DNA of 64,000 nt from Hormiphora californensis (Eukaryota; Animalia; Ctenophora), in contig CM035351.1 of NCBI GenBank assembly GCA_020137815.1, positions 4,216,001 to 4,280,000 of the forward strand, written 5' to 3'. A model generated the notes under the pieces. That model was not told the DNA's origin. It did not search any database and saw only the letters and a program-made list of their open reading frames with translations. The translations under genes were made by a program, and so were the position numbers. Positions within the stretch are counted from its first letter, which is position 1. Every line of letters starts with the position of its first letter. Positions 1-64,000 of this stretch are shown here, one piece after another.

Positions 1-6
1 AGACAG

Positions 7-3000
7 GTTAAATCCAGCCATCTTCTGTCATGGCTGCTTCCCCAAATTACCAACAATGAATGCAACACGTTGGTAAGTACAAACTGCTGAAAAAATTGGT
101 ATTTTGTTTTACAAACAAAGAAATCTCAGCTTGTTTAAATGTTCTACCCCGTTTTTAAAAAAAACCCTCTAGCTCTCTGCCGGGACGCGATGAGAGAGGC
201 AAATATCTCAACCAGATCTAATACACAATTCTTTATCAGACTCCCCTAGATCCTGATATTGGACGGATCACTAATGACGTCATGATTGTGGGAGCAAATG
301 TTCAGCTCACACTGAGTACCTCAATCTACAATGTGGCCCTCGTTCTGGACATGAGCCCTTCAATGTTTACTGTGGTACACGCTCCTTCATAAACACATTT
401 AACTGCTCCTTCATAAACACATTTATTGCTCCTTCATAAACACATTTATTGCTCCTTCATAAACACATCTTCCTCTCCAGGATATGGATTACAAGAAGGT
501 GATAGTGGAGGAAATGGAGGACGTGTTACGGAGTTGTCTGTCATCTCTAATCGACAGAGAGTCTGCGCCCCATCCGTGGAGTGAAGACCCGGACCTCCCC
601 CTAGTGGTCAACATGACAGTTCTAGCTTTCACTCCGCAGTTCGAGAATAGGGTGAGTTTACCATTTTCTAGCCCTCTCTCGCTTTGCCTACCGACTGAAA
701 TTATGAACAGTATGAAAACCCTCTCATACCTAAAATATTTCCCTTCAGATAATCTCCATTCTGGTGCAAGGGTTCCCTCTAACGTGTGATAACAAGAACA
801 AACTAGAGGAAATCATACTAAGGGGATGTCACGAGATATATCATCACATTAAGATGCAGAGTCCAGAACAAGCCCGGTGTTCTACAGACGGTGTCCTGAA
901 ACAGCTCGTCTCAGAGGTGCTTAGCATCCTAAAACTCCAATCCCAGGACAACGAGAATGGAGGAGAAAACAGCAAATTGGGTAATTGCGAAGCACTGCAC
1001 ATTTTGCTCTGATCTTGTCTTCCCTTGTGCCACTAACTTTAGTCTCCCACTAACAATCTCTCCCCCCCCCCTCTCCCTCTCAGCGATGATAATGATAACA
1101 GATGGAGTCCTGGGAGAGACTAAGAACACCTGGCCCATTCTCCAACGGTTCCATGCCCGCTCCACATCCTGCTCCTTTGTCCGAGTAGGACCCACTGAGC
1201 CCAGTACTTATGGGTACGGATACATCCCAAATCTAGCCATGCTGAACTTCCTCTCTCGGGCATCTGGTGGGGTCTACTGGGACTGGGGCCGGGGTGATAC
1301 TAACATTGGACGGATACTTCACTGGTCTCTGTTTTGTAAACCCGCTGAAGAGAAGGGACTGATTGTGAAACCAGTGGACCAACCAGTCAGTATTAACGCC
1401 TCTCTTGCATCACTCATTGCTCAGAAACTGTATCTTGGTTTCAAGATATCTGAGATATCAATCAAGGATCAAGGACGTAAGTTTTTAAAGTGGCCAAGCC
1501 AAGTTATCCAATATTCATTTGATTTGATTTTTCAAATCAAGTTAGCCATGACTAAAGAAAATAATCTGGCCCTCCTTTATTCTGTTCACTTCCACAACCT
1601 GTTCACCCGATTACAGTTGCCACGGATTTCTCGGGAGCCAAGATAACAGCTCTCAAGATTACCATGTCAATGGTATGGCGGAGACGGATTCACGTTCTGT
1701 ACGAGATTATGACGGACCTACCCCTTCAACACATCTCCAAACTGAAACTGTCCCTGTTTGTGTGCACTGATTGTGAGATAGTCAATAGACTACATGAAGA
1801 TGATAACTATAACACTCCAATAAAACTTCTACAACAAGTAAGATATATGGAGATGATCATTATCAGTGTTTGTGCACGACCTACTACCTTAGTCCTTGCC
1901 CACCGTATGTAGCACGTAACTTGAGAGCATCAGAAAGGAAATAAATCGGAGTGCAATGGCAAGCGTTATGAAACTTAGTGCAGTTGTAACTAACAACCAA
2001 CTCTTTAGTTCAAGAAGCTGCTGGATAGCTGTCAGACTTGTGAAACAGAGAGGAAATGGATCCCGGACCTGCATAGCTTTGCATACGGGGGTGTATGCAA
2101 GAAGAGTCTGGAGCTGTGCAAGGGAGAAGTGTATAAGATCCCCACCCTACCTGTCTCTCCGCCTGATTTAGAGTGAGTGGAGTTAGATCCATCCTCAGTA
2201 CTTATCACATTTCTACAGCTACAGGGACTAGGGGGATACATGTTGTCATTGCTTAATGCTCGGGGTACGGTAGTGCTGCGTGATAATTTTAACCCAAATT
2301 TCTCACCAGGATTGACCGAGTTCACAGATTCTGGCAAAGTCTCCCCGAAGAACAAGAATCATTTGATGCCAACTTTGACGCGTACATGTTCAAGTTCTGG
2401 CTGCAGTTCGACCTTACTATCCCCAAGTGCCTTACTGGTATACCTCGGTCAAGGAAGCACACCTCTGGAAATGAGTACCAGATCTATGAGCGATCTCGAT
2501 GTTATGTAAGTGTGTGTAAGTGACACCGTTGTATATATCTGGGTTTTGTATAATATCCCTTCATCTCAACAATATATCGCTTCAACCTCTTCTAATAATT
2601 ATTTCCGCATCAGCTCCTCTAACCCCCTCACCCCCAGTTAACGGACACAGCTCCTCTAACCCCCTTACCCCCAGTTAACGGACGCACTTCACGACTGGGT
2701 GGCTATCGAGCTAGATGGACAGAGGGATGTTAGTATCCGGCTAGTAGAACTACCACCTCAGAACGGCCTACCAGACGGAAGATACAGCTTCGCGTGGATC
2801 CTAGTCCGGTACACGTTAGGTCGGATTCCACGGTGCACATCCAGCGCCTCTATGTCCATCTACCTAGCCATGCACCGAGATATTCCGTTCCAGTTACAGC
2901 ACCAGCTCAAAGACGAACTCCTGGACAAACTGAGATCTATCAAGTTCCACGGGTCTGTCTCCTTGGATTGTAAGATGAAGGTTGGGTTTGAGGGATCTGC

Positions 3001-6000
3001 GAAAGAGATGGAAAAAGGAGAGAGTTTCCTGCCACTTCAACTACGGGCTGACTCCGCATGCAAACATCTCCCCCGGAACATTGAAGATATCTTGTTTTGT
3101 GGATCAACGCCACGTCGATCTGATTTGTTCCTTCATAAACTTATCTGCCGGTGGAAGACGTGCCCTGATATACAGTGTTGCAGCGATGATCTGATCAAGG
3201 ATCTTAGGATTGAGATTTTCAATGCCCTTTTCAGGTTAGAACTAGATAAATAGTTTAGTTCTCTCTTTAGATTAGAACGAATATTTCAGAGATAGTATTA
3301 AAGTTTGTAGACTGAAATAATTATCCTTTACAGAGTTCGCCTGCAAGAGAAGTTTGCACCCATAACAGCAAGCGAAAAGGCCTTTTCGTGTATCAAAATG
3401 CTAGATATGGACACGGGTGGTAATGTGTCCTCGACAGCCATGCTCCAGTATATCATTACTGTGGACGATGAATCTTCGGATCTGAAGAAGGAGTGCCGGA
3501 AAGTGTCCTCTGCTTTTACTAGTGAGGTACTGAGCCTAGCCCCAATATAATCCATTGCATATAATGGCTGTGAAAACTAGTAAATTGGGCACTACAAACC
3601 TTTAAACTGCACCCACTCGGCACTCCATTCCATATTTACAATCCCACTTCCTAATCCCACTTTGCAACCCCAACCTAAACGTAGTCCCACCCCCTTAGAT
3701 ATGGATAGAGCCACAGTATGGAACTGTATCATCATCAGATCCTGACTACATAAATGGTTTGGAATATAACGCCATACTGCCCAAAATCTTCAACCTTGAT
3801 TTTGAACTGATCAGTGGACTGTGCACATTTGCATCTCTCAAGAAGCTGTGTTTCCAACCTGACAAGATACAGCCAAAGTGCGCCAATCATTTTGAAGTAG
3901 TGCCCACCACCATAGCCCAGGTTGGTTGATTGGTTGGGAATACTAAGATGAGGTTGGTAGTGGATATTACTGTCGAAAAAGAGGCTTCGGGGGTAGTCTA
4001 CCTCTACCTCTAAGAGGATTGACTAATATATTGAGGTGGTGACTGGTGTTATTACCACTTTATGAGGTCCGGTGGTGCTGTTTTTTACATACATATGATT
4101 TTCACCCTCTCTCTATTAGCCTGTGGTGACGCCTCATTTGGAGTACCTCTTCCGAGTATCTAACCTAATCAAGAGATCACACATGAACGTTATCAAACTA
4201 CCTCTTCTGCACGTGGGTATGTCTGCAATATATCCTTAGCTATAGGACTTTAGTACGGTGTACCCTCCCTTACTATACCGGGAAGGGGAGTGAGAGAACT
4301 ATAGGACGATCTTTAATTTGGTGGTTTAGATTTTAGGCCAGTCCCTATAATTCTGTTTCTTTCTAACATATCCAACAATCCCCTACTATAGCCCCTGAGA
4401 ACAAGTTGACTGAAGAAGTTGGGGAGAGCGAGGTGGCTCCCAATGTACACATGTTGTCCTGTATCAATGAGCTGCTAGAGGCTGCAACAACACGAACACT
4501 CCGACTCTCTGAATATGATATCAATGCCATCAGAGTAGGTGTACAGAGTGTTGTTACCATGGTTACCATGTGTATAATGTGGTTATCATGGTTACCATGT
4601 GTTAACTGTCCAATTTGATGTTTCGTTGTTGCATTGTCTAACACATTATATATCTGTACAGAATAACGTTCTAAAGGAAAGGAATGTTTTGGATGAATCG
4701 TGTTTCTCTGAGTCAATACCTTACGATAATTGGAGATGTTACGTTAGGGTAAGTTCACTCTCAAGTGTGCGATCCCCGTGCTTCAAGCACAGTTCTTGAT
4801 TACAACACAGCTCAGATATATAATACCCAAGCTAAAACACAAATATATCTCACACAATACCTTCTCAGTTCCACAAGGTAGAAGGGAAGGAGGATACAAC
4901 TCGGTTACAGTTTGTACTAATCCCACTACCCCCTCTCGCCACTACAGAGGAGGCCATTGCAACCTTCTTCACCTCCGGAAATGCTCATGTCTTCCTATTT
5001 GATTGCTTTTACAAGATCCTTTTAGCTAGTTTCACTAACAAAGATAGGTACGTGTTACCCACTAACTCTTATCGACAAACTTACAACAACTCTGATCTAA
5101 GATTCAAGTTTCTCAATCTAAAAAACTAAACGATTACACTTCTATTGGCAGGTGTGACCCAGAGAACCTGTTGTACAAGTGTGACCGGTACTTTGAGAAT
5201 GGAAGAGACGGAATGCAGGACCTGGAGTGTCCACAGTTAATTGTGCAGATCATTGAAGAGAGCATGTCCAGTCACAGCGGTGTAAATCTAGGTACAAACT
5301 GGAAATAATAAACTGAATTGAACAATTATTCTTTCGTCAACAAAGTTGACTTTTCATTACTGATATGAAATTATCGAGTTACAATTCATAACCTGTTTTT
5401 CATATACTCCACTCTGCAGAGAAAGCGTTGGAGTTTCACTTTGTGAGTGAGGTATGGGGATCTTACGAGAAGAGTTATATCCTTGGAGTTCACCACTCTA
5501 TCTACCACGACATCGCTCTGAACAGGGAATGTGTTAACACCGCCCTACAATACCTACAGGTCAGTTAATAGAATGTATTTCCGTTTAAGATTGTATGGTG
5601 AGATCAGGGCTCAGGCGGCTCTTGTTTCGTACTTACGGACTTATTAGTCTTATGAGACTATTTCACCTTCCATCTACCATCAGAACTAGGCTCTCCTCTT
5701 CCCCATTTCCTGTTTACAATATCACTCTCTGCCGGGGACCTGGTGCATATTTCAACCCATTTCCCATCAGAACGAGACAGCAGTAACGCGAGACAGGAGG
5801 TACCTTCACCTCAGCAAGTACTTTGGTGCAGTGTGTTCCCATATCTCCTGCTTCCTCTCCTGTTGCCACACCCATACCGGTCAGTGTTTCAAAATAGATC
5901 TCTAGATGAGAGTCCAGTGTGTACTGTGTGTGTATCAAGTCCGTCATTATAATGTATTTACTTGTAAACTCTAGTGAGATATCAGCGTGTGTTTTGAACA

Positions 6001-9000
6001 TTTTAAGCAGCAAACACTTCATTATGATTATCTCTGTCTCCAGATCCCATGGACCTGTCATATGACAGTGGTGAGATGGAGCTGTGTAACTCAGTACACT
6101 CGGATCGAGCCGAGGACGAATCATCAACAGCAGCGGAACAGGAGAGAACAAGAGAGGATAGCGAGGAAGGGATCCTGACCCCACTCCAGACGGATGATAG
6201 TCTCTGGACGGCCACCAAGCTGGTTTCTAATCTGGTACTACAGTCAGATAATCACTTTGTTAGTGAGATCGTGTCGAGTAGCGCGGAGTTAACCCCTATA
6301 ATGCCTGACAAGCGGGTAAGTTAGAACTACACAGTCGCCCAAATCCTGTTCAAATCCTAATTTAATGCCTAATTTTAATCCTATCTAAATCCTGTTTACT
6401 GATACCTTTACCCCCCCTCCCCAGTTTACAGATAACTTGAAGGTATCCGGTGCGTCCCTGGACCCCGATAGTGGCAGTGACGGGGGTGAGATACTACCTC
6501 CTGACAATGAGGTCCTTGAAACTGTCGGAGAGGTCGCTGGAGAACATCTCCTGGCTGATTCAGTGGAATGTATTGAAGAAAAGAGGGTATCATTTAACGA
6601 GGCTATCTGCCCCTTGATCGATGTAATCTCAAGTACTCCGTGCCCTGGTAATTTAAGGAGAGGGTTACAATTTCGAATCTCCCCAGACTTATACACCAGT
6701 ATACCACATCTGAGTCTCCTGTCTCCTCCCTTTTCCCTATGTATATTCTAGTCTTCTGTACCAGAATACCACTTCCCCAATCTCACGAACCCCTTTTGTC
6801 CCCTCTCAGAGTACAGTATCCCGCTGGAGAAGCACGATTCAATAAAGAGGAAGTTCAATGAGATAATTGATAGCAGATTTATCAGGATTCCCCAGTATAA
6901 TGACCAATACCTTGTTCTTCGATCTCCCTCAACCGATGATAATAGGTTAGTGTGTGGCCGTTTACAGTTGATAATTGATATTTGCATAATTCTGCTACCA
7001 ATTTGGTAGATGAACTAAAATCTACCAATGGTCCCACCACTCTCAACTCACTAACATTTCAGTCTGAGTGGTAACGACCGTCCTCCGGTATTCTTTCTCC
7101 GTATGGATTGTTACCACGAGCACCTCTCGACCCCCGTCTCCTCTCTCCCTACCTGTGTACTGGAGGTACTAACCGGAGACGAGAAGAAGAAGCGAGAGAT
7201 GGAGTTCTGTTTCACTTGTTACACAGTCCCCTCCTCAGTACCAGTTTCCCCCGCTGCTGTTGTCAGGTCTCCTGCCTCGGCTGTTAGACACCGCCGCCGG
7301 GACTCGCATAGGAAGAGTGAGGGAGATAGAAGGTCTAGTGAACGTAGTACCTCTTTCTCTGCTCACCAGCTGTCACGGTCTCTTCATGAGGACTACAAAT
7401 CGTATAGGTACAGGAAATACAATATGTTTTTGCTGTAAGTATTAACAGAATCACAAATTAAGCAAATCCGGTTTATTCACAACACAATTATTGAAAATCT
7501 CAGCTCTACTCTAGCTCTCCTGGGATAACCCAATACACCTCTCCTCCCCCAGGGAAGTGTCTCCATCGTGTTCATCTCCCAACCTATTTCGACAACACGC
7601 CCTCCTTGAATCAGACCAGCTGACTCAGAAATGTGTTATGGATGAGTTGGTTAGGGAGGTACAGTGGTTGGTGGATGATCAGACTATAACCCACCTGAGA
7701 AGGCGGTCCCCTGTTACCATGGATACCTTGCAGCAGGTGAGAGGGTTACCTTACAACAGGTGAGAGGGTCACCATGGTTACCTTACAGCAGGTGAGAGGG
7801 TTAAAGCCAGAGGGGGGGGGGGGGGGGGCCCGGGGGTATAAAAAGTCACTTTTATAGAGGGGGGGGGCTGCCGCAAAAATCTCAGCTACCCTCTTTTCGG
7901 CCGATGAGATTTTTGAGATTTTTGGGAAAATTTGTTCAATTACGTTTGAGATTTTTGAGATTTTTGTGGTAAATTGGCAAAATTTTGGCTGCCAATACTC
8001 AGGTTTTCGACATATTTTTTAGCTTAAAACTGAATCATAATAGCAGTTTAGTAATTTAAATAGGTAGATTTCATGTTTTAACTTCACATTAACTTTTGTA
8101 CTAGAACACAAGGAAAATTTCTATTCAGAATTTTTATTTTTGGTAGAAAAACACAAGGATTGTTTCTATTCCAAATTTTCGGGCAGGTGAGTAGAACTTC
8201 GCTCCTAATAAAAGGCTGCAATAAAAGGCTGCAATAAAAGGCTGCAATAAAAGGCTGCAATAAAAGGCTGCAATAAAAGGCTGCAGAAAAAGGCTGCAAT
8301 AAAAGGCTGCAGAAAAAGGCTGCAATAAAAGGCTGCAATAAAAGGCTGCAATAAAAGGCTGCAAGGTATCACGTATCCAACCAGACTAAAGCGGGGGATA
8401 GACCGAATCGTCTTCCCCTAATAGTGTTTCGTATCACGTATCGGCTGTAAAGAGACCGAATCACCCTCTCCTAATTATAGTGATTCGTGTCACGTATCCA
8501 ACTACACCATAGGCGATAGAGAGAGCGAGATAGAGAGCGAGTACGAGTGAGAACTGAGAGAGTGAAAAATCAGAATCACGGTGTGGTATCACGTACCATG
8601 GTATCCTCTAATGAAAAGTGGTTACCAATTGACAATGAGACCCATCGGTCCCGATACGTGATTCTCTACCGCTATCCCACCGCTATGTATTCTCCATTAG
8701 TCTTTCCGTATCGATCCACGATTCAGTAGAGGTAGTCAGTAACTACTGAAAGTGTTGGTCTAATGAGGTAGAAACTATGATAGGTGAACCAAGTGGTTGG
8801 GTGGTTCACCTGTCATATTGTGAGTGCGTGTAGCACTCATTGTGCTACACGCTCAATCAATAGATCGGTAAGCGGACTCTAGTGCTAAAATCACGAAAAG
8901 CGAACTCGAGATTTCGGCCATTTTCTACCTCATTAGACCAACACTCTCAGTAGTTACTGACTACCTCTACTGACAGTAGCAATTCAGAAGGCCACTGTTT

Positions 9001-12000
9001 GCTGCTCCAAGAATTAAGATGGCTATACAGATAATATCTGGTACCTAAACACATGTTCTACATGGTATTATGTCAATAAAAGAATTCAACCCAATATCTA
9101 CCCCTATTTTTCTCACTCCCCTTCAAGTAGAATCTCCCTTTTTCAACCAAATATCTAGCCCTATTAGCCTCCACCCACCCCGAACCACCCCACCCGCCAC
9201 CAATATCTACATACTAAACAAAACTGTGGACTGAGAACAAATCCTTGCTAGTTTAGCCTTCTAACCTAATTGAACATAATCAGACAGATAGGTCTCACAT
9301 ATCCCGTATCAAAGATTAAGTGAAAACGAAGACGAAACTGTGGTTCAAGATCAAAGTATAAACGTTCCTGGAAAAAATAACCACACAGGACTAGAACAAC
9401 CCCGAGAAGAGCCCCACTCCAAATCTCCCGTTATATTGTGAACCTGCCAGATGGTAGTTCCATGCGAGGGGAGAGGGCGGGGGGACTCTTCTCCAGTGCC
9501 GGCGATATCGCTTTGCGATAGCCCCTGTGGGCTTGCCGTAGGCAAGCCCAGGCACTCAGAGTAGTAGTAGTAGTAGTACCTCTACTGAATCGTGGATCGA
9601 TACGGAAAGACTAATGGAAAATACATAGCGGTGGGATAGCGGTAAGTAAGTTGAGAACATGAATCATGCTGCCAGACCAAACCCAAAGAACCGAGACAAA
9701 CCCCGCAAAACCAACCTCCAAACCTCCACCAAACCTCCAAACCTCCACCAACCTCCAAACCTCCAACAACCTCCAAACCTTCACCAAACCTCCACCAACC
9801 TCCAAACCTCCAAACCTAAACGCAACCTAACCACACCTAACTCCGTCCAACACCAAGAGATCCGGAACAGCGGAAAGACCGAGACCCTCCGTCCACTAAG
9901 ATGGTAAATGTGGACACTCGCCAGAAACCGAGACTCAGATCGAACTCATCAGCCGTAAACCTGACACCGTTTCGGGGCTTTAATTCGGTACGGGTACACA
10001 AGGTACTAAGTCAGGCGCCCCGGCAATCTCGATAATCTGAGACCACCGTTCGATCTATACCCAGTTGCCCGGAATGAATGTGTCGACTGGGGTCCCTCAC
10101 TGCCTCCCCCTTTGACAGGTTTATGACAGTAAGGGTACACCCGTCCAAACACACACTCCACTGCGAGGGCGAGTCTCAACCACTTCACTGCCTCCACTAC
10201 TCCACATTCCTGTACTCCCACTCCTTCTTCGCCGAATGGAAGTAGATCCACATGGAACAGTGAGCAGCCTCTTTCCCCGTATCCTTAACCAGCTTCCTAA
10301 GACCCCTCCCTCTAAACCCAAGACGAGAAGCTGCTCTAACCAGACTATCCGCCACCTGCCCTCGAGCCCCAACCTCTACCGCCATATTAAAACACCTCCA
10401 CCCATTAGACTCACACTCCCTCTCAAGGTCCGTGTACCGTTCAATCTTGAGAGTATGGGCATCCCCTATTCTCTCTTCTGCAGGGCAAGTGAGCTCCCAC
10501 CAGATCACCGTCTTTACCTCTCGCGAGAAGACAACAAGATCAGGCCTTAACCTGGTCTGGGCGATCTCCGCCGGGAACTTGAGCTGACTTCCGATGTCAG
10601 AGAGGACAACCCAGTCCTTAGCGCCTGACAGGATCCCACACCCACTAACCCTCTTCTTCCCCTTCTTCTTCCCCTTCTTACCCTCTGCAACGAACTCGAT
10701 ACTCCGGGACCCTCTCGTGGACCTCGATGCAGCGTTAGCACGGACCTCGCAGTGAAACTGTACCTGCTCGCCTATCTGCCGCAGGACCTTGTCATGCCGC
10801 CACCGGTATCTCCCCTGACCCAGAGCCACCTTACAGCCGGTTAGAATATGGCGAATACTCCCTGGAGCATCACCACACAGCTTGCAAAGACCGTCTTCCC
10901 CTTCCTTCCACTTCTTTGCAAGCGACGGCACGACAAGGGTTCCATAAACTGCTCTTAGGATGAAGCCAACCATTCCCTCCTTCATGTCGAATAGGCTTCT
11001 CCAGCTTAACTCCATCGAGACCACATCCTCCCTCCAAGCTAACCACATCCCCTGAACCTCTAACTGCATGGTCTCTACAGTCCTCACCTGGTCTAACCTC
11101 TCTCGAACTCGCTCAATCACAACACCTCTCCTCTCGCTGTCCGACAGCTTCTCCCAAGGCTTTCGCCACTCACCGAAGCCAATCCCTGCCCTAGGGTATG
11201 GAGGAATCATACCGCGGACTGCATCACACCGAACATCACTAACTGCCTCCTCTAACTCTTCCCCTGCTTTCCACTTCCTACCAGACCTGACAAGAGGCTG
11301 AAGCGCTAGGATAACTTCATCCTGTGAAGAACTGTAAGTCTGCTGCAATCTACACTTCTCCACTTTCCAGGTGTCAAGGAGGCTGTTCAACGGGAGCCGT
11401 ACAGAAGACTCCGAGTTGAACAGACAAAGTCTGCTAAGAGTGTGACCTCCACCCAACCACTTTCGCAGGAAACTGTTTACTGACTGTTCCCAGGCTGCTA
11501 CGGTGGTCAACGGGGTGTCGTAGATTGCCAGAGGCCACTTCATCTTAGGCAGAACAAGGTACTGGTAACCCCAGCACTTCTCCAAACCCGATAATCCACT
11601 CTCGTCCAACCGTCCCATCCACAACTTCAGCTGGCGAGCTGTTTCCTCGATGGCGACGGTGTCCCTTACATCAGCCCGAATCCACCGACCAAGGAACTTA
11701 ATCGGCTTCTCAGTAACGTTCGGGATCGTCTCACCCCCAAACGACAAACTCACCGACTCTACCACCTTACCTCCCTCCAACACCAGGGCCCGAGACTTAG
11801 ATGACTTAACAGTAAATCTCGCCCACTCCACAAACTCACCAAACACCGACAACATAACTTGCATGTCACTCTGTGTGGCAGTGACGAGGCAACTGTCATC
11901 CATGAACAGCTTCAAAGGAGGGACCGGTGTGCCATCTTTCACGTAGGCCACACTACGCGGTATCTTAATGGCCAGATACTCCGATACCATGTTCATACAC

Positions 12001-15000
12001 AGTACAAACAAAATAACGGAGATGACACACCCCATGAATATTCCGACCTCGAACTGTTGCCAGTTCGATGTTACCTCCCTTGAACTGAACCTACCGAAGA
12101 CTCCAGAAAAGTAACTCAGGACTATGTCCACGATCGGCTGTGGAACTCGATAGAACCGGAGAGCCTTGACGATCAAGAGGTGAGACACGGCACCATAGGC
12201 ATTCGCCAAATCCAACCAGACCACCGACAGGTCCCGCCTCATAATCCTTGCGTCCTTCAAGGTCTCCCACATAGCCCCGAAGTGTTCCACACATCCACTT
12301 ACCCCGGGAACACCACCTTTCTGGATCCGCCTATCCACGTACCCATTCTCTACCACAAACTCTGTTAAGCGCCTCGCAAGTGTCCCTAGGTAGATCTTTC
12401 CCTGGACGTTACCTAAGGAAATCGGTCTACCAGTCGCCGGAGTGAAATCCCCTTCCCCCTTGGGAATGTACACTCCTTCAAACCAACGACAGTTTTCTGG
12501 ATATCTCCGGTACTTAAAAGCAGACTTGTTCAAGTTCCACAAGTTCCGGGAAATCTTAGGACACCGCTTGTACACCAAGTATGGGATGGCATCGGGACCG
12601 ATGAGGTCTCATTGTCAATTGGTAACCACTTTTCATTAGAGGATACCATGGTACGTGATACCACACCGTGATTCTGATTTTTCACTCTCTCAGTTCTCAC
12701 TCGTACTCGCTCTCTATCTCGCTCTCTCTATCGCCTATGGTCTAGTTGGATACGTGACACGAATCACTATAATTAAAGGTCCTCCCAAACTATTATGTCC
12801 CTTGCTGCGCGCGACCGGATTTTAGACAGCCATAGCTCCACTCCCTGATGAGATAGAGACTTGAAATTTGTTTTGTGAGGAGATCATGTCGAGTTCTTCC
12901 TACAAAACAAATTTCAAGTCTTTATCTCATCAGGGAGTGGAATTATGACCGTGGGAAATTTCACAAAACCCGAGTGAGGGACATAGTAGTTTGGGGAGTA
13001 CTTTAGGGGAGGGTGATTCGGTCTCTTTACAGCCGATACGTGATACGAAACACTATTAGGGGAGGACGATTCGGTCTATCTCCCGCTTTAGTCTGGTTAG
13101 ATACGTGATCCCTTGCAGCCTTTTATTGCAGCCTTTTATTGCAGCCTTTTATTGCAGCCTTTTTCTGCAGCCTTTTATTGCAGCCTTTTTCTGCAGCCTT
13201 TTTCTGCAGCCTTTTATTGCAGCCTTTTATTGCAGCCTTTTATCAGGAGCGAAGTTCTACTCACCTGCCAATTTTCGAATGGAAATTTTTCCTTTCCATG
13301 AGATTTTTGAGAAAAATTTGCGGGTTTTCCCCGAAAAATCGCAAATTTGCCTCAAAAATCTCAAAAATCCCACGTTTTTTAGCCAAAAATCGAAAATCCC
13401 AGCTACCCCGAAAATCGCCAATGAGGCATGAGATTCTTGCGGCAGGCCCCCCCCCCCCCCCTATAGAGCGTCAATTATATGGAGCACACTACCCAGTGAA
13501 GTGAACTTAGCGGCCGACCTGTGAGCAACTGACGCCTATTATACACGAGGGCGATAACAAGAATAACAAAAAATGTCCAACAAGCGAGTGTCCAACCTGG
13601 TCCAAAACTGTACTGCAACTGCTGCATAATTGTCACAAACAGTTAATGGAAGACACTAGCGTGGTGCGTGTGGGGGAATGTTCGCCGCACCAATTTCGTT
13701 TTTGAAGGGATTGCAAGAAGAGTTTTTCGGGATCGACTTTTCACGTTTTGGCTCGTAGCTCCTGTTCCTGGTGGGATGGGGACTTCGGGCCTTCGCCGTT
13801 CGATGGGGTTCCCTTTCCGGCGGTGCCCGGGCGATTTCTGTGGCTCGTCGGGGGGGGGGGGGGGGCTTAAGGGGTTATTGTCATGGTTGATCGTGTCTCC
13901 GGTTCCTGGTGAGCTGAGGGGGTCGCTTGGGTGCCATTGGAGGGGGATCCGGGTTCAGGCCCCATCGGGTTGCGAGGGCCGAGGGTTTGTGGTCTTTGTC
14001 TCACCAGGAACGGGAGTTGTGGGCTGTGAAGGGTTGATCTTGAAAAACTTTTTTGCAGGTTATTTTTGAAAACGAGGTTGGTGTGGCGCACATTTTTTGT
14101 GCGTACCACGCTAGTGTTTCCTACTAAGTCATTCAATTATTACTGGTATACACTTTCTCCAAATCTTCCACGCCCACTCCCCCATACTCCGGTATATGGT
14201 GCTGTAGAAGATGGGGTTTAGAAGGCTGTTGCTAGGCAGCACCGCTAAACTAAACACCTCGTAGATAACACCAGGCGGGGCTGCTGGGTTAATCCAGCTG
14301 TAGTAGAGAACGGTCATGATGTAGGACAACCAAGCGACTGTCTGGCTTCCTATTAGCAGAGCGAGCTTTATAGCGAGCTTACCGACGTAATCGTTGTTAT
14401 TTGACCCACTTTCGGATGCGGAATTGAAGCTAGCCACCAAGATGGAAGCATAGGAGACCGTTAAGATGATAATTAGCACGCCAATAATCACACAATATCC
14501 GATCTTGTAGTAGATGTAGCTGGCTTGGTTTTTAAAGATGTTAGCAACACACAAAGGGCTGTTTCCATAGTAACCAATACTTATGTAATCAAAGATTGAC
14601 GGCTTCGAAGTTATTTCGCGTAGGTCTGCAAAAATCTTCTCGATCCCCAGGAAATTTTCACCAGTATCAGCTGAACTACCATTGGTTTCGATAGTATCAA
14701 AGGCAAGAGAGTGCATCCTCCTTAGATGATCCTCGCTATACCGATTTATTAAGGGATTCTCTGGGCCGGAAGTTAACAGGATATCCGTCCGGAATACCCT
14801 CTGGATTTCCGACAAGGGGAGCGCTGGAAGGATGGCATGGACAAGGTTTAGTACTCCGAGCACTAACGAAATAACCCAAATGGCCCTAATGGAGATATCC
14901 TTCACCAAATCCAAACATGTCATAAACCGTATGGCGCTCATCATGGTTATGAGGAGGAAAGACCCGTGAGAGGAGAAGGAGAAGAGGCTTCCAAGTGCAG

Positions 15001-18000
15001 CACAGGCGAAGCTTGACCTCCATTGGCCATCCAACTGGCAATACTCCCCTCTTACACGAAGACCTACTGCCGAGACCACAAGTGTTACTAGATACAAGCC
15101 CATCAAGAGATCATAAAATGCCACTTGAATCCTGAAAACCCTATCGATTTTCCCGGGTTTGTTGTCGGGGATCTTTTGGATTGTTTGGTATCCTACTTTG
15201 ATGTTCAGTAGCACGATAGCGACCCCTCCGGTAAGGGCGAGGACACATAACACTTTCGATCGAATGAGAAAGGTATCTGAACTGAGAAGGCCAGCAGGAC
15301 ACCCAACACACTCATCTATACCATTGGCACAGTCCTTGATTCCATCACAGACCTTTTCCTCGTCAATCCATTTTAACTCTTGTAGAGTTGTATTAGTCCC
15401 ATTGCAATAGAACCTATCTGGACAAAACTTTTCATCGAGACCATTAGAGCAGTCAAATACACCATCGCAAATTTTGCCGAAATCACTTAGAGTCTCGAAA
15501 TCGTTTCCTGTGAACATACAGTGAAATTCCAGAAATCGGATATATTTTTCCGTTATACCTAAACTACCACATAAATCAAACAGCCATGTGTTTGTTGTGG
15601 AATTAGTTGTAACATTCACATAGGGTCCCACGATTTCGATGCACGTCTCCTTAACACCTCTACCACCAGTGAAACCAGCTTCCAAAATATCGTTGTAGTA
15701 CTCAGCGAGAGTGTTCTGAAGTATCAGTACAGTCGAATTACCATGTTCCGGGTCGCTGCAGTGAGAGGTTGACTTGTTATCACAAGATAGAGTCGATAAT
15801 GTTGGTGCAATGGCACACACCTCTTTCTTAGGAATGCATGCAGTGTATGACTTATCGGGAAGACACCGAACTGTCACGGCCCCGCTACACATACACTCGT
15901 CTGTGCCTCCCTCACAGTTGGCTACACCATCACACACTTGGGAGAAAGGAATGCAACCACCCAGCTTCCCTGGACAGTAGAATACTGGTTTCCCACCACA
16001 TTGGCACTCATCAGTCAAGCAGGCACTGACACCGCTGCAACGAGGATGCTTCTCTTGTAATGGACTAAGACTTAAACTACAAGTGATCTCAATCGATGGG
16101 TGTAGCTGCATAAATTTGTTCCACGCCCTTCTTTGTTGTCCAGACATATAAACAGCACCCAATTCCATTGCCACCTGAAATAAATCAACATTTCCCCGAC
16201 ACGTCATCAAGGAGTTATCACCAGCTCCATCGCTACCTGTCCAGTTTAGAAGTGTCCAGTTTTCTTGATCAAATTTCAGCTGATTAACAACTCCCTCGAC
16301 ACATGTTTTCGATTCTAACTTTCCTTTGTTGTAGTCTATTGGCATCAGGATCTCGGCTTTGATGTTGAACATATCACTTGATACGAGGGACACCAGGAAC
16401 AGAGAAATGAACACCTTCATAACTCGATAACGTTAGAAATAAATTGTTCAGTGGTCTTTATAAACTCGCTCTGTTCGTAAGGTGAGAAATCCGTTCTCTC
16501 TCACTTCAACTGGCTTTTAGCAGTTCTCGTAGCATGTGATCCCTTTGTGATTGGCATCGGTAACTTTGGTCCCAGAGATTCGAGTTATTTATAAATGCAA
16601 AATAATGGGGTGAGTTACCGAGAACTCAATATATTATCGCAAATCGATATAACATGTATAAGATCGTCACACCGCTCAAAGAGCTTGGTAGAACGTCGGC
16701 GAGAAAAAAATCGCGAGTGGGTGAGAAAAAAGCGGGTTGGTGAGAAAAAAAACGCAACGAGAAACACATTATATTTGCTCAATTACTTTTGAGATTTTTG
16801 AGATTTTTGTGGTAAATTAGCACAATTTTGGCTGCCAATACTCAGTTTTTCGACATATTTTTTAGCTTAAAACTGAATCATAATATCAATTTAGTAGGGT
16901 AAACCGGGGCAAAATGGTTAACTTTTTACTTAATCGATTTTTGGTAAAAAAATACAAGGATTGTTTCTATTCCAAATTTTTGAATGGAAATTTTTCCTTT
17001 CTATGAGATTTTTGAGAAAAATTTGCGGTTTTTTCCCCGAAAAATCGCAAATTTGCCTCAAAAATCCCACGTTTTTTAGCCAAAAATCGAAAATCTCAAA
17101 AATCCCAGCTACCCTGAAAATCGCCAATGAGGCATGAGATTCTTGCGGCAGACACCCCCCCCCCCCCCCCCCCAGAAAGTGAAATTGTGGACCTAAAGTT
17201 ATCCAACAAAAGGTTGTTTTTTGGGGAGATATGATAACCTCAAATATCTGAACAACTATATAATGGCTTAGACCTCTGAAACTTTGAATACTTGGTCTCC
17301 TTGATAAGATCTATCGATTGGTACCATTTTCATCTGTGTAGGTGACATAAATACACGCTTTTTTGAGGTTTACATTCATTTTGGGCGAAAAGTTAACTTC
17401 AAAAAACAGGGCCTCCTGATACACTTGGTGCACAGCTACCCTATCCAAAACTTACCTACCTCCGAGTTACATCACATATGTAAACCTCAGAAAAGTGCAT
17501 TTTTTGACCCTCGGACCCCCCCTCTGGCCTTAACATGATTACCTTACAGCAGGTGAGAGGGTTACCTTACAGCAGGTGAGAGGGTTACCTTACAGCAGGT
17601 GAGAGGGTTACCTTACAGCTGGTGAGAGGGTCACCATGGTTACCTTACAGCAGGTGAGAGGGCTAACATGGTTACTTTACAGCAGGGGGGGGGGGTCCAG
17701 CCCTAAAAAAGCTAAAGGTAACCCTGATTTTGGTCGATGGCTTTTTTATGTTGGCTTATAATTTAGCTTTTTTTAGCCCTACCTTTTTCAGCATTCATCT
17801 TGACACTTTTCCATTGAATTTTCATCCTTCCGGACGCCTACTGATTGTATTAATTGTTCATTTCCTGCACCTTTTTTTACCATAATCTACCGTTTATGTC
17901 CATACATAGCAGCTTCTGTATCCACCCCTACTGTCATTTTCTGGAGAGATTTTTTCGATAACAAGAATATTTGCACTATGTATCCATAGTGCTGTATTTC

Positions 18001-21000
18001 CCCGCAATTGGCATGTGACACTCCTAATTACATCCCATTACCCATGACCTAATGAGATTCTGAAAGGTGAGACAGAACAGTGCAGGTGATGAGCTGCCTA
18101 ATTAGGCTCCTTTTCTAGTCTATGTGATCTCCACTCAACTGACCTCATCATACTATTATCCTTATTATAAAGTACAAATGAACGTCGTGATGATGGTGAC
18201 CTATCCTAGCACGTGCAAATAGTGGGGGGTTGTCAAGGAGGTGCCATAGCCCAGCTACGCATCGGGTGATTGAAGGCTGCACGTGCGGGTTGGTGCAGTG
18301 GGTGAGAGGGGTGCTCCTGGGTTAGGGAGTGGGTATTCGGGTCAACGGGTGCTCTACTTCAACGGGTTTTCTAGTCCTTATTATAATAAGCAAATGCGTG
18401 GCGTGATGGTGATGATGTAGTATCCACACGTGCAAATGGTGGGGGGTTGCCCTGGGAGGTGGCTTGGGAGGGGTATTGGAGGGGGATACTGCACGTGCAT
18501 GTTATTGTTTGTTTGTTGCGTGTTCCTGTGTTGTTCCTGTGGTGTTTTGTGATCTACTGATGGGACCTCCATGATTGCCAAAGCCTTTCTACCTACGTAC
18601 CCCGTTGATTCTCTACACAGCTACACTTCTACGGATCTTTATCGCCTGATTCTACATGTTATTCAGCGGGATTTCCATTGATGTTTATCACCAGCGCTCT
18701 ACCACTACCAAGTACCAACCTCCGTATTCTTTACCCCAACATGGAGAGATGAAGAGTAAGAGGGGGGGGCCGGGGGGGGGGGCATAGAGACGGGTGGGGG
18801 GGGGGGTGTTGTAGGACTTAACAATGGGCTTTCTAGTTAAAGCAAATAGGGAAATCCCATGTCCCGTTTTTTTAACCAAATATGGCACAAAATTCCTGGA
18901 AATGGCCTTTTGCACGTGTTGTCCCTAGAGGGACCCTGGCAACCTGCCAGCTTGAGCCTTAAACTGCACGTGCATCCTTGATTCATCTCTCTGCCGGTTG
19001 TGTGATTGATCGTTTGCTCGATTTGATCTGTTCACCACGTTTCGTGAACATGACTACTCAACTTCAACACAATCGCCAGCGAGTTTGGAGGAGCCATATG
19101 TCCCAAACTGGCGCTGACGCCTATAGACTACGTGATAGAATCCTACAAAAGAGGTGATTATTATTCAAAAAATGTTGTCAACACACGTAATAACAAAGTA
19201 TCAATGGCACTAATAAGAAATGACAGTAATACGTGAAAGTATTTTGAAAATGTGCTCCTTCATAAAATACTTCAGGACCTGGCAAAAGAGGACCCGTGGT
19301 TTTTCCGTCGAAAGAATCCCTGTGGTTAATTTACCTGATAAATTTACTGATTTTAAAAATTTCAAATGATACTACACTATTTGCTTAGTTTACTGTATGA
19401 CCATTTACCATCCCCGACATTCGCCCGTAGGGCGAGCGGGCTTACTAGTGTAATCAATGACAATACCAGTGTGCAATTGTAATGACGAACACATGACGAA
19501 CAATGAACGTTATGAATTGCAAACAGGAAGGTGCGCGCGGCGCCGGGCTGTGCGTTCTAATGAAAGTGCGTCATTTCAGCACTGTAATAACTTTGCGGGC
19601 GTCGCCTTCGTAGACAATTTGAATTAGAGCGTGTGTGAAGTATTTCAAATGATATTTTGAGCACTCTGCACTGGATGGTTGCTATGGATGGGTTACGTCA
19701 CGGGACAAAAAAGTGTGACACTTCACTAGTATGTTAAACTTGTCGAATTCTAAACCCCTATGCCTCTTTGCAAAAGGCATCCGGGTGAATGCCTTCGGCA
19801 TTCACCCGGGCGGGGAAAAAATATTATTCAAATTTGATAAAAACAGTTTTAAAAAGTTTTAAAGAAGTTCAAAAACGCTATAAAACGTTATTATATAAGT
19901 TTAAAAAAATTGGTGTCAGCGGGATTCGAACCTAGATATAATGAATCCACTAAAAACTCAATTTTAGCTTTTTTAGGTTTTTTAGCTTTTTTAGCCTATA
20001 AAAGGCTAAAAAAGCTTAAAAAAGCCAATGGTACCCTGATTTTGGCCGATGGCTTGGCTTTTTTAGGGCTGGACCCCCCAGCAGGTGAGAGGGTTACCTT
20101 ACAGCAGGTGAAAGGGTCACCATGGTTACCTTACAGCAGGTGAGAGGGTTACCATGGTGAAAGACACATGGTATCAGGTGATTAATCTGTGAATGTTTTA
20201 GAGAAACAGCATGAAACATGGCTGAGTATTGTATAAAACACCAGAACCTCTCCTGTCATCCCCATGCTATCCTTCAGGAAGTAGTGAGCTATCTTCTCAT
20301 TGCACATTCCTAGTTGTAGCAGGTGTTGTGTGGTCGTGACATCAAACTGCCTCTTTTGTAGTCTGGCTTGTTTGTAGAGGTCTTCTTGATCTCCAAACTG
20401 CCTCTTTCGTAGTCTGGGTGATTTGTAGGCATCACTCCCATCACCTCCTGCCATCTGTCTCCTCTGCAGCTTGTGACAATGTCTCAGCAAGTACGCGTCA
20501 CCCCGGTCCCCCGCTAGCTGCCACAGTGGGTTATCGAAGCAGCCATCCCAGGACGGGATGTTATCACATGTTATATTTCTAGTGGCACGAGTGTAGTAGC
20601 TGACCAGCCAGGGCTTCTTTTTACAGTGGCGCCGAGTGTAGTGGTGCAAAACTTTGATCCCGCACTCAACCGATATCTTGAAGTGGGAGATGGAGGCAAA
20701 CGTGTTGAATGCTGAAGCAAAAAACTCTGTAGGAGACGGTATGTGCTTCTTACATACCAGATCTACCATAATCTTCCCTACCACTCGGATGTTTGGAGAG
20801 TCGGGTGCCACCTGATATGGCCAGGTAGAATAATCTCCGGAGCAATAATACATCTTGATCATAGGCATCAGGAAGCTGATCTCGTCCTCTGTCGGGTAGA
20901 AACAAACCAGTCTGGGGAGGGAGACAATTATCTTGACAAAGGTAGATACGCTGAGTGTGTGGTGCTCGAGACAGGGTAGGTACAATTTTAAGCTTTTTAG

Positions 21001-24000
21001 TTACTTACGGTAGTTGAAGAAGGAAAAATGTAAATCTCAAAGTCATGGCGAAGCAAGAAAATCGGGGAAAGACCCTGTAATAATAACGCTAACATGTGAA
21101 AATATGTGGCTAATGATGGTCGCGTCACGCGTATGCTAATATGTACAGATCTGTAGTTTCTCAGATGATTTTGGTAGCGACAGATCTGAGCGACAGATCT
21201 GTACATTATAATATACCTGACCATCATTAGCCAAATATATTTTCACAAGTTAGCGTTATTGATTTGGGTCAAATCATGAAATGTTGGTTTTAGCATAAAA
21301 TATTGGTCACTCATCATGAGTCATGAGTCATCACTGGCCGAATAAAACTGATTAAATACCAATTAATTCCCAATTAATTACTAATTAAACACAACTTATT
21401 ACAGGTGATGGACCACTGCTTAAAAGCCCCGCCGTCAGCATCAAACTGCGTGGTACAAACCCACGATCTACACTACGTTGACTCCTGGAAGGGTGACGAA
21501 TCCCGGAGTGAGGAGAAAGCTCGACACGAGGCACTTTTGGCGAAGATCCAACTCTCGCCGGAACACGAGGATTATAACTTGTGTAGGATCGGGCAGTACT
21601 TCTACTACTCTCTAAACTCTGAAAATGAGGAACGGGTAGGTGTGCAAATTAGTATGGGATATCCGCTTATTAATGCAATGAGTCTTTGGAGTTGCCTTCA
21701 GCCTTCACATAAATCATATCATGGGAGAGGCCCAAATGCAGGTAATAACCCCTCTCACTACTATTGTTAGTACTTGAGCCAGGCGCCTTCGGGGCGCAGT
21801 GCGAGGTACAGTCGAACCAAACCAAACCCCTCTATTGTTAGGAAGTGACGTGTCGAGATATTTCTGCTCACAGCAGCATCAGCAGTATTGGTTCCCGACC
21901 TTCCCATTACCGGTCATCCTCTTCATCCATCCCCGACATGGACAATCCGGTAAGAAGTTAGAAGGGGGATTGTTGGTTAGTACACAGGTACAGTGTGTTA
22001 AAACTTTTTGGACAATCCGGTAAGCAAGGGGTTAGGACTCAAAAATGTCTTGTAAATTGGGGGATAAGCTCTGTTAGAGTTGTTCCTAATAACAGCAGCC
22101 TGCAGTAGTCCCTCTTGGTTGACATGTATACTCCATCAGATGTTGACAAAGTGCTCAGAAAAGCCGTGTTCCCAGTTTTGGCTCATCCTCAACGTGTCCA
22201 TGATGCAGTTCCAGGTAAGCACAATCCAAACATCTAGTCTATCCCTTTCTTTCTTTCTTTCTCTCTCTCCCTCGTCCTTTCTCACCCTCTCTCTTCCTCT
22301 CCCTCCCACCCTCTCTCCTCCACCCCTCATACCCACCACACAATCTCCTCAGGTTGCGTTCCACACGGCGGACAAGGCCACTATGGACCAGGTGAATCAA
22401 GATGTGGTAAATGGTATAGTGGAGCAGACTCGGCACCTAAATAAAGTGCAGAATCAGGAGATGTTACTGGCCCAAATGGTGGATCCCAAGATATGCCCTC
22501 CCGAACTGTTACCCGGCTGGAAATCAAATACTGATCAGGTACTGAATCGATATAATAAAGGTCCTTTAGTTTTAATATTATCATCAGGCCCTGATCAGGG
22601 ACTCACATTGAAGGGATGTTCCTAAATCCTACCCCTCCGGCCTCCCTGACTCCTTTTTTGAGTTCTGGCACGACTAAAAAAGCTGTGTCAAAGCAAAACA
22701 TCTTGTTAAATGAACGGTTGACATGACCCATATTGTCCTCCAGGACTATGTGTGTGATATAGTTCACGTGATAGGGGTCCAACTGTGGGATAAAAATGAG
22801 ACAGAGGGACTCCGAGAAATCAAGGAGAGTTTGAACCTAAAGAATTTCAAGTGCGGGAACACAGACCAGGATGTTTACACTTATAACCTTGACGAGAAGA
22901 ATAACCGTGATAGTGAGTGCTCTCTTTCCCTCCCTCACCTTAGTCTCTCTTTAGTAAAAGTAACGATCTCACATTATGAATGTAACACTTTGTTCGCTCT
23001 CCAGTGAGATCAACATTCTACTTCCAACTACCGGAACCCACCGCTAAGGTCCCTCCTACGTCATCAGATTCCCCCAGAAGAAGTGGAAACAAGAAACTAG
23101 AGATTAATGTCCGGGGGTTGAGGCAACCTGATCCAGAAAAACAGGACCCTCTAGACAACTTTGTGCAACAGAAATTAGAGGAGGCAAAAGTAGTGGATAT
23201 AGCACTCAGACTGAACAGGTACATACCTTAATTCTTCACTTTGTAACCCCCAGACAGCTCATCATATCTTCCCGTATCTTCATGTAATTAAAAATTATCA
23301 TGATTTGACGTGCAATGCTCCGGTGCTCCTAATTCTACTAACACAGTCTCGTAGGACGTCCTAACAAACAAACACACACGATTTCCCTTTCAGGAACAAC
23401 CAGACTAAATTGAATGTCGAGGAAATAGCATTCCTGAGTCCTAAGAGTAAGAAAGTCCAGCGAACCCTGTACTGTCGTATACCCGAGTACTGCTACCAGT
23501 TTCTGCCCTACTTCTGGTTTTACCTTAATCAGGTATTTAATTAATTAACTGACCAATTAATTAATAGGACGGTATGTGACGTGTGAAAGAGATCTGTGTT
23601 TACTAACGTGTTCCACTCTCCACAGCACTTGGTACAAGAGAAGTTGTTCCTGGCACGTTACGAACCCAATAACCCTGATAGGATTATCTTCCTAAACGAG
23701 ACTACAGGGGCGCCTGATTGTGCTAGGGATTGTGAGGTGTATATCAAGGTGAAAACAACAAGTCCAGACTTCAGAATGAAACACCATGGCCGGCACCAAC
23801 ATGGTAATAACGGGGAATAATTGTAGTTAGTTATAGTAATTAGGGAGTAATTAATAAGTAATTTGTTAGTAATTATTAGGTAGAAAATAATTTGAATTCA
23901 TTGGAGACATATATTTATAACACGCTCCCCTCTCTTCAGAAGACCGACAGTCCGGTATCAAGTCTGCTACTCCTGAACATTTCAATACTGGAGAGTGGGG

Positions 24001-27000
24001 GTACAGATGGTAGACTTCAACAACAGGAGTTTCAAGCAAGAGTCCCCTGTATTTGAGACAATCTGTGGGGATAGTTCAGGAGAACCATCAGCAAGGGAGC
24101 ACAACAACTCAATAGCATTCACTGATACACTTGGTACGATGTAACTAAGCTTCTCGTTCTTTAAATGGAATGGCGGTGCGGGTGCATTGACCGGCGCCCG
24201 CTCAACAGTTTCTCTCACTTACATCCCCAGTCTTACTCTCCGAAAAGACTTACTTTTTTAAACCTTTCATGACACATAGAAATGTGCCTTCGTATAGAAT
24301 TAAGAAATGTATCCCTACCAATGTGTTACAGATGAAAACTCTCGGCTGAGCCTGAGATTGAGGATTATTGAGCGACGAAGGAAGGCCGGTCAGAGCCACA
24401 AGTTCGATGAGAAATTCCAGACATCTTTGTTCCAGGCTATCCAGGCAGCTTACATTAGTCTCCTTCTGGAGATTTGGTTCCTACCGGCTGAATTAACACC
24501 ACGGAACGCATCTGCAATAGGTAACACATTTCGGTTGCCTTGTTACCGAAATTTCAAATTACATATCGGTAATATCTCCCTTGGTCGATCCCCGTGCCCT
24601 GGGTTAGAACTACGAACGTAACACCCAACCTTCAAAACACGTCTTTCTGTTACAGTCGATATGGGAGAAGATAGTATGTCAGTGACACCAAAACAGCCCA
24701 GCAGCGTGAAACAAATGAGCCACTTTTCCCGCAACAACAAGAGTCGCCGGAGCAGCAACGAGAGTTTAGATAGTCAGGGGGAATGGAAAGGTAAATAACT
24801 TTGCGGTGGTAAATAATTCACAACAATTATTTATTGTCTTGGTATAAATATTGCACGTGCTAGCTACAATGTAATGCACGCTCCTCTCTCCTGACACATA
24901 CTCCATTACACCTTTAGCAGCGGCCCCACCTCCGGCTCGTCTCGGTTTCCTCCGGCCCCGGACCTGGTCCCTACCCCCCGAGCTAAGCCAACTCGGACCC
25001 CGACGTGGGGGTATAACAACTCAGTGCAGCACCTTCCCCAAATCTATTTCACTCTTTTAAACATACCTGCCCATTGTATCTCCCTAGATGTAGAGCTTTA
25101 CTTTTTTTTCATCTTCGCTCGTTGTTCGTGCATGCAACTTTTGATTTGCATGATGCATCTGTGCCTCCCCTCTCTTCTGATTCTTGCAGCACTACTACAA
25201 GATATGTCCTTTTTTCTATGTTTAACACGACAACATATATCCCCAGATAAACTGATGAGGCGGGCGCAGCGGGAGGAAAACTCAAATCTTCACCCGAGGC
25301 TGAGGCAGCGGTGTATTGAAGCATGCCAGGTATTATTCTGCAGTTTGTCACGTGATATTTAGTGAGTCACGTGATATTTTATTGTGTCACGTGATTGGAA
25401 AGTGTGATTGTTTAACATTTTCAGGTTGGGTTTGAGTTGAAAACAAAGATAATAAAACACGAGGTGATCAAAATACCGTCAATTTATGATTCCGCTCAAG
25501 TGATCAACAAAGTTCGAGAGGTAAAATTATTGATTCTTACTATTGTAGTAACATTTATAGTTGTCAATTAAATTATCAATAGCTACACAAAGAACAGCTA
25601 ACCACCTTTGTCTAATCCTCTCAACCCCCATTATAATCCCTACCACCCCTACTATTTACTAACTAATCCCCACCACCCCATCAGGGATTGTTCCGTCCCT
25701 TCCACACCCGGATATTTGATCAAGATGACGACTACCGGATGTTCCCGCCAAAACTCTCTCACACAGAGGAAGAAATCCAGAATACCAGGATTCTAATTGT
25801 AGCAAGACGAAACCATCTGGTTAACGAGGCTCGTATCAAAATGAAAGGATCTGCACTTGCCGCCAATATGAGTGACACCCCTGAGGTTATTGCAGAGTTA
25901 GAGTCTGGCCACCAGGAGATGACCAGCATGGCTAGTGTGGACGTACCCCGGCAGATTCACATTATTGTAACATTAGAGGGCAAGATGTTGAGGTTTTGGT
26001 TTTACAACGTCCAGAGTGATCTAAGGGTGCAGTTCCTGAATAACATCAAGTCAATGTGTCTGGTGCTGGACAGTAGGGGTCTACTGCTGAACAGGATCCT
26101 GTTACACAAACTGAGACATGAACTACCTCCCCACTACACCCACCATGCTGCGATGTTACCCAAGAATAGTACCTCTGTGAAGGAACTGGTTGAGGACAGG
26201 GAGATGGGAGGGATGGACGGAGGACAGAGCGGCGGGGGGACCTTCAAATCTAACGAGATCACAAAGTTCTACCAGGATATCTACGATAACTACCATCCTG
26301 GATTGTTGAGGGTAAAGGGGTCTGTAACAAGGGAGAGAGAACCAATCAGGAGACATGGTCTCCAGTTGGCTAGATTTATGCACTGTGATGAGGCACGGAA
26401 GGCAGAGGAAGAGACCAGTGTTGATCTGGATGATCCTGATTTACCTGAGATGATCACCCGAGAGCAGGCCAAACAATTGAAGAAGAATGCTAGGCTGTTG
26501 CATTATGTTGCATCCCCTCTCCTGTTCTCCAGTAAAATCCGCTCCCTACAGACGGACAAAGAGACGTATTCCTATGTGAGTAGTAAGGGTAGCACCTCCA
26601 ATCTCGATCTAGATCACCCGGCGTGGTTCCTAGCCTTCAAGAAGCGACTCCTAGACAAGTTCCTTGAGTATCTAAAGGACCCCATGAGAGGCATTAGAAT
26701 GCAGCTGAGATACGAAGCGGAGGGTGTTGGGAAGGAGGTTCATATCAGCCAGACATTGAATGATGATGATAATGAGTCGATATTGTGTAAGGATATTCCT
26801 GGAGGAGGGAGGATATTGCTGGGGGTGCTGATCCAGAATTCTACATTTTGTGTCAAGCTGTATGTGCTGAACAGTGACAACAGACTTCAGGTACTAAAGA
26901 TTATCAGATTTCTTTTCTCTCTAAAACTACCATATATCAGTCTACAGCCCTGACCAATTGATTAGCCAACTAGTTAACCAATTAGCTAATTAACAGTTCT

Positions 27001-28238
27001 CTCTCCCTCTCCAGGTATTCCAAGAGTGTAGTTTCCTAATGACACACACCCACTCCTACTCCTTCTCCTATGATTGGATGGTGCACTCCATCTACGATTC
27101 TCTGGTTCGGAACGATGAAACAAGCGATGACATCCTCCCGATTCACCACTGCGTGACATGTGTTGTGAAGCGATACGAGATCAGTCCAGAGCCACCCCAC
27201 ACCCGCTGTTGGATCAAGGAACTAACTGGTATTGGGGTACCCTGTACACTGAGAACGTGTGATGTACCCGCCAGGAAACTGTTCGAGCACATGGTGTTAA
27301 ACAAGGATAGTTTGGGTCTGTTTACTGTTGAGGGGGTCAAGAACAGCAAATTGATGGTTCTCATCATTCAAAACAGGATCAACAACTACAAATTCGCTCT
27401 GGTTATATCGGATGTTAACCAAAAGGAACGGTTCAAGGACTATTACATTTCGTGTTATCTGATCCTAGCGAAACATCTCAACTCCCCTCCCCTCTCCTCC
27501 CTGAGCAAGGAATCTTTGTATGTAAGGAGCAGGAATGAGAGCATGACTACAATCTCTACTGCTTCTACCTCCCCCGGTTCCATTAGGACTGATGATGGGG
27601 AGGTTCACCTAGTTAGACCCCGAATGAACAGTGAAATATACCGGAACGAAGCTGAGAGTAAACGAGAGTTGTACGCTAAGGCCAGGCTTGTAGCAGAGGA
27701 GGAGCTAAGGTCGCTATTTGAGGCAGCACAAAGAAGTTACCGCCGGAGTGATCTTGTCCAGTGTTTGGTACGGTGTCAACCTAAATCTAGTATTGCTCTA
27801 GAGTTGTCAGCTAACTTCAGTAAAACAGAACAGTTCTCATCAGCTCAACTTGCTGAATTGGAAATGAATCTGAGTGTACGTCAGGGATTGGTACAACAGG
27901 GTAGCTCAATTCACTGGCTGTTTCAAAAGTGGGAGGCAGGGAGGTACAAGAAACTGTTGGATTTCCTGAAGGAGAAGAGCCGAGTTGAGGCAATGTCAAT
28001 CGTTATGGATCCTGATAAATCGGAGGTCGCCGTTCTAACCAACACACAGCGCATCCCAGGACGGGTTGAGAAGGTTGCAATCGTTGTCTTGAGACACCAG
28101 GGACAAAAGTTGAATGTGTCAGCGATAATGAAATCCGAACTTGAATCCGAGGATAATTTTTATGTTTCATTTTGGGAGCGGGTCTTGTCACTGATTTGTG
28201 TGTATGTTTGGGAGAGATTATTGGTGGATGGGAGTTGA
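7..28238 (+). CDS. SZT2: SZT2 (KICSTOR scaffold) multi-exon gene, 5' end upstream of window; coordinates span introns
   Basis: GT-AG exons give SZT2-like motifs: VLDMSPSMFTV/DMDYKKVIVEEMEDVLRSCL, IMITDGV, CSFVRVG, GYIPNLAMLNFL (N-terminal); TMDTLQQ|VMDHC across the 7737-21404 intron; LLHYVASPLLF and HTHSYSFSYDW (C-terminal). Last exon 27015-28238 ends in TGA. Confidence 0.88.
381..468. repeat. Intronic tandem repeat, ~23-bp unit (GCTCCTTCATAAACACATTTA..) x4
   Basis: Read directly; fills most of the 375-480 intron. Confidence 0.85.
7723..7800 (+). repeat. Splice-donor minisatellite (CAGCAGGTGAGAGGGTTACCTTA, 23 bp), block 1; continues at 17538-17685 and 20079-20158
   Basis: The same unit occurs in three blocks separated by two insertions; the first copy holds the SZT2 donor GT at 7737. 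Confidence 0.9.
8724..8972. repeat. Internal inverted repeat / MITE-like segment (~50-bp arms)
   Basis: CAGTAGAGGTAGTCAGTAACTACTGA..GGTAGAAA is mirrored at ~8921-8972. Confidence 0.75.
9645..12590 (-). mobile_element. 5'-truncated non-LTR retrotransposon, R2-group (HERO-like), inserted in the right arm of element B
   Basis: Splits the right TIR arm (9577-9644 | 12591 onward); carries an RT-REL ORF and a ~550-bp 3' UTR with GGTTTGGA repeats. Confidence 0.88.
10197..12578 (-). CDS. Reverse transcriptase + CCHC zinc finger + restriction-like endonuclease (open frame, N-terminally truncated)
   Basis: RPISL, QKGG, WLDLANAYG, GIFMGCVIS, LFMDD, KFLG; CKLC..HILTGC; RHD; RPDLVV..ELTCP..K..RY; VEVGARG. 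Confidence 0.93.
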   Translation of the reverse strand: MVYKRCPKISRNLWNLNKSAFKYRRYPENCRWFEGVYIPKGEGDFTPATGRPISLGNVQGKIYLGTLARRLTEFVVENGYVDRRIQKGGVPGVSGCVEHFGAMWETLKDARIMRRDLSVVWLDLANAYGAVSHLLIVKALRFYRVPQPIVDIVLSYFSGVFGRFSSREVTSNWQQFEVGIFMGCVISVILFVLCMNMVSEYLAIKIPRSVAYVKDGTPVPPLKLFMDDSCLVTATQSDMQVMLSVFGEFVEWARFTVKSSKSRALVLEGGKVVESVSLSFGGETIPNVTEKPIKFLGRWIRADVRDTVAIEETARQLKLWMGRLDESGLSGLEKCWGYQYLVLPKMKWPLAIYDTPLTTVAAWEQSVNSFLRKWLGGGHTLSRLCLFNSESSVRLPLNSLLDTWKVEKCRLQQTYSSSQDEVILALQPLVRSGRKWKAGEELEEAVSDVRCDAVRGMIPPYPRAGIGFGEWRKPWEKLSDSERRGVVIERVRERLDQVRTVETMQLEVQGMWLAWREDVVSMELSWRSLFDMKEGMVGFILRAVYGTLVVPSLAKKWKEGEDGLCKLCGDAPGSIRHILTGCKVALGQGRYRWRHDKVLRQIGEQVQFHCEVRANAASRSTRGSRSIEFVAEGKKGKKKGKKRVSGCGILSGAKDWVVLSDIGSQLKFPAEIAQTRLRPDLVVFSREVKTVIWWELTCPAEERIGDAHTLKIERYTDLERECESNGWRCFNMAVEVGARGQVADSLVRAASRLGFRGRGLRKLVKDTGKEAAHCSMWIYFHSAKKEWEYRNVE
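12776..13003. mobile_element. MITE inserted into the right TIR of element B
   Basis: TIR CCCAAACTATTATGTCCC / GGGACATAGTAGTTTGGG; absent from the left arm; internal palindrome 12836-12941; TA or TTA duplicated. Confidence 0.8.
13649..14121. mobile_element. MITE-like element abutting the GPCR stop codon
   Basis: TIR GGAAGACACTAGCGTGGTGCG / CGTACCACGCTAGTGTTTCC; no clear TSD. Confidence 0.65.
14129..16420 (-). CDS. Intronless LDLa-repeat class A GPCR (GRL101/LGR-relaxin-receptor-like), 763 aa
   Basis: Signal peptide; LDLa motifs CDGVANCEGGTDEC, CDGVFDCSNGLDEKFC, CDGIKDCANGIDEC; seven hydrophobic segments with DLLMGLYL, WRSSFAC, YGNSPLC, NSLLNPIFY. Confidence 0.9.
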   Translation of the reverse strand: MKVFISLFLVSLVSSDMFNIKAEILMPIDYNKGKLESKTCVEGVVNQLKFDQENWTLLNWTGSDGAGDNSLMTCRGNVDLFQVAMELGAVYMSGQQRRAWNKFMQLHPSIEITCSLSLSPLQEKHPRCSGVSACLTDECQCGGKPVFYCPGKLGGCIPFSQVCDGVANCEGGTDECMCSGAVTVRCLPDKSYTACIPKKEVCAIAPTLSTLSCDNKSTSHCSDPEHGNSTVLILQNTLAEYYNDILEAGFTGGRGVKETCIEIVGPYVNVTTNSTTNTWLFDLCGSLGITEKYIRFLEFHCMFTGNDFETLSDFGKICDGVFDCSNGLDEKFCPDRFYCNGTNTTLQELKWIDEEKVCDGIKDCANGIDECVGCPAGLLSSDTFLIRSKVLCVLALTGGVAIVLLNIKVGYQTIQKIPDNKPGKIDRVFRIQVAFYDLLMGLYLVTLVVSAVGLRVRGEYCQLDGQWRSSFACAALGSLFSFSSHGSFLLITMMSAIRFMTCLDLVKDISIRAIWVISLVLGVLNLVHAILPALPLSEIQRVFRTDILLTSGPENPLINRYSEDHLRRMHSLAFDTIETNGSSADTGENFLGIEKIFADLREITSKPSIFDYISIGYYGNSPLCVANIFKNQASYIYYKIGYCVIIGVLIIILTVSYASILVASFNSASESGSNNNDYVGKLAIKLALLIGSQTVAWLSYIMTVLYYSWINPAAPPGVIYEVFSLAVLPSNSLLNPIFYSTIYRSMGEWAWKIWRKCIPVIIE
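16775..17173. mobile_element. Second, left-truncated copy of element A
   Basis: Matches 7930-8180 joined to 13278-13461; ends in a C-run. Confidence 0.85.
19421..19449 (+). mobile_element. Helitron-like 3' terminus
   Basis: GC hairpin TCGCCCGTAGGGCGA followed ~10 nt later by CTAG|T; 5' end not identified. Confidence 0.55.
19690..19821. mobile_element. End of a Helentron-associated (HINE/DINE-1-like) element
   Basis: Hairpin CCGGGTGAATGCC-TTC-GGCATTCACCCGG next to an A-run; related to termini at ~36515-36546, 37400-37540 and 38870-39010. Confidence 0.55.
20182..20985 (-). CDS. Unassigned 267-aa ORF antisense in the SZT2 intron
   Basis: Long open frame with an internal duplication (RLRKRQF/RLQKRQF); no family recognised; start codon uncertain. 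Confidence 0.35.
   Translation of the reverse strand: MYLPCLEHHTLSVSTFVKIIVSLPRLVCFYPTEDEISFLMPMIKMYYCSGDYSTWPYQVAPDSPNIRVVGKIMVDLVCKKHIPSPTEFFASAFNTFASISHFKISVECGIKVLHHYTRRHCKKKPWLVSYYTRATRNITCDNIPSWDGCFDNPLWQLAGDRGDAYLLRHCHKLQRRQMAGGDGSDAYKSPRLRKRQFGDQEDLYKQARLQKRQFDVTTTQHLLQLGMCNEKIAHYFLKDSMGMTGEVLVFYTILSHVSCCFSKTFTD
21082..21259. mobile_element. MITE-like inverted repeat
   Basis: AATAACGCTAACATGTGAAAATAT..TGGCTAATGATGGTC is mirrored at ~21219-21259. Confidence 0.7.
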
Positions 28239-28874
28239 TTTTTAGTTGTTTTTTTGCGTGTTTGTTGGTTTTGTTTGATGATTTCTAAATGTATGTTTTT
28301 TATAAATTTTCATGTTGGAAAGTTCCGCCTTTTCATTTTTCGGTCACACTCGGACAAGGTCTCTAAGGAGATAAACGGAGGCGGCGGGGTGGTTGAAATA
28401 AGGAAAGTGCGCGGTGTAGCACTTGAACTCCGCGCGCACCAGAGAGACGGCTCTGGTGGAAAGTGTGCTGACAAGCGCCCCTGGAAACAATGAAATAGAA
28501 CTGATCTTGTAGCACAGAAATATAAATAAGCAAAACTTTATTGAACATAACTGTTAAAATAACCCTTCTCATGATGTCGTACGGTAGAAATAAACATCGG
28601 CAAAAGTATCACAACACCCGAGAGTTCGGTGTTTTAGTACGGTCTAGATAATATCACGGGACAGTCATTAATAACACGTCACTTTACAAAGGAAGGATTT
28701 AGTAATGTACAAGGCTGATCACCGGGTGACGTTCACTGCATGTTTGTGTGCATGATATGAATAATTACTGGTTCATAATTTGGTCGAACACCCTGTACGG
28801 ATTACAAGATAACTAAAAACTTGGTTCACAGTCTCTCTTATCTGAGATAAGATAGTATCTCCCTCTCTCCCTCC

Positions 28875-31504
28875 TCATCTCCTGCAATTCATGCTCAGTT
28901 TGCTCATGCTCCGTGCCACATTTTCACCACCCTTCTTGCTTTTCCTCTCCGTGCAACTCTCGAACACCTTCCACAACCGAATACTCTCGTCCGCACCGAG
29001 TGACACCACGGTGCTACCCTCGGGTGACATGGCAAGTTGGAGAACTCGATCTTGGTGACCGGTCAGTTCGGCTATCCGGGTCATGGAGGGGTATTTCCAT
29101 ACTGTCAGTTGGTTCTGTAGGTACCCGTGCCCCGTTACCAGTTCCTTGCTGTGCTGGGACCACAGGATTGAGCTTACCTGGGGATCAGAGATGAGGGTTA
29201 ACGGGAGAGAGGTGAGGGTTAACAAGGATATGACGTAGTGAGTGAGCCGGGAACTTGGTGCTGGGGAAAAGACTTCACAACAGATATAGGATGTTCAGAA
29301 CATCAAAGTTTAGTGTACTAAACATACCTGAGATCCAGTGTTAACTTTGTGTTGAAGAGTACCCGCTGAGGCGTTCCAGAAGCACAGTTGTCTATCCTGG
29401 GATCCACCTCCTGTAGCTAGTAGATACTTTGAGTGGGGTGACCAGGCCAGGGCCTTCACAGCCGCACTGTGCTCTATTAGTGTGTGGACGGGTGTTGTTT
29501 CTCTGTCCGCCCATACCATAACCCTGTTGTCGTTAGACCCAGAGGCTAGGTATTTACCATCTTTACTGTACGCTAGTCCACACACCTGGTGAGAAGTGAG
29601 AGATTAGGACACATATAGCAAGACATCCCGAATTAGGACACATATACGGCTACATCTAATAGTAAGACATACCTGGATATGTAATATTACACAAAACCCC
29701 CACCCCTCTAGTGTTTACAGCTGTATTACATAATATTTAGAATTCTAGAACTTCTAAATAATGTGTACACAACAAATGCCCCCTTTCGTTAACAGAATTC
29801 TAGAAGGTACCTCAAGATCGTGGCCAGTGAGTGTTGCAACTTGATGGTTAGCCACCCTCACGTCATGATGGATGATCTGACCGCTCCTGCTACCACTGTG
29901 GAATTCAGATATATTAGTAGTTGGTGGCTATCGAGCCATATGTTAGCAGTTTGTGAAAGTTAATATAAAGTTAGATTTGTTTGGGAAAGTTTGGTGTGTG
30001 GTACTTACCTAGACAGGATATACTCATTCCAGGCTAATGATCCCACTCTGTCAGTGTGGCCAGCCATGGACCTGATCTGGGCTTGTTTCTCAACATTCCA
30101 TAATGACACCGTGTTGTTATAATCACCAATTGCTATTATCTCAGGGACTATGGGGGACCACTGTACAGATGCGATCTGACAATCGTGCTGGAAAGGGAGG
30201 GAAGGGTTATCTCCGTTTTCACGAAATTACTCATCAGAAAATCTCCTGAATATTGTATTAATATGCACTATACTGCTAAGAGAAAATCTCCAATGAGAAA
30301 TTTTACACGCCCCCTACTACCTCTGTAGTCTATGTACCTTGCTCGACCCTCCCGATTACAAGGGTTAGAGCATTACTTGGGGGGGGGGGGTGCAACATAA
30401 CAGCTAACATACCTCAGTAAGCACGGTGATATCCCCACTGGCCGCATTCCATATATAAACACTATCATTGAGTGCTACACACAGCAGATTACCAACACTC
30501 CAATCTAGCAGGTTGAGGTAGTAGTCATTGTTCAGGTCCGGAGCATCCAGGACCCGCCAAGCGGACTGGGGTATGGATCTGTAGGATGCCTTCCTGTTTA
30601 CCTGTCCTGAACTCTGGGCAAACATACCCTGGGGGAATGGCGGGGATATTAAAGGACTGTCGTTTAACTAAGTTAAAGGCGAACTTACAACAGGTTGTCC
30701 TACTCTGGAAAGGTTAAGAAACTTATTAAGTTGGAGTCGCGGCGGCCCAGTTTGTATTCCCTGCCCAGTAGAGGTCGGCCCTGTTACCCACCTTAGGTTG
30801 GGAGCTGAGAAGATTATTTGAAGGTAGGGGTGCCTTATTCCGCATATTCAGGATCTTGGGCTGCGGTGCAATGTTGAGGTTCTGCTTCATCACCTCTTTG
30901 TACCTAGACGTGGGAGTAACGGGTTTAAGGGTTTTAGCTCTGAGTTGGAGGGTGCCCAACGATCAGGGTCCCAAGAGCGGTGAAGGGCTATGATGAATAA
31001 TGAGGAAAGAAAAAACGAAGAAAAATCAGAAGTGGGGTGGGGGTAATACCTTCGCGTGGTAGGGGAGTCCAAGTTTTCATCTTCTTTGTTCAGCATATCA
31101 AACCCACTGCTATCAAAGTTGTTTCCAGATCGGGGTGGTATAAACCGATCACAACTTGGAGTGGTGTGTGCCGATCTCTTGCCTTCCCGGGACTTTGACA
31201 AGATCTTCTTGGGTGTTCCAACCTTGTTCTGGCACTTGAGAGATGTACCCAACTTTTTCTTGGGAGTCCCATCAGGATTTGTTGTCTTGTACGGCATGTT
31301 GAGGGTGAGAGAAGGTTTACAGGGTGTCCGTCTGGCTTCACCCGACGTGATACCGGAGAAACTTTCTCCAATCGTGCTGGATACATTACTGAGACTTGAG
31401 AATGAGGTATTTGAGGTTGTGATTTTGTTTCTCCGTTCCATTTCTTTCCGCTGCCACCGTGGTACTACTCTGTTGGAGATAATGGGCTCGCGGGAATCTG
31501 ACAT
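28875..31504 (-). CDS. CDC20: Cell division cycle 20 / fizzy (APC/C activator), ~7 coding exons
   Basis: C-box [33 protein letters not shown]40 exons ([44 protein letters not shown]). Confidence 0.95.
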
Positions 31505-31767
31505 AATAAAGCGGCTACAGGGAAGAGAGAGTTAGTTAAGCGGAAATGGTAGGGATCCGGATAGGGTGAAAATGGAAATGGGAGGGGGGTTATCAGAGAT
31601 AACAAGTTTGAATACCGCTATTGGAAAATTACGCGCCGAAACTGCTGTACTTTAAATGCAGGGCAGTCGCGCGGTGAACGGTAAAACATCTCAAATACTA
31701 CAAAACTGTAACCGGATCAAATCACACACAACTGACAAGCAAACAACTTTCTCTCTCGCATCTTTCA

Positions 31768-32357
31768 TCAGTGAAATTCAGACACAAGTGCATTGACTTT
31801 ACTAAACTGAGAGTACTTCCTAAGCTTCATAGACACCGGACCGGTTATTCTGGTGCCCAGAGGTTCGTAGTCTTCGTTGATAAACACACAGTTGTTGGTA
31901 TCAAACCTGGGACATGTCACCCTGTCCTGCACCAAACCAGTTATTACAGCACGATACATGCTGCCTTTGTACGTTACCTATTGAGGGAGGGAAGTGATAC
32001 ACTATATATACTTAGATACTTAGATAATAGACAGCACATGTACATGTAAAAAAAGTCCAAAACCAAATATATGGTGGTGGAGGGGGCTACTATTAACTAA
32101 GATAGTGGTCAGCACATGTGTCAAAACCATAGTAGATCACTCTCTTCAATTCTCACAACATTAACACTTAATACCTTCACAACAGTTCCAACTTTGACCC
32201 TCTTATCTCGGCCGTAGAACCCAATGATTTTGACCCACTTCTCGGGTATCTTGGGATCCCCGGTGAAGTTACACTGCTTGTTTAGTCGTGTTAACGTTTG
32301 GACACCTCGAACACAGCTCTGAAGGGCAGGCGAGAACAGGGATGTTCTCAGAGACAT
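31768..32357 (-). CDS. MRPL14: Mitochondrial ribosomal protein L14, two coding exons
   Basis: Transit-like N-terminus, VQTLTRL, PRFDTNNCVFINEDYEPLGTRITGPV. Confidence 0.88.
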
Positions 32358-32438
32358 ACTAAATCAGGGAGGTATAGTTAGGTAGAGCTGGTGAAGGGTT
32401 TTGTGTGAGTTGAAATTGTAACAAATCTTGATAGTTTT

Positions 32439-33260
32439 GGGGGGTGCGACATGTTAATTTTGTTAACTTTGTTAATATTAACATCAAGAAAACAGGTGAT
32501 TTATTAACAAAATTAACAAAAAGTTAACAAACGTTAACAAATGCCATTTATGCCATCTAAATCACCTTTAGCGTGTGTTTTGGTATTTAACACTTGTTCT
32601 GCGAGCAAAGTTGTTCCTTTTGCACGATTTGCACACTCCTACTAACCTCTACTACGGATTTTCTACAGCGATTTGTTCCATTGTGTAAATTTTAATAAAA
32701 ACTAGCCAAACTAAACCGCAATTGAAGTCAATTGACCCTAATCCACCTTTTTTAAACCCTAAAAACTAATTGAGACTCATGAATTTACCATAAAACAAAA
32801 ATATATCAAAAATTAGTTTTTCTAAAAAAACACAAGGATTTGTAGCGAAGCAAATTTTCAATTTTTGACCAAAAAATTGATTTTGGAAATATTTTGTTTC
32901 TTTTTCCGACAGAAACGTTGTACATCATCTTCTTTCGTTCAAAGAATCGATTATCGATGAAAAAATCACGTTAAAGAGAGATTTTATACGCTAAATTGAA
33001 ATCTTTGTAACTTTTGGATTTTATCGATTTTGAGCCAAAAAACATGTATGGCGGACTTTGGTTATCGGAAGAGGCCTTGTTTGGGTATATATGTGTTAGA
33101 AAAGTCATTAAACTATAAAATTAAACCAGTTAAAGTCGTATTATCAACCATTAAGAACAGTTTTTGCTGATTTGTTAACTTTGTTAATTTTGTTAATTAA
33201 CGTTAATTAACAAAATCGAAAAAAAGAGGTGATTTATTAACAATTAACATGTCGCCCCCC
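32439..33260. mobile_element. Poly-G/poly-C-ended MITE with 8-bp TSD
   Basis: GGGGGGTGCGACATGTTAATT / AATTAACATGTCGCCCCCC; TSD ATAGTTTT at 32431-32438 and 33261-33268; subterminal TTGTTAA repeats. Confidence 0.9.
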
Positions 33261-33695
33261 ATAGTTTTACATAACGCGGATATATTTCTACTTTAAATAT
33301 TACAACACCGTTTTTTGAAAATGGGACTTTCCTGCACCCAAAAGTATTGGCTAATAATTTGTTTGTATTGCTATTTGCTCAACCCTGTCTCACTGCTATC
33401 ATGGACCACACCTTTTGTTGCGAAATGGTATCACCATGTTTCCAATATCAAGATGAACAACTGGTGACAATCGAGAATGCCAAATTAATCATTACCCCGC
33501 CCGCAGCTACCATGATAATGGAAGCTGGATCATTTATGCTGTCATTTTCTTCTTTTTTCAGCTGTATCATTTATGCTGTCATTTTTCTTCTATTTTCCAC
33601 CAGCTGGGTGCCGTATCCTTTAAAGCTGTCATGGCGAACTCTTGTCATTTTAATTCAGCTGGATTGGTTTGCTCTGTTTTCCAACTACTCGTAGA

Positions 33696-34767
33696 ATGTT
33701 CTGGGCTGCTTTGATACTGGTTTTGTCAGGGATATCATCAAGTCAAGTACTAGGTAAGCAGTAAGACAATTACCTTACTCTCGTTAATTAAGCTCGCATA
33801 TTTCAAGAAACTTTTAAATAAGAAACTTTTTTTCTAGGAAACTACAGGTGTAAGCAATCCAAAAACAAATAGCATTTCTCCTTTATCAAGAAACTAAACA
33901 AGTTAGGGGTGTTCTATTTTGTTGTGGTGTCTCTGAATTGTGTGATTTGCATTTGAAAAGTTTCTTATAAAAAAGTTTCTTACTAAAGCGTTTCTTAAAA
34001 AACGAGAGTAAGGTAGTTCTCGACGATTTGTATATGATCATACACACTTGTTGCTGGGGTTCTAATTTAGCGAATTATTATCATTAAATTGTCTGTCAGA
34101 TGAAAACTGGCTCAAGTTGGAGAAAGGGAAGAAGTTCAAATGGGACCTCGATGTTATCGGCCTGGAAATCTACACTAAGGGACAATATACACCTTCGCAT
34201 AACGTGATAATCATAAACACGAATCTAGGTATCATTAGATTCGATTCCATACACGGAGATGAAAACGGGCAATTGACCATACACCTGGAGAACTGTGGCA
34301 ACAAAAGTTCAACTATGATACACCACCCAATTTCACATGATAAAATTTGGCGGTTAAGCAAAACGAGCGAGGAACTATCAATCCAGCACGATGATGAGGC
34401 ACTACGTTACAATTTTGTAACCGATTCCCATGTTAAGCAACTGCCAACCTGTCACTTACTCTGGGTTCGAAACGTGACTGAAATTTTATTTGACGAAACA
34501 AACAGTCATGGTACTCTTTTTCGAGCAAGAGGTAAGCGCTAGCAAATGGCAAGATTTGAATATAATATGATTGTATCTCAATTTGAAACAAGGGTCTATC
34601 TCGCCAAATTACCTAAACCAATTATTGACCCCTAGTGTGTCAACCGATAGAGGACCGCAGTGGCGTCACCCAATATGGAAAAATACCGGGAGACACTGTT
34701 GTGGTTGCTCCGTGGAGTGAGAAGAAATGCTTGCCGAGTGGATATTGGATCGACAGCAGTATAATAG
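33696..34767 (+). CDS. 5' exons of a secreted or surface protein (signal peptide + ctenophore-type extracellular domain + short Cys module); 3' end not found
   Basis: Phase-1 exons 33696-33753 (MFWAALILVLSGISSSQVL), 34100-34531 (W..WDLD..LEIYT..C..KIWRLSKT..C..W..F) and 34636-34767. Confidence 0.65.
33771..34015. mobile_element. MITE (TA-flanked)
   Basis: TACCTTACTCTCGTT / AACGAGAGTAAGGTA with subterminal AAGAAAC repeats. Confidence 0.75.
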
Positions 34768-35540
34768 GTAATTAATTGTCTGCTAATTAATGACATTTCT
34801 ATGGTGTCAGTGATCACTAAGGTTAGGTAAAATGTGTGTACAGTACAACTTCTAATAGAGGTGTGTTTGTAGTAAAGATTGTTATTAGGCCACATTTAAT
34901 TAACTCAGATATTTAATTAACTCAGATATTTAATTACCTGCAATGAGTTGTCGCGTTCGATATTTAAAGGGTTTTGAAGAGAGGGGCTAAAGCAGGTTTT
35001 TTAACGGGTCTAGCGAGTTCATTTCACCGTCATGAGAGATGATTCATTTCGAAAAGATACCGCTCTTGGAGTGGTCTCTTCTGGATGTCCTCCAGCATCC
35101 GTCCGACGGATGGTGGAGGACATTCGGAATAGACCACTCGGCACTCCAAGTCCCAAGAGCGGTATCTTTTGGAAATTGGACGGGGGACTCTCTTGGAAAG
35201 CGCTCTTCTGGTGCGATATTAGATTTGGTCTCTTCCGGCTGGGGTGCACTCTTGGATGTGGTGGGATATGATACAGACTCAGGGATAAGGCAGCGCTTAA
35301 AAAAACGGCAGGAACCAGCTCGTTTTTACTTTTTTCTCTTTTATTATATTTATTACTACACAACCCACTAGGGACCTCAGGGGTGAAACGGTGCAGAGCA
35401 GCCACTAGACACGGTGAGGTGTGAATCAAGTCATCATATGGTCCCTGTGTGGGTTGTGCAGAAAAATAACTTAATCAAACGCCTACACACTAAAAAATTG
35501 ATAAATAATATAAAAATAGTCTCTCATCACTAATGACATT

Positions 35541-35726
35541 TCAAAGGTTGAAGTCAAAATTGTCCAGTGTTGGTGTTCTTATGGGTACCCTACAACCTCT
35601 CAAGCTCCTCAAAGTTGACCTAAGGATGGAGAATCTCAACTTTTGCTTTATTGTAGCCATTACCTCTGGATATCTTTCTCCGTGTTTTTCCTCAATCCTT
35701 GAGGCAGCTTTCTTCAGGGTTTTCAT
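35541..35726 (-). pseudogene. C-terminal remnant of an RLE-type (CRE-like) non-LTR retrotransposon ORF
   Basis: YPEVMATIKQKLRFSILRSTLRSLRGCR resembles the RLSFxLLRSxxxCLRGxR terminus of such ORFs. Confidence 0.5.
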
Positions 35727-36546
35727 GAATTCGTCTCCGAGTCCTCCTTTTTTCTCTTTTTGAATTTTGGCTTTGAAACGTTTGGCATACGTTGCAGGCC
35801 CCTTATAATATAATATAAGGGGCCTGGAGGGAATACCGCGCTAGGGGGGGAATACATAATCAATCATATCTCCGGTTCCAGATAAGGTACAGAAATCGTT
35901 TTGGTAGCGTTGGAAAGAGGAAGATAACAGCTTTCAAACGCAACCGGTTTCAGGTCTCTATCTTATCAGGAACAAGAGATATGAACGAAACTCCGCAAAA
36001 TCGAGTGCGGTAAAATAAAAAAATTCGAGATTTTAATTCAAATTTGAAACAAAGTGTCCCTGCAGGGATCTGTGACGTCACTTTTTGAAAACAACCAATC
36101 TTTGAACGGCTATTGCTCAGCCTCCTCAAGTCCAATTAACTTGTCTCAAAAACAGCAAGGTAGATAATTGTCAGATCTAACAGCTAGTGAAAGAATCAAG
36201 CAAAACGGACTTCAGGGGCCAAAGTTATAAGCACCGCCGTTTTTTCGCTCGCAAAGTTATTTTCGACCCAGCCGGGCTCAGGCCAAACGCGCGCGCGGCA
36301 TTCCCTTCAGTCCCCTCGTTGCGGGGGTGCGCGCATGAGGGGGCTGCAGCGCATTCCAATTGAAACGTCGAAGGCAAAAACGCAGTTTTTTACCCGGCCC
36401 TACTCGAATCTGCGCGGCGCGATTTCGGCGGTGAAATTACGAAAAACAACGCGTCGAGACATCGCGCGGTCAATTTGCATCGCATGCCGTTTTATTTTGA
36501 AACGCAAGTTTATTTTTCCCTGCCCGGGTGAATGCCCGAAGGGCAT

Positions 36547-36995
36547 TTGGCATGCGCTGCAGACCCCAAGTGCGCGCGTTTTCCACGGCTTCTTTAAAGT
36601 CCATTTTTTTTCAACTGTTCATAGTGGAAGCTCTTACGGTAATTCCCACGCCCCGTGGGAACGTTTTCGACCGTGGGAAAGTTTTCAAACCGTGGGAAAA
36701 GAGAGATACATACAATAACTATAAAAAATAAATTGTTTTTTATTAGTTATTACATGTATCTCTCTTTTCCCACGGTTTGAAAACTTTCCCACGGTCGAAA
36801 ACTTTCCCACGGGGCGTGGGAATTACCGTAAGAGCTTCCACTATCACCCAAAAACTGAAATTTGATAAAAATTAGAATTTGGGTGGCGCGCGCTACACGT
36901 TAACATGTGATGAACGCGCAAAACAATTCCGCGCACGAGTTTGGGGGGTGAACAGTTTAAAAAAAATGGAGTATAGGGCCTGTAGCATAGGCCAA
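36547..36995. mobile_element. Non-autonomous element with 9-bp TSD (Mutator-like) inserted in a HINE hairpin
   Basis: TSD GAAGGGCAT at 36538-36546 and 36996-37004; imperfect TIR TTGGC..; the intact hairpin is seen at 37412-37444. Confidence 0.75.
36621..36844. mobile_element. Palindromic MITE nested in the 9-bp-TSD element
   Basis: ~95-bp arms with repeated CCGTGGGAA motifs. Confidence 0.85.
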
Positions 36996-37396
36996 GAAGG
37001 GCATTCACCCGGGATGATGTTTTTAGCACGCACGTGCTAAAAAGATCATTGTTTGTTTGTTTGTTTGTACTTGCTGCGTCTGGCGAGTGACCTGCCCGAA
37101 AGTAGCGGCGGCCGCACCGAGCACGCTTATTAGGCGCCCCAGCACGTCCACCACTCCGCCGTAGCAAGGCCACCCACCAATCAGTTTATGCAGAGCATGT
37201 TACTTCAGACGCTCCAGGAAGACCGTGGTCAACCACTGGCGACGTCGACAGGGGTATCACACTACTCCCGGCCTACTCCCGGCCTACCTGTCTGGCGGCG
37301 CCAGACCCCAATTTGATTCTCAAAATTTAATCTGAGCGCGCGACAGTGCGCTCAGATGGGTCGCGGCGCCAGACAGCGGCCTACTCACACTACTCC

Positions 37397-39013
37397 CGGA
37401 TTTTTTCCCTGCCCGGGTGAATGCCCGAAGGGCATTCACCCGGGATGATGTTTTTAGCACGCACGTGCTAAAAAGATCATTCAGGGTTTAGAAATCAGCA
37501 GATTGTTTAGTTAACTAAAAGTGTCCGTCCGTCCGTCCGTCACGGACAACGCCTAACAACAAGTCTGCTCCTTCATAAAACTTTCATCTCACGCTTCGTT
37601 GATTCAACAAAGGAAATGATTAACACACATTGTGGCGCGCAATTACTCGCTCATAGCACTTCCCACTATCACCTGAAATCACTTTGGGTGCTCTACAGCC
37701 ATGCTATGAAGTGGTAGAACGTCTTCCAAGCATGAAACTACTGTCACACTAGTGACTCGAGTTGAGATGCGGTTAAAGTTGAAGCACTTGGTAACCAACT
37801 GGGGTCTCCTAAGCAACTGCCTTGGTTGCCATAGCAACTGTCTCGGTTACCATATCAATTATCAACTGCTTTGGTTACCATGGCAACTGCTTTGGTTACC
37901 ATAGCAACTTACCTAGTTAGTAACTAGTAGTTACCTTAGTAACCAAAATTGCATCAGCCAAAAAATGCTCTTTGAGCACAAAATTCATCAGGAAATCCAG
38001 TTTTGAAGCTTATTCATCAATTTTAAATCCATTTGTGGCAGGGAAACACCGCATTATGAATACATAATGCAATAATTCTTGTTTTTAGAGTTTAACGTCG
38101 GATTTTTTGAAACTGTCACCCCCTGGGTATTTTCAAACTTCGTAAATGACCATAAATCCGGTTCCTGACGAGATAGAGACTTGAAATTTGGAGGTTACGA
38201 AGATCTTGCGAAGTTCTTTCGAACCTCCAAATTTCAAGTCTCTATCTTATCAGGAACCGGAGATATGGCAAATTTTGTTATTTCAGGGGGGTGACAGTTT
38301 CAAAAAATCCGACTTTAAACTCTAAAAACAAGAATTATTGCATTATGTATTCATAATGCGGTGTTTCCCTGCCACAAATGGATTTAAAATTGATGAATAA
38401 GCTTCAAAACTGGATTTCCTGATGAATTTTGTGCTCAAAGAGCATTTTTTGGCTGATGCAATTTTGGTTACTAAGGTAACTACTAGTTACTAACTAGGTA
38501 AGTTGCTATGGTAACCAAAGCAGTTGCCATGGTAACCAAAGCAGTTGATAATTGATATGGTAACCGAGACAGTTGCTATGGCAACCAAGGCAGTTGCTTA
38601 GGAGACCCCAGTTGGTTACCAAGTGCTTCAACTTTAACCGCATCTCAACTCGAGTCACTAGTGTGACAGTAGTTTCATGCTTGGAAGACGTTCTACCACT
38701 TCATAGCATGGCTGTAGAGCACCCAAAGTGATTTCAGGTGATAGTGGGAAGTGCTATGAGCGAGTAATTGCGCGCCACAATGTGTGTTAATCATTTCCTT
38801 TGTTGAATCAACGAAGCGTGAGATGAAAGTTTTATGAAGGAGCAGACTTGTTGTTAGGCGTTGTCCGTGACGGACGGACGGACGGACACTTTTAGTTAAC
38901 TAAACAATCTGCTGATTTCTAAACCCTGAATGATCTTTTTAGCACGTGCGTGCTAAAAACATCATCCCGGGTGAATGCCCTTCGGGCATTCACCCGGGCA
39001 GGGAAAAAATCCG
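37397..39013. repeat. ~1.6-kb inverted duplication; arms ~700 bp containing HINE-like ends and (GTCC)n
   Basis: 37397-38095 is the reverse complement of 38315-39013. Confidence 0.93.
38096..38314. mobile_element. TTAA-flanked MITE at the palindrome axis
   Basis: TIR GTCGGATTTTTTGAAACTGTCACCCCC; TTAA at 38092-38095 and 38315-38318; internal palindrome. Confidence 0.85.
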
Positions 39014-39020
39014 ACTTTAA

Positions 39021-39600
39021 AGGGCCTAAAAACCCAAATTCTATTTATTTATTTTGAACACTACATCGTAACAAGCATGCTATTGGAGTCCCAAAAAACA
39101 TAGGTACACGCCCCACGGACCCAAGGTGATCCCAGGGGGAGCACCTCAAGTTCGGGCCCAGTTGGGGTCCCCCTGTAAACGCGCTTGTACTCCTTGAAAT
39201 GCTAACAATATGATCCTCTCTCAAATTTGAAGTTTTGGGTAAATTTATCCTTGTGTTACAGGTGAGTACATAATCTTTCTTGTCTCTGTATTCTGGTAAT
39301 TTTTCTCCTAGTTTTGATAGGCTTAAATAATAATTGATGAGAAAGATTATGAAATCTACTAAAACACAAGGATCATTTCTATCCTAAATTTTATATTTGA
39401 GAGAGGATCATATTGTTAGCATTTCAAGGAGTACAAGCGCGTTTACAAGGGGACCCCAAATGGGCCCCAACTTGAGGGGCTCCCCCTGGGCTCACCTGGA
39501 GTCCATGTGGCGTGTGCCTATGCTTTTTGGGACTCCAATAGCATGCTTGTTACGATGGAGTGTTCAAAATAATTAATTAAAATTTGGGTTTTTAGGCCCT
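39021..39600. mobile_element. TTAA-flanked MITE with ~200-bp TIRs (Kolobok-like)
   Basis: TTAA|AGGGCCTAAAAACCCAAATT ... AATTTGGGTTTTTAGGCCCT|TTAA. Confidence 0.88.
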
Positions 39601-39934
39601 TTAAGAAGTTCTTAAAAATTCAAAATCGGTCAAAACTGTCCAAAAATCAAAAATCAAAATGTTAAATTGAGGCCTTATGAAGTTTCAAGCTTGTCATGCA
39701 GAACGCCAAAAGGAACTGGCTAACAAGTTCTATAATAATCGGAGAATGGAGCTCCAGTTTTTTAAAAGTTCGCTGACCTTTGCTCTACCAGTCTCCCCTG
39801 TGTGCTTTTTCAACAGGGGCTGTGAGTACCGTGGTATACTCTTAGTTACCCTTGCGGAACTCAGTCTAAAGGGCAACTCTTTTATAAACATTATTGTTAA
39901 CTTAACTACTCATTCCCGCACCGGGCGCGACTAT

Positions 39935-40183
39935 AATCTGGGAGCCTTGCGGCCTGTTTACAGGTGCGCACTACCAAAAGAGTACACTTAGACCGACTTT
40001 TTTCAAACGGCTATAGCCACGCAACCACATGGCCAATTTGAGTAAACTAAACGGTAACTGATAGAGAATCAATAGCCCTAACCGATAACCCCAAACCAAA
40101 CCCTAACCCGACCCTAACGGATAGCCCTAACGCGTCACGCGCGCTAAAACTACGAATTGTTAGCAATGAAAGGCACCCAGATT
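39935..40183. mobile_element. MITE-like element with CCCTAA-rich interior
   Basis: TIR AATCTGGGAGCCTT / AAGGCACCCAGATT; CCCTAA units at 40076-40130. Confidence 0.55.
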
Positions 40184-41017
40184 TTAACGTTTTCCTCCCG
40201 CACCCCTGCACCATCTTCAAGAATTAGGGCTAACCTAATTGATACGAGAGAGATGTGCCATTCAAAATGATGATTTCAGTTCTTCGTCCTTCGGTTAACT
40301 GCCAACTGGGATGTTGTATGCAACAACAGAGTTGCCGCTTAGACAAAGATTGAGAAAAATCTCTGAATTGTAACGTTAGAGCGATTTTAGTAAACTTAGT
40401 AGAATGTTCGAGGGATGCATGATCGAGGTTGTATTGCTTCCTTGTACTGCTATCATCGAATTGACAGTTTCTGTCATCTCTGCTAGGTCATGAAGATGCA
40501 CACTGCAGAACGATTGGATCAGATCTATAGGAGCTGTCAGCTGAGGAAAGGTAAGAACTAAGATTAAGTTGCAATAGGCACTATTTCAACTAGTAGTTGG
40601 TCTGCTCTAGTTACCTAGCATAATGTACTGTAATGGACACTTTGGACAGACAGACAAACTGCAAATTGGTACAGCACAGAGAAACTGGTTCCTTTTGTTT
40701 CTCTAATTAACAACAGACAAGTGTATGAACAGTGAGTGACATGTTGAAAATACTGAAACCACTTTTATAGCTCAACAAGTTTGACGTAGTATAAAAGTTA
40801 TAATAGTGTTGGGTATGCGCCTATAGTTCCACTTACTACAACATTTATATTTTCTAAGCTCTATAGCACTACATATCACCAACATATAACCTAACTATCG
40901 TTAATAACAGTGCAGTGTTAGGTATGTAATATTCTCATTTCTCAATGAAATGGAACGACCGAAATATCTTCATCTCTTTGTTACTTTTTGTATCATTTCC
41001 GCCTGCATATCACGCAT

Positions 41018-41052
<35 letters not shown>

Positions 41053-44000
41053 CCAGCTTTTAATTGACGCCGTTATATAGGCACTCTTTTTGGGTTTGGG
41101 AAATACGCAGGCTGACAGGATTGCTCCAGGCTCCTACACCAAAAAGTAAAAGAGGGGGAAAAGGAAAGAAGGGGATGGGGAAGGGGAAAAAATGAGAAAT
41201 ATAAAGAAGAGGAAGAGAAGGAAAAAAAATGGGAAAAAACCTCCCCTTTTTTTTCCTCCGCCCTGAAAAAAAAGAGTTAAACCAAGAACGGGGGGAAAAA
41301 ATTTTTTTATTTTGTTTCGGAAGAAACCGGGGGAAGAACAACAGAGGGGCAGACAAAGTTGAGAAAAACCGAATTAACGGAGCTTTGGGAAATTTAGGAA
41401 TGTCGAGGAGATGGCGAGGGTACCCCGAGAAAAATTTGACGCGCTTTTTGCAGGCATGGAGGCACACGAACGAATGACTGGGGGATGGGGAAAAGGAAAA
41501 CAAGGGAAAAAGGCCAAAAAAGTAGTTGTTGCCATTCCCTCATGGTCTAAAGGGAAAGGGCCACAGCCGAAAATTGGTCGAAAGAAAAACTTCCTTTTGG
41601 GTTTCCAAAAACCAGAAAGGGGTTTTGACCGGGGGCAGTAAAAAACAAAACCACAGAAAAAGGGAGTGGGAAAAAGATTTGTTGGGTTGGACACATCAAA
41701 CTTTTTTTAAGCCTATCACCCCCAATACCCTAAACCTTTTTCGGCAGGAGAGAAAAAGGAAAAAAAGGGAAAAAAAGATCTTTTCCGGTTTTTTTGTAGC
41801 CTGATTACGCTTTTCACAAAAAAAACAAAAAAAAAAAAAACACAGACAGGATGCCCGGGCTTAATGGACAAAGCGAGAGTTAGGAAAACAAATTTGGACG
41901 AGATATGATCGAATGCAGACAAGAGTCAAGGAGCCTTCTAAAAAGAGAGGAGAGAACGCGAGAGAGGGAGGGAGAAGAAAAGAGAAAGAGAGAGGGGAGA
42001 GAGAAAAAGAGAGGAATAGGAGAAGAGGGGAGAGAGAAGTGAGAAGGATGAGAGCAGAGAGAGAGATAGAAAGAGAGGGGAAGAGGGAAGAGAAGAGAAG
42101 GGAGAGAGAAAGAAGAGAAAAGGGGAATAGAAAGATATGCAAGTGTGTGTGTGTGCTGTGTGGGAGTGATGGAAGGAGAAGATTAGCTAAACACGGCGGC
42201 ATGACTCGTGGCTGGTAAATGATTTGATGAAGGTATAATCAAGCATCCACCATATTTACCCTCCAGGTCGCCACACACACACACACAGCACAGTAGAACA
42301 TAGCTGATCACTGTGTTTAGTACCTACCGCTGGTAACGTAGTTTGGCCGCTCGTGGAAGCCCGGGGGTTGAAGGACTGAGAGAGGGTATTGGCCATTGGG
42401 CAACTATGTCACCTTTGTTTTATCGCCCCTAAATGATTTTTGTGTAGTGTGTACACTTCAATTATTATAGTCCAGCTCTAGTGGAGTATTCGGCCGTGAT
42501 TACCAATGATATGTGATTCAATTGTGCTCTTTGTCAGATCATGTTCCCTGTTCCTCTAAATAATTCATAATTCCCGCTGCAATGAATTCCTAGTTTTTTA
42601 CCACTGTCTGTACATTATCATCTTCATGCATGAAGATTTTAACATTTTGTTTGGCACGATTACCGGTTGTGGCGGTTACCAGACAATTTGTTACTGACAC
42701 ACAAACCACTAACACACAAACAACTTAACATAACAACAACTTCTCAACCGCGTGTGGTAGTACACTGATCTGTGTCGTATTATCGTTGTGTTTTCTTTGT
42801 CCGTACAAGTGTTTGTCCTCCTCCACTTCCTTCTACCCTTCTTCCCCGTAGTGTGTTGATACAGCAGTGTGTCAATTTAGTATCATGGAAGGCGTCGTCC
42901 TGAGATCCTCAGCGGAATGCACCTCAGAGATACAACAGGTATACAGATTGTCAAAACTATGTTTTGTAAAGCTGCTCTCTCCCTGAATGCATCGTTTTTT
43001 CGTTCGTCCCGGGGATCGCGGAGACAGTTCAAACATTTCAAATGATATAGTCCCGTACTGGTACCAATCCTATTTGATTGCAGGATCGCAGTGACAGAAG
43101 GAGTGTGTTTAGTATGGTGGATTTGGATGACGAGGGACAGTTAGATGCACATCCCAACCTACAGGATAACATTGTTCCCGGTGTTAGGTTAGTGATCACC
43201 TTGAATGTAGAAACATCTTAATAAGACTGAATCGGATTCAGTGTTATTAAGATTTAATCTGAATTCTCACCGAGTGTGAATTAAAATTGCGATGTGAGGC
43301 GTGAGCCACCCAACTGCATTCAAGATGTTAGAATAGTTATCGCCGATATTCCTAGTTGGTCTGATCTTCGATACCCCGATAATCACTAATTCCCGTGTCT
43401 TATTCTCATATTTAATCTTCAAGCCACCACTGCTTGACCGTCTAGAGAAATGGGAAAATGGTTATGCAGAAAACGAGGTCACGGAGCACCAAGTCTGACA
43501 ATTATCCTTTTTAGGATCCCCCTTTACTATCGATTTCAATATTTCATGATTGCTTATGTTCCGTGGAACGTGCAATAACTTGATGTGTCTTCTTTCAGTC
43601 AGGCGAAGAGAGGGAGTATCATCGCTAAGAAACTTGTTGAATATGCGAGCAATATTAAAGGCACCATTCGTTACACCAGTGTACCAAGGTTCCACTTACC
43701 ACGACCTTCTGAGTGCGGGAACATCAAAAAAGATCTACAAGGTAACAAAAAACATAGTGGGTGCCATAATTTCAGTGAAGTCCAAAGTTGTTGAACTTGA
43801 AATGAGAAGAATTATAACTTGTTTCATTTTTCAGATTTACATCAAATAAAATCGTATACATCATGGGGACTGATTATGTTTTGTACTGTCACTATGGCAA
43901 TAGGTAAGTTATCATTTTAGTGTAGCAGTATTATACAATTGTACTGTAGTTTTATTTAGTTGTCGAATATATCGATACTACATCACTCTCCACAGTGATG

Positions 44001-44362
44001 CAGAATTATGTCGTGTATATTACAACTTGTACAGCTGCACTTCGTGTCAGTATTTACCAGTTACCAACATATTCATATTTATAATTTATCGACATTTTGT
44101 CAGATGTCACTGTTAATTAGATAAGTTCCAACACTGGAACCCTAATATATCCCAATTTCTGGGCCAACTGGAACCCTAATCTAACTCTCTCTCATTCAGG
44201 TCTGATAGCAATGACATTGTACGATAAGATAGGATTTGTAATGTACGTGATATGGGGAGTGTGTGTATTCCTTGACATATCAGTTATCGTCGCATCACAA
44301 TTTTACTGCCAGCTTCTCCTCCGAAGTAAGTCGTATGTAACTACAACATTCTTGCGACTACT

Positions 44363-44488
44363 AGGGTCAGCACACACCAAAATTAAAATTTTGATTTTGA
44401 CGCCGCACACACCAGCAGCCGTTAAAATTTCTCTCACCCATTCTAAAAGTAACATTTTATTAATTTTAACTTTGGTGTGTGCTGACCC
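44363..44488. mobile_element. Small MITE (also at ~48791-48917), TA-flanked
   Basis: GGGTCAGCACACACCAAA / TTTGGTGTGTGCTGACCC; empty-site sequence GACTACTACTGTT at 49356-49410. Confidence 0.8.
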
Positions 44489-45275
44489 CTACTGTTATAT
44501 TTGTTGTTGTAGTTACTACTAGGACCTGTCTGGCGGTGTCGACCCGATCTGAGAGCACCGTTGTGAGAATCAAAACGGTGTCTGAAGCTACCAGACAGGT
44601 TCTAGTAGTAACTACAATTATAGTACAATCACGCTACTACAACTGTTAGTCAACAGTAGTGGTAACTACTGTTATCATGGTTATTATACTTTTTGTAGTA
44701 GTAGTGAGATTGTAACGAGATTGTAGCGAGATTGTAACGAGATTGCAATATATTGTTCATCAATTCATCATGTGACAATATATTGTCATATGAACAATAT
44801 CATATTGCACATGCCTGTGTTGAGTTAATGAGTTGCTGTGAACAATTCAACACATGTGCAGTACCTACTGACGTTAATCATTCTCTGCCCCTTCAACTGT
44901 GATACAGCTGTGTGTTAATTTAGTATCATGGAAGGCGTCGTCCTGAGATCCTCAGCGGAATGCACCTCAGAGATTCAACAGGTATACAGATTGTCAAAAC
45001 CATATTTTGTAAAGCTGCTCTATCCCCTTTTTGTTTTAAAATTTTCCCTAGGGATCGCGGAGACATATTAACAGTTCAAATTATTATAGAGTCCCGTCAT
45101 GCTGGTACCAACATGATCGATTATTGCAGGATCGCAGTGACAGAAGGAGTGTGTTTAGTATGGTGGATTTGGATGACGAGGGACAGTTAGACGCACATCC
45201 CAACCTACAGGATAACATTGTTCCCGGTGTTAGGTTAGTGATCACCTTGAATTTGTAGAAACATCTTAATAAGAC

Positions 45276-47760
45276 TCTCTCACAGAGTTTCTCATAAAAT
45301 TGTAGTGTGTGTGTGTGTGTGTGTTTAGTACCTCCCAACATTCCGACCCACTTAGCTGTCATGTAAGACGAGACAGCCTGCCCCTAGGAATTCACCTCTC
45401 GCCACATGTCCCCACACAAAAAGGTCACGTGTCGGTGTTCTCCAGGTCGAGCCTGGGTTCGTCCAGCAGGCCGCGCAGAGGGGATAGGGGATCTTACTCC
45501 CCCCCCCTCCTTGCTGCCCGCTGAATTCCCCCTGCCCTGTTTGGCACCGCGAGAAAGGTATTGCATACGAAGGAAGTAGACGCCCGACTATTACAAGGAC
45601 AGTGGCGGAATTTACCTGTCCGAGTGACTGGTCTCTGGTTACTACTGTTGCAAGCAACTGTAGAAGTAGGTGGGTTGCCGGATACGATGTAACGATGGTT
45701 CACTGTAGCGGACTACGGTGTCGCTGACAACGTATCTTACACATCTCAGGCTTTGGGTCGGTACCCTTAGTATGACAGATCTGCCTACGGCCTGGGAGTC
45801 CGGCGACTATTTTCCAATAGCGGTAGCTTTAAATCGATTCACACTGGCAAGCATTTGCTAAGTATCAGCTTCCAGAGGCGGCACTTTGCGTTTTCTAATG
45901 TCTCCAGAGATGTCTGGCCGTAGGTGGTCCTGTTGACCTCGACCTGCCCGGTGGTCACGGGCTCTTATCGATCATATTAACACCATAAGTATTTCCCCCT
46001 CGTATTCGTGAATACTCTTCAGATCATAGATTTTGGCGGGGGGATTGCAATTGTTTAGGCTACATTTTGCCATGCGAGGTTAGGTTGCCAATTGTGACTA
46101 GGTCACTGGCGGGGGTGCCAATTGTGACTAGGTCACTGGCGGGGGTGCCAAACATGACCGGGTCACTGGCGATGACCGGGTCAATGGCGGTGGTATACAA
46201 TGTTTTGCATACCATGTGAGCTGGTGTGAGGAGGAGTAGTAGGAGTAGTAGTTGCTGGTCTTCAGAAACAGTGTCATGTAGGTTGCTAGGGGGATTATAG
46301 TTTGTCTAATGTGTCATGTGTGACAGGGGTGCCAACTGTGACTGGGTCACTGGCGAGGGTGCTAATTTCGACTGGGTCACTGGCGGGGTTCCAATTGCGA
46401 CTGGGTCACTGGCGGTGTTCCATTTGATGCACATTTCTTTAATTACTATTGTGGGAAATGGAAGTGAGTTTAGACGTACTTTGCGTAGAGTGAATTCTGA
46501 GTTGGCCGTGTGGCCAAAGTCTTTATTATTATTATTATAGGTCACCGGCCGGAGTGCCAATTGTGTCTGGGTCACTCGCGGTGGTACACAGTGGTTTGCG
46601 TACCATGTGGACTGGTGCGAGGAGGAGTAGTAGAAGTGGTACTCAACTGTTGCGGGGCTTACGAAAACAGAGTCATGTAGGTTGCTATAGGGGGAGATAT
46701 GTGCCGAGTGGTTGTCTAGCCTGTCATTATTTGTGTATTTGTTAATGCGATTAGGAGGCCGCTAGGCCTTAATTTTAAACTACAAATCTCGGTGGTTGAT
46801 ATCGCGTAGTGGCTTGTGGTGTTATTTGATTAGTTCATCTTCCTATTTACGGGACTACGATAAGGATGGTCATTGCTTTATCCATTATCGGATACTCGGG
46901 TGATGTATTTAGCTCTATAGAAGTATCTTCGCGCCCTCCTGTGAGTAGGCTTTACGGATCACATATCCTTATCTCTCAATCTGAAGCAGATTGGAGTACA
47001 TATATTATTCGCTGTGTTTGCAAGGACATCTAGGACTGAGAGAGGAATTTGAATTTAGGCATATTTTCGGAATCAAAAAACTAACACTTCTTTGGTTTAG
47101 TTTGGGTAGCCTGTAGTAGGTTTTCCAGCAGTATAGTAGTCCGTACAGTGGAATATTTGATTTTTAATTTGCGAGATATTGCAAAGGTAGTATGTGGCAA
47201 AAATTTGGGCAGAGGTTCCCCAGGGGAATAACCCCTATTTTTTGCGAGAGAAGGTAACCTCCGTCCTACCAATGGTATGTTGGACTGAAGGGCTGTCTTA
47301 AAGGCTACAGCTGCCGGGTCAACAGGCATGCCTACAAGGCAGAGGCCCTCGGTTGCCAATATTGAGCGAGGCTAGTTCTCTGGCGTTTAATTTACTCCCT
47401 TAATGGGAGATAGCAGCTCACGTCCGCAGTCATTAGCCGCACAACACGCACACAGCCCGATCCCCCACCCGATGGACAGGGAAGACCCCGACCCCGCCCA
47501 AGACGACCGCACCCCAGTCCCCGCCAAGACAGAGAGCCCATCTCGGCCGGAACCAGGAGCACGACCACCCATAACAAGGCCAAAGACCACCCAACCCCGA
47601 GCAAAAAACCGGACCACACACGCGGAGTACGTTTCCAGGATGGACCGACGCGGAGGTTGACTGATCGGGCTTGCAGTGATATGGCGCCAAGAAGAGCGAA
47701 GCTCAGTTCAGCACCACATCACTACCATTCCATCCCATAAAAAAAAAAAAAAAAAATCCC
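45276..47760 (+). mobile_element. ~2.5-kb apparently non-coding insertion ending in poly(A), present only in duplicate copy 2
   Basis: Absent from copy 1; begins near (TG)n, ends in the A-run 47739-47756; internal ~30-bp tandem repeats at 46085-46190 and 46325-46415. Confidence 0.6.
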
Positions 47761-50334
47761 TGATACTCCTATAGTTGGTCTGATCTTCGATACCCCGATA
47801 ATCACTAATTCCCGTGTCTCATTCTCATATTTAATCTTCAAGCCACCACTGCTTGACCGTCTAGAGAAATGGGAAAATGGTTATGCAGAAAACGAGGTCA
47901 CGGAGCACCAAGTCTGACAATTATCCTTTTTAGGATCCCCCTTTGCTTTCAATATTTCATGATTGCTATGTTCCGTGGAACGTGCAATAACTTGATGTGT
48001 CTTCTTTCAGTCAGGCGAAGAGAGGGAGTATCATTGCTAAGAAACTTGTTGAATATGCGAGCAATATTAAAGGCACCATTCGTTACACCAGTGTACCAAG
48101 GTTCCACTTACCACGACCTTCTGAGTGCGGGAATATCAAAAAAGATCTACAAGGTAACAAAAAAGATGTGGGATCAATAAATTTGGTGAAGTCCAGAGTC
48201 GTTGAACTTGACATGAGAAAAATTATAACGTGTTAATTGTTTCAGATTTACATCAAATAAAATCGTATACATCATGGGGACTGATTATGTTTTGTACTGT
48301 CACTATGGCAATAGGTAAGTTATCATTTTAGTTTAGCAGTACTATACAATTGTACTGTAGTTTTATCTAGTTGCCGAATATATCGATAGGTACTACATCA
48401 CTCTCCGCAGTGATGCAGAATTATGTCGTGTATATGTATTACAACTTGTACAGCTGCACTTCGTGTCAGTATTTACCAGCTACCAACATATTCATATTTA
48501 TATTTATAATTTATCGACATTTTGTCAGATGTCACTGTTAATTAGATAAGTTCCAACACTGGAACACTTAATATATCCCAATTTCTGGGCCAACTGGAAC
48601 CCTAATCTAACTATCTCTCTCATTCAGGTCTGATAGCGATGACATTGTACGATAAGATAGGATTTGTAATGTACGTGATATGGGGAGTGTGCGTATTCCT
48701 TGACATATCCGTTATCGTCGCATCACAATTTTACTGCCAGCTTCTCCTCCGAAGTAAGTCGTATGTAACTACAACATTCTTGCGACTACTAGGGTCAGCA
48801 CACACCAAAATTAAAATTTTGATTTTGACGCCGCACACACCAGCAGCCGTTAAAATTTCTCTCACCCATTCTAAAAGTAACATTTTATTAATTTTAACTT
48901 TGGTGTGTGCTGACCCCTACTGTTATATTTGTTGTTGTAGTTACTACTAGGACCTGTCTGGCGGTGTCGACCCGATCTGAGAGCACCGTTGTGAGAATCA
49001 AAACGGTGTCTGAAGCTACCAGACAGGTTCTAGTAGTAACTACAATTATAGTACAATCACGCTACTACAACTGTTAGTCAACAGTAGTGGTAACTACTGT
49101 TATCATGGTTATTATACTTTTTGTAGTAGTAGTGAGATTGTAACGAGATTGTAGCGAGATTGTAACGAGATTGCAATATATTGTTCATCAATTCATCATG
49201 TGACAATATATTGTCATATGAACAATATCATATTGCACATGCCTGTGTTGAGTTAATGAGTTGCTGTGAACAATTCAACACATGTGCAGTACCTACTGAC
49301 GTTAATCATTCTCTGCCCGACTCTCAAGCTTTGACGGGTCGATAATAATATTACGACTACTACTGTTATATTACGACTACTACTGTTATATTACGACTAC
49401 TACTGTTATACTTGTTGTTGTAATTACTACTAGGACCTGTCTGGCGGTGTCGACCCGATCTGAGCGCACTGCTGTTGTGAGAATCAAAACGGTGTCTGGA
49501 GCCGCTAGACAGGTTCTAGTAGTAACTACAATAGTACAATCACGCTACTACAACTGTTAGTCAACAGTAGTGGTAACTAAGCTGTTATCATGGTTATTAT
49601 ACTTTTTGTAGTAGTAGCGAGATTGTAGCGACCCTCTCTAGTGCAATATATTGTTCATTCATCATGTGACAATATATTGTCATATGAACAATTAATATAT
49701 GATATTGCACATGCCTGTGTTGAGTTGCTGTGAACAACTCAACACATGTGCAGTACATGTGCCTACTGACTCTGCCCGACTCTCAAGCTTTGATGGCCGA
49801 CGGGTCGATAATAATAATTAATATCCTATTATTATCTCCCAGGAATTTGCAAGAAATACCCAGAGTGTGATGTAAAGGAAGAGTGGAAGATCCTTGAAAC
49901 CGCCCACCATTAAAACTATATTTTGAATTTATTAGGATGGACCAAGGAGAGAGAGAAGTTATTTTGTACAGTCGTTAATTTATAACTGTTCGTGTAGATA
50001 TACACTTGCAGTGAACGGGAAACGCTCATAATTATACTTTGTTAAAATTGCGATTTGCCCAGACAGTACTTTTACGAAAATAGCCCACCCTGACCAACTT
50101 TGTGTAACGCGCGGAGACAGAGAATTGAAACGAACGCGCAAAAATGTGGTTCAGGCGCGCGCACCGTGGGAACAAATCGTGGAGGACTGAGGTGATCGTG
50201 ATTCTCGAAGATGGGGTCGGCGGCGCCAGGCAGACTTTTACAAGAAAATAGGGCTTCTTTAAATGGCGTAATAAGTTAAAGAACAACACAATAAAACCCA
50301 AACAAAAACCCTTATCCATCTCTCGCTCCATATC

Positions 50335-52100
50335 TCAACTACCCACGACCTCTTTATTATTATCGACAACCTCATTGTCCACAACCTCTAACTCTGTATG
50401 AGTCTCATATCCCTCTGGAAGTTCATCCTCCCTCCTCAGATCGACCTCCCCATCATCTTGAATAATCAGATAAATCACGTTCTGAGCCCTCTCCCTGGCA
50501 TCACTATCTTCCTCCCATTGATCGTAACACTTCAACAACTGGTAGTATCCCTCATCCCTGTACACTTGGCGTACCTTGTAGCTTCCACCCATCTAGAGGG
50601 GGAGAGGGAGGCGGTTAGAAATGGTGAGGGCTGTTTAGAGAAATAGGGCTGATTGATATCTAATACACTGAAGAACTGAGGTGAGGCAGCTGGGTTTTAC
50701 CGAATATAACTAAAGACGCTAAACTTTTAGAATTGATCATAAGTTTAACCTGGAATAGTGTGTCTGATAGGAGTTTCCGTGTCTGAAGGTCCCCCTCTCT
50801 AATTTTATCATCTCCAAGATACTGCAGATCTACTGGCAGCTTATCCATTTCCTCCTCTTCTATCTCTTCGGGTCCTACAAGCGGGTAAATAATCTGAAAA
50901 CAGGGGAGGGGGGTTACATGCGGATAACTTGGCACCTGGCGACTCTCTCTGTTCGTGGACGAAAATCCTGAACCCTAGACTCAGCCAAGCTATCACTGAA
51001 GTATTGAAATAGCTGTCTCCTACCATAGGGAGATGATCCAGTAGTTGGTTGTGGTTCTTTGCATCTAGGGAGAGGTTCCTCAGTAGGCGAGCTGTATTCC
51101 GTCTCACAATTAGGTTTCCACGCATTGTCAGCAGGGGTAGAATCGTCTCAAGTTGGCCAACCAGTAACACCCTCCCCTCTTCAGATAGCTGTGGATAAGG
51201 GTAGTTCTATTAGATCAGAAACACACATAATTTGAGGATTTCTACATGATCAAGAACATGATTGAACAGTATGTTAGAATGGTACATGGTATAAAACTTT
51301 GATTCTCCAGCTACGACTCACAGCAAGGTTCCCCAGTACAGCAGTGAGGTAACCCTGTTCTTGTTTAGTCGCTATCAACTTCAGGACTAGCTCCACATCT
51401 CCTGGTGTTAACAGTCTACTAATATTGGCAGAGTTACTTCTTGATGTGTTGGTCAGGATCATTCCTACGCTGTTGTAGAGATGGACGTGACTTCCCCTTA
51501 ACGCCCCTATCAACTGGAGAAGAGAATCGGGTTTAAAAGTAGGATTCAGGAATTTAGTTTGTGATAATTTGAGTCGCCTGACACTGTGTCCGCGCTATGA
51601 TCAATTCAAGTGAGAATAAAGATCTGAAGAATAAACACCGTTAGTGTAACTTGTATTTACCAAGGCTGTGTTGACAGATATTTTGTCTGAATGAGATGTA
51701 AGGTTAACCATTATCTGTGCAGCAGTTACTGATAATTTGGTGTTAGTAAACTCCTTGAAGCATGACCAGACAGCGTCTATTGTCGGCTTACTTCCCAACA
51801 CAGCTTCCAATGTTGGGGATGCATCTCCTGTGACACCTATTATAGAGCACGAAGATGATAGTGGTTAGTGACATTTATAGAACACGCAGAGGTTAGGAGT
51901 TACACCTAGATAGAACACGGAGAAGTTAGTGACACCTAGAACGAAGGAATGGGGAGGGGAACCTGTCTAAAAGGAACGGTTGCTCACTAAGAATTGTAAT
52001 TTGTACCTAAAAGTAGCTCCGCCGCACCGAGACGGACCTTGTCGGGTTGAGAGGCACACAGCAAATCAGGAATCTCTTCCATACTGCTAGATGTGGACAT
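50335..52100 (-). CDS. HGH1: HGH1 (FAM203) homologue, multi-exon
   Basis: PLVGPEEIEEEEMDKLPVDLQYLGDDKIRE, VRRNTARLLRNLSLD, ILTNTSR; N-terminus MSTSSSMEEIPDLL. Confidence 0.88.
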
Positions 52101-52489
52101 TATTAGTCGTCGTACAGGCAGTGAAGAACGTGACAGATTGGTAAAAAACAGCGATGCAAAGAATTTATATATTCAAGATAAAAGTTAGTCTGATTAAAAT
52201 ATGGAGAGCGTCTAAACAGCTGCAGTGCCCCAATCGGGTCTGACAGTTCACATGTTTCACTCTCCACGGAATACGATCAGGTTTGTGGCGTTAAAATACC
52301 CACACTGATCCAACGGGAACACCAGCGGGAATCTCAGGCCTCAGGGCCCGCGATGTGATGTCTCTGATCGGTCCTCGGAGCCAGGCAACACTATGTCCTG
52401 CAGCAGGCTGTTTTCACATGGAGGACGCGCGCACACTTTTGGCGCGAACTTTTTAGAATGCTGACACACCAGAGGAGAGTTGTGGCGCG

Positions 52490-54776
52490 TCACGGCTTCT
52501 TTGCAACTAGCAGTTTGCTGCGATATGAGACATTCAGCATCGAGTTGACATTGTTGATGTAGGGAACATCAGGCATATCCTTCTCTTCCTCTATCTCAAA
52601 ACCAATCTTCTTAACAACACTAATCAGATCCTCCCAAGTTATCTCAATACTGTAGGGAGAGGAGTGCGTGTTATCCAACTGTAGCTATAATAACTGACAG
52701 TTATAGGTGGAGGTGGAGATGTTAAAATACTATCTGGAAAGAAGTCAGAGGGCAGAGCGAAGTTTTCAATCACTATATTTTGCAAGCAACATTACCTCCA
52801 TTCCCCAGGTATCCCTGAGTAAGTGATACAACAAGGGTCCAATAGATACCAAATGTCCTCCCTTTTTCAACATCCGATAAATCAAGCTCCAGATACTTCC
52901 ACAACATTCCGGGCTGTATCCAGGAAAAAACAGGCAGCCACTACATCGTATCCTCCCCTCCACATCTCTATATACCTCTGTAAAATCCCCGGCACACATC
53001 CCGTATTTGGCATGAGATGGAATGTCCGCAGTGTCCACATCAGGAATGAGGATCTCCACAATTCTGTCAGCGTGCCGGACGTTGTTGGTTGGGGTTGTGG
53101 CCCAGGGATAGATGGGGAGTTTTTCAGAGGGGAGATGTCTTGTTTAGCACAAAGTTGGAAGCAATTAGCATGTGGTAACTAAACTTCGTTCCCCTCAGCA
53201 TTGAACCCTGGGAGGGGAAGAAGACGTGAGATCTTAATACCACCACTTCCTGAGACCTGAAGTAAAATTATCGGCGAAGATTTACAATTTACCTCGGTGG
53301 GCGAACTCCCATGATAAACGTCCCAGTCCAACTCCAGGAACCAGAACTTCCACCCCTTTAGACTGAGGGTACCGGGCTGTCACTGCATCCAGGATGGGTG
53401 TGTAACACTTGCTCCTCTCTGGGGCACCCTCCGCAGCCCAGTCTCTAACAAACTGTCGGATCGTGGTGTAGATCTTATCGAGATCAAATTGGGTTAGACC
53501 ATTCCCACAACTTGTCTTGCTGTCATCCATTTCATCGTCTTCTGTCTATAAAAAGGGGATAGTAGTTGTCTTACATTTGTACTCGACCCTCCATCGATTA
53601 CACTCAAACGGAACGGTATTACCACTACCCCTCTCCCACTAACCCCGTTTGTCTCCTCCCCTCTCCTCCATTTCCCACTAACCCCGTTTGTCTGTTCCCC
53701 TCTCACACTAACCCCATTTGTCATCCCTCTCCCACTAACCCCATTTGTCTCCTCCCCTCCCCCACTATGCACTAACCCCGTTTGTCTCCTCCCCTCTATT
53801 CACTAACCCCGTTTGTCTCCTCCCCTCTCCCACTATCCACTAACCCCGTTTGTCTCCTCCCATCTCCCACTAACCCCATTTGTCTCCTCCCCTCTCCAAC
53901 TAACCCCGTTTGTCTCCTCCCCTCTCCCACTATCCACTAACCCCGTTTGTCTCCTCCCCTCTCCAACTATTCACTAACCCCGTTTGTCTCCTCCATTTCC
54001 CACTAACCCCGTTTGTCTCCTCTATTTCCCACTAACCCCGTTTGTCTCCTCCCCTCTCCAACTAACCCCGTTTGTCTCCTCCCCTCTCCAACTATTCACT
54101 AACCCCGTTTGTCTCCTCCCCTCTCCCACTATTCACTAACCCCATTTGTCTCCTCCACCTCTCCCACTAACCCCGTTTGTCTGTTCCCCTCTCACACTAA
54201 CCCCGTTTGTCTCTTCCACCTCTCCCACTAACCCCATTTGTCTCCTCCACCTCCTCCTCCTCCTGATCTTGTTGGAACATGTGTTCAACCCCTGCTAGCA
54301 TGTGTAGAATTACAGTGTAGTTTTTATCAATACACCGCCTCACGTCCTCCATTTGGGTCAGATAGTCGGGCAGTAGCCCCTGATGGGCCGGGGAGAGGGC
54401 TCTGTAATCTTTACATGACTTGCGAACTGACAACAATGCATGCTTCCTGCAGTAGGGAGAGAAGGCATTAAAACGAGAATAGGCTGCTAATAGAGAGGGC
54501 TTAGGGGGAGAGGAAGTGAGAGCGAGAGGGGGTAATTATATGGGAGGGAGCCCCGAGTCTCTACACAGGAATTAGGAAGGACTGCATCAGGAACCGACCG
54601 AAATAAGTAATCAACCAATCAGAACTCGTTATTTAGGTCACGTGACTGGTTATCAGCCAATAAAGGACCAGTATTTCCTGATTTGGTCGGTTACTGGCTG
54701 TCATGATGTACCTGTAAAACCTGAAGGAGCGTATACATTTCTCGATGTGTTTCCTCTCCGCCTCGTCATCAGACAT
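52490..54776 (-). CDS. CARNMT1: Carnosine N-methyltransferase (N2227-like), multi-exon, with apparent indels in one exon
   Basis: RQFVRDWAAEGAPER, VLVPGVGLGRL, MCAGDFTEVY, SIGPLLYH, SIEITWED. Confidence 0.9.
53620..54250 (-). repeat. Intronic minisatellite, ~29-36-bp unit (GAGGAGACAAAYGGGGTTAGTGG..), containing the donor GG|GTTAGT
   Basis: Roughly 20 copies extend from the end of the CARNMT1 exon reading EEETNG. Confidence 0.9.
54588..54696. mobile_element. ~110-bp MITE recalled as abundant in Pleurobrachia (CAGGAACCGACC..GGTCGGTTACTG)
   Basis: Short TIRs, central GTCACGTGAC palindrome, paired CCAAT boxes; lies in CARNMT1 intron 1. Confidence 0.8.
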
Positions 54777-55133
54777 AGTGGCACTGCTAAAACCAGTGCG
54801 GGTACTGGGTTTGGTTTGGTTTGGTAAGCTGTACCTCAAACTTTGGGTATTGGGTACTGGTTTACTCTTTAAAAAAACAACTTGTTTTTAATAATCTAAA
54901 AAATCAATGGGTATTATAACTTCTCAGCAAAACATAGAACATTTCTCAATATACAGACACAACTAGACTGTGACATAATTTCATAATAGGAACTGTAATT
55001 GGATAATCAATTGATTCTGGTATGTAGTCTTTAGTTTCTACTGGTACACTGAAAATAATATTGGCATAGCAGGGCCCATCGTGGGCCAATCAAGGAGTAT
55101 CTTATCATTACATATATCAATTTGTCCAACTAT

Positions 55134-56378
55134 TTACCACCATCTCATTACAACAGATACCAGTGCTACCATTGTAACAGCACTCCACCAAACACGGTTG
55201 CCATGGGAACTAATATACCTCGTCTCCTCGTAACTACTCCCCACAGACTCAGGATTAGTAACTCTCCCCGCGAACAGAATAGTATCACCATGTTTGATCA
55301 GGAATTGGAAGGGCTGGTTTATCATGACCCTGATGGGTTCTACTGGATCTCGAACTGAGGTGGTTTCAACTAACACGGCAGTTGCAGCTGCAGCCTCAGT
55401 CCCATTCTCATCGACCGCTATAAAGGCCTGGTGAACTATCTTAGACACAAATATCTCGTTAGTATCACTCATCCCAGTTAGGTCTGCTTTGGAGGGATCG
55501 AATAGATCGGTTACACCAAAATCGGATGCCAGAACTGACACCAGATTATCCATCTTAGCTTCATAGGAGAACTTGGGTATTGAGAGTTCCAGTTCCTTAT
55601 ACTCCGCGTCATCCAACCAGGAACTTATGACGTCATAACTGGTGTCCTCTAAAACAGCAGCCCTCTCTACCGGTTTAATGATAACCATGGTTACTGGACT
55701 GTCCATATAAGGTAACACAACCACCTCTACGTCACCGTTACTGTAGTACAGGAAGCTCTCCTGGACATGCATGGTAGGGGCCTGGACTGCGAGGGTGCCG
55801 TCCAGGTAGAATGTTTCTTGGTTTGTTCTGGTAAAGGAGTGCCCCCATTGGCCCATAAAGTATATCGTGTTGATAAGAATCACAACAGTAGCCGGGTCTA
55901 TAACACTCAGTAGATCCTTTATTTTACCATTTGTCTCACCCTCCACCCACCCATTGATAACCTCAACAGCGTTACCATCCGTGAAGTTCATGTTAACACT
56001 ACTGGCCGCAAAGTTATCCTCCAAAGTTGTTGTGTAACTCTCCTTTATCGGGAACCCATCGGCAACGTAGATCCTGTTACTGGATGTCAGATTAAACTGC
56101 TCTCCATCTTTAGATGCGATAGTTTCCAACATCGACCTGAACCCCCCCGCTACATCTCCGGACCATCCAAATGCAGAGTCCAGCTGGGAGCGGGTGTCAC
56201 CCCCTGACCCTTCTCTCACCATGGCCAGACAGGTGTTAATTGAGAAGGGTGATATTAAGGTGTTCTTGTCAGTGGGGAGAGTGGAGAGGAGGGGTAACCC
56301 GAAATAACTGGTTGATTCCTCGGCAGTTCCACTCTGCACTGCCTCAATGATGAGGAATAACAAGAGGAGAGTTTTCAT
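55134..56378 (-). CDS. Serpin, single coding exon, with signal peptide and hydrophobic C-terminal tail
   Basis: ISPFSI, INGWVEGETNGKIKDLL, INTIYFMGQW, IPKF, hinge ENGTEAAAAT, NQPFQFLI..LFAGRV.NP. Confidence 0.96.
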   Translation of the reverse strand: MKTLLLLFLIIEAVQSGTAEESTSYFGLPLLSTLPTDKNTLISPFSINTCLAMVREGSGGDTRSQLDSAFGWSGDVAGGFRSMLETIASKDGEQFNLTSSNRIYVADGFPIKESYTTTLEDNFAASSVNMNFTDGNAVEVINGWVEGETNGKIKDLLSVIDPATVVILINTIYFMGQWGHSFTRTNQETFYLDGTLAVQAPTMHVQESFLYYSNGDVEVVVLPYMDSPVTMVIIKPVERAAVLEDTSYDVISSWLDDAEYKELELSIPKFSYEAKMDNLVSVLASDFGVTDLFDPSKADLTGMSDTNEIFVSKIVHQAFIAVDENGTEAAAATAVLVETTSVRDPVEPIRVMINQPFQFLIKHGDTILFAGRVTNPESVGSSYEETRYISSHGNRVWWSAVTMVALVSVVMRWW

Positions 56379-56734
56379 TGTTCCTATAGAATAAAGGGTG
56401 GGTGTTAAGTTATCAGCCTCTATTATACTACACGTGTGTTTGAGTAATTGGAACTTGAAACTCTGCCCCGTGGGGTTCAGTATACGATGTCAGGCGGCCA
56501 GGTGTCTGTCCTGAGCGTGATAGAGGGAGAGAGAGAGAGGGAGTTTGACTAATGACCTCACAGAAATTTTCTAGGGGTTAAATATATTCTTACTGAGGTA
56601 CTATTGTGCAAGAACGTCTATTCTTGTTGAGGTGGGTTGTTTTGTTGTTCTTAATTTTTCAATATGTTTATGCTTTACGCGGGTGGTTGGTTGGGAAATA
56701 TTATTATGATCGACTGGGATAAAGCGAGAGATAC

Positions 56735-56947
<213 letters not shown>

Positions 56948-57081
56948 GAAAAGGAACAAACAATATGCTATGTTGAAAGACCCAAGATGTAGGGATCACA
57001 TGAAACCTCTACCTCTCTCCCTCTCTATCTTGATAACCTGTAATTGACCCCTCCTGTTATACACAGCGCATATAATATTGT

Positions 57082-58295
57082 ATGAAGGTTGTACTAGTCC
57101 TCATTGGTGCCCTCCTGATTGTGGAGGCCCAGGGGGAGTTTGCAGAACTTGCTAGTACCCTGAGGACGGCCTATAAGGAGTCCCCAGCCGGTGTGACCCT
57201 ATTGCATAATGTATTCAAACAGGTACAACATCTCTTTGTGTGTGTGTGTAATATGTATTCTTGACTAGTATTCCCCTGCTGTGTGTTTTGAGTTCATATT
57301 TCATGCTGCGGTGTATTGCATTGCTACCCCTGTTTCTGTGTTCCTTTTATCCTTATTTCAGACCTAAATCAGTTGCTTGCTATTGATACCACCCTTGCAT
57401 CCCATTTGACCCAGCTATTATTCCAGGTAACTGCCTACACCTGCGAGAGAAAGGAAGCTGATTGTGTAGCGTGGAGAGCGGTGATGCTATTAGAGGAGAT
57501 AGCAATGGAAGGAGAGGACTGTAGTGACCCTGATAGTACACTGTGTAGTAGTGCCAGTACACTGTTAGAGAATCAGAACGGGGAGGCCCCTGCTAGCGGG
57601 GAGATTTTGAAGAAACTCTTCACTCTAGGTATAATTGTAGAATTAAGTCCATTTAAATCAAAAATTATCTTGATGTCTGTCCCTAATAACTCACAATGTC
57701 TCCACTTCTACTTCAGGTACCAAGATGAACACAAACGATTATGATGCTCTAAACAACTATAAGGAATGCTGTAGTGAGCTATGTGTGTGGTAAAACCACC
57801 AGCTGCTCAGGACTCACTCGATTCGTGGTCCAGGAGAATCAACTTGAAAATGAGATACTGAGCAGTAAAGAAAGTGCAGCAGCGGAGGCTGCTGCTGATG
57901 TGGTAGAAAAGAACGGAGATACTGTTGTCATGGCAAAGAGCGGAGACACTGAGGAGTCTAAAGTTGTCGTGGCAACGAGTGGGAATGCTGGAGAGTCTAA
58001 AGTTGTCTTGGCAACGAATGGGAACGATGGGGAGTCTAAAGTTGTCGTGGCAAAAAGCGGAGATACTGGGGAGTCTAAAGTTGTCGTGGCAACGAGTGGA
58101 GACACTGGGGAGTCTAAAGTTGTCGTGGCAAAGAGCGGAGAGTCTAAAGTTGTCGTGGCAACGAGTGGGAATGCTGGGGAGTCTAAAATTGTCGCGGCAA
58201 AGAGTGGAAATGATGGGGAGTCCAAAGTTGTCGCGGCAAAGAGCGGGAATGCTGCTGTGGTAGAGAAGAATGGAGAAACTGTCGCAGATGAGTAA
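57082..58295 (+). CDS. Secreted Cys-containing protein with C-terminal 13-aa repeats (SGDTGESKVVVAK); 3 exons, one apparent frameshift near 57763
   Basis: Signal peptide MKVVLVLIGALLIVEA; exons 57082-57222, 57427-57628 and 57717-58295; 39-bp tandem repeat at ~57920-58250. Confidence 0.65.
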
Positions 58296-58497
58296 TATTA
58301 ATATGAAACGGCGAGTGAATTGATATAAATGAAAATTAGAATATATTTTGGGGGTTCAATTTAAAGTAGCAATACATAGTACACAAGATAAACAATAAAT
58401 AGTTCTTGTGTTCATATTAAACTCTCACAACACACCGCTGAATGACGTCACAATAGATGACGTCACACCATTCACTAACAATAACACAAGATGTAAT

Positions 58498-60200
58498 TTA
58501 GTTGAGTGTAACAACGGAATCCTTCCCATCGATTATCTTCTTCTCAGTTCCATTCTTTCGGGCGTACTCACGCCGCATTTGGGCAAATAACAAATCTACA
58601 GGGAGAGAGACATAATGGTAAGTTGATGTTGTTTCTGGAGCTTTGTTATTAGCTTGTACAATTAATACACATGTATTGAATACATGTGTGGTGAACAAAA
58701 TATGAAGTTACAAAGTAAGGGAGCTGGAGGAGTCAAGTAACTAAGTGCCTAGTAAACCATCTTTCCGAATCTATCGGAATTATAGGGGTGACCTCTTACC
58801 GGATAATAAGAAGCTCTGGAAAAGAACAAAAGCGAGGGTGATGGCAAAATAGAAGTTGCTGTTAGCATTGAGGCAGTGAACCCATAGATACCAAAGAACC
58901 GGCCATAGCAGCGTCAGCACCTGTATATTGGGGAATGGGGGTTGATAGGCACGAAGTTTGGGCGGCAAGGAAAACAGAGTACCATAGACACCAGGTAAGT
59001 GAACCTACAGCTCCACAACAACTTTAGGTCACATTCACACATACACATACCACAGTAGCGACTGCAACAATGTAGAAGTGGTTGAGGAACCGGAAGAGGT
59101 GTAGCCAGATGGGGAGCATGGCAAAGGGTACCAAGTAGTCTCCAATACAGGTGTAGGGTTTAAACATTGCCAGCAGAAGAAGGAGACAGAATGTCACCAG
59201 GGATGTTTGGCGAGGAAAGGTCAGGGAGAGGGGTAGAGCGTACAGAAACAGGTTGACCTGGGGGTATTGGTTGGGCTAGTTATTCCTCCTGTTCATTGAT
59301 TGTGAATTGTAACACATGAGACCCGTTGTAATACCCGGTACCTAATACCGGTTACACGGTACGGCGTATTAATAATCCGGTAACACACCTGGTACACGAT
59401 ACGCCGCAGGTACTAATAATCCGGTACTGGTTAAAACTAATCTGGTACCCGGTAGTTTTATACCCACCCGATACCCGGTACTTGGTTTTATACACATACC
59501 TGGTAGACAGAGAGGAAGAGGACAGTGAAGTGAGAGAACATCTCACTGAAGAAATACCACGCTGCCCCAATATTAGGGGTGTAATCAGGGACAGTTAGGA
59601 TGAACCCATACACGGCAGATAGATACTCGCAACTTCCCCCTGTTACTAGGTAGGACATGTACTGACAACCACCGAATACTACCGTGAATACTGCTATACC
59701 TGGGGAAAGAGGGGGTTAAAAAGGGAAGAGAGCTGAGAGGAGGGGGTTGAACAAGCAAGGAGCCGGGAGGGGTTGGTCAAGTCTACATAACACCGGGGGG
59801 AAAGAGAGGGAGTTGGGTCTTCGTACTTATTTCTTGAAATTATTCTTTATATTCACGCCTAATTTCAACAGCCATATATCGCACAGCTCCGGACAGAGTT
59901 TAACAAAGCCAAATTACCACCCTTCACAATTCTCTACTGTTCTCTTTCTGAACAAAATTATTCTCTTCTGTTCTTTCTAACTTTACCACTCAAGTTGCTA
60001 ACTCTACTGTAACTCTCTATCTACACTAACCTGTCAGTGCAGTACTTCTCCGGTGAACTAGTGTAGGAACTAGCAGCATCACAGGGAATAATCCAATGTA
60101 GCTTGCTAGTGCTGTTGCTATAGCTACCACTATCGTACTACCCTCTGCAATACCAAATAGAATGGCACTGTACAGCAGGTTGCTCGTACACTGTGTCGAC
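58498..60200 (-). CDS. PIGU: GPI transamidase subunit PIG-U, C-terminal ~60% only
   Basis: [62 protein letters not shown]. Confidence 0.88.
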
Positions 60201-60556
60201 TGGAGGGGGTGATGGAGGAGTTATTTTCTGGAAAATTAGTACACTTGTCACTATTTAATTTGCAGTTAATTTTCACATCAGTATGACATTACGCTGCAGA
60301 AATAAACAGTTTTCTAGTAAACTGTCGCCTTGTTTTAGCAGGATTCTGGATTAGTAAATTGCTTTGTTCTTTGTTTCATCTCTACCACTCCCTTCTTGGT
60401 GCCAGAGATCTTCCAATGATGACCGTTAGAGATTAGGGACAATCTAGGGCCAGTAGGGTCGGTGTGATAGAAACCTGATACGAATTTGCAATAGTTTGCT
60501 ATTTGTAATTTCATCTCTCCTCCTCTTGCTGCAGTTTTATTGAACGTTGCTGAACC

Positions 60557-63112
60557 ATGGCTCGTTTAAATGGGTGGGACGTGGGGGCAGTGGTCGGATA
60601 CTTCCTATTAGGTAAGACACTTTGCACTGCAGACTCTGCAGCACTTAACCTAAATACTCTGATGATATGTTCCATAAAAATACCGTCAATATGACAATCT
60701 GCCACAATCGGCCACACTCTTTGCGTTACCGGCACAACTCACTCTGCTCGATAGGTCCGGTGTCCAGTGCCTCTAACTAAAGAACAGATAGTTAGAATAG
60801 GAACAGAGCTAAACAAAGCATAGGCAGGCATTGCTTATAATTTACTGCAACAAATTGATGAATGAATATCAGTTGAGACAGTGGATAAATGAATCGGGAT
60901 ACAATTGTGAACTGTGAAAATGAAAAACATTGGTTTTTAATACATTTTGAGTGATTGTGCTTCAGTTATTGGTGTTGGTGTGTACTCGATGTGGACATCC
61001 AAGAGAGGAAGTGTAAAGGGTTACTTTCTCGCTGGAAGATTCATGACATTCATACCAGGTTAGTGGTAACCATGGTGACGTCATACCAGGTTAGTGGTAA
61101 CCATGGTGACGTCATACCAGGTTAGTGGTAACCATGGTGACGTCATACCAGGTTAGTGGTAACCACGGTGACGTCATACCAGGTTAGTGGTAACCATGGT
61201 GACGTCATACCAGGTTAGTGGTAACCATGGCATTTGTTAACAATTGTACCCACTACCCTCCTCCACAGTTGGTGCGTCTGTGTTTGCCAGTAACATTGGA
61301 TCTGAACACTTTATTGGCCTGGTTGGCTCAGGGGCTGCTTCTGGGATCGGTGTTGGCGCTTTTGAACTTGATGCTACCATTCTTTTACAGGTATGAATCC
61401 CAACAAATCCCAACAATTAATCCCAACAAATTAACATCCTGCCAACCAAATTGTTATAGTCTGTACCGTTATCTAATCACTAATGATAACTAAACACCCT
61501 CCCGACCCCAGGTTCTGGGACATGTGTTTGTTCCCGTGTACATTGCTAGCCAAGTTTCTACACTACCCGAGTATATGGAGAAGAGATTCGGTGGCAAACA
61601 GAGAATCAGACTTTACCTCACATTCCTTTCTCTTGTTCTCTACATCTTTACCAAAATCAGGTACGTCCGCAGACACTTTTTTAGGACACCACCAAACTTG
61701 TTCTAACAGTGCCGCTTGTAGTCGTATTACCGTAATGGAAATACAGTAATGAGACGCACACGTTGCATAACGTGCAGCAAAAAGTGTTCATGTGTTCAGC
61801 ACGTACAAGCGCCCAGATTGGCCACGGTTGCGCGTCGTCTTACTGTATCTCCGTTTTCCATTACCGTTTTCCCACTACAAGCGACCGTGTAACCCTCCTT
61901 CACAAAAGTTTACCCCATAATCTTCTATTTATTTTCATATTTCAGTGTGAATCTGTATAGTGGAGCACTGTTTATAGAGCGGGCACTGGATTGGGATCTC
62001 TACACCTCTGTAATTCTGATTCTCCTTCTAACAGCGGCCACGACAATCACTGGGGGTCTAACTGGTAATTATTTAGCATCCGAATTCCGGGGGTCGCCAC
62101 CGGTCGACATTTTAGTCTTTAGAGAAGGGAGATTTGGGGATATCTGGGAATAAGTGAGACCCGAGTCTCACTGATAAGTTCCCAGAAGTCTCTCCCTCTG
62201 AATAAATTATAATTTCACTGTCCCCCACATAGCGGTGATCTACACAGACACACTACAGACGGTTATCATGCTAAGTGGGGCTGCATTTGTTGCCGCCAAA
62301 AGCTACATGGAAATCGGGGGATGGCAAGGTACAGTTGCACCAATAATCGACTACTTTTTACACTTTTCAAGTTGTCTCTGAGCTATCCAATGTTTACAAT
62401 TGTTACCATGTCCTTCTTCAATTCTCTTTGATTGAAAGCTATGATAATGGTCGGTTACAGAAAATTGTCTGGTAGGTCTGTTGACAAGTTACCGTTCCGC
62501 AATACCAAAGGATACCTATCCTAACACAACGTGTGGTTACCCTCGAGATGATGCTTTTGTCATGTTGAGAGACCCTGTCACTGGAGATATCCCCTGGCCT
62601 GGCTTCATTTTCGGACAGGTAACCAAATATGGGCTGGTAACATTACTAAATATGGTCAGGTAACTTGATTTATTACCAATTACTTATGGGCTGGTTATTA
62701 TACTAACTCTCCCACAGTTCCCATCCAGCATGTGGTACTGGTGTGCTGACCAGATTATGGTCCAGCGGGTCCTGGCGGCCAAGTCCCTTACTCACGCCCA
62801 GAGCGCACTCGTCCTAGCTGGTGGGTACCAAAAAAGATTCGCAGTTCAGTATCATTACATCAGAACTCAATAGGGCACCAAATAGTACCGAGAGTGCTAG
62901 ATCGTGGGGTCACGGTTTGGTGTCCTTATATGATCACTTTGTCACGTGATCCCCATATTTGGATATGTATCACTTCGTACTATTTTTCAGGTTATCTGAA
63001 GTTGTTGCCCCTGTTTCTGATGGTGGTACCAGGTATGATTGCACGGGCCCTTCACCCCGATACAATTGGATGTGCTACCGAGGAAACCTGCCTTGCATTC
63101 TGTGGAAACAAG
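60557..63112 (+). CDS. Sodium:solute symporter, SLC5A1/9/10/11 (SGLT/SMIT)-like; N-terminal half visible
   Basis: [113 protein letters not shown]. Confidence 0.93.
61050..61230 (+). repeat. 31-bp tandem repeat x~6 spanning the splice donor (TCATACCAG|GTTAGTGGTAACCATGGTGACG)
   Basis: Near-identical units start at 61050, 61081, 61112, 61143, 61174 and 61205 (the last is partial). Confidence 0.95.
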
Positions 63113-63449
63113 GTAATGCAGTGTTCACATTATATTACCATGGTAACAAGGTGATTCAGGGTTCACACTACCCAGTTACCATGCCCCATGGTAACATGGT
63201 TGTAATTTTTCCAGTTACCATGGTAACGTGGGGGTCATGTGACCCACCTAATCACGAACTACCGTGAGAGAGAAGGGTTTGATTTCCACCCTTGATTCTT
63301 GAAGGGTGATCAGGAGAGAGGGCGGTATGTGATTAGTAGATTGGGGTCCGGTATCATGAGGAAGCATCCCTGGAATCCACCCAACATTCCCCAAATATAT
63401 CCGGGGTATAAAATATCACCGGGCGGACCGGGAAAAATACTGCAAATCA

Positions 63450-64000
63450 ATGATGCTACTGTTGTTTCTATTACCCTGCTTTGTGGACAGCTCCTACACA
63501 GCCAGAACTCTAGTTGATGACCTATCTCGGTGGAGGGAACCATCACCACCACACCTCTCACCAGTCCTCTCCTCCACATACCTATCCAGCAGATCTCTCC
63601 TCCTTCCCTTCTCCTCATCATCTCTCAGTAACGTGACTGTGACATCCCAAGGGTTCCTCTACCTAGGACCATACGAGGAGAATCCCCACAGAGAAGGAGT
63701 GGTCCTGATAGCACCACTCATGGCGAACTATGTTCCCAACCCCAAGTACCCACAACAGATCTTCCTGGAGACGACAGAGACGGCATTGTACGTGACCTGG
63801 CGGGGGATGACTCTCCCCACCCTCTCTCCCATACTATCCTTCACTTTCCAGGCTCAGCTTCATTCTGATGGAAGTGTTGTCCTACTCTACAAACAGATCC
63901 CTGTGGGGTTGGAGGAACTGAGGACTGATGACCACCCTATACCAGTCATGTGTGGCGTTTCCTTGGTTACAAGAGGGGGAGAGATATTCAACTTTAAACC
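63450..64000 (+). CDS. Plexin-domain-containing (PLXDC/TEM7-like, NIDO-type) protein, runs off the window
   Basis: Open frame from ATG 63450: signal peptide MMLLLFLLPCFVDS, VTVTSQGFLYLG, IAPLMANY, ALYVTW, FTFQAQLHSDGSVVLLYKQIP; missing from the ORF track, probably because it has no stop within the window. Confidence 0.82.
   Translation, partial: MMLLLFLLPCFVDSSYTARTLVDDLSRWREPSPPHLSPVLSSTYLSSRSLLLPFSSSSLSNVTVTSQGFLYLGPYEENPHREGVVLIAPLMANYVPNPKYPQQIFLETTETALYVTWRGMTLPTLSPILSFTFQAQLHSDGSVVLLYKQIPVGLEELRTDDHPIPVMCGVSLVTRGGEIFNFK

Follow-up and report, generated by a model that had tools for sequence, protein, structure and literature searches.

Within the window (the whole 64,000-nt stretch of DNA that we analysed, from a pleurobrachiid ctenophore) we saw that a 9,725-nt insert at 7805-17529 interrupts a minisatellite lying within an intron of an SZT2-like gene; the terminal inverted repeats (TIRs) of the insert are imperfect, its ends are purine-purine, and TTAA adjoins it on either side (Table 1). 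The exons flanking the insert can be spliced at GT..AG in phase 0, their frames staying open, and an upstream host exon matched human SZT2 (E = 7e-4), in agreement with the preliminary description, which had placed the insert in an SZT2 intron. A P. bachei model 97% identical to the downstream part of the host had SZT2 as its sole PDB match (E = 0.015). Searched singly, the exons at 7553..7736 and 21405..21635 gave no SZT2 match, and the former gave no database match. Excising the insert in silico left a single TTAA within a regular 32-nt minisatellite unit, so that the repeat resumes exactly, as had been claimed. Since the receptor gene described below lies in a TIR element that duplicated TTAA and interrupted the minisatellite, the earlier view that it was absent from the ancestral intron also holds.

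Table 1. Features of the insert and its host gene, in order of position.
Feature	Position	Strand	Basis
SZT2-like host exon before the intron; the minisatellite starts across its donor site	7553..7736	+	open frame, GT donor
Left TTAA target duplication, in 23/32-nt minisatellite	7801..7804	.	sequence comparison
Left TIR of K, begins AG	7805..7852	+	TIR pattern and alignment
A1, later insertion, duplication TATAGAG (7853-7859, 13462-13468)	7860..13461	+	sequence comparison
B, nested in A1: long TIRs, 13-nt minisatellite, GG ends, 8-nt duplication AATTTTCG	8182..13269	.	
Reverse-transcriptase frame within B, from a non-LTR retrotransposon truncated at its 5' end	10197..12599	-	Pfam RVT_1, E 6.2e-15
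Likely continuation of the left end of K (putative assignment)	13469..13513	+	loose end in X5
Element D, short inverted repeats, 7 nt past the receptor stop codon	13648..14121	.	sequence comparison
Intronless 763-aa LDLa-type rhodopsin-class receptor (cargo)	14129..16420	-	ORF, Pfam, homologues, PDB match, fold model
Low-copy upstream DNA, TATAAA at -42 and -173, candidate promoter	16421..16664	-	sequence; shares X1 contig with the ORF
36-nt high-copy repeat piece (16665-16700) and 72-nt linker; right breakpoint of the capture probably here	16665..16772	.	loose ends
A2, without ~70 nt of its left end	16773..17173	+	self-comparison
Right end of K; right TIR ~17490-17529	17174..17529	+	multi-copy, organisms A and B
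Right TTAA target duplication, minisatellite restarts after it	17530..17533	.	bridging X1 contig
Next host exon; intron 7737-21404, phase 0	21405..21635	+	open frame, splice join

The outer element, which we designated K, has AG at its left terminus and GG at its right (read as the reverse complement), and its TIRs are identical at 32 of 39 aligned positions, a 10-nt gap in a G run aside. A gapped pattern built from these same two ends matched twice in the window, both times at the insert ends, and 0 times in 100 shuffles; a search of metagenome and viral contigs with the TIR pattern returned 0 loci. With a 4-bp TTAA duplication and 5'-RR..YY-3' termini, the ends appear from their sequence to fit the published Kolobok signature, as had been proposed. 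No transposase was found within the window. The right end of K was multi-copy in organisms A and B, and a second copy of it in the contig data likewise abuts TTAA. In organism B the sequence preceding 17176 differs from the window, indicating that the K family's own interior is absent from the window copy, and at 5 of 356 right-end positions the majority of depth in X5 disagrees with the window, which makes this copy of K look young. An organism-B contig ending at 17529 was set aside as proof of the terminus, as a variant at 17500 accounts for it.

The insert holds three nested duplications (TTAA, 7 nt and 8 nt), each of which matches across its element. A1, composed of ~500 nt of its own sequence plus nested B, has its own 7-nt duplication (random 7-mer identity 8.5e-5) and is thus a separate, later insertion; with A1 removed, the left TIR of K adjoins the receptor 3' flank. 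The only direct repeats within the insert are the internal A copies, one of them truncated, and there are no long terminal direct repeats of the KolobokP kind. The A copies had been read as a pair bracketing the gene, and as a composite that might have brought it in, neither of which stands: A1 is entire and has a duplication to itself, part of the left end of A2 is missing, and the sequence outside A1-left is not that outside A2-right. The differing flanks, together with the A1 duplication, led us to reject A1-A2 composite transposition and, together with the truncation of A2, simple recombination between A copies.

The receptor frame has no internal stop over its 763 residues, bearing out the claim that TTAA-flanked inverted termini enclose an intact receptor with its upstream region. 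It matched Pfam 7tm_1 (E = 4.4e-8), its best PDB match was RXFP1 (E = 4.9e-12), and its structure model (mean pLDDT 55.9, with only the helical part usable and the ectodomain of low confidence) has seven long membrane-type helices, as expected of a rhodopsin GPCR. The 7TM part of the earlier LDLa-7TM label therefore stands, while the LDLa part derives from one cysteine motif at residue 156 and from PF00057 in close homologues, Pfam making no LDLa call on the window receptor itself at E 0.001. Nor did Pfam call in it the leucine-rich repeats that would be expected of a relaxin receptor or GRL101 (type C LGR). P. bachei has at least nine related receptor gene models, and a quick tree of 28 rows (the window protein, the first 650 residues of P0001, and P0002-P0027, omitting P0028-P0032 and predating closer P. 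bachei fragments found later) grouped the receptor with P. bachei models in a clade of their own. Homologues of 670-885 aa were listed on contigs of 62-838 kb, suggesting that the family is itself intronless if these calls are single frames. Distant ctenophore-type data yielded 114 clusters of the family at E ≤ 1e-30; none of the 42 pattern matches in metagenome contigs was confirmed as a relative, and self-comparison found no second copy of the gene within the window. Nine of 14 receptor variants were synonymous, against 28% expected (p = 0.005), the 14 being a subset of 40 listed of 294 in which alleles and paralogues are mixed. From sequence features we predict that the gene would be transcribed antisense to SZT2, driven by its own upstream DNA, and that its product may work as an orphan LDLa receptor.

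Short-read contigs spanned the element-receptor junction in two samples. Two other contigs (X5) match the window up to 13513 and then diverge, and this position likely marks the left capture breakpoint; contigs at 13461-13759 (X2) and 13461-13641 (X5, 0 differences) pass beyond the point at which those other copies diverge, and a contig at 13887-14213 (X4) links D to the receptor ORF. A single 2,362-nt contig (X1) holds the upstream DNA and most of the ORF, and loose contig ends lie before 16665 and behind 16700. The receptor 3' flank has no AATAAA and no A run longer than 6 nt, and the lack of such a run, with upstream DNA present, fits copying as DNA. The right TIR-TTAA-minisatellite junction is carried by a 102-nt X1 contig (17467-17568, 0 differences) from one sample, possibly the assembly's source (S1); the pieces listed include no S2 junction piece and (32 of 46,761) no left SZT2-TIR junction, and the joints listed (15 of 199; 8 in a second set) include no empty-site joint. 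No contig crosses the whole insert, and X1 has zero cover at 16708-16751, so the link between the upstream DNA and A2 rests on the assembly. Organism B had little or no cover past 17543 and none across most of the receptor upstream DNA, holes that carry no evidential weight.

Taking this together, we think it reasonably probable that an intact receptor gene lies in a TTAA-flanked Kolobok-like transposon in the SZT2-like intron, that it was likely copied as DNA by template switching, and that the loaded element likely occupies one locus. The best reading of the insert is a single-locus Pack-TIR, i.e., a non-autonomous Kolobok-like element into which an entire gene and its upstream DNA were taken: non-TE sequence lies between both TIRs with a target duplication, and the right end, and putatively the left, is known without this cargo. 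In the order of events we propose, a young K-family copy would already have contained A2 ~356 nt from its right end; a break in K would then have been repaired from a receptor locus, copying in ~3.2 kb with the gene and its upstream DNA and replacing the interior from ~13514 to inside A2; a transposase acting in trans would have inserted K at the minisatellite TTAA, slightly more probably after the capture than before it; and A1, B and the retrotransposon would have entered in nested order, while D may have come in at any stage. If the capture is young, a parent copy almost identical to the receptor is expected, and there was none among the paralogue contigs listed (~90% identical); contig depth, at 0.6-2.4x SZT2, is compatible with the presence or the absence of such a parent.

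The preliminary description had gone further, suggesting a transposon-borne route for amplifying a receptor family. If so, the loaded element would have jumped repeatedly and several receptor paralogues would ride between the same ends. We consider this unlikely, albeit the strongest of the alternatives. Paralogue contigs listed in both samples (differing at 29 of 302 nt and at 25 of 271 nt) at about single-locus depth, a several-fold summed depth over the conserved coding parts, the related P. bachei models and the multi-copy K end all speak for it, and the two contigs diverging at 13513 may come from siblings that carry the load as well. Against this, in both samples the contigs crossing the element-receptor junction were ~1.0-1.2x as deep as the SZT2 flank contig (depth being a rough measure), as for one locus; the receptor contig in X1 had a depth of 11.4 compared with 15 for the junction and 11.8 for the minisatellite; and the large size of the family in the distant ctenophore-type data needs no K. 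Amplification was not demonstrated here.

We find it rather improbable that K transposase had no part, the receptor having entered an element already resident in SZT2 by ectopic repair or recombination guided by A homology, with the K ends as bystanders. The left breakpoint lies outside any A copy and the flanks exclude a true A1-A2 composite, although the left truncation of A2 sits at the cargo boundary, as expected from a switch back inside A. Most single-copy animal Pack-TIRs did form in situ via gap filling (Tan et al., PMC8277862), but the in-situ cases surveyed carry small cargo (median 224 bp) and 56.9% of them lie ≤15 kb from their parent (PMC8277862), whereas the window holds no parent. 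A misjoin through A or other repeats, by which a receptor locus from elsewhere came to lie between the ends of K, is highly improbable: high-copy repeats make up more than half of the insert, contigs do not cross its full length and X1 has its hole, but misjoins would break the matches of the three nested duplications, and the right junction is present in short-read contigs. Least probable of all is a receptor retrocopy inserted into K. In its favour, the gene has no introns and there are active retrotransposons; against it, the gene is preceded by ~245 nt of low-copy DNA containing TATAAA motifs, a poly(A) tract is absent, and the family is suggested to be intronless anyway.

The preferred single-locus Pack-TIR can be set against several known systems. 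The statement that pack-type capture is best documented in plants needs qualifying, since animal Pack-TIRs, Kolobok elements included, are documented too (Tan et al. 2021, PMC8277862), with a median cargo of 224 bp. Their Kolobok cases (eight table rows, from frogs and zebrafish) have parental segments of 137-761 bp, compared with ~3.2 kb here, including a full 2.3-kb frame. In that survey, animal TIR transposons seldom carry a whole gene, and its one close near-whole-gene precedent is Drosophila Ssk-FB4, which holds nearly the whole gene and upstream DNA, with part of the 3' end missing (PMC8277862). Ssk-FB4 and K share host sequence inside the TIRs of a non-autonomous DNA transposon, a target duplication, and a whole or nearly whole gene with upstream DNA; however, Ssk-FB4 is MULE-like (9-10-bp duplications), multicopy and expressed, with a known parent, whereas K has Kolobok-like ends and was seen in its loaded form at one locus. 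Termini of 5'-RR..YY-3' define Kolobok, piggyBac being different (PMC9587614), and K shares TTAA duplication, 5'-RR ends and short asymmetric TIRs with Kolobok and Xenopus T2-MITEs, but its ends read AGCCA/GGCCA rather than the T2-MITE motif AGGRR, and it lacks the long terminal direct repeats of KolobokP (PMC9587614, PMC6004289). The published Kolobok distribution list omits ctenophores (PMC9587614). As for the cargo, Ciona LDLRR-GPCRs, GRL101, relaxin receptors and the window receptor have in common a 7TM region resembling that of relaxin receptors, preceded by LDLa-type cysteine repeats (putative in the window receptor), and lineage-specific expansion (PMC2396169); the window receptor is only 24-26% identical to its ascidian matches and falls in its own clade with the P. 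bachei models.

Our literature search, mostly of open-access sources and with Repbase outside its scope, found no paper describing this locus or any ctenophore receptor carried within a transposon. We regard the locus as a clean example of whole-gene cargo, with a large receptor and every nested duplication readable, and it likely shows how a complete gene gets moved into an intron. It is doubtful that a Kolobok-like family in pleurobrachiids routinely carries whole working genes, has spread the LDLa subfamily and explains a real share of nested intronic genes; if true, this would amount to gene traffic on the scale of Pack-MULEs in the sister group of other animals. In the excerpt of PMC8527503 consulted here, Hormiphora californensis is given 2,357 nested genes, 176 of them with transposons on both sides, an arrangement shared by the receptor locus, which is likewise a gene in another gene's intron flanked by transposons. 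Whereas that excerpt gives counts and contains no analysis of shared ends or target duplications, a single pair of ends with their duplication encloses the receptor locus, which points to a mechanism and makes it testable, on those 176 candidates, whether capture by transposons gives rise to nested genes and disperses receptor families in ctenophores.

Because the host exon at 1080-1475 matched human SZT2 (E-value 7e-4), and the Pleurobrachia bachei model (sb-numbered) with 97% identity to the downstream part of the host gene had SZT2 as its sole PDB match (E-value 0.015), we designated this predicted gene SZT2-like. The 97% identity marks the animal as a pleurobrachiid ctenophore, the P. bachei label being attached to further sb-numbered models. 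Exons 7553-7736 and 21405-21635, neither of which matched an SZT2 chain when searched alone, have open frames and a GT..AG junction in phase 0, and the receptor-bearing insert sits in the 13.7-kb intron between them. This insert, the terminal inverted repeat (TIR) element K, comprises 9,725 nt enclosed by TTAA at 7801-7804 and 17530-17533, and its ends were identical at 32 of 39 aligned positions, not counting a 10-nt alignment gap within a run of G. Removing the insert in silico left a single TTAA within a regular 32-nt unit of a 23/32-nt minisatellite, indicating that K is younger than the array and bearing out the preliminary description of a TTAA-flanked insert that splits it. The termini had also been called Kolobok-type, and K's TTAA and 5'-RR ends do fit the Kolobok signature given in the parts of PMC9587614 and PMC6004289 consulted; since no transposase was seen for K, we term it only Kolobok-like. 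The minisatellite array is an insertion hot spot. Its unit (7714-7800, 17534-17685, 20079-20158) copies the exon's splice donor CAG/GTGAG, so that the donor recurs around a dozen times within the host intron. A second TIR element (17686-20078) lies in the same array 150 nt from K, with G-rich ends, a CAGCAG duplication (17680, 20079) and further high-copy repeats inside.

The intronless, putatively LDLa-type receptor gene within K has the complete 763-residue frame previously described (14129-16420, minus strand), and a P. bachei fragment that shares 75% identity with it lines up from the same start. Its predicted structure has seven long helices (residues 389-733), and a profile built from 12 relatives gave relaxin receptor 1 as best match. 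A domain search called no leucine-rich repeats, an absence shared with the Ciona LDLRR-GPCRs as far as the portion of PMC2396169 consulted describes them. The receptor family is large (114 clusters at E-values up to 1e-30), with the closest P. bachei receptor models 75-82% identical as against 97% for SZT2; the sections of PMC4079206 and PMC12716839 consulted held nothing further on it. TATAAA occurs at -42 and -173 upstream of the receptor, and its 3' flank has neither a poly(A) tract nor AATAAA. Nine of the 14 coding variants listed, a selected subset in which alleles and paralogues are mixed, were synonymous (expected 28%, p 0.005).

Two copies of an element A (A1 and A2) lie within K, and element B, which contains a reverse-transcriptase frame, is nested in A1. 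Random pairs would share 7 or 8 letters, as in the A1 and B duplications, with a chance of 8.5e-5 or 1.5e-5, respectively. Once A1 is taken out, K shrinks to 4,116 nt and its left TIR continues into 13469 and the receptor 3' flank. The earlier alternative that the receptor arrived with the copies of A is not supported, as A2 is left-truncated and its right flank is unlike the left flank of A1; we rejected the A copies as ends of one composite on the same grounds. The 13-nt minisatellite of B (13113-13243, 8207-8364) has AATAAA in tandem; its left array is in sense to SZT2, and its right array, in sense to the receptor and ~900 nt past its stop, could provide the missing poly(A) signal. Read depth over the retrotransposon at 10197-12599, relative to SZT2, was far higher in sample S2 than in S1, a hint of a copy-number difference between individuals.

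Nested elements and other features of the window
Feature	Position	Strand	Remarks
A1	7860-13461		flanked on both sides by TATAGAG
B	8182-13269		flanked on both sides by AATTTTCG
A2	16773-17173		without ~70 nt of left end
CDC20-like exons (presumed from motifs)	28875-31504	-	end tail to tail near SZT2-like gene
Palindromic elements	35046, 36621, 39017
Perfect inverted repeat	37397-39013		727 nt, 163-nt spacer
Direct repeat	43339-44890, 47756-49318		1.57 kb, 96% identity, 4.4 kb apart
Serpin-like frame (presumed from motifs)	55134-56378	-	intronless, 414 aa; possibly another nested or moved gene

Parts of the stretch were contained in 11 of 13 runs listed, none recorded as RNA. Organism A contributed two samples (shares 0.49-0.75), of which S1 may be the assembly's source, and a second organism, B, another two (0.07-0.09). 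In contig set X1, a 102-nt contig with no differences ran from the right TIR through TTAA into the minisatellite, with 63 letters on one side and 35 on the other, a 2,362-nt contig ended at 16694 and from its length covers most of the receptor frame, and another copy of the K right end was followed by TTAA and then different letters. Single contigs crossed 13513 in X2 (S1) and X5 (S2), and two other X5 contigs diverged there. Relative to the SZT2 flank contig, depth was 0.6-2.4x in single contigs over the receptor region and 1.0-1.2x in those nearest the left junction; these contig depths, which are not copy numbers, suggest that the receptor region is low copy and probably one locus. Contigs of ~90% identity revealed receptor paralogues, organism B had different sequence upstream of 17176, and the segment 16665-16700 belongs to a high-copy repeat. 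Counting against a receptor carried by K, no contig spanned the whole insert, X1 had a hole at 16708-16751, and the pieces listed included neither a left SZT2 junction nor a junction from S2. At the G run 13852-13867, contigs of X2, X5 and X6 skipped 14 letters at approximately single-locus depth; long G/C runs in the window may be overlong or variable.

The simplest history would begin with a K copy already containing A2, the interior of which would be swapped by template switching for ~3.2 kb of the receptor locus, K being put into the SZT2 minisatellite by a transposase. For Pack-TIRs (host sequence between the TIRs of a non-autonomous DNA transposon), the part of Tan et al. (PMC8277862) consulted gives two routes: capture then transposition, as in Drosophila Ssk-FB4, and gap filling in place, which accounts for most single-copy cases, with small cargo and a parent often within 15 kb. 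We lean towards the former because of the large cargo, a breakpoint situated ~100 nt inside the left end, and the lack of a parent copy of the receptor in the window; the single-locus depth speaks for capture in place, which we consider somewhat the less probable. The K copy seems young, as it differs from most of the X5 depth at 5 of 356 positions of its right end, yet no near-identical parent of the receptor is evident, so relocation of the gene, or loss of its parent, is possible.

That K amplified the receptor family seems unlikely. K with its receptor works like a Pack-TIR, having two of the three defining features, with an identified parent as the remaining one. Nested intronic genes number 2,357 in H. 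californensis, 176 of them with transposons on both sides, according to the portion of PMC8527503 consulted. Kolobok Pack-TIRs are already known (eight rows in the part of PMC8277862 consulted); what is unusual here is the lineage, the link to nested intronic genes, and a complete 2.3-kb gene as cargo, whereas the parental segments of those eight are 137-761 bp.
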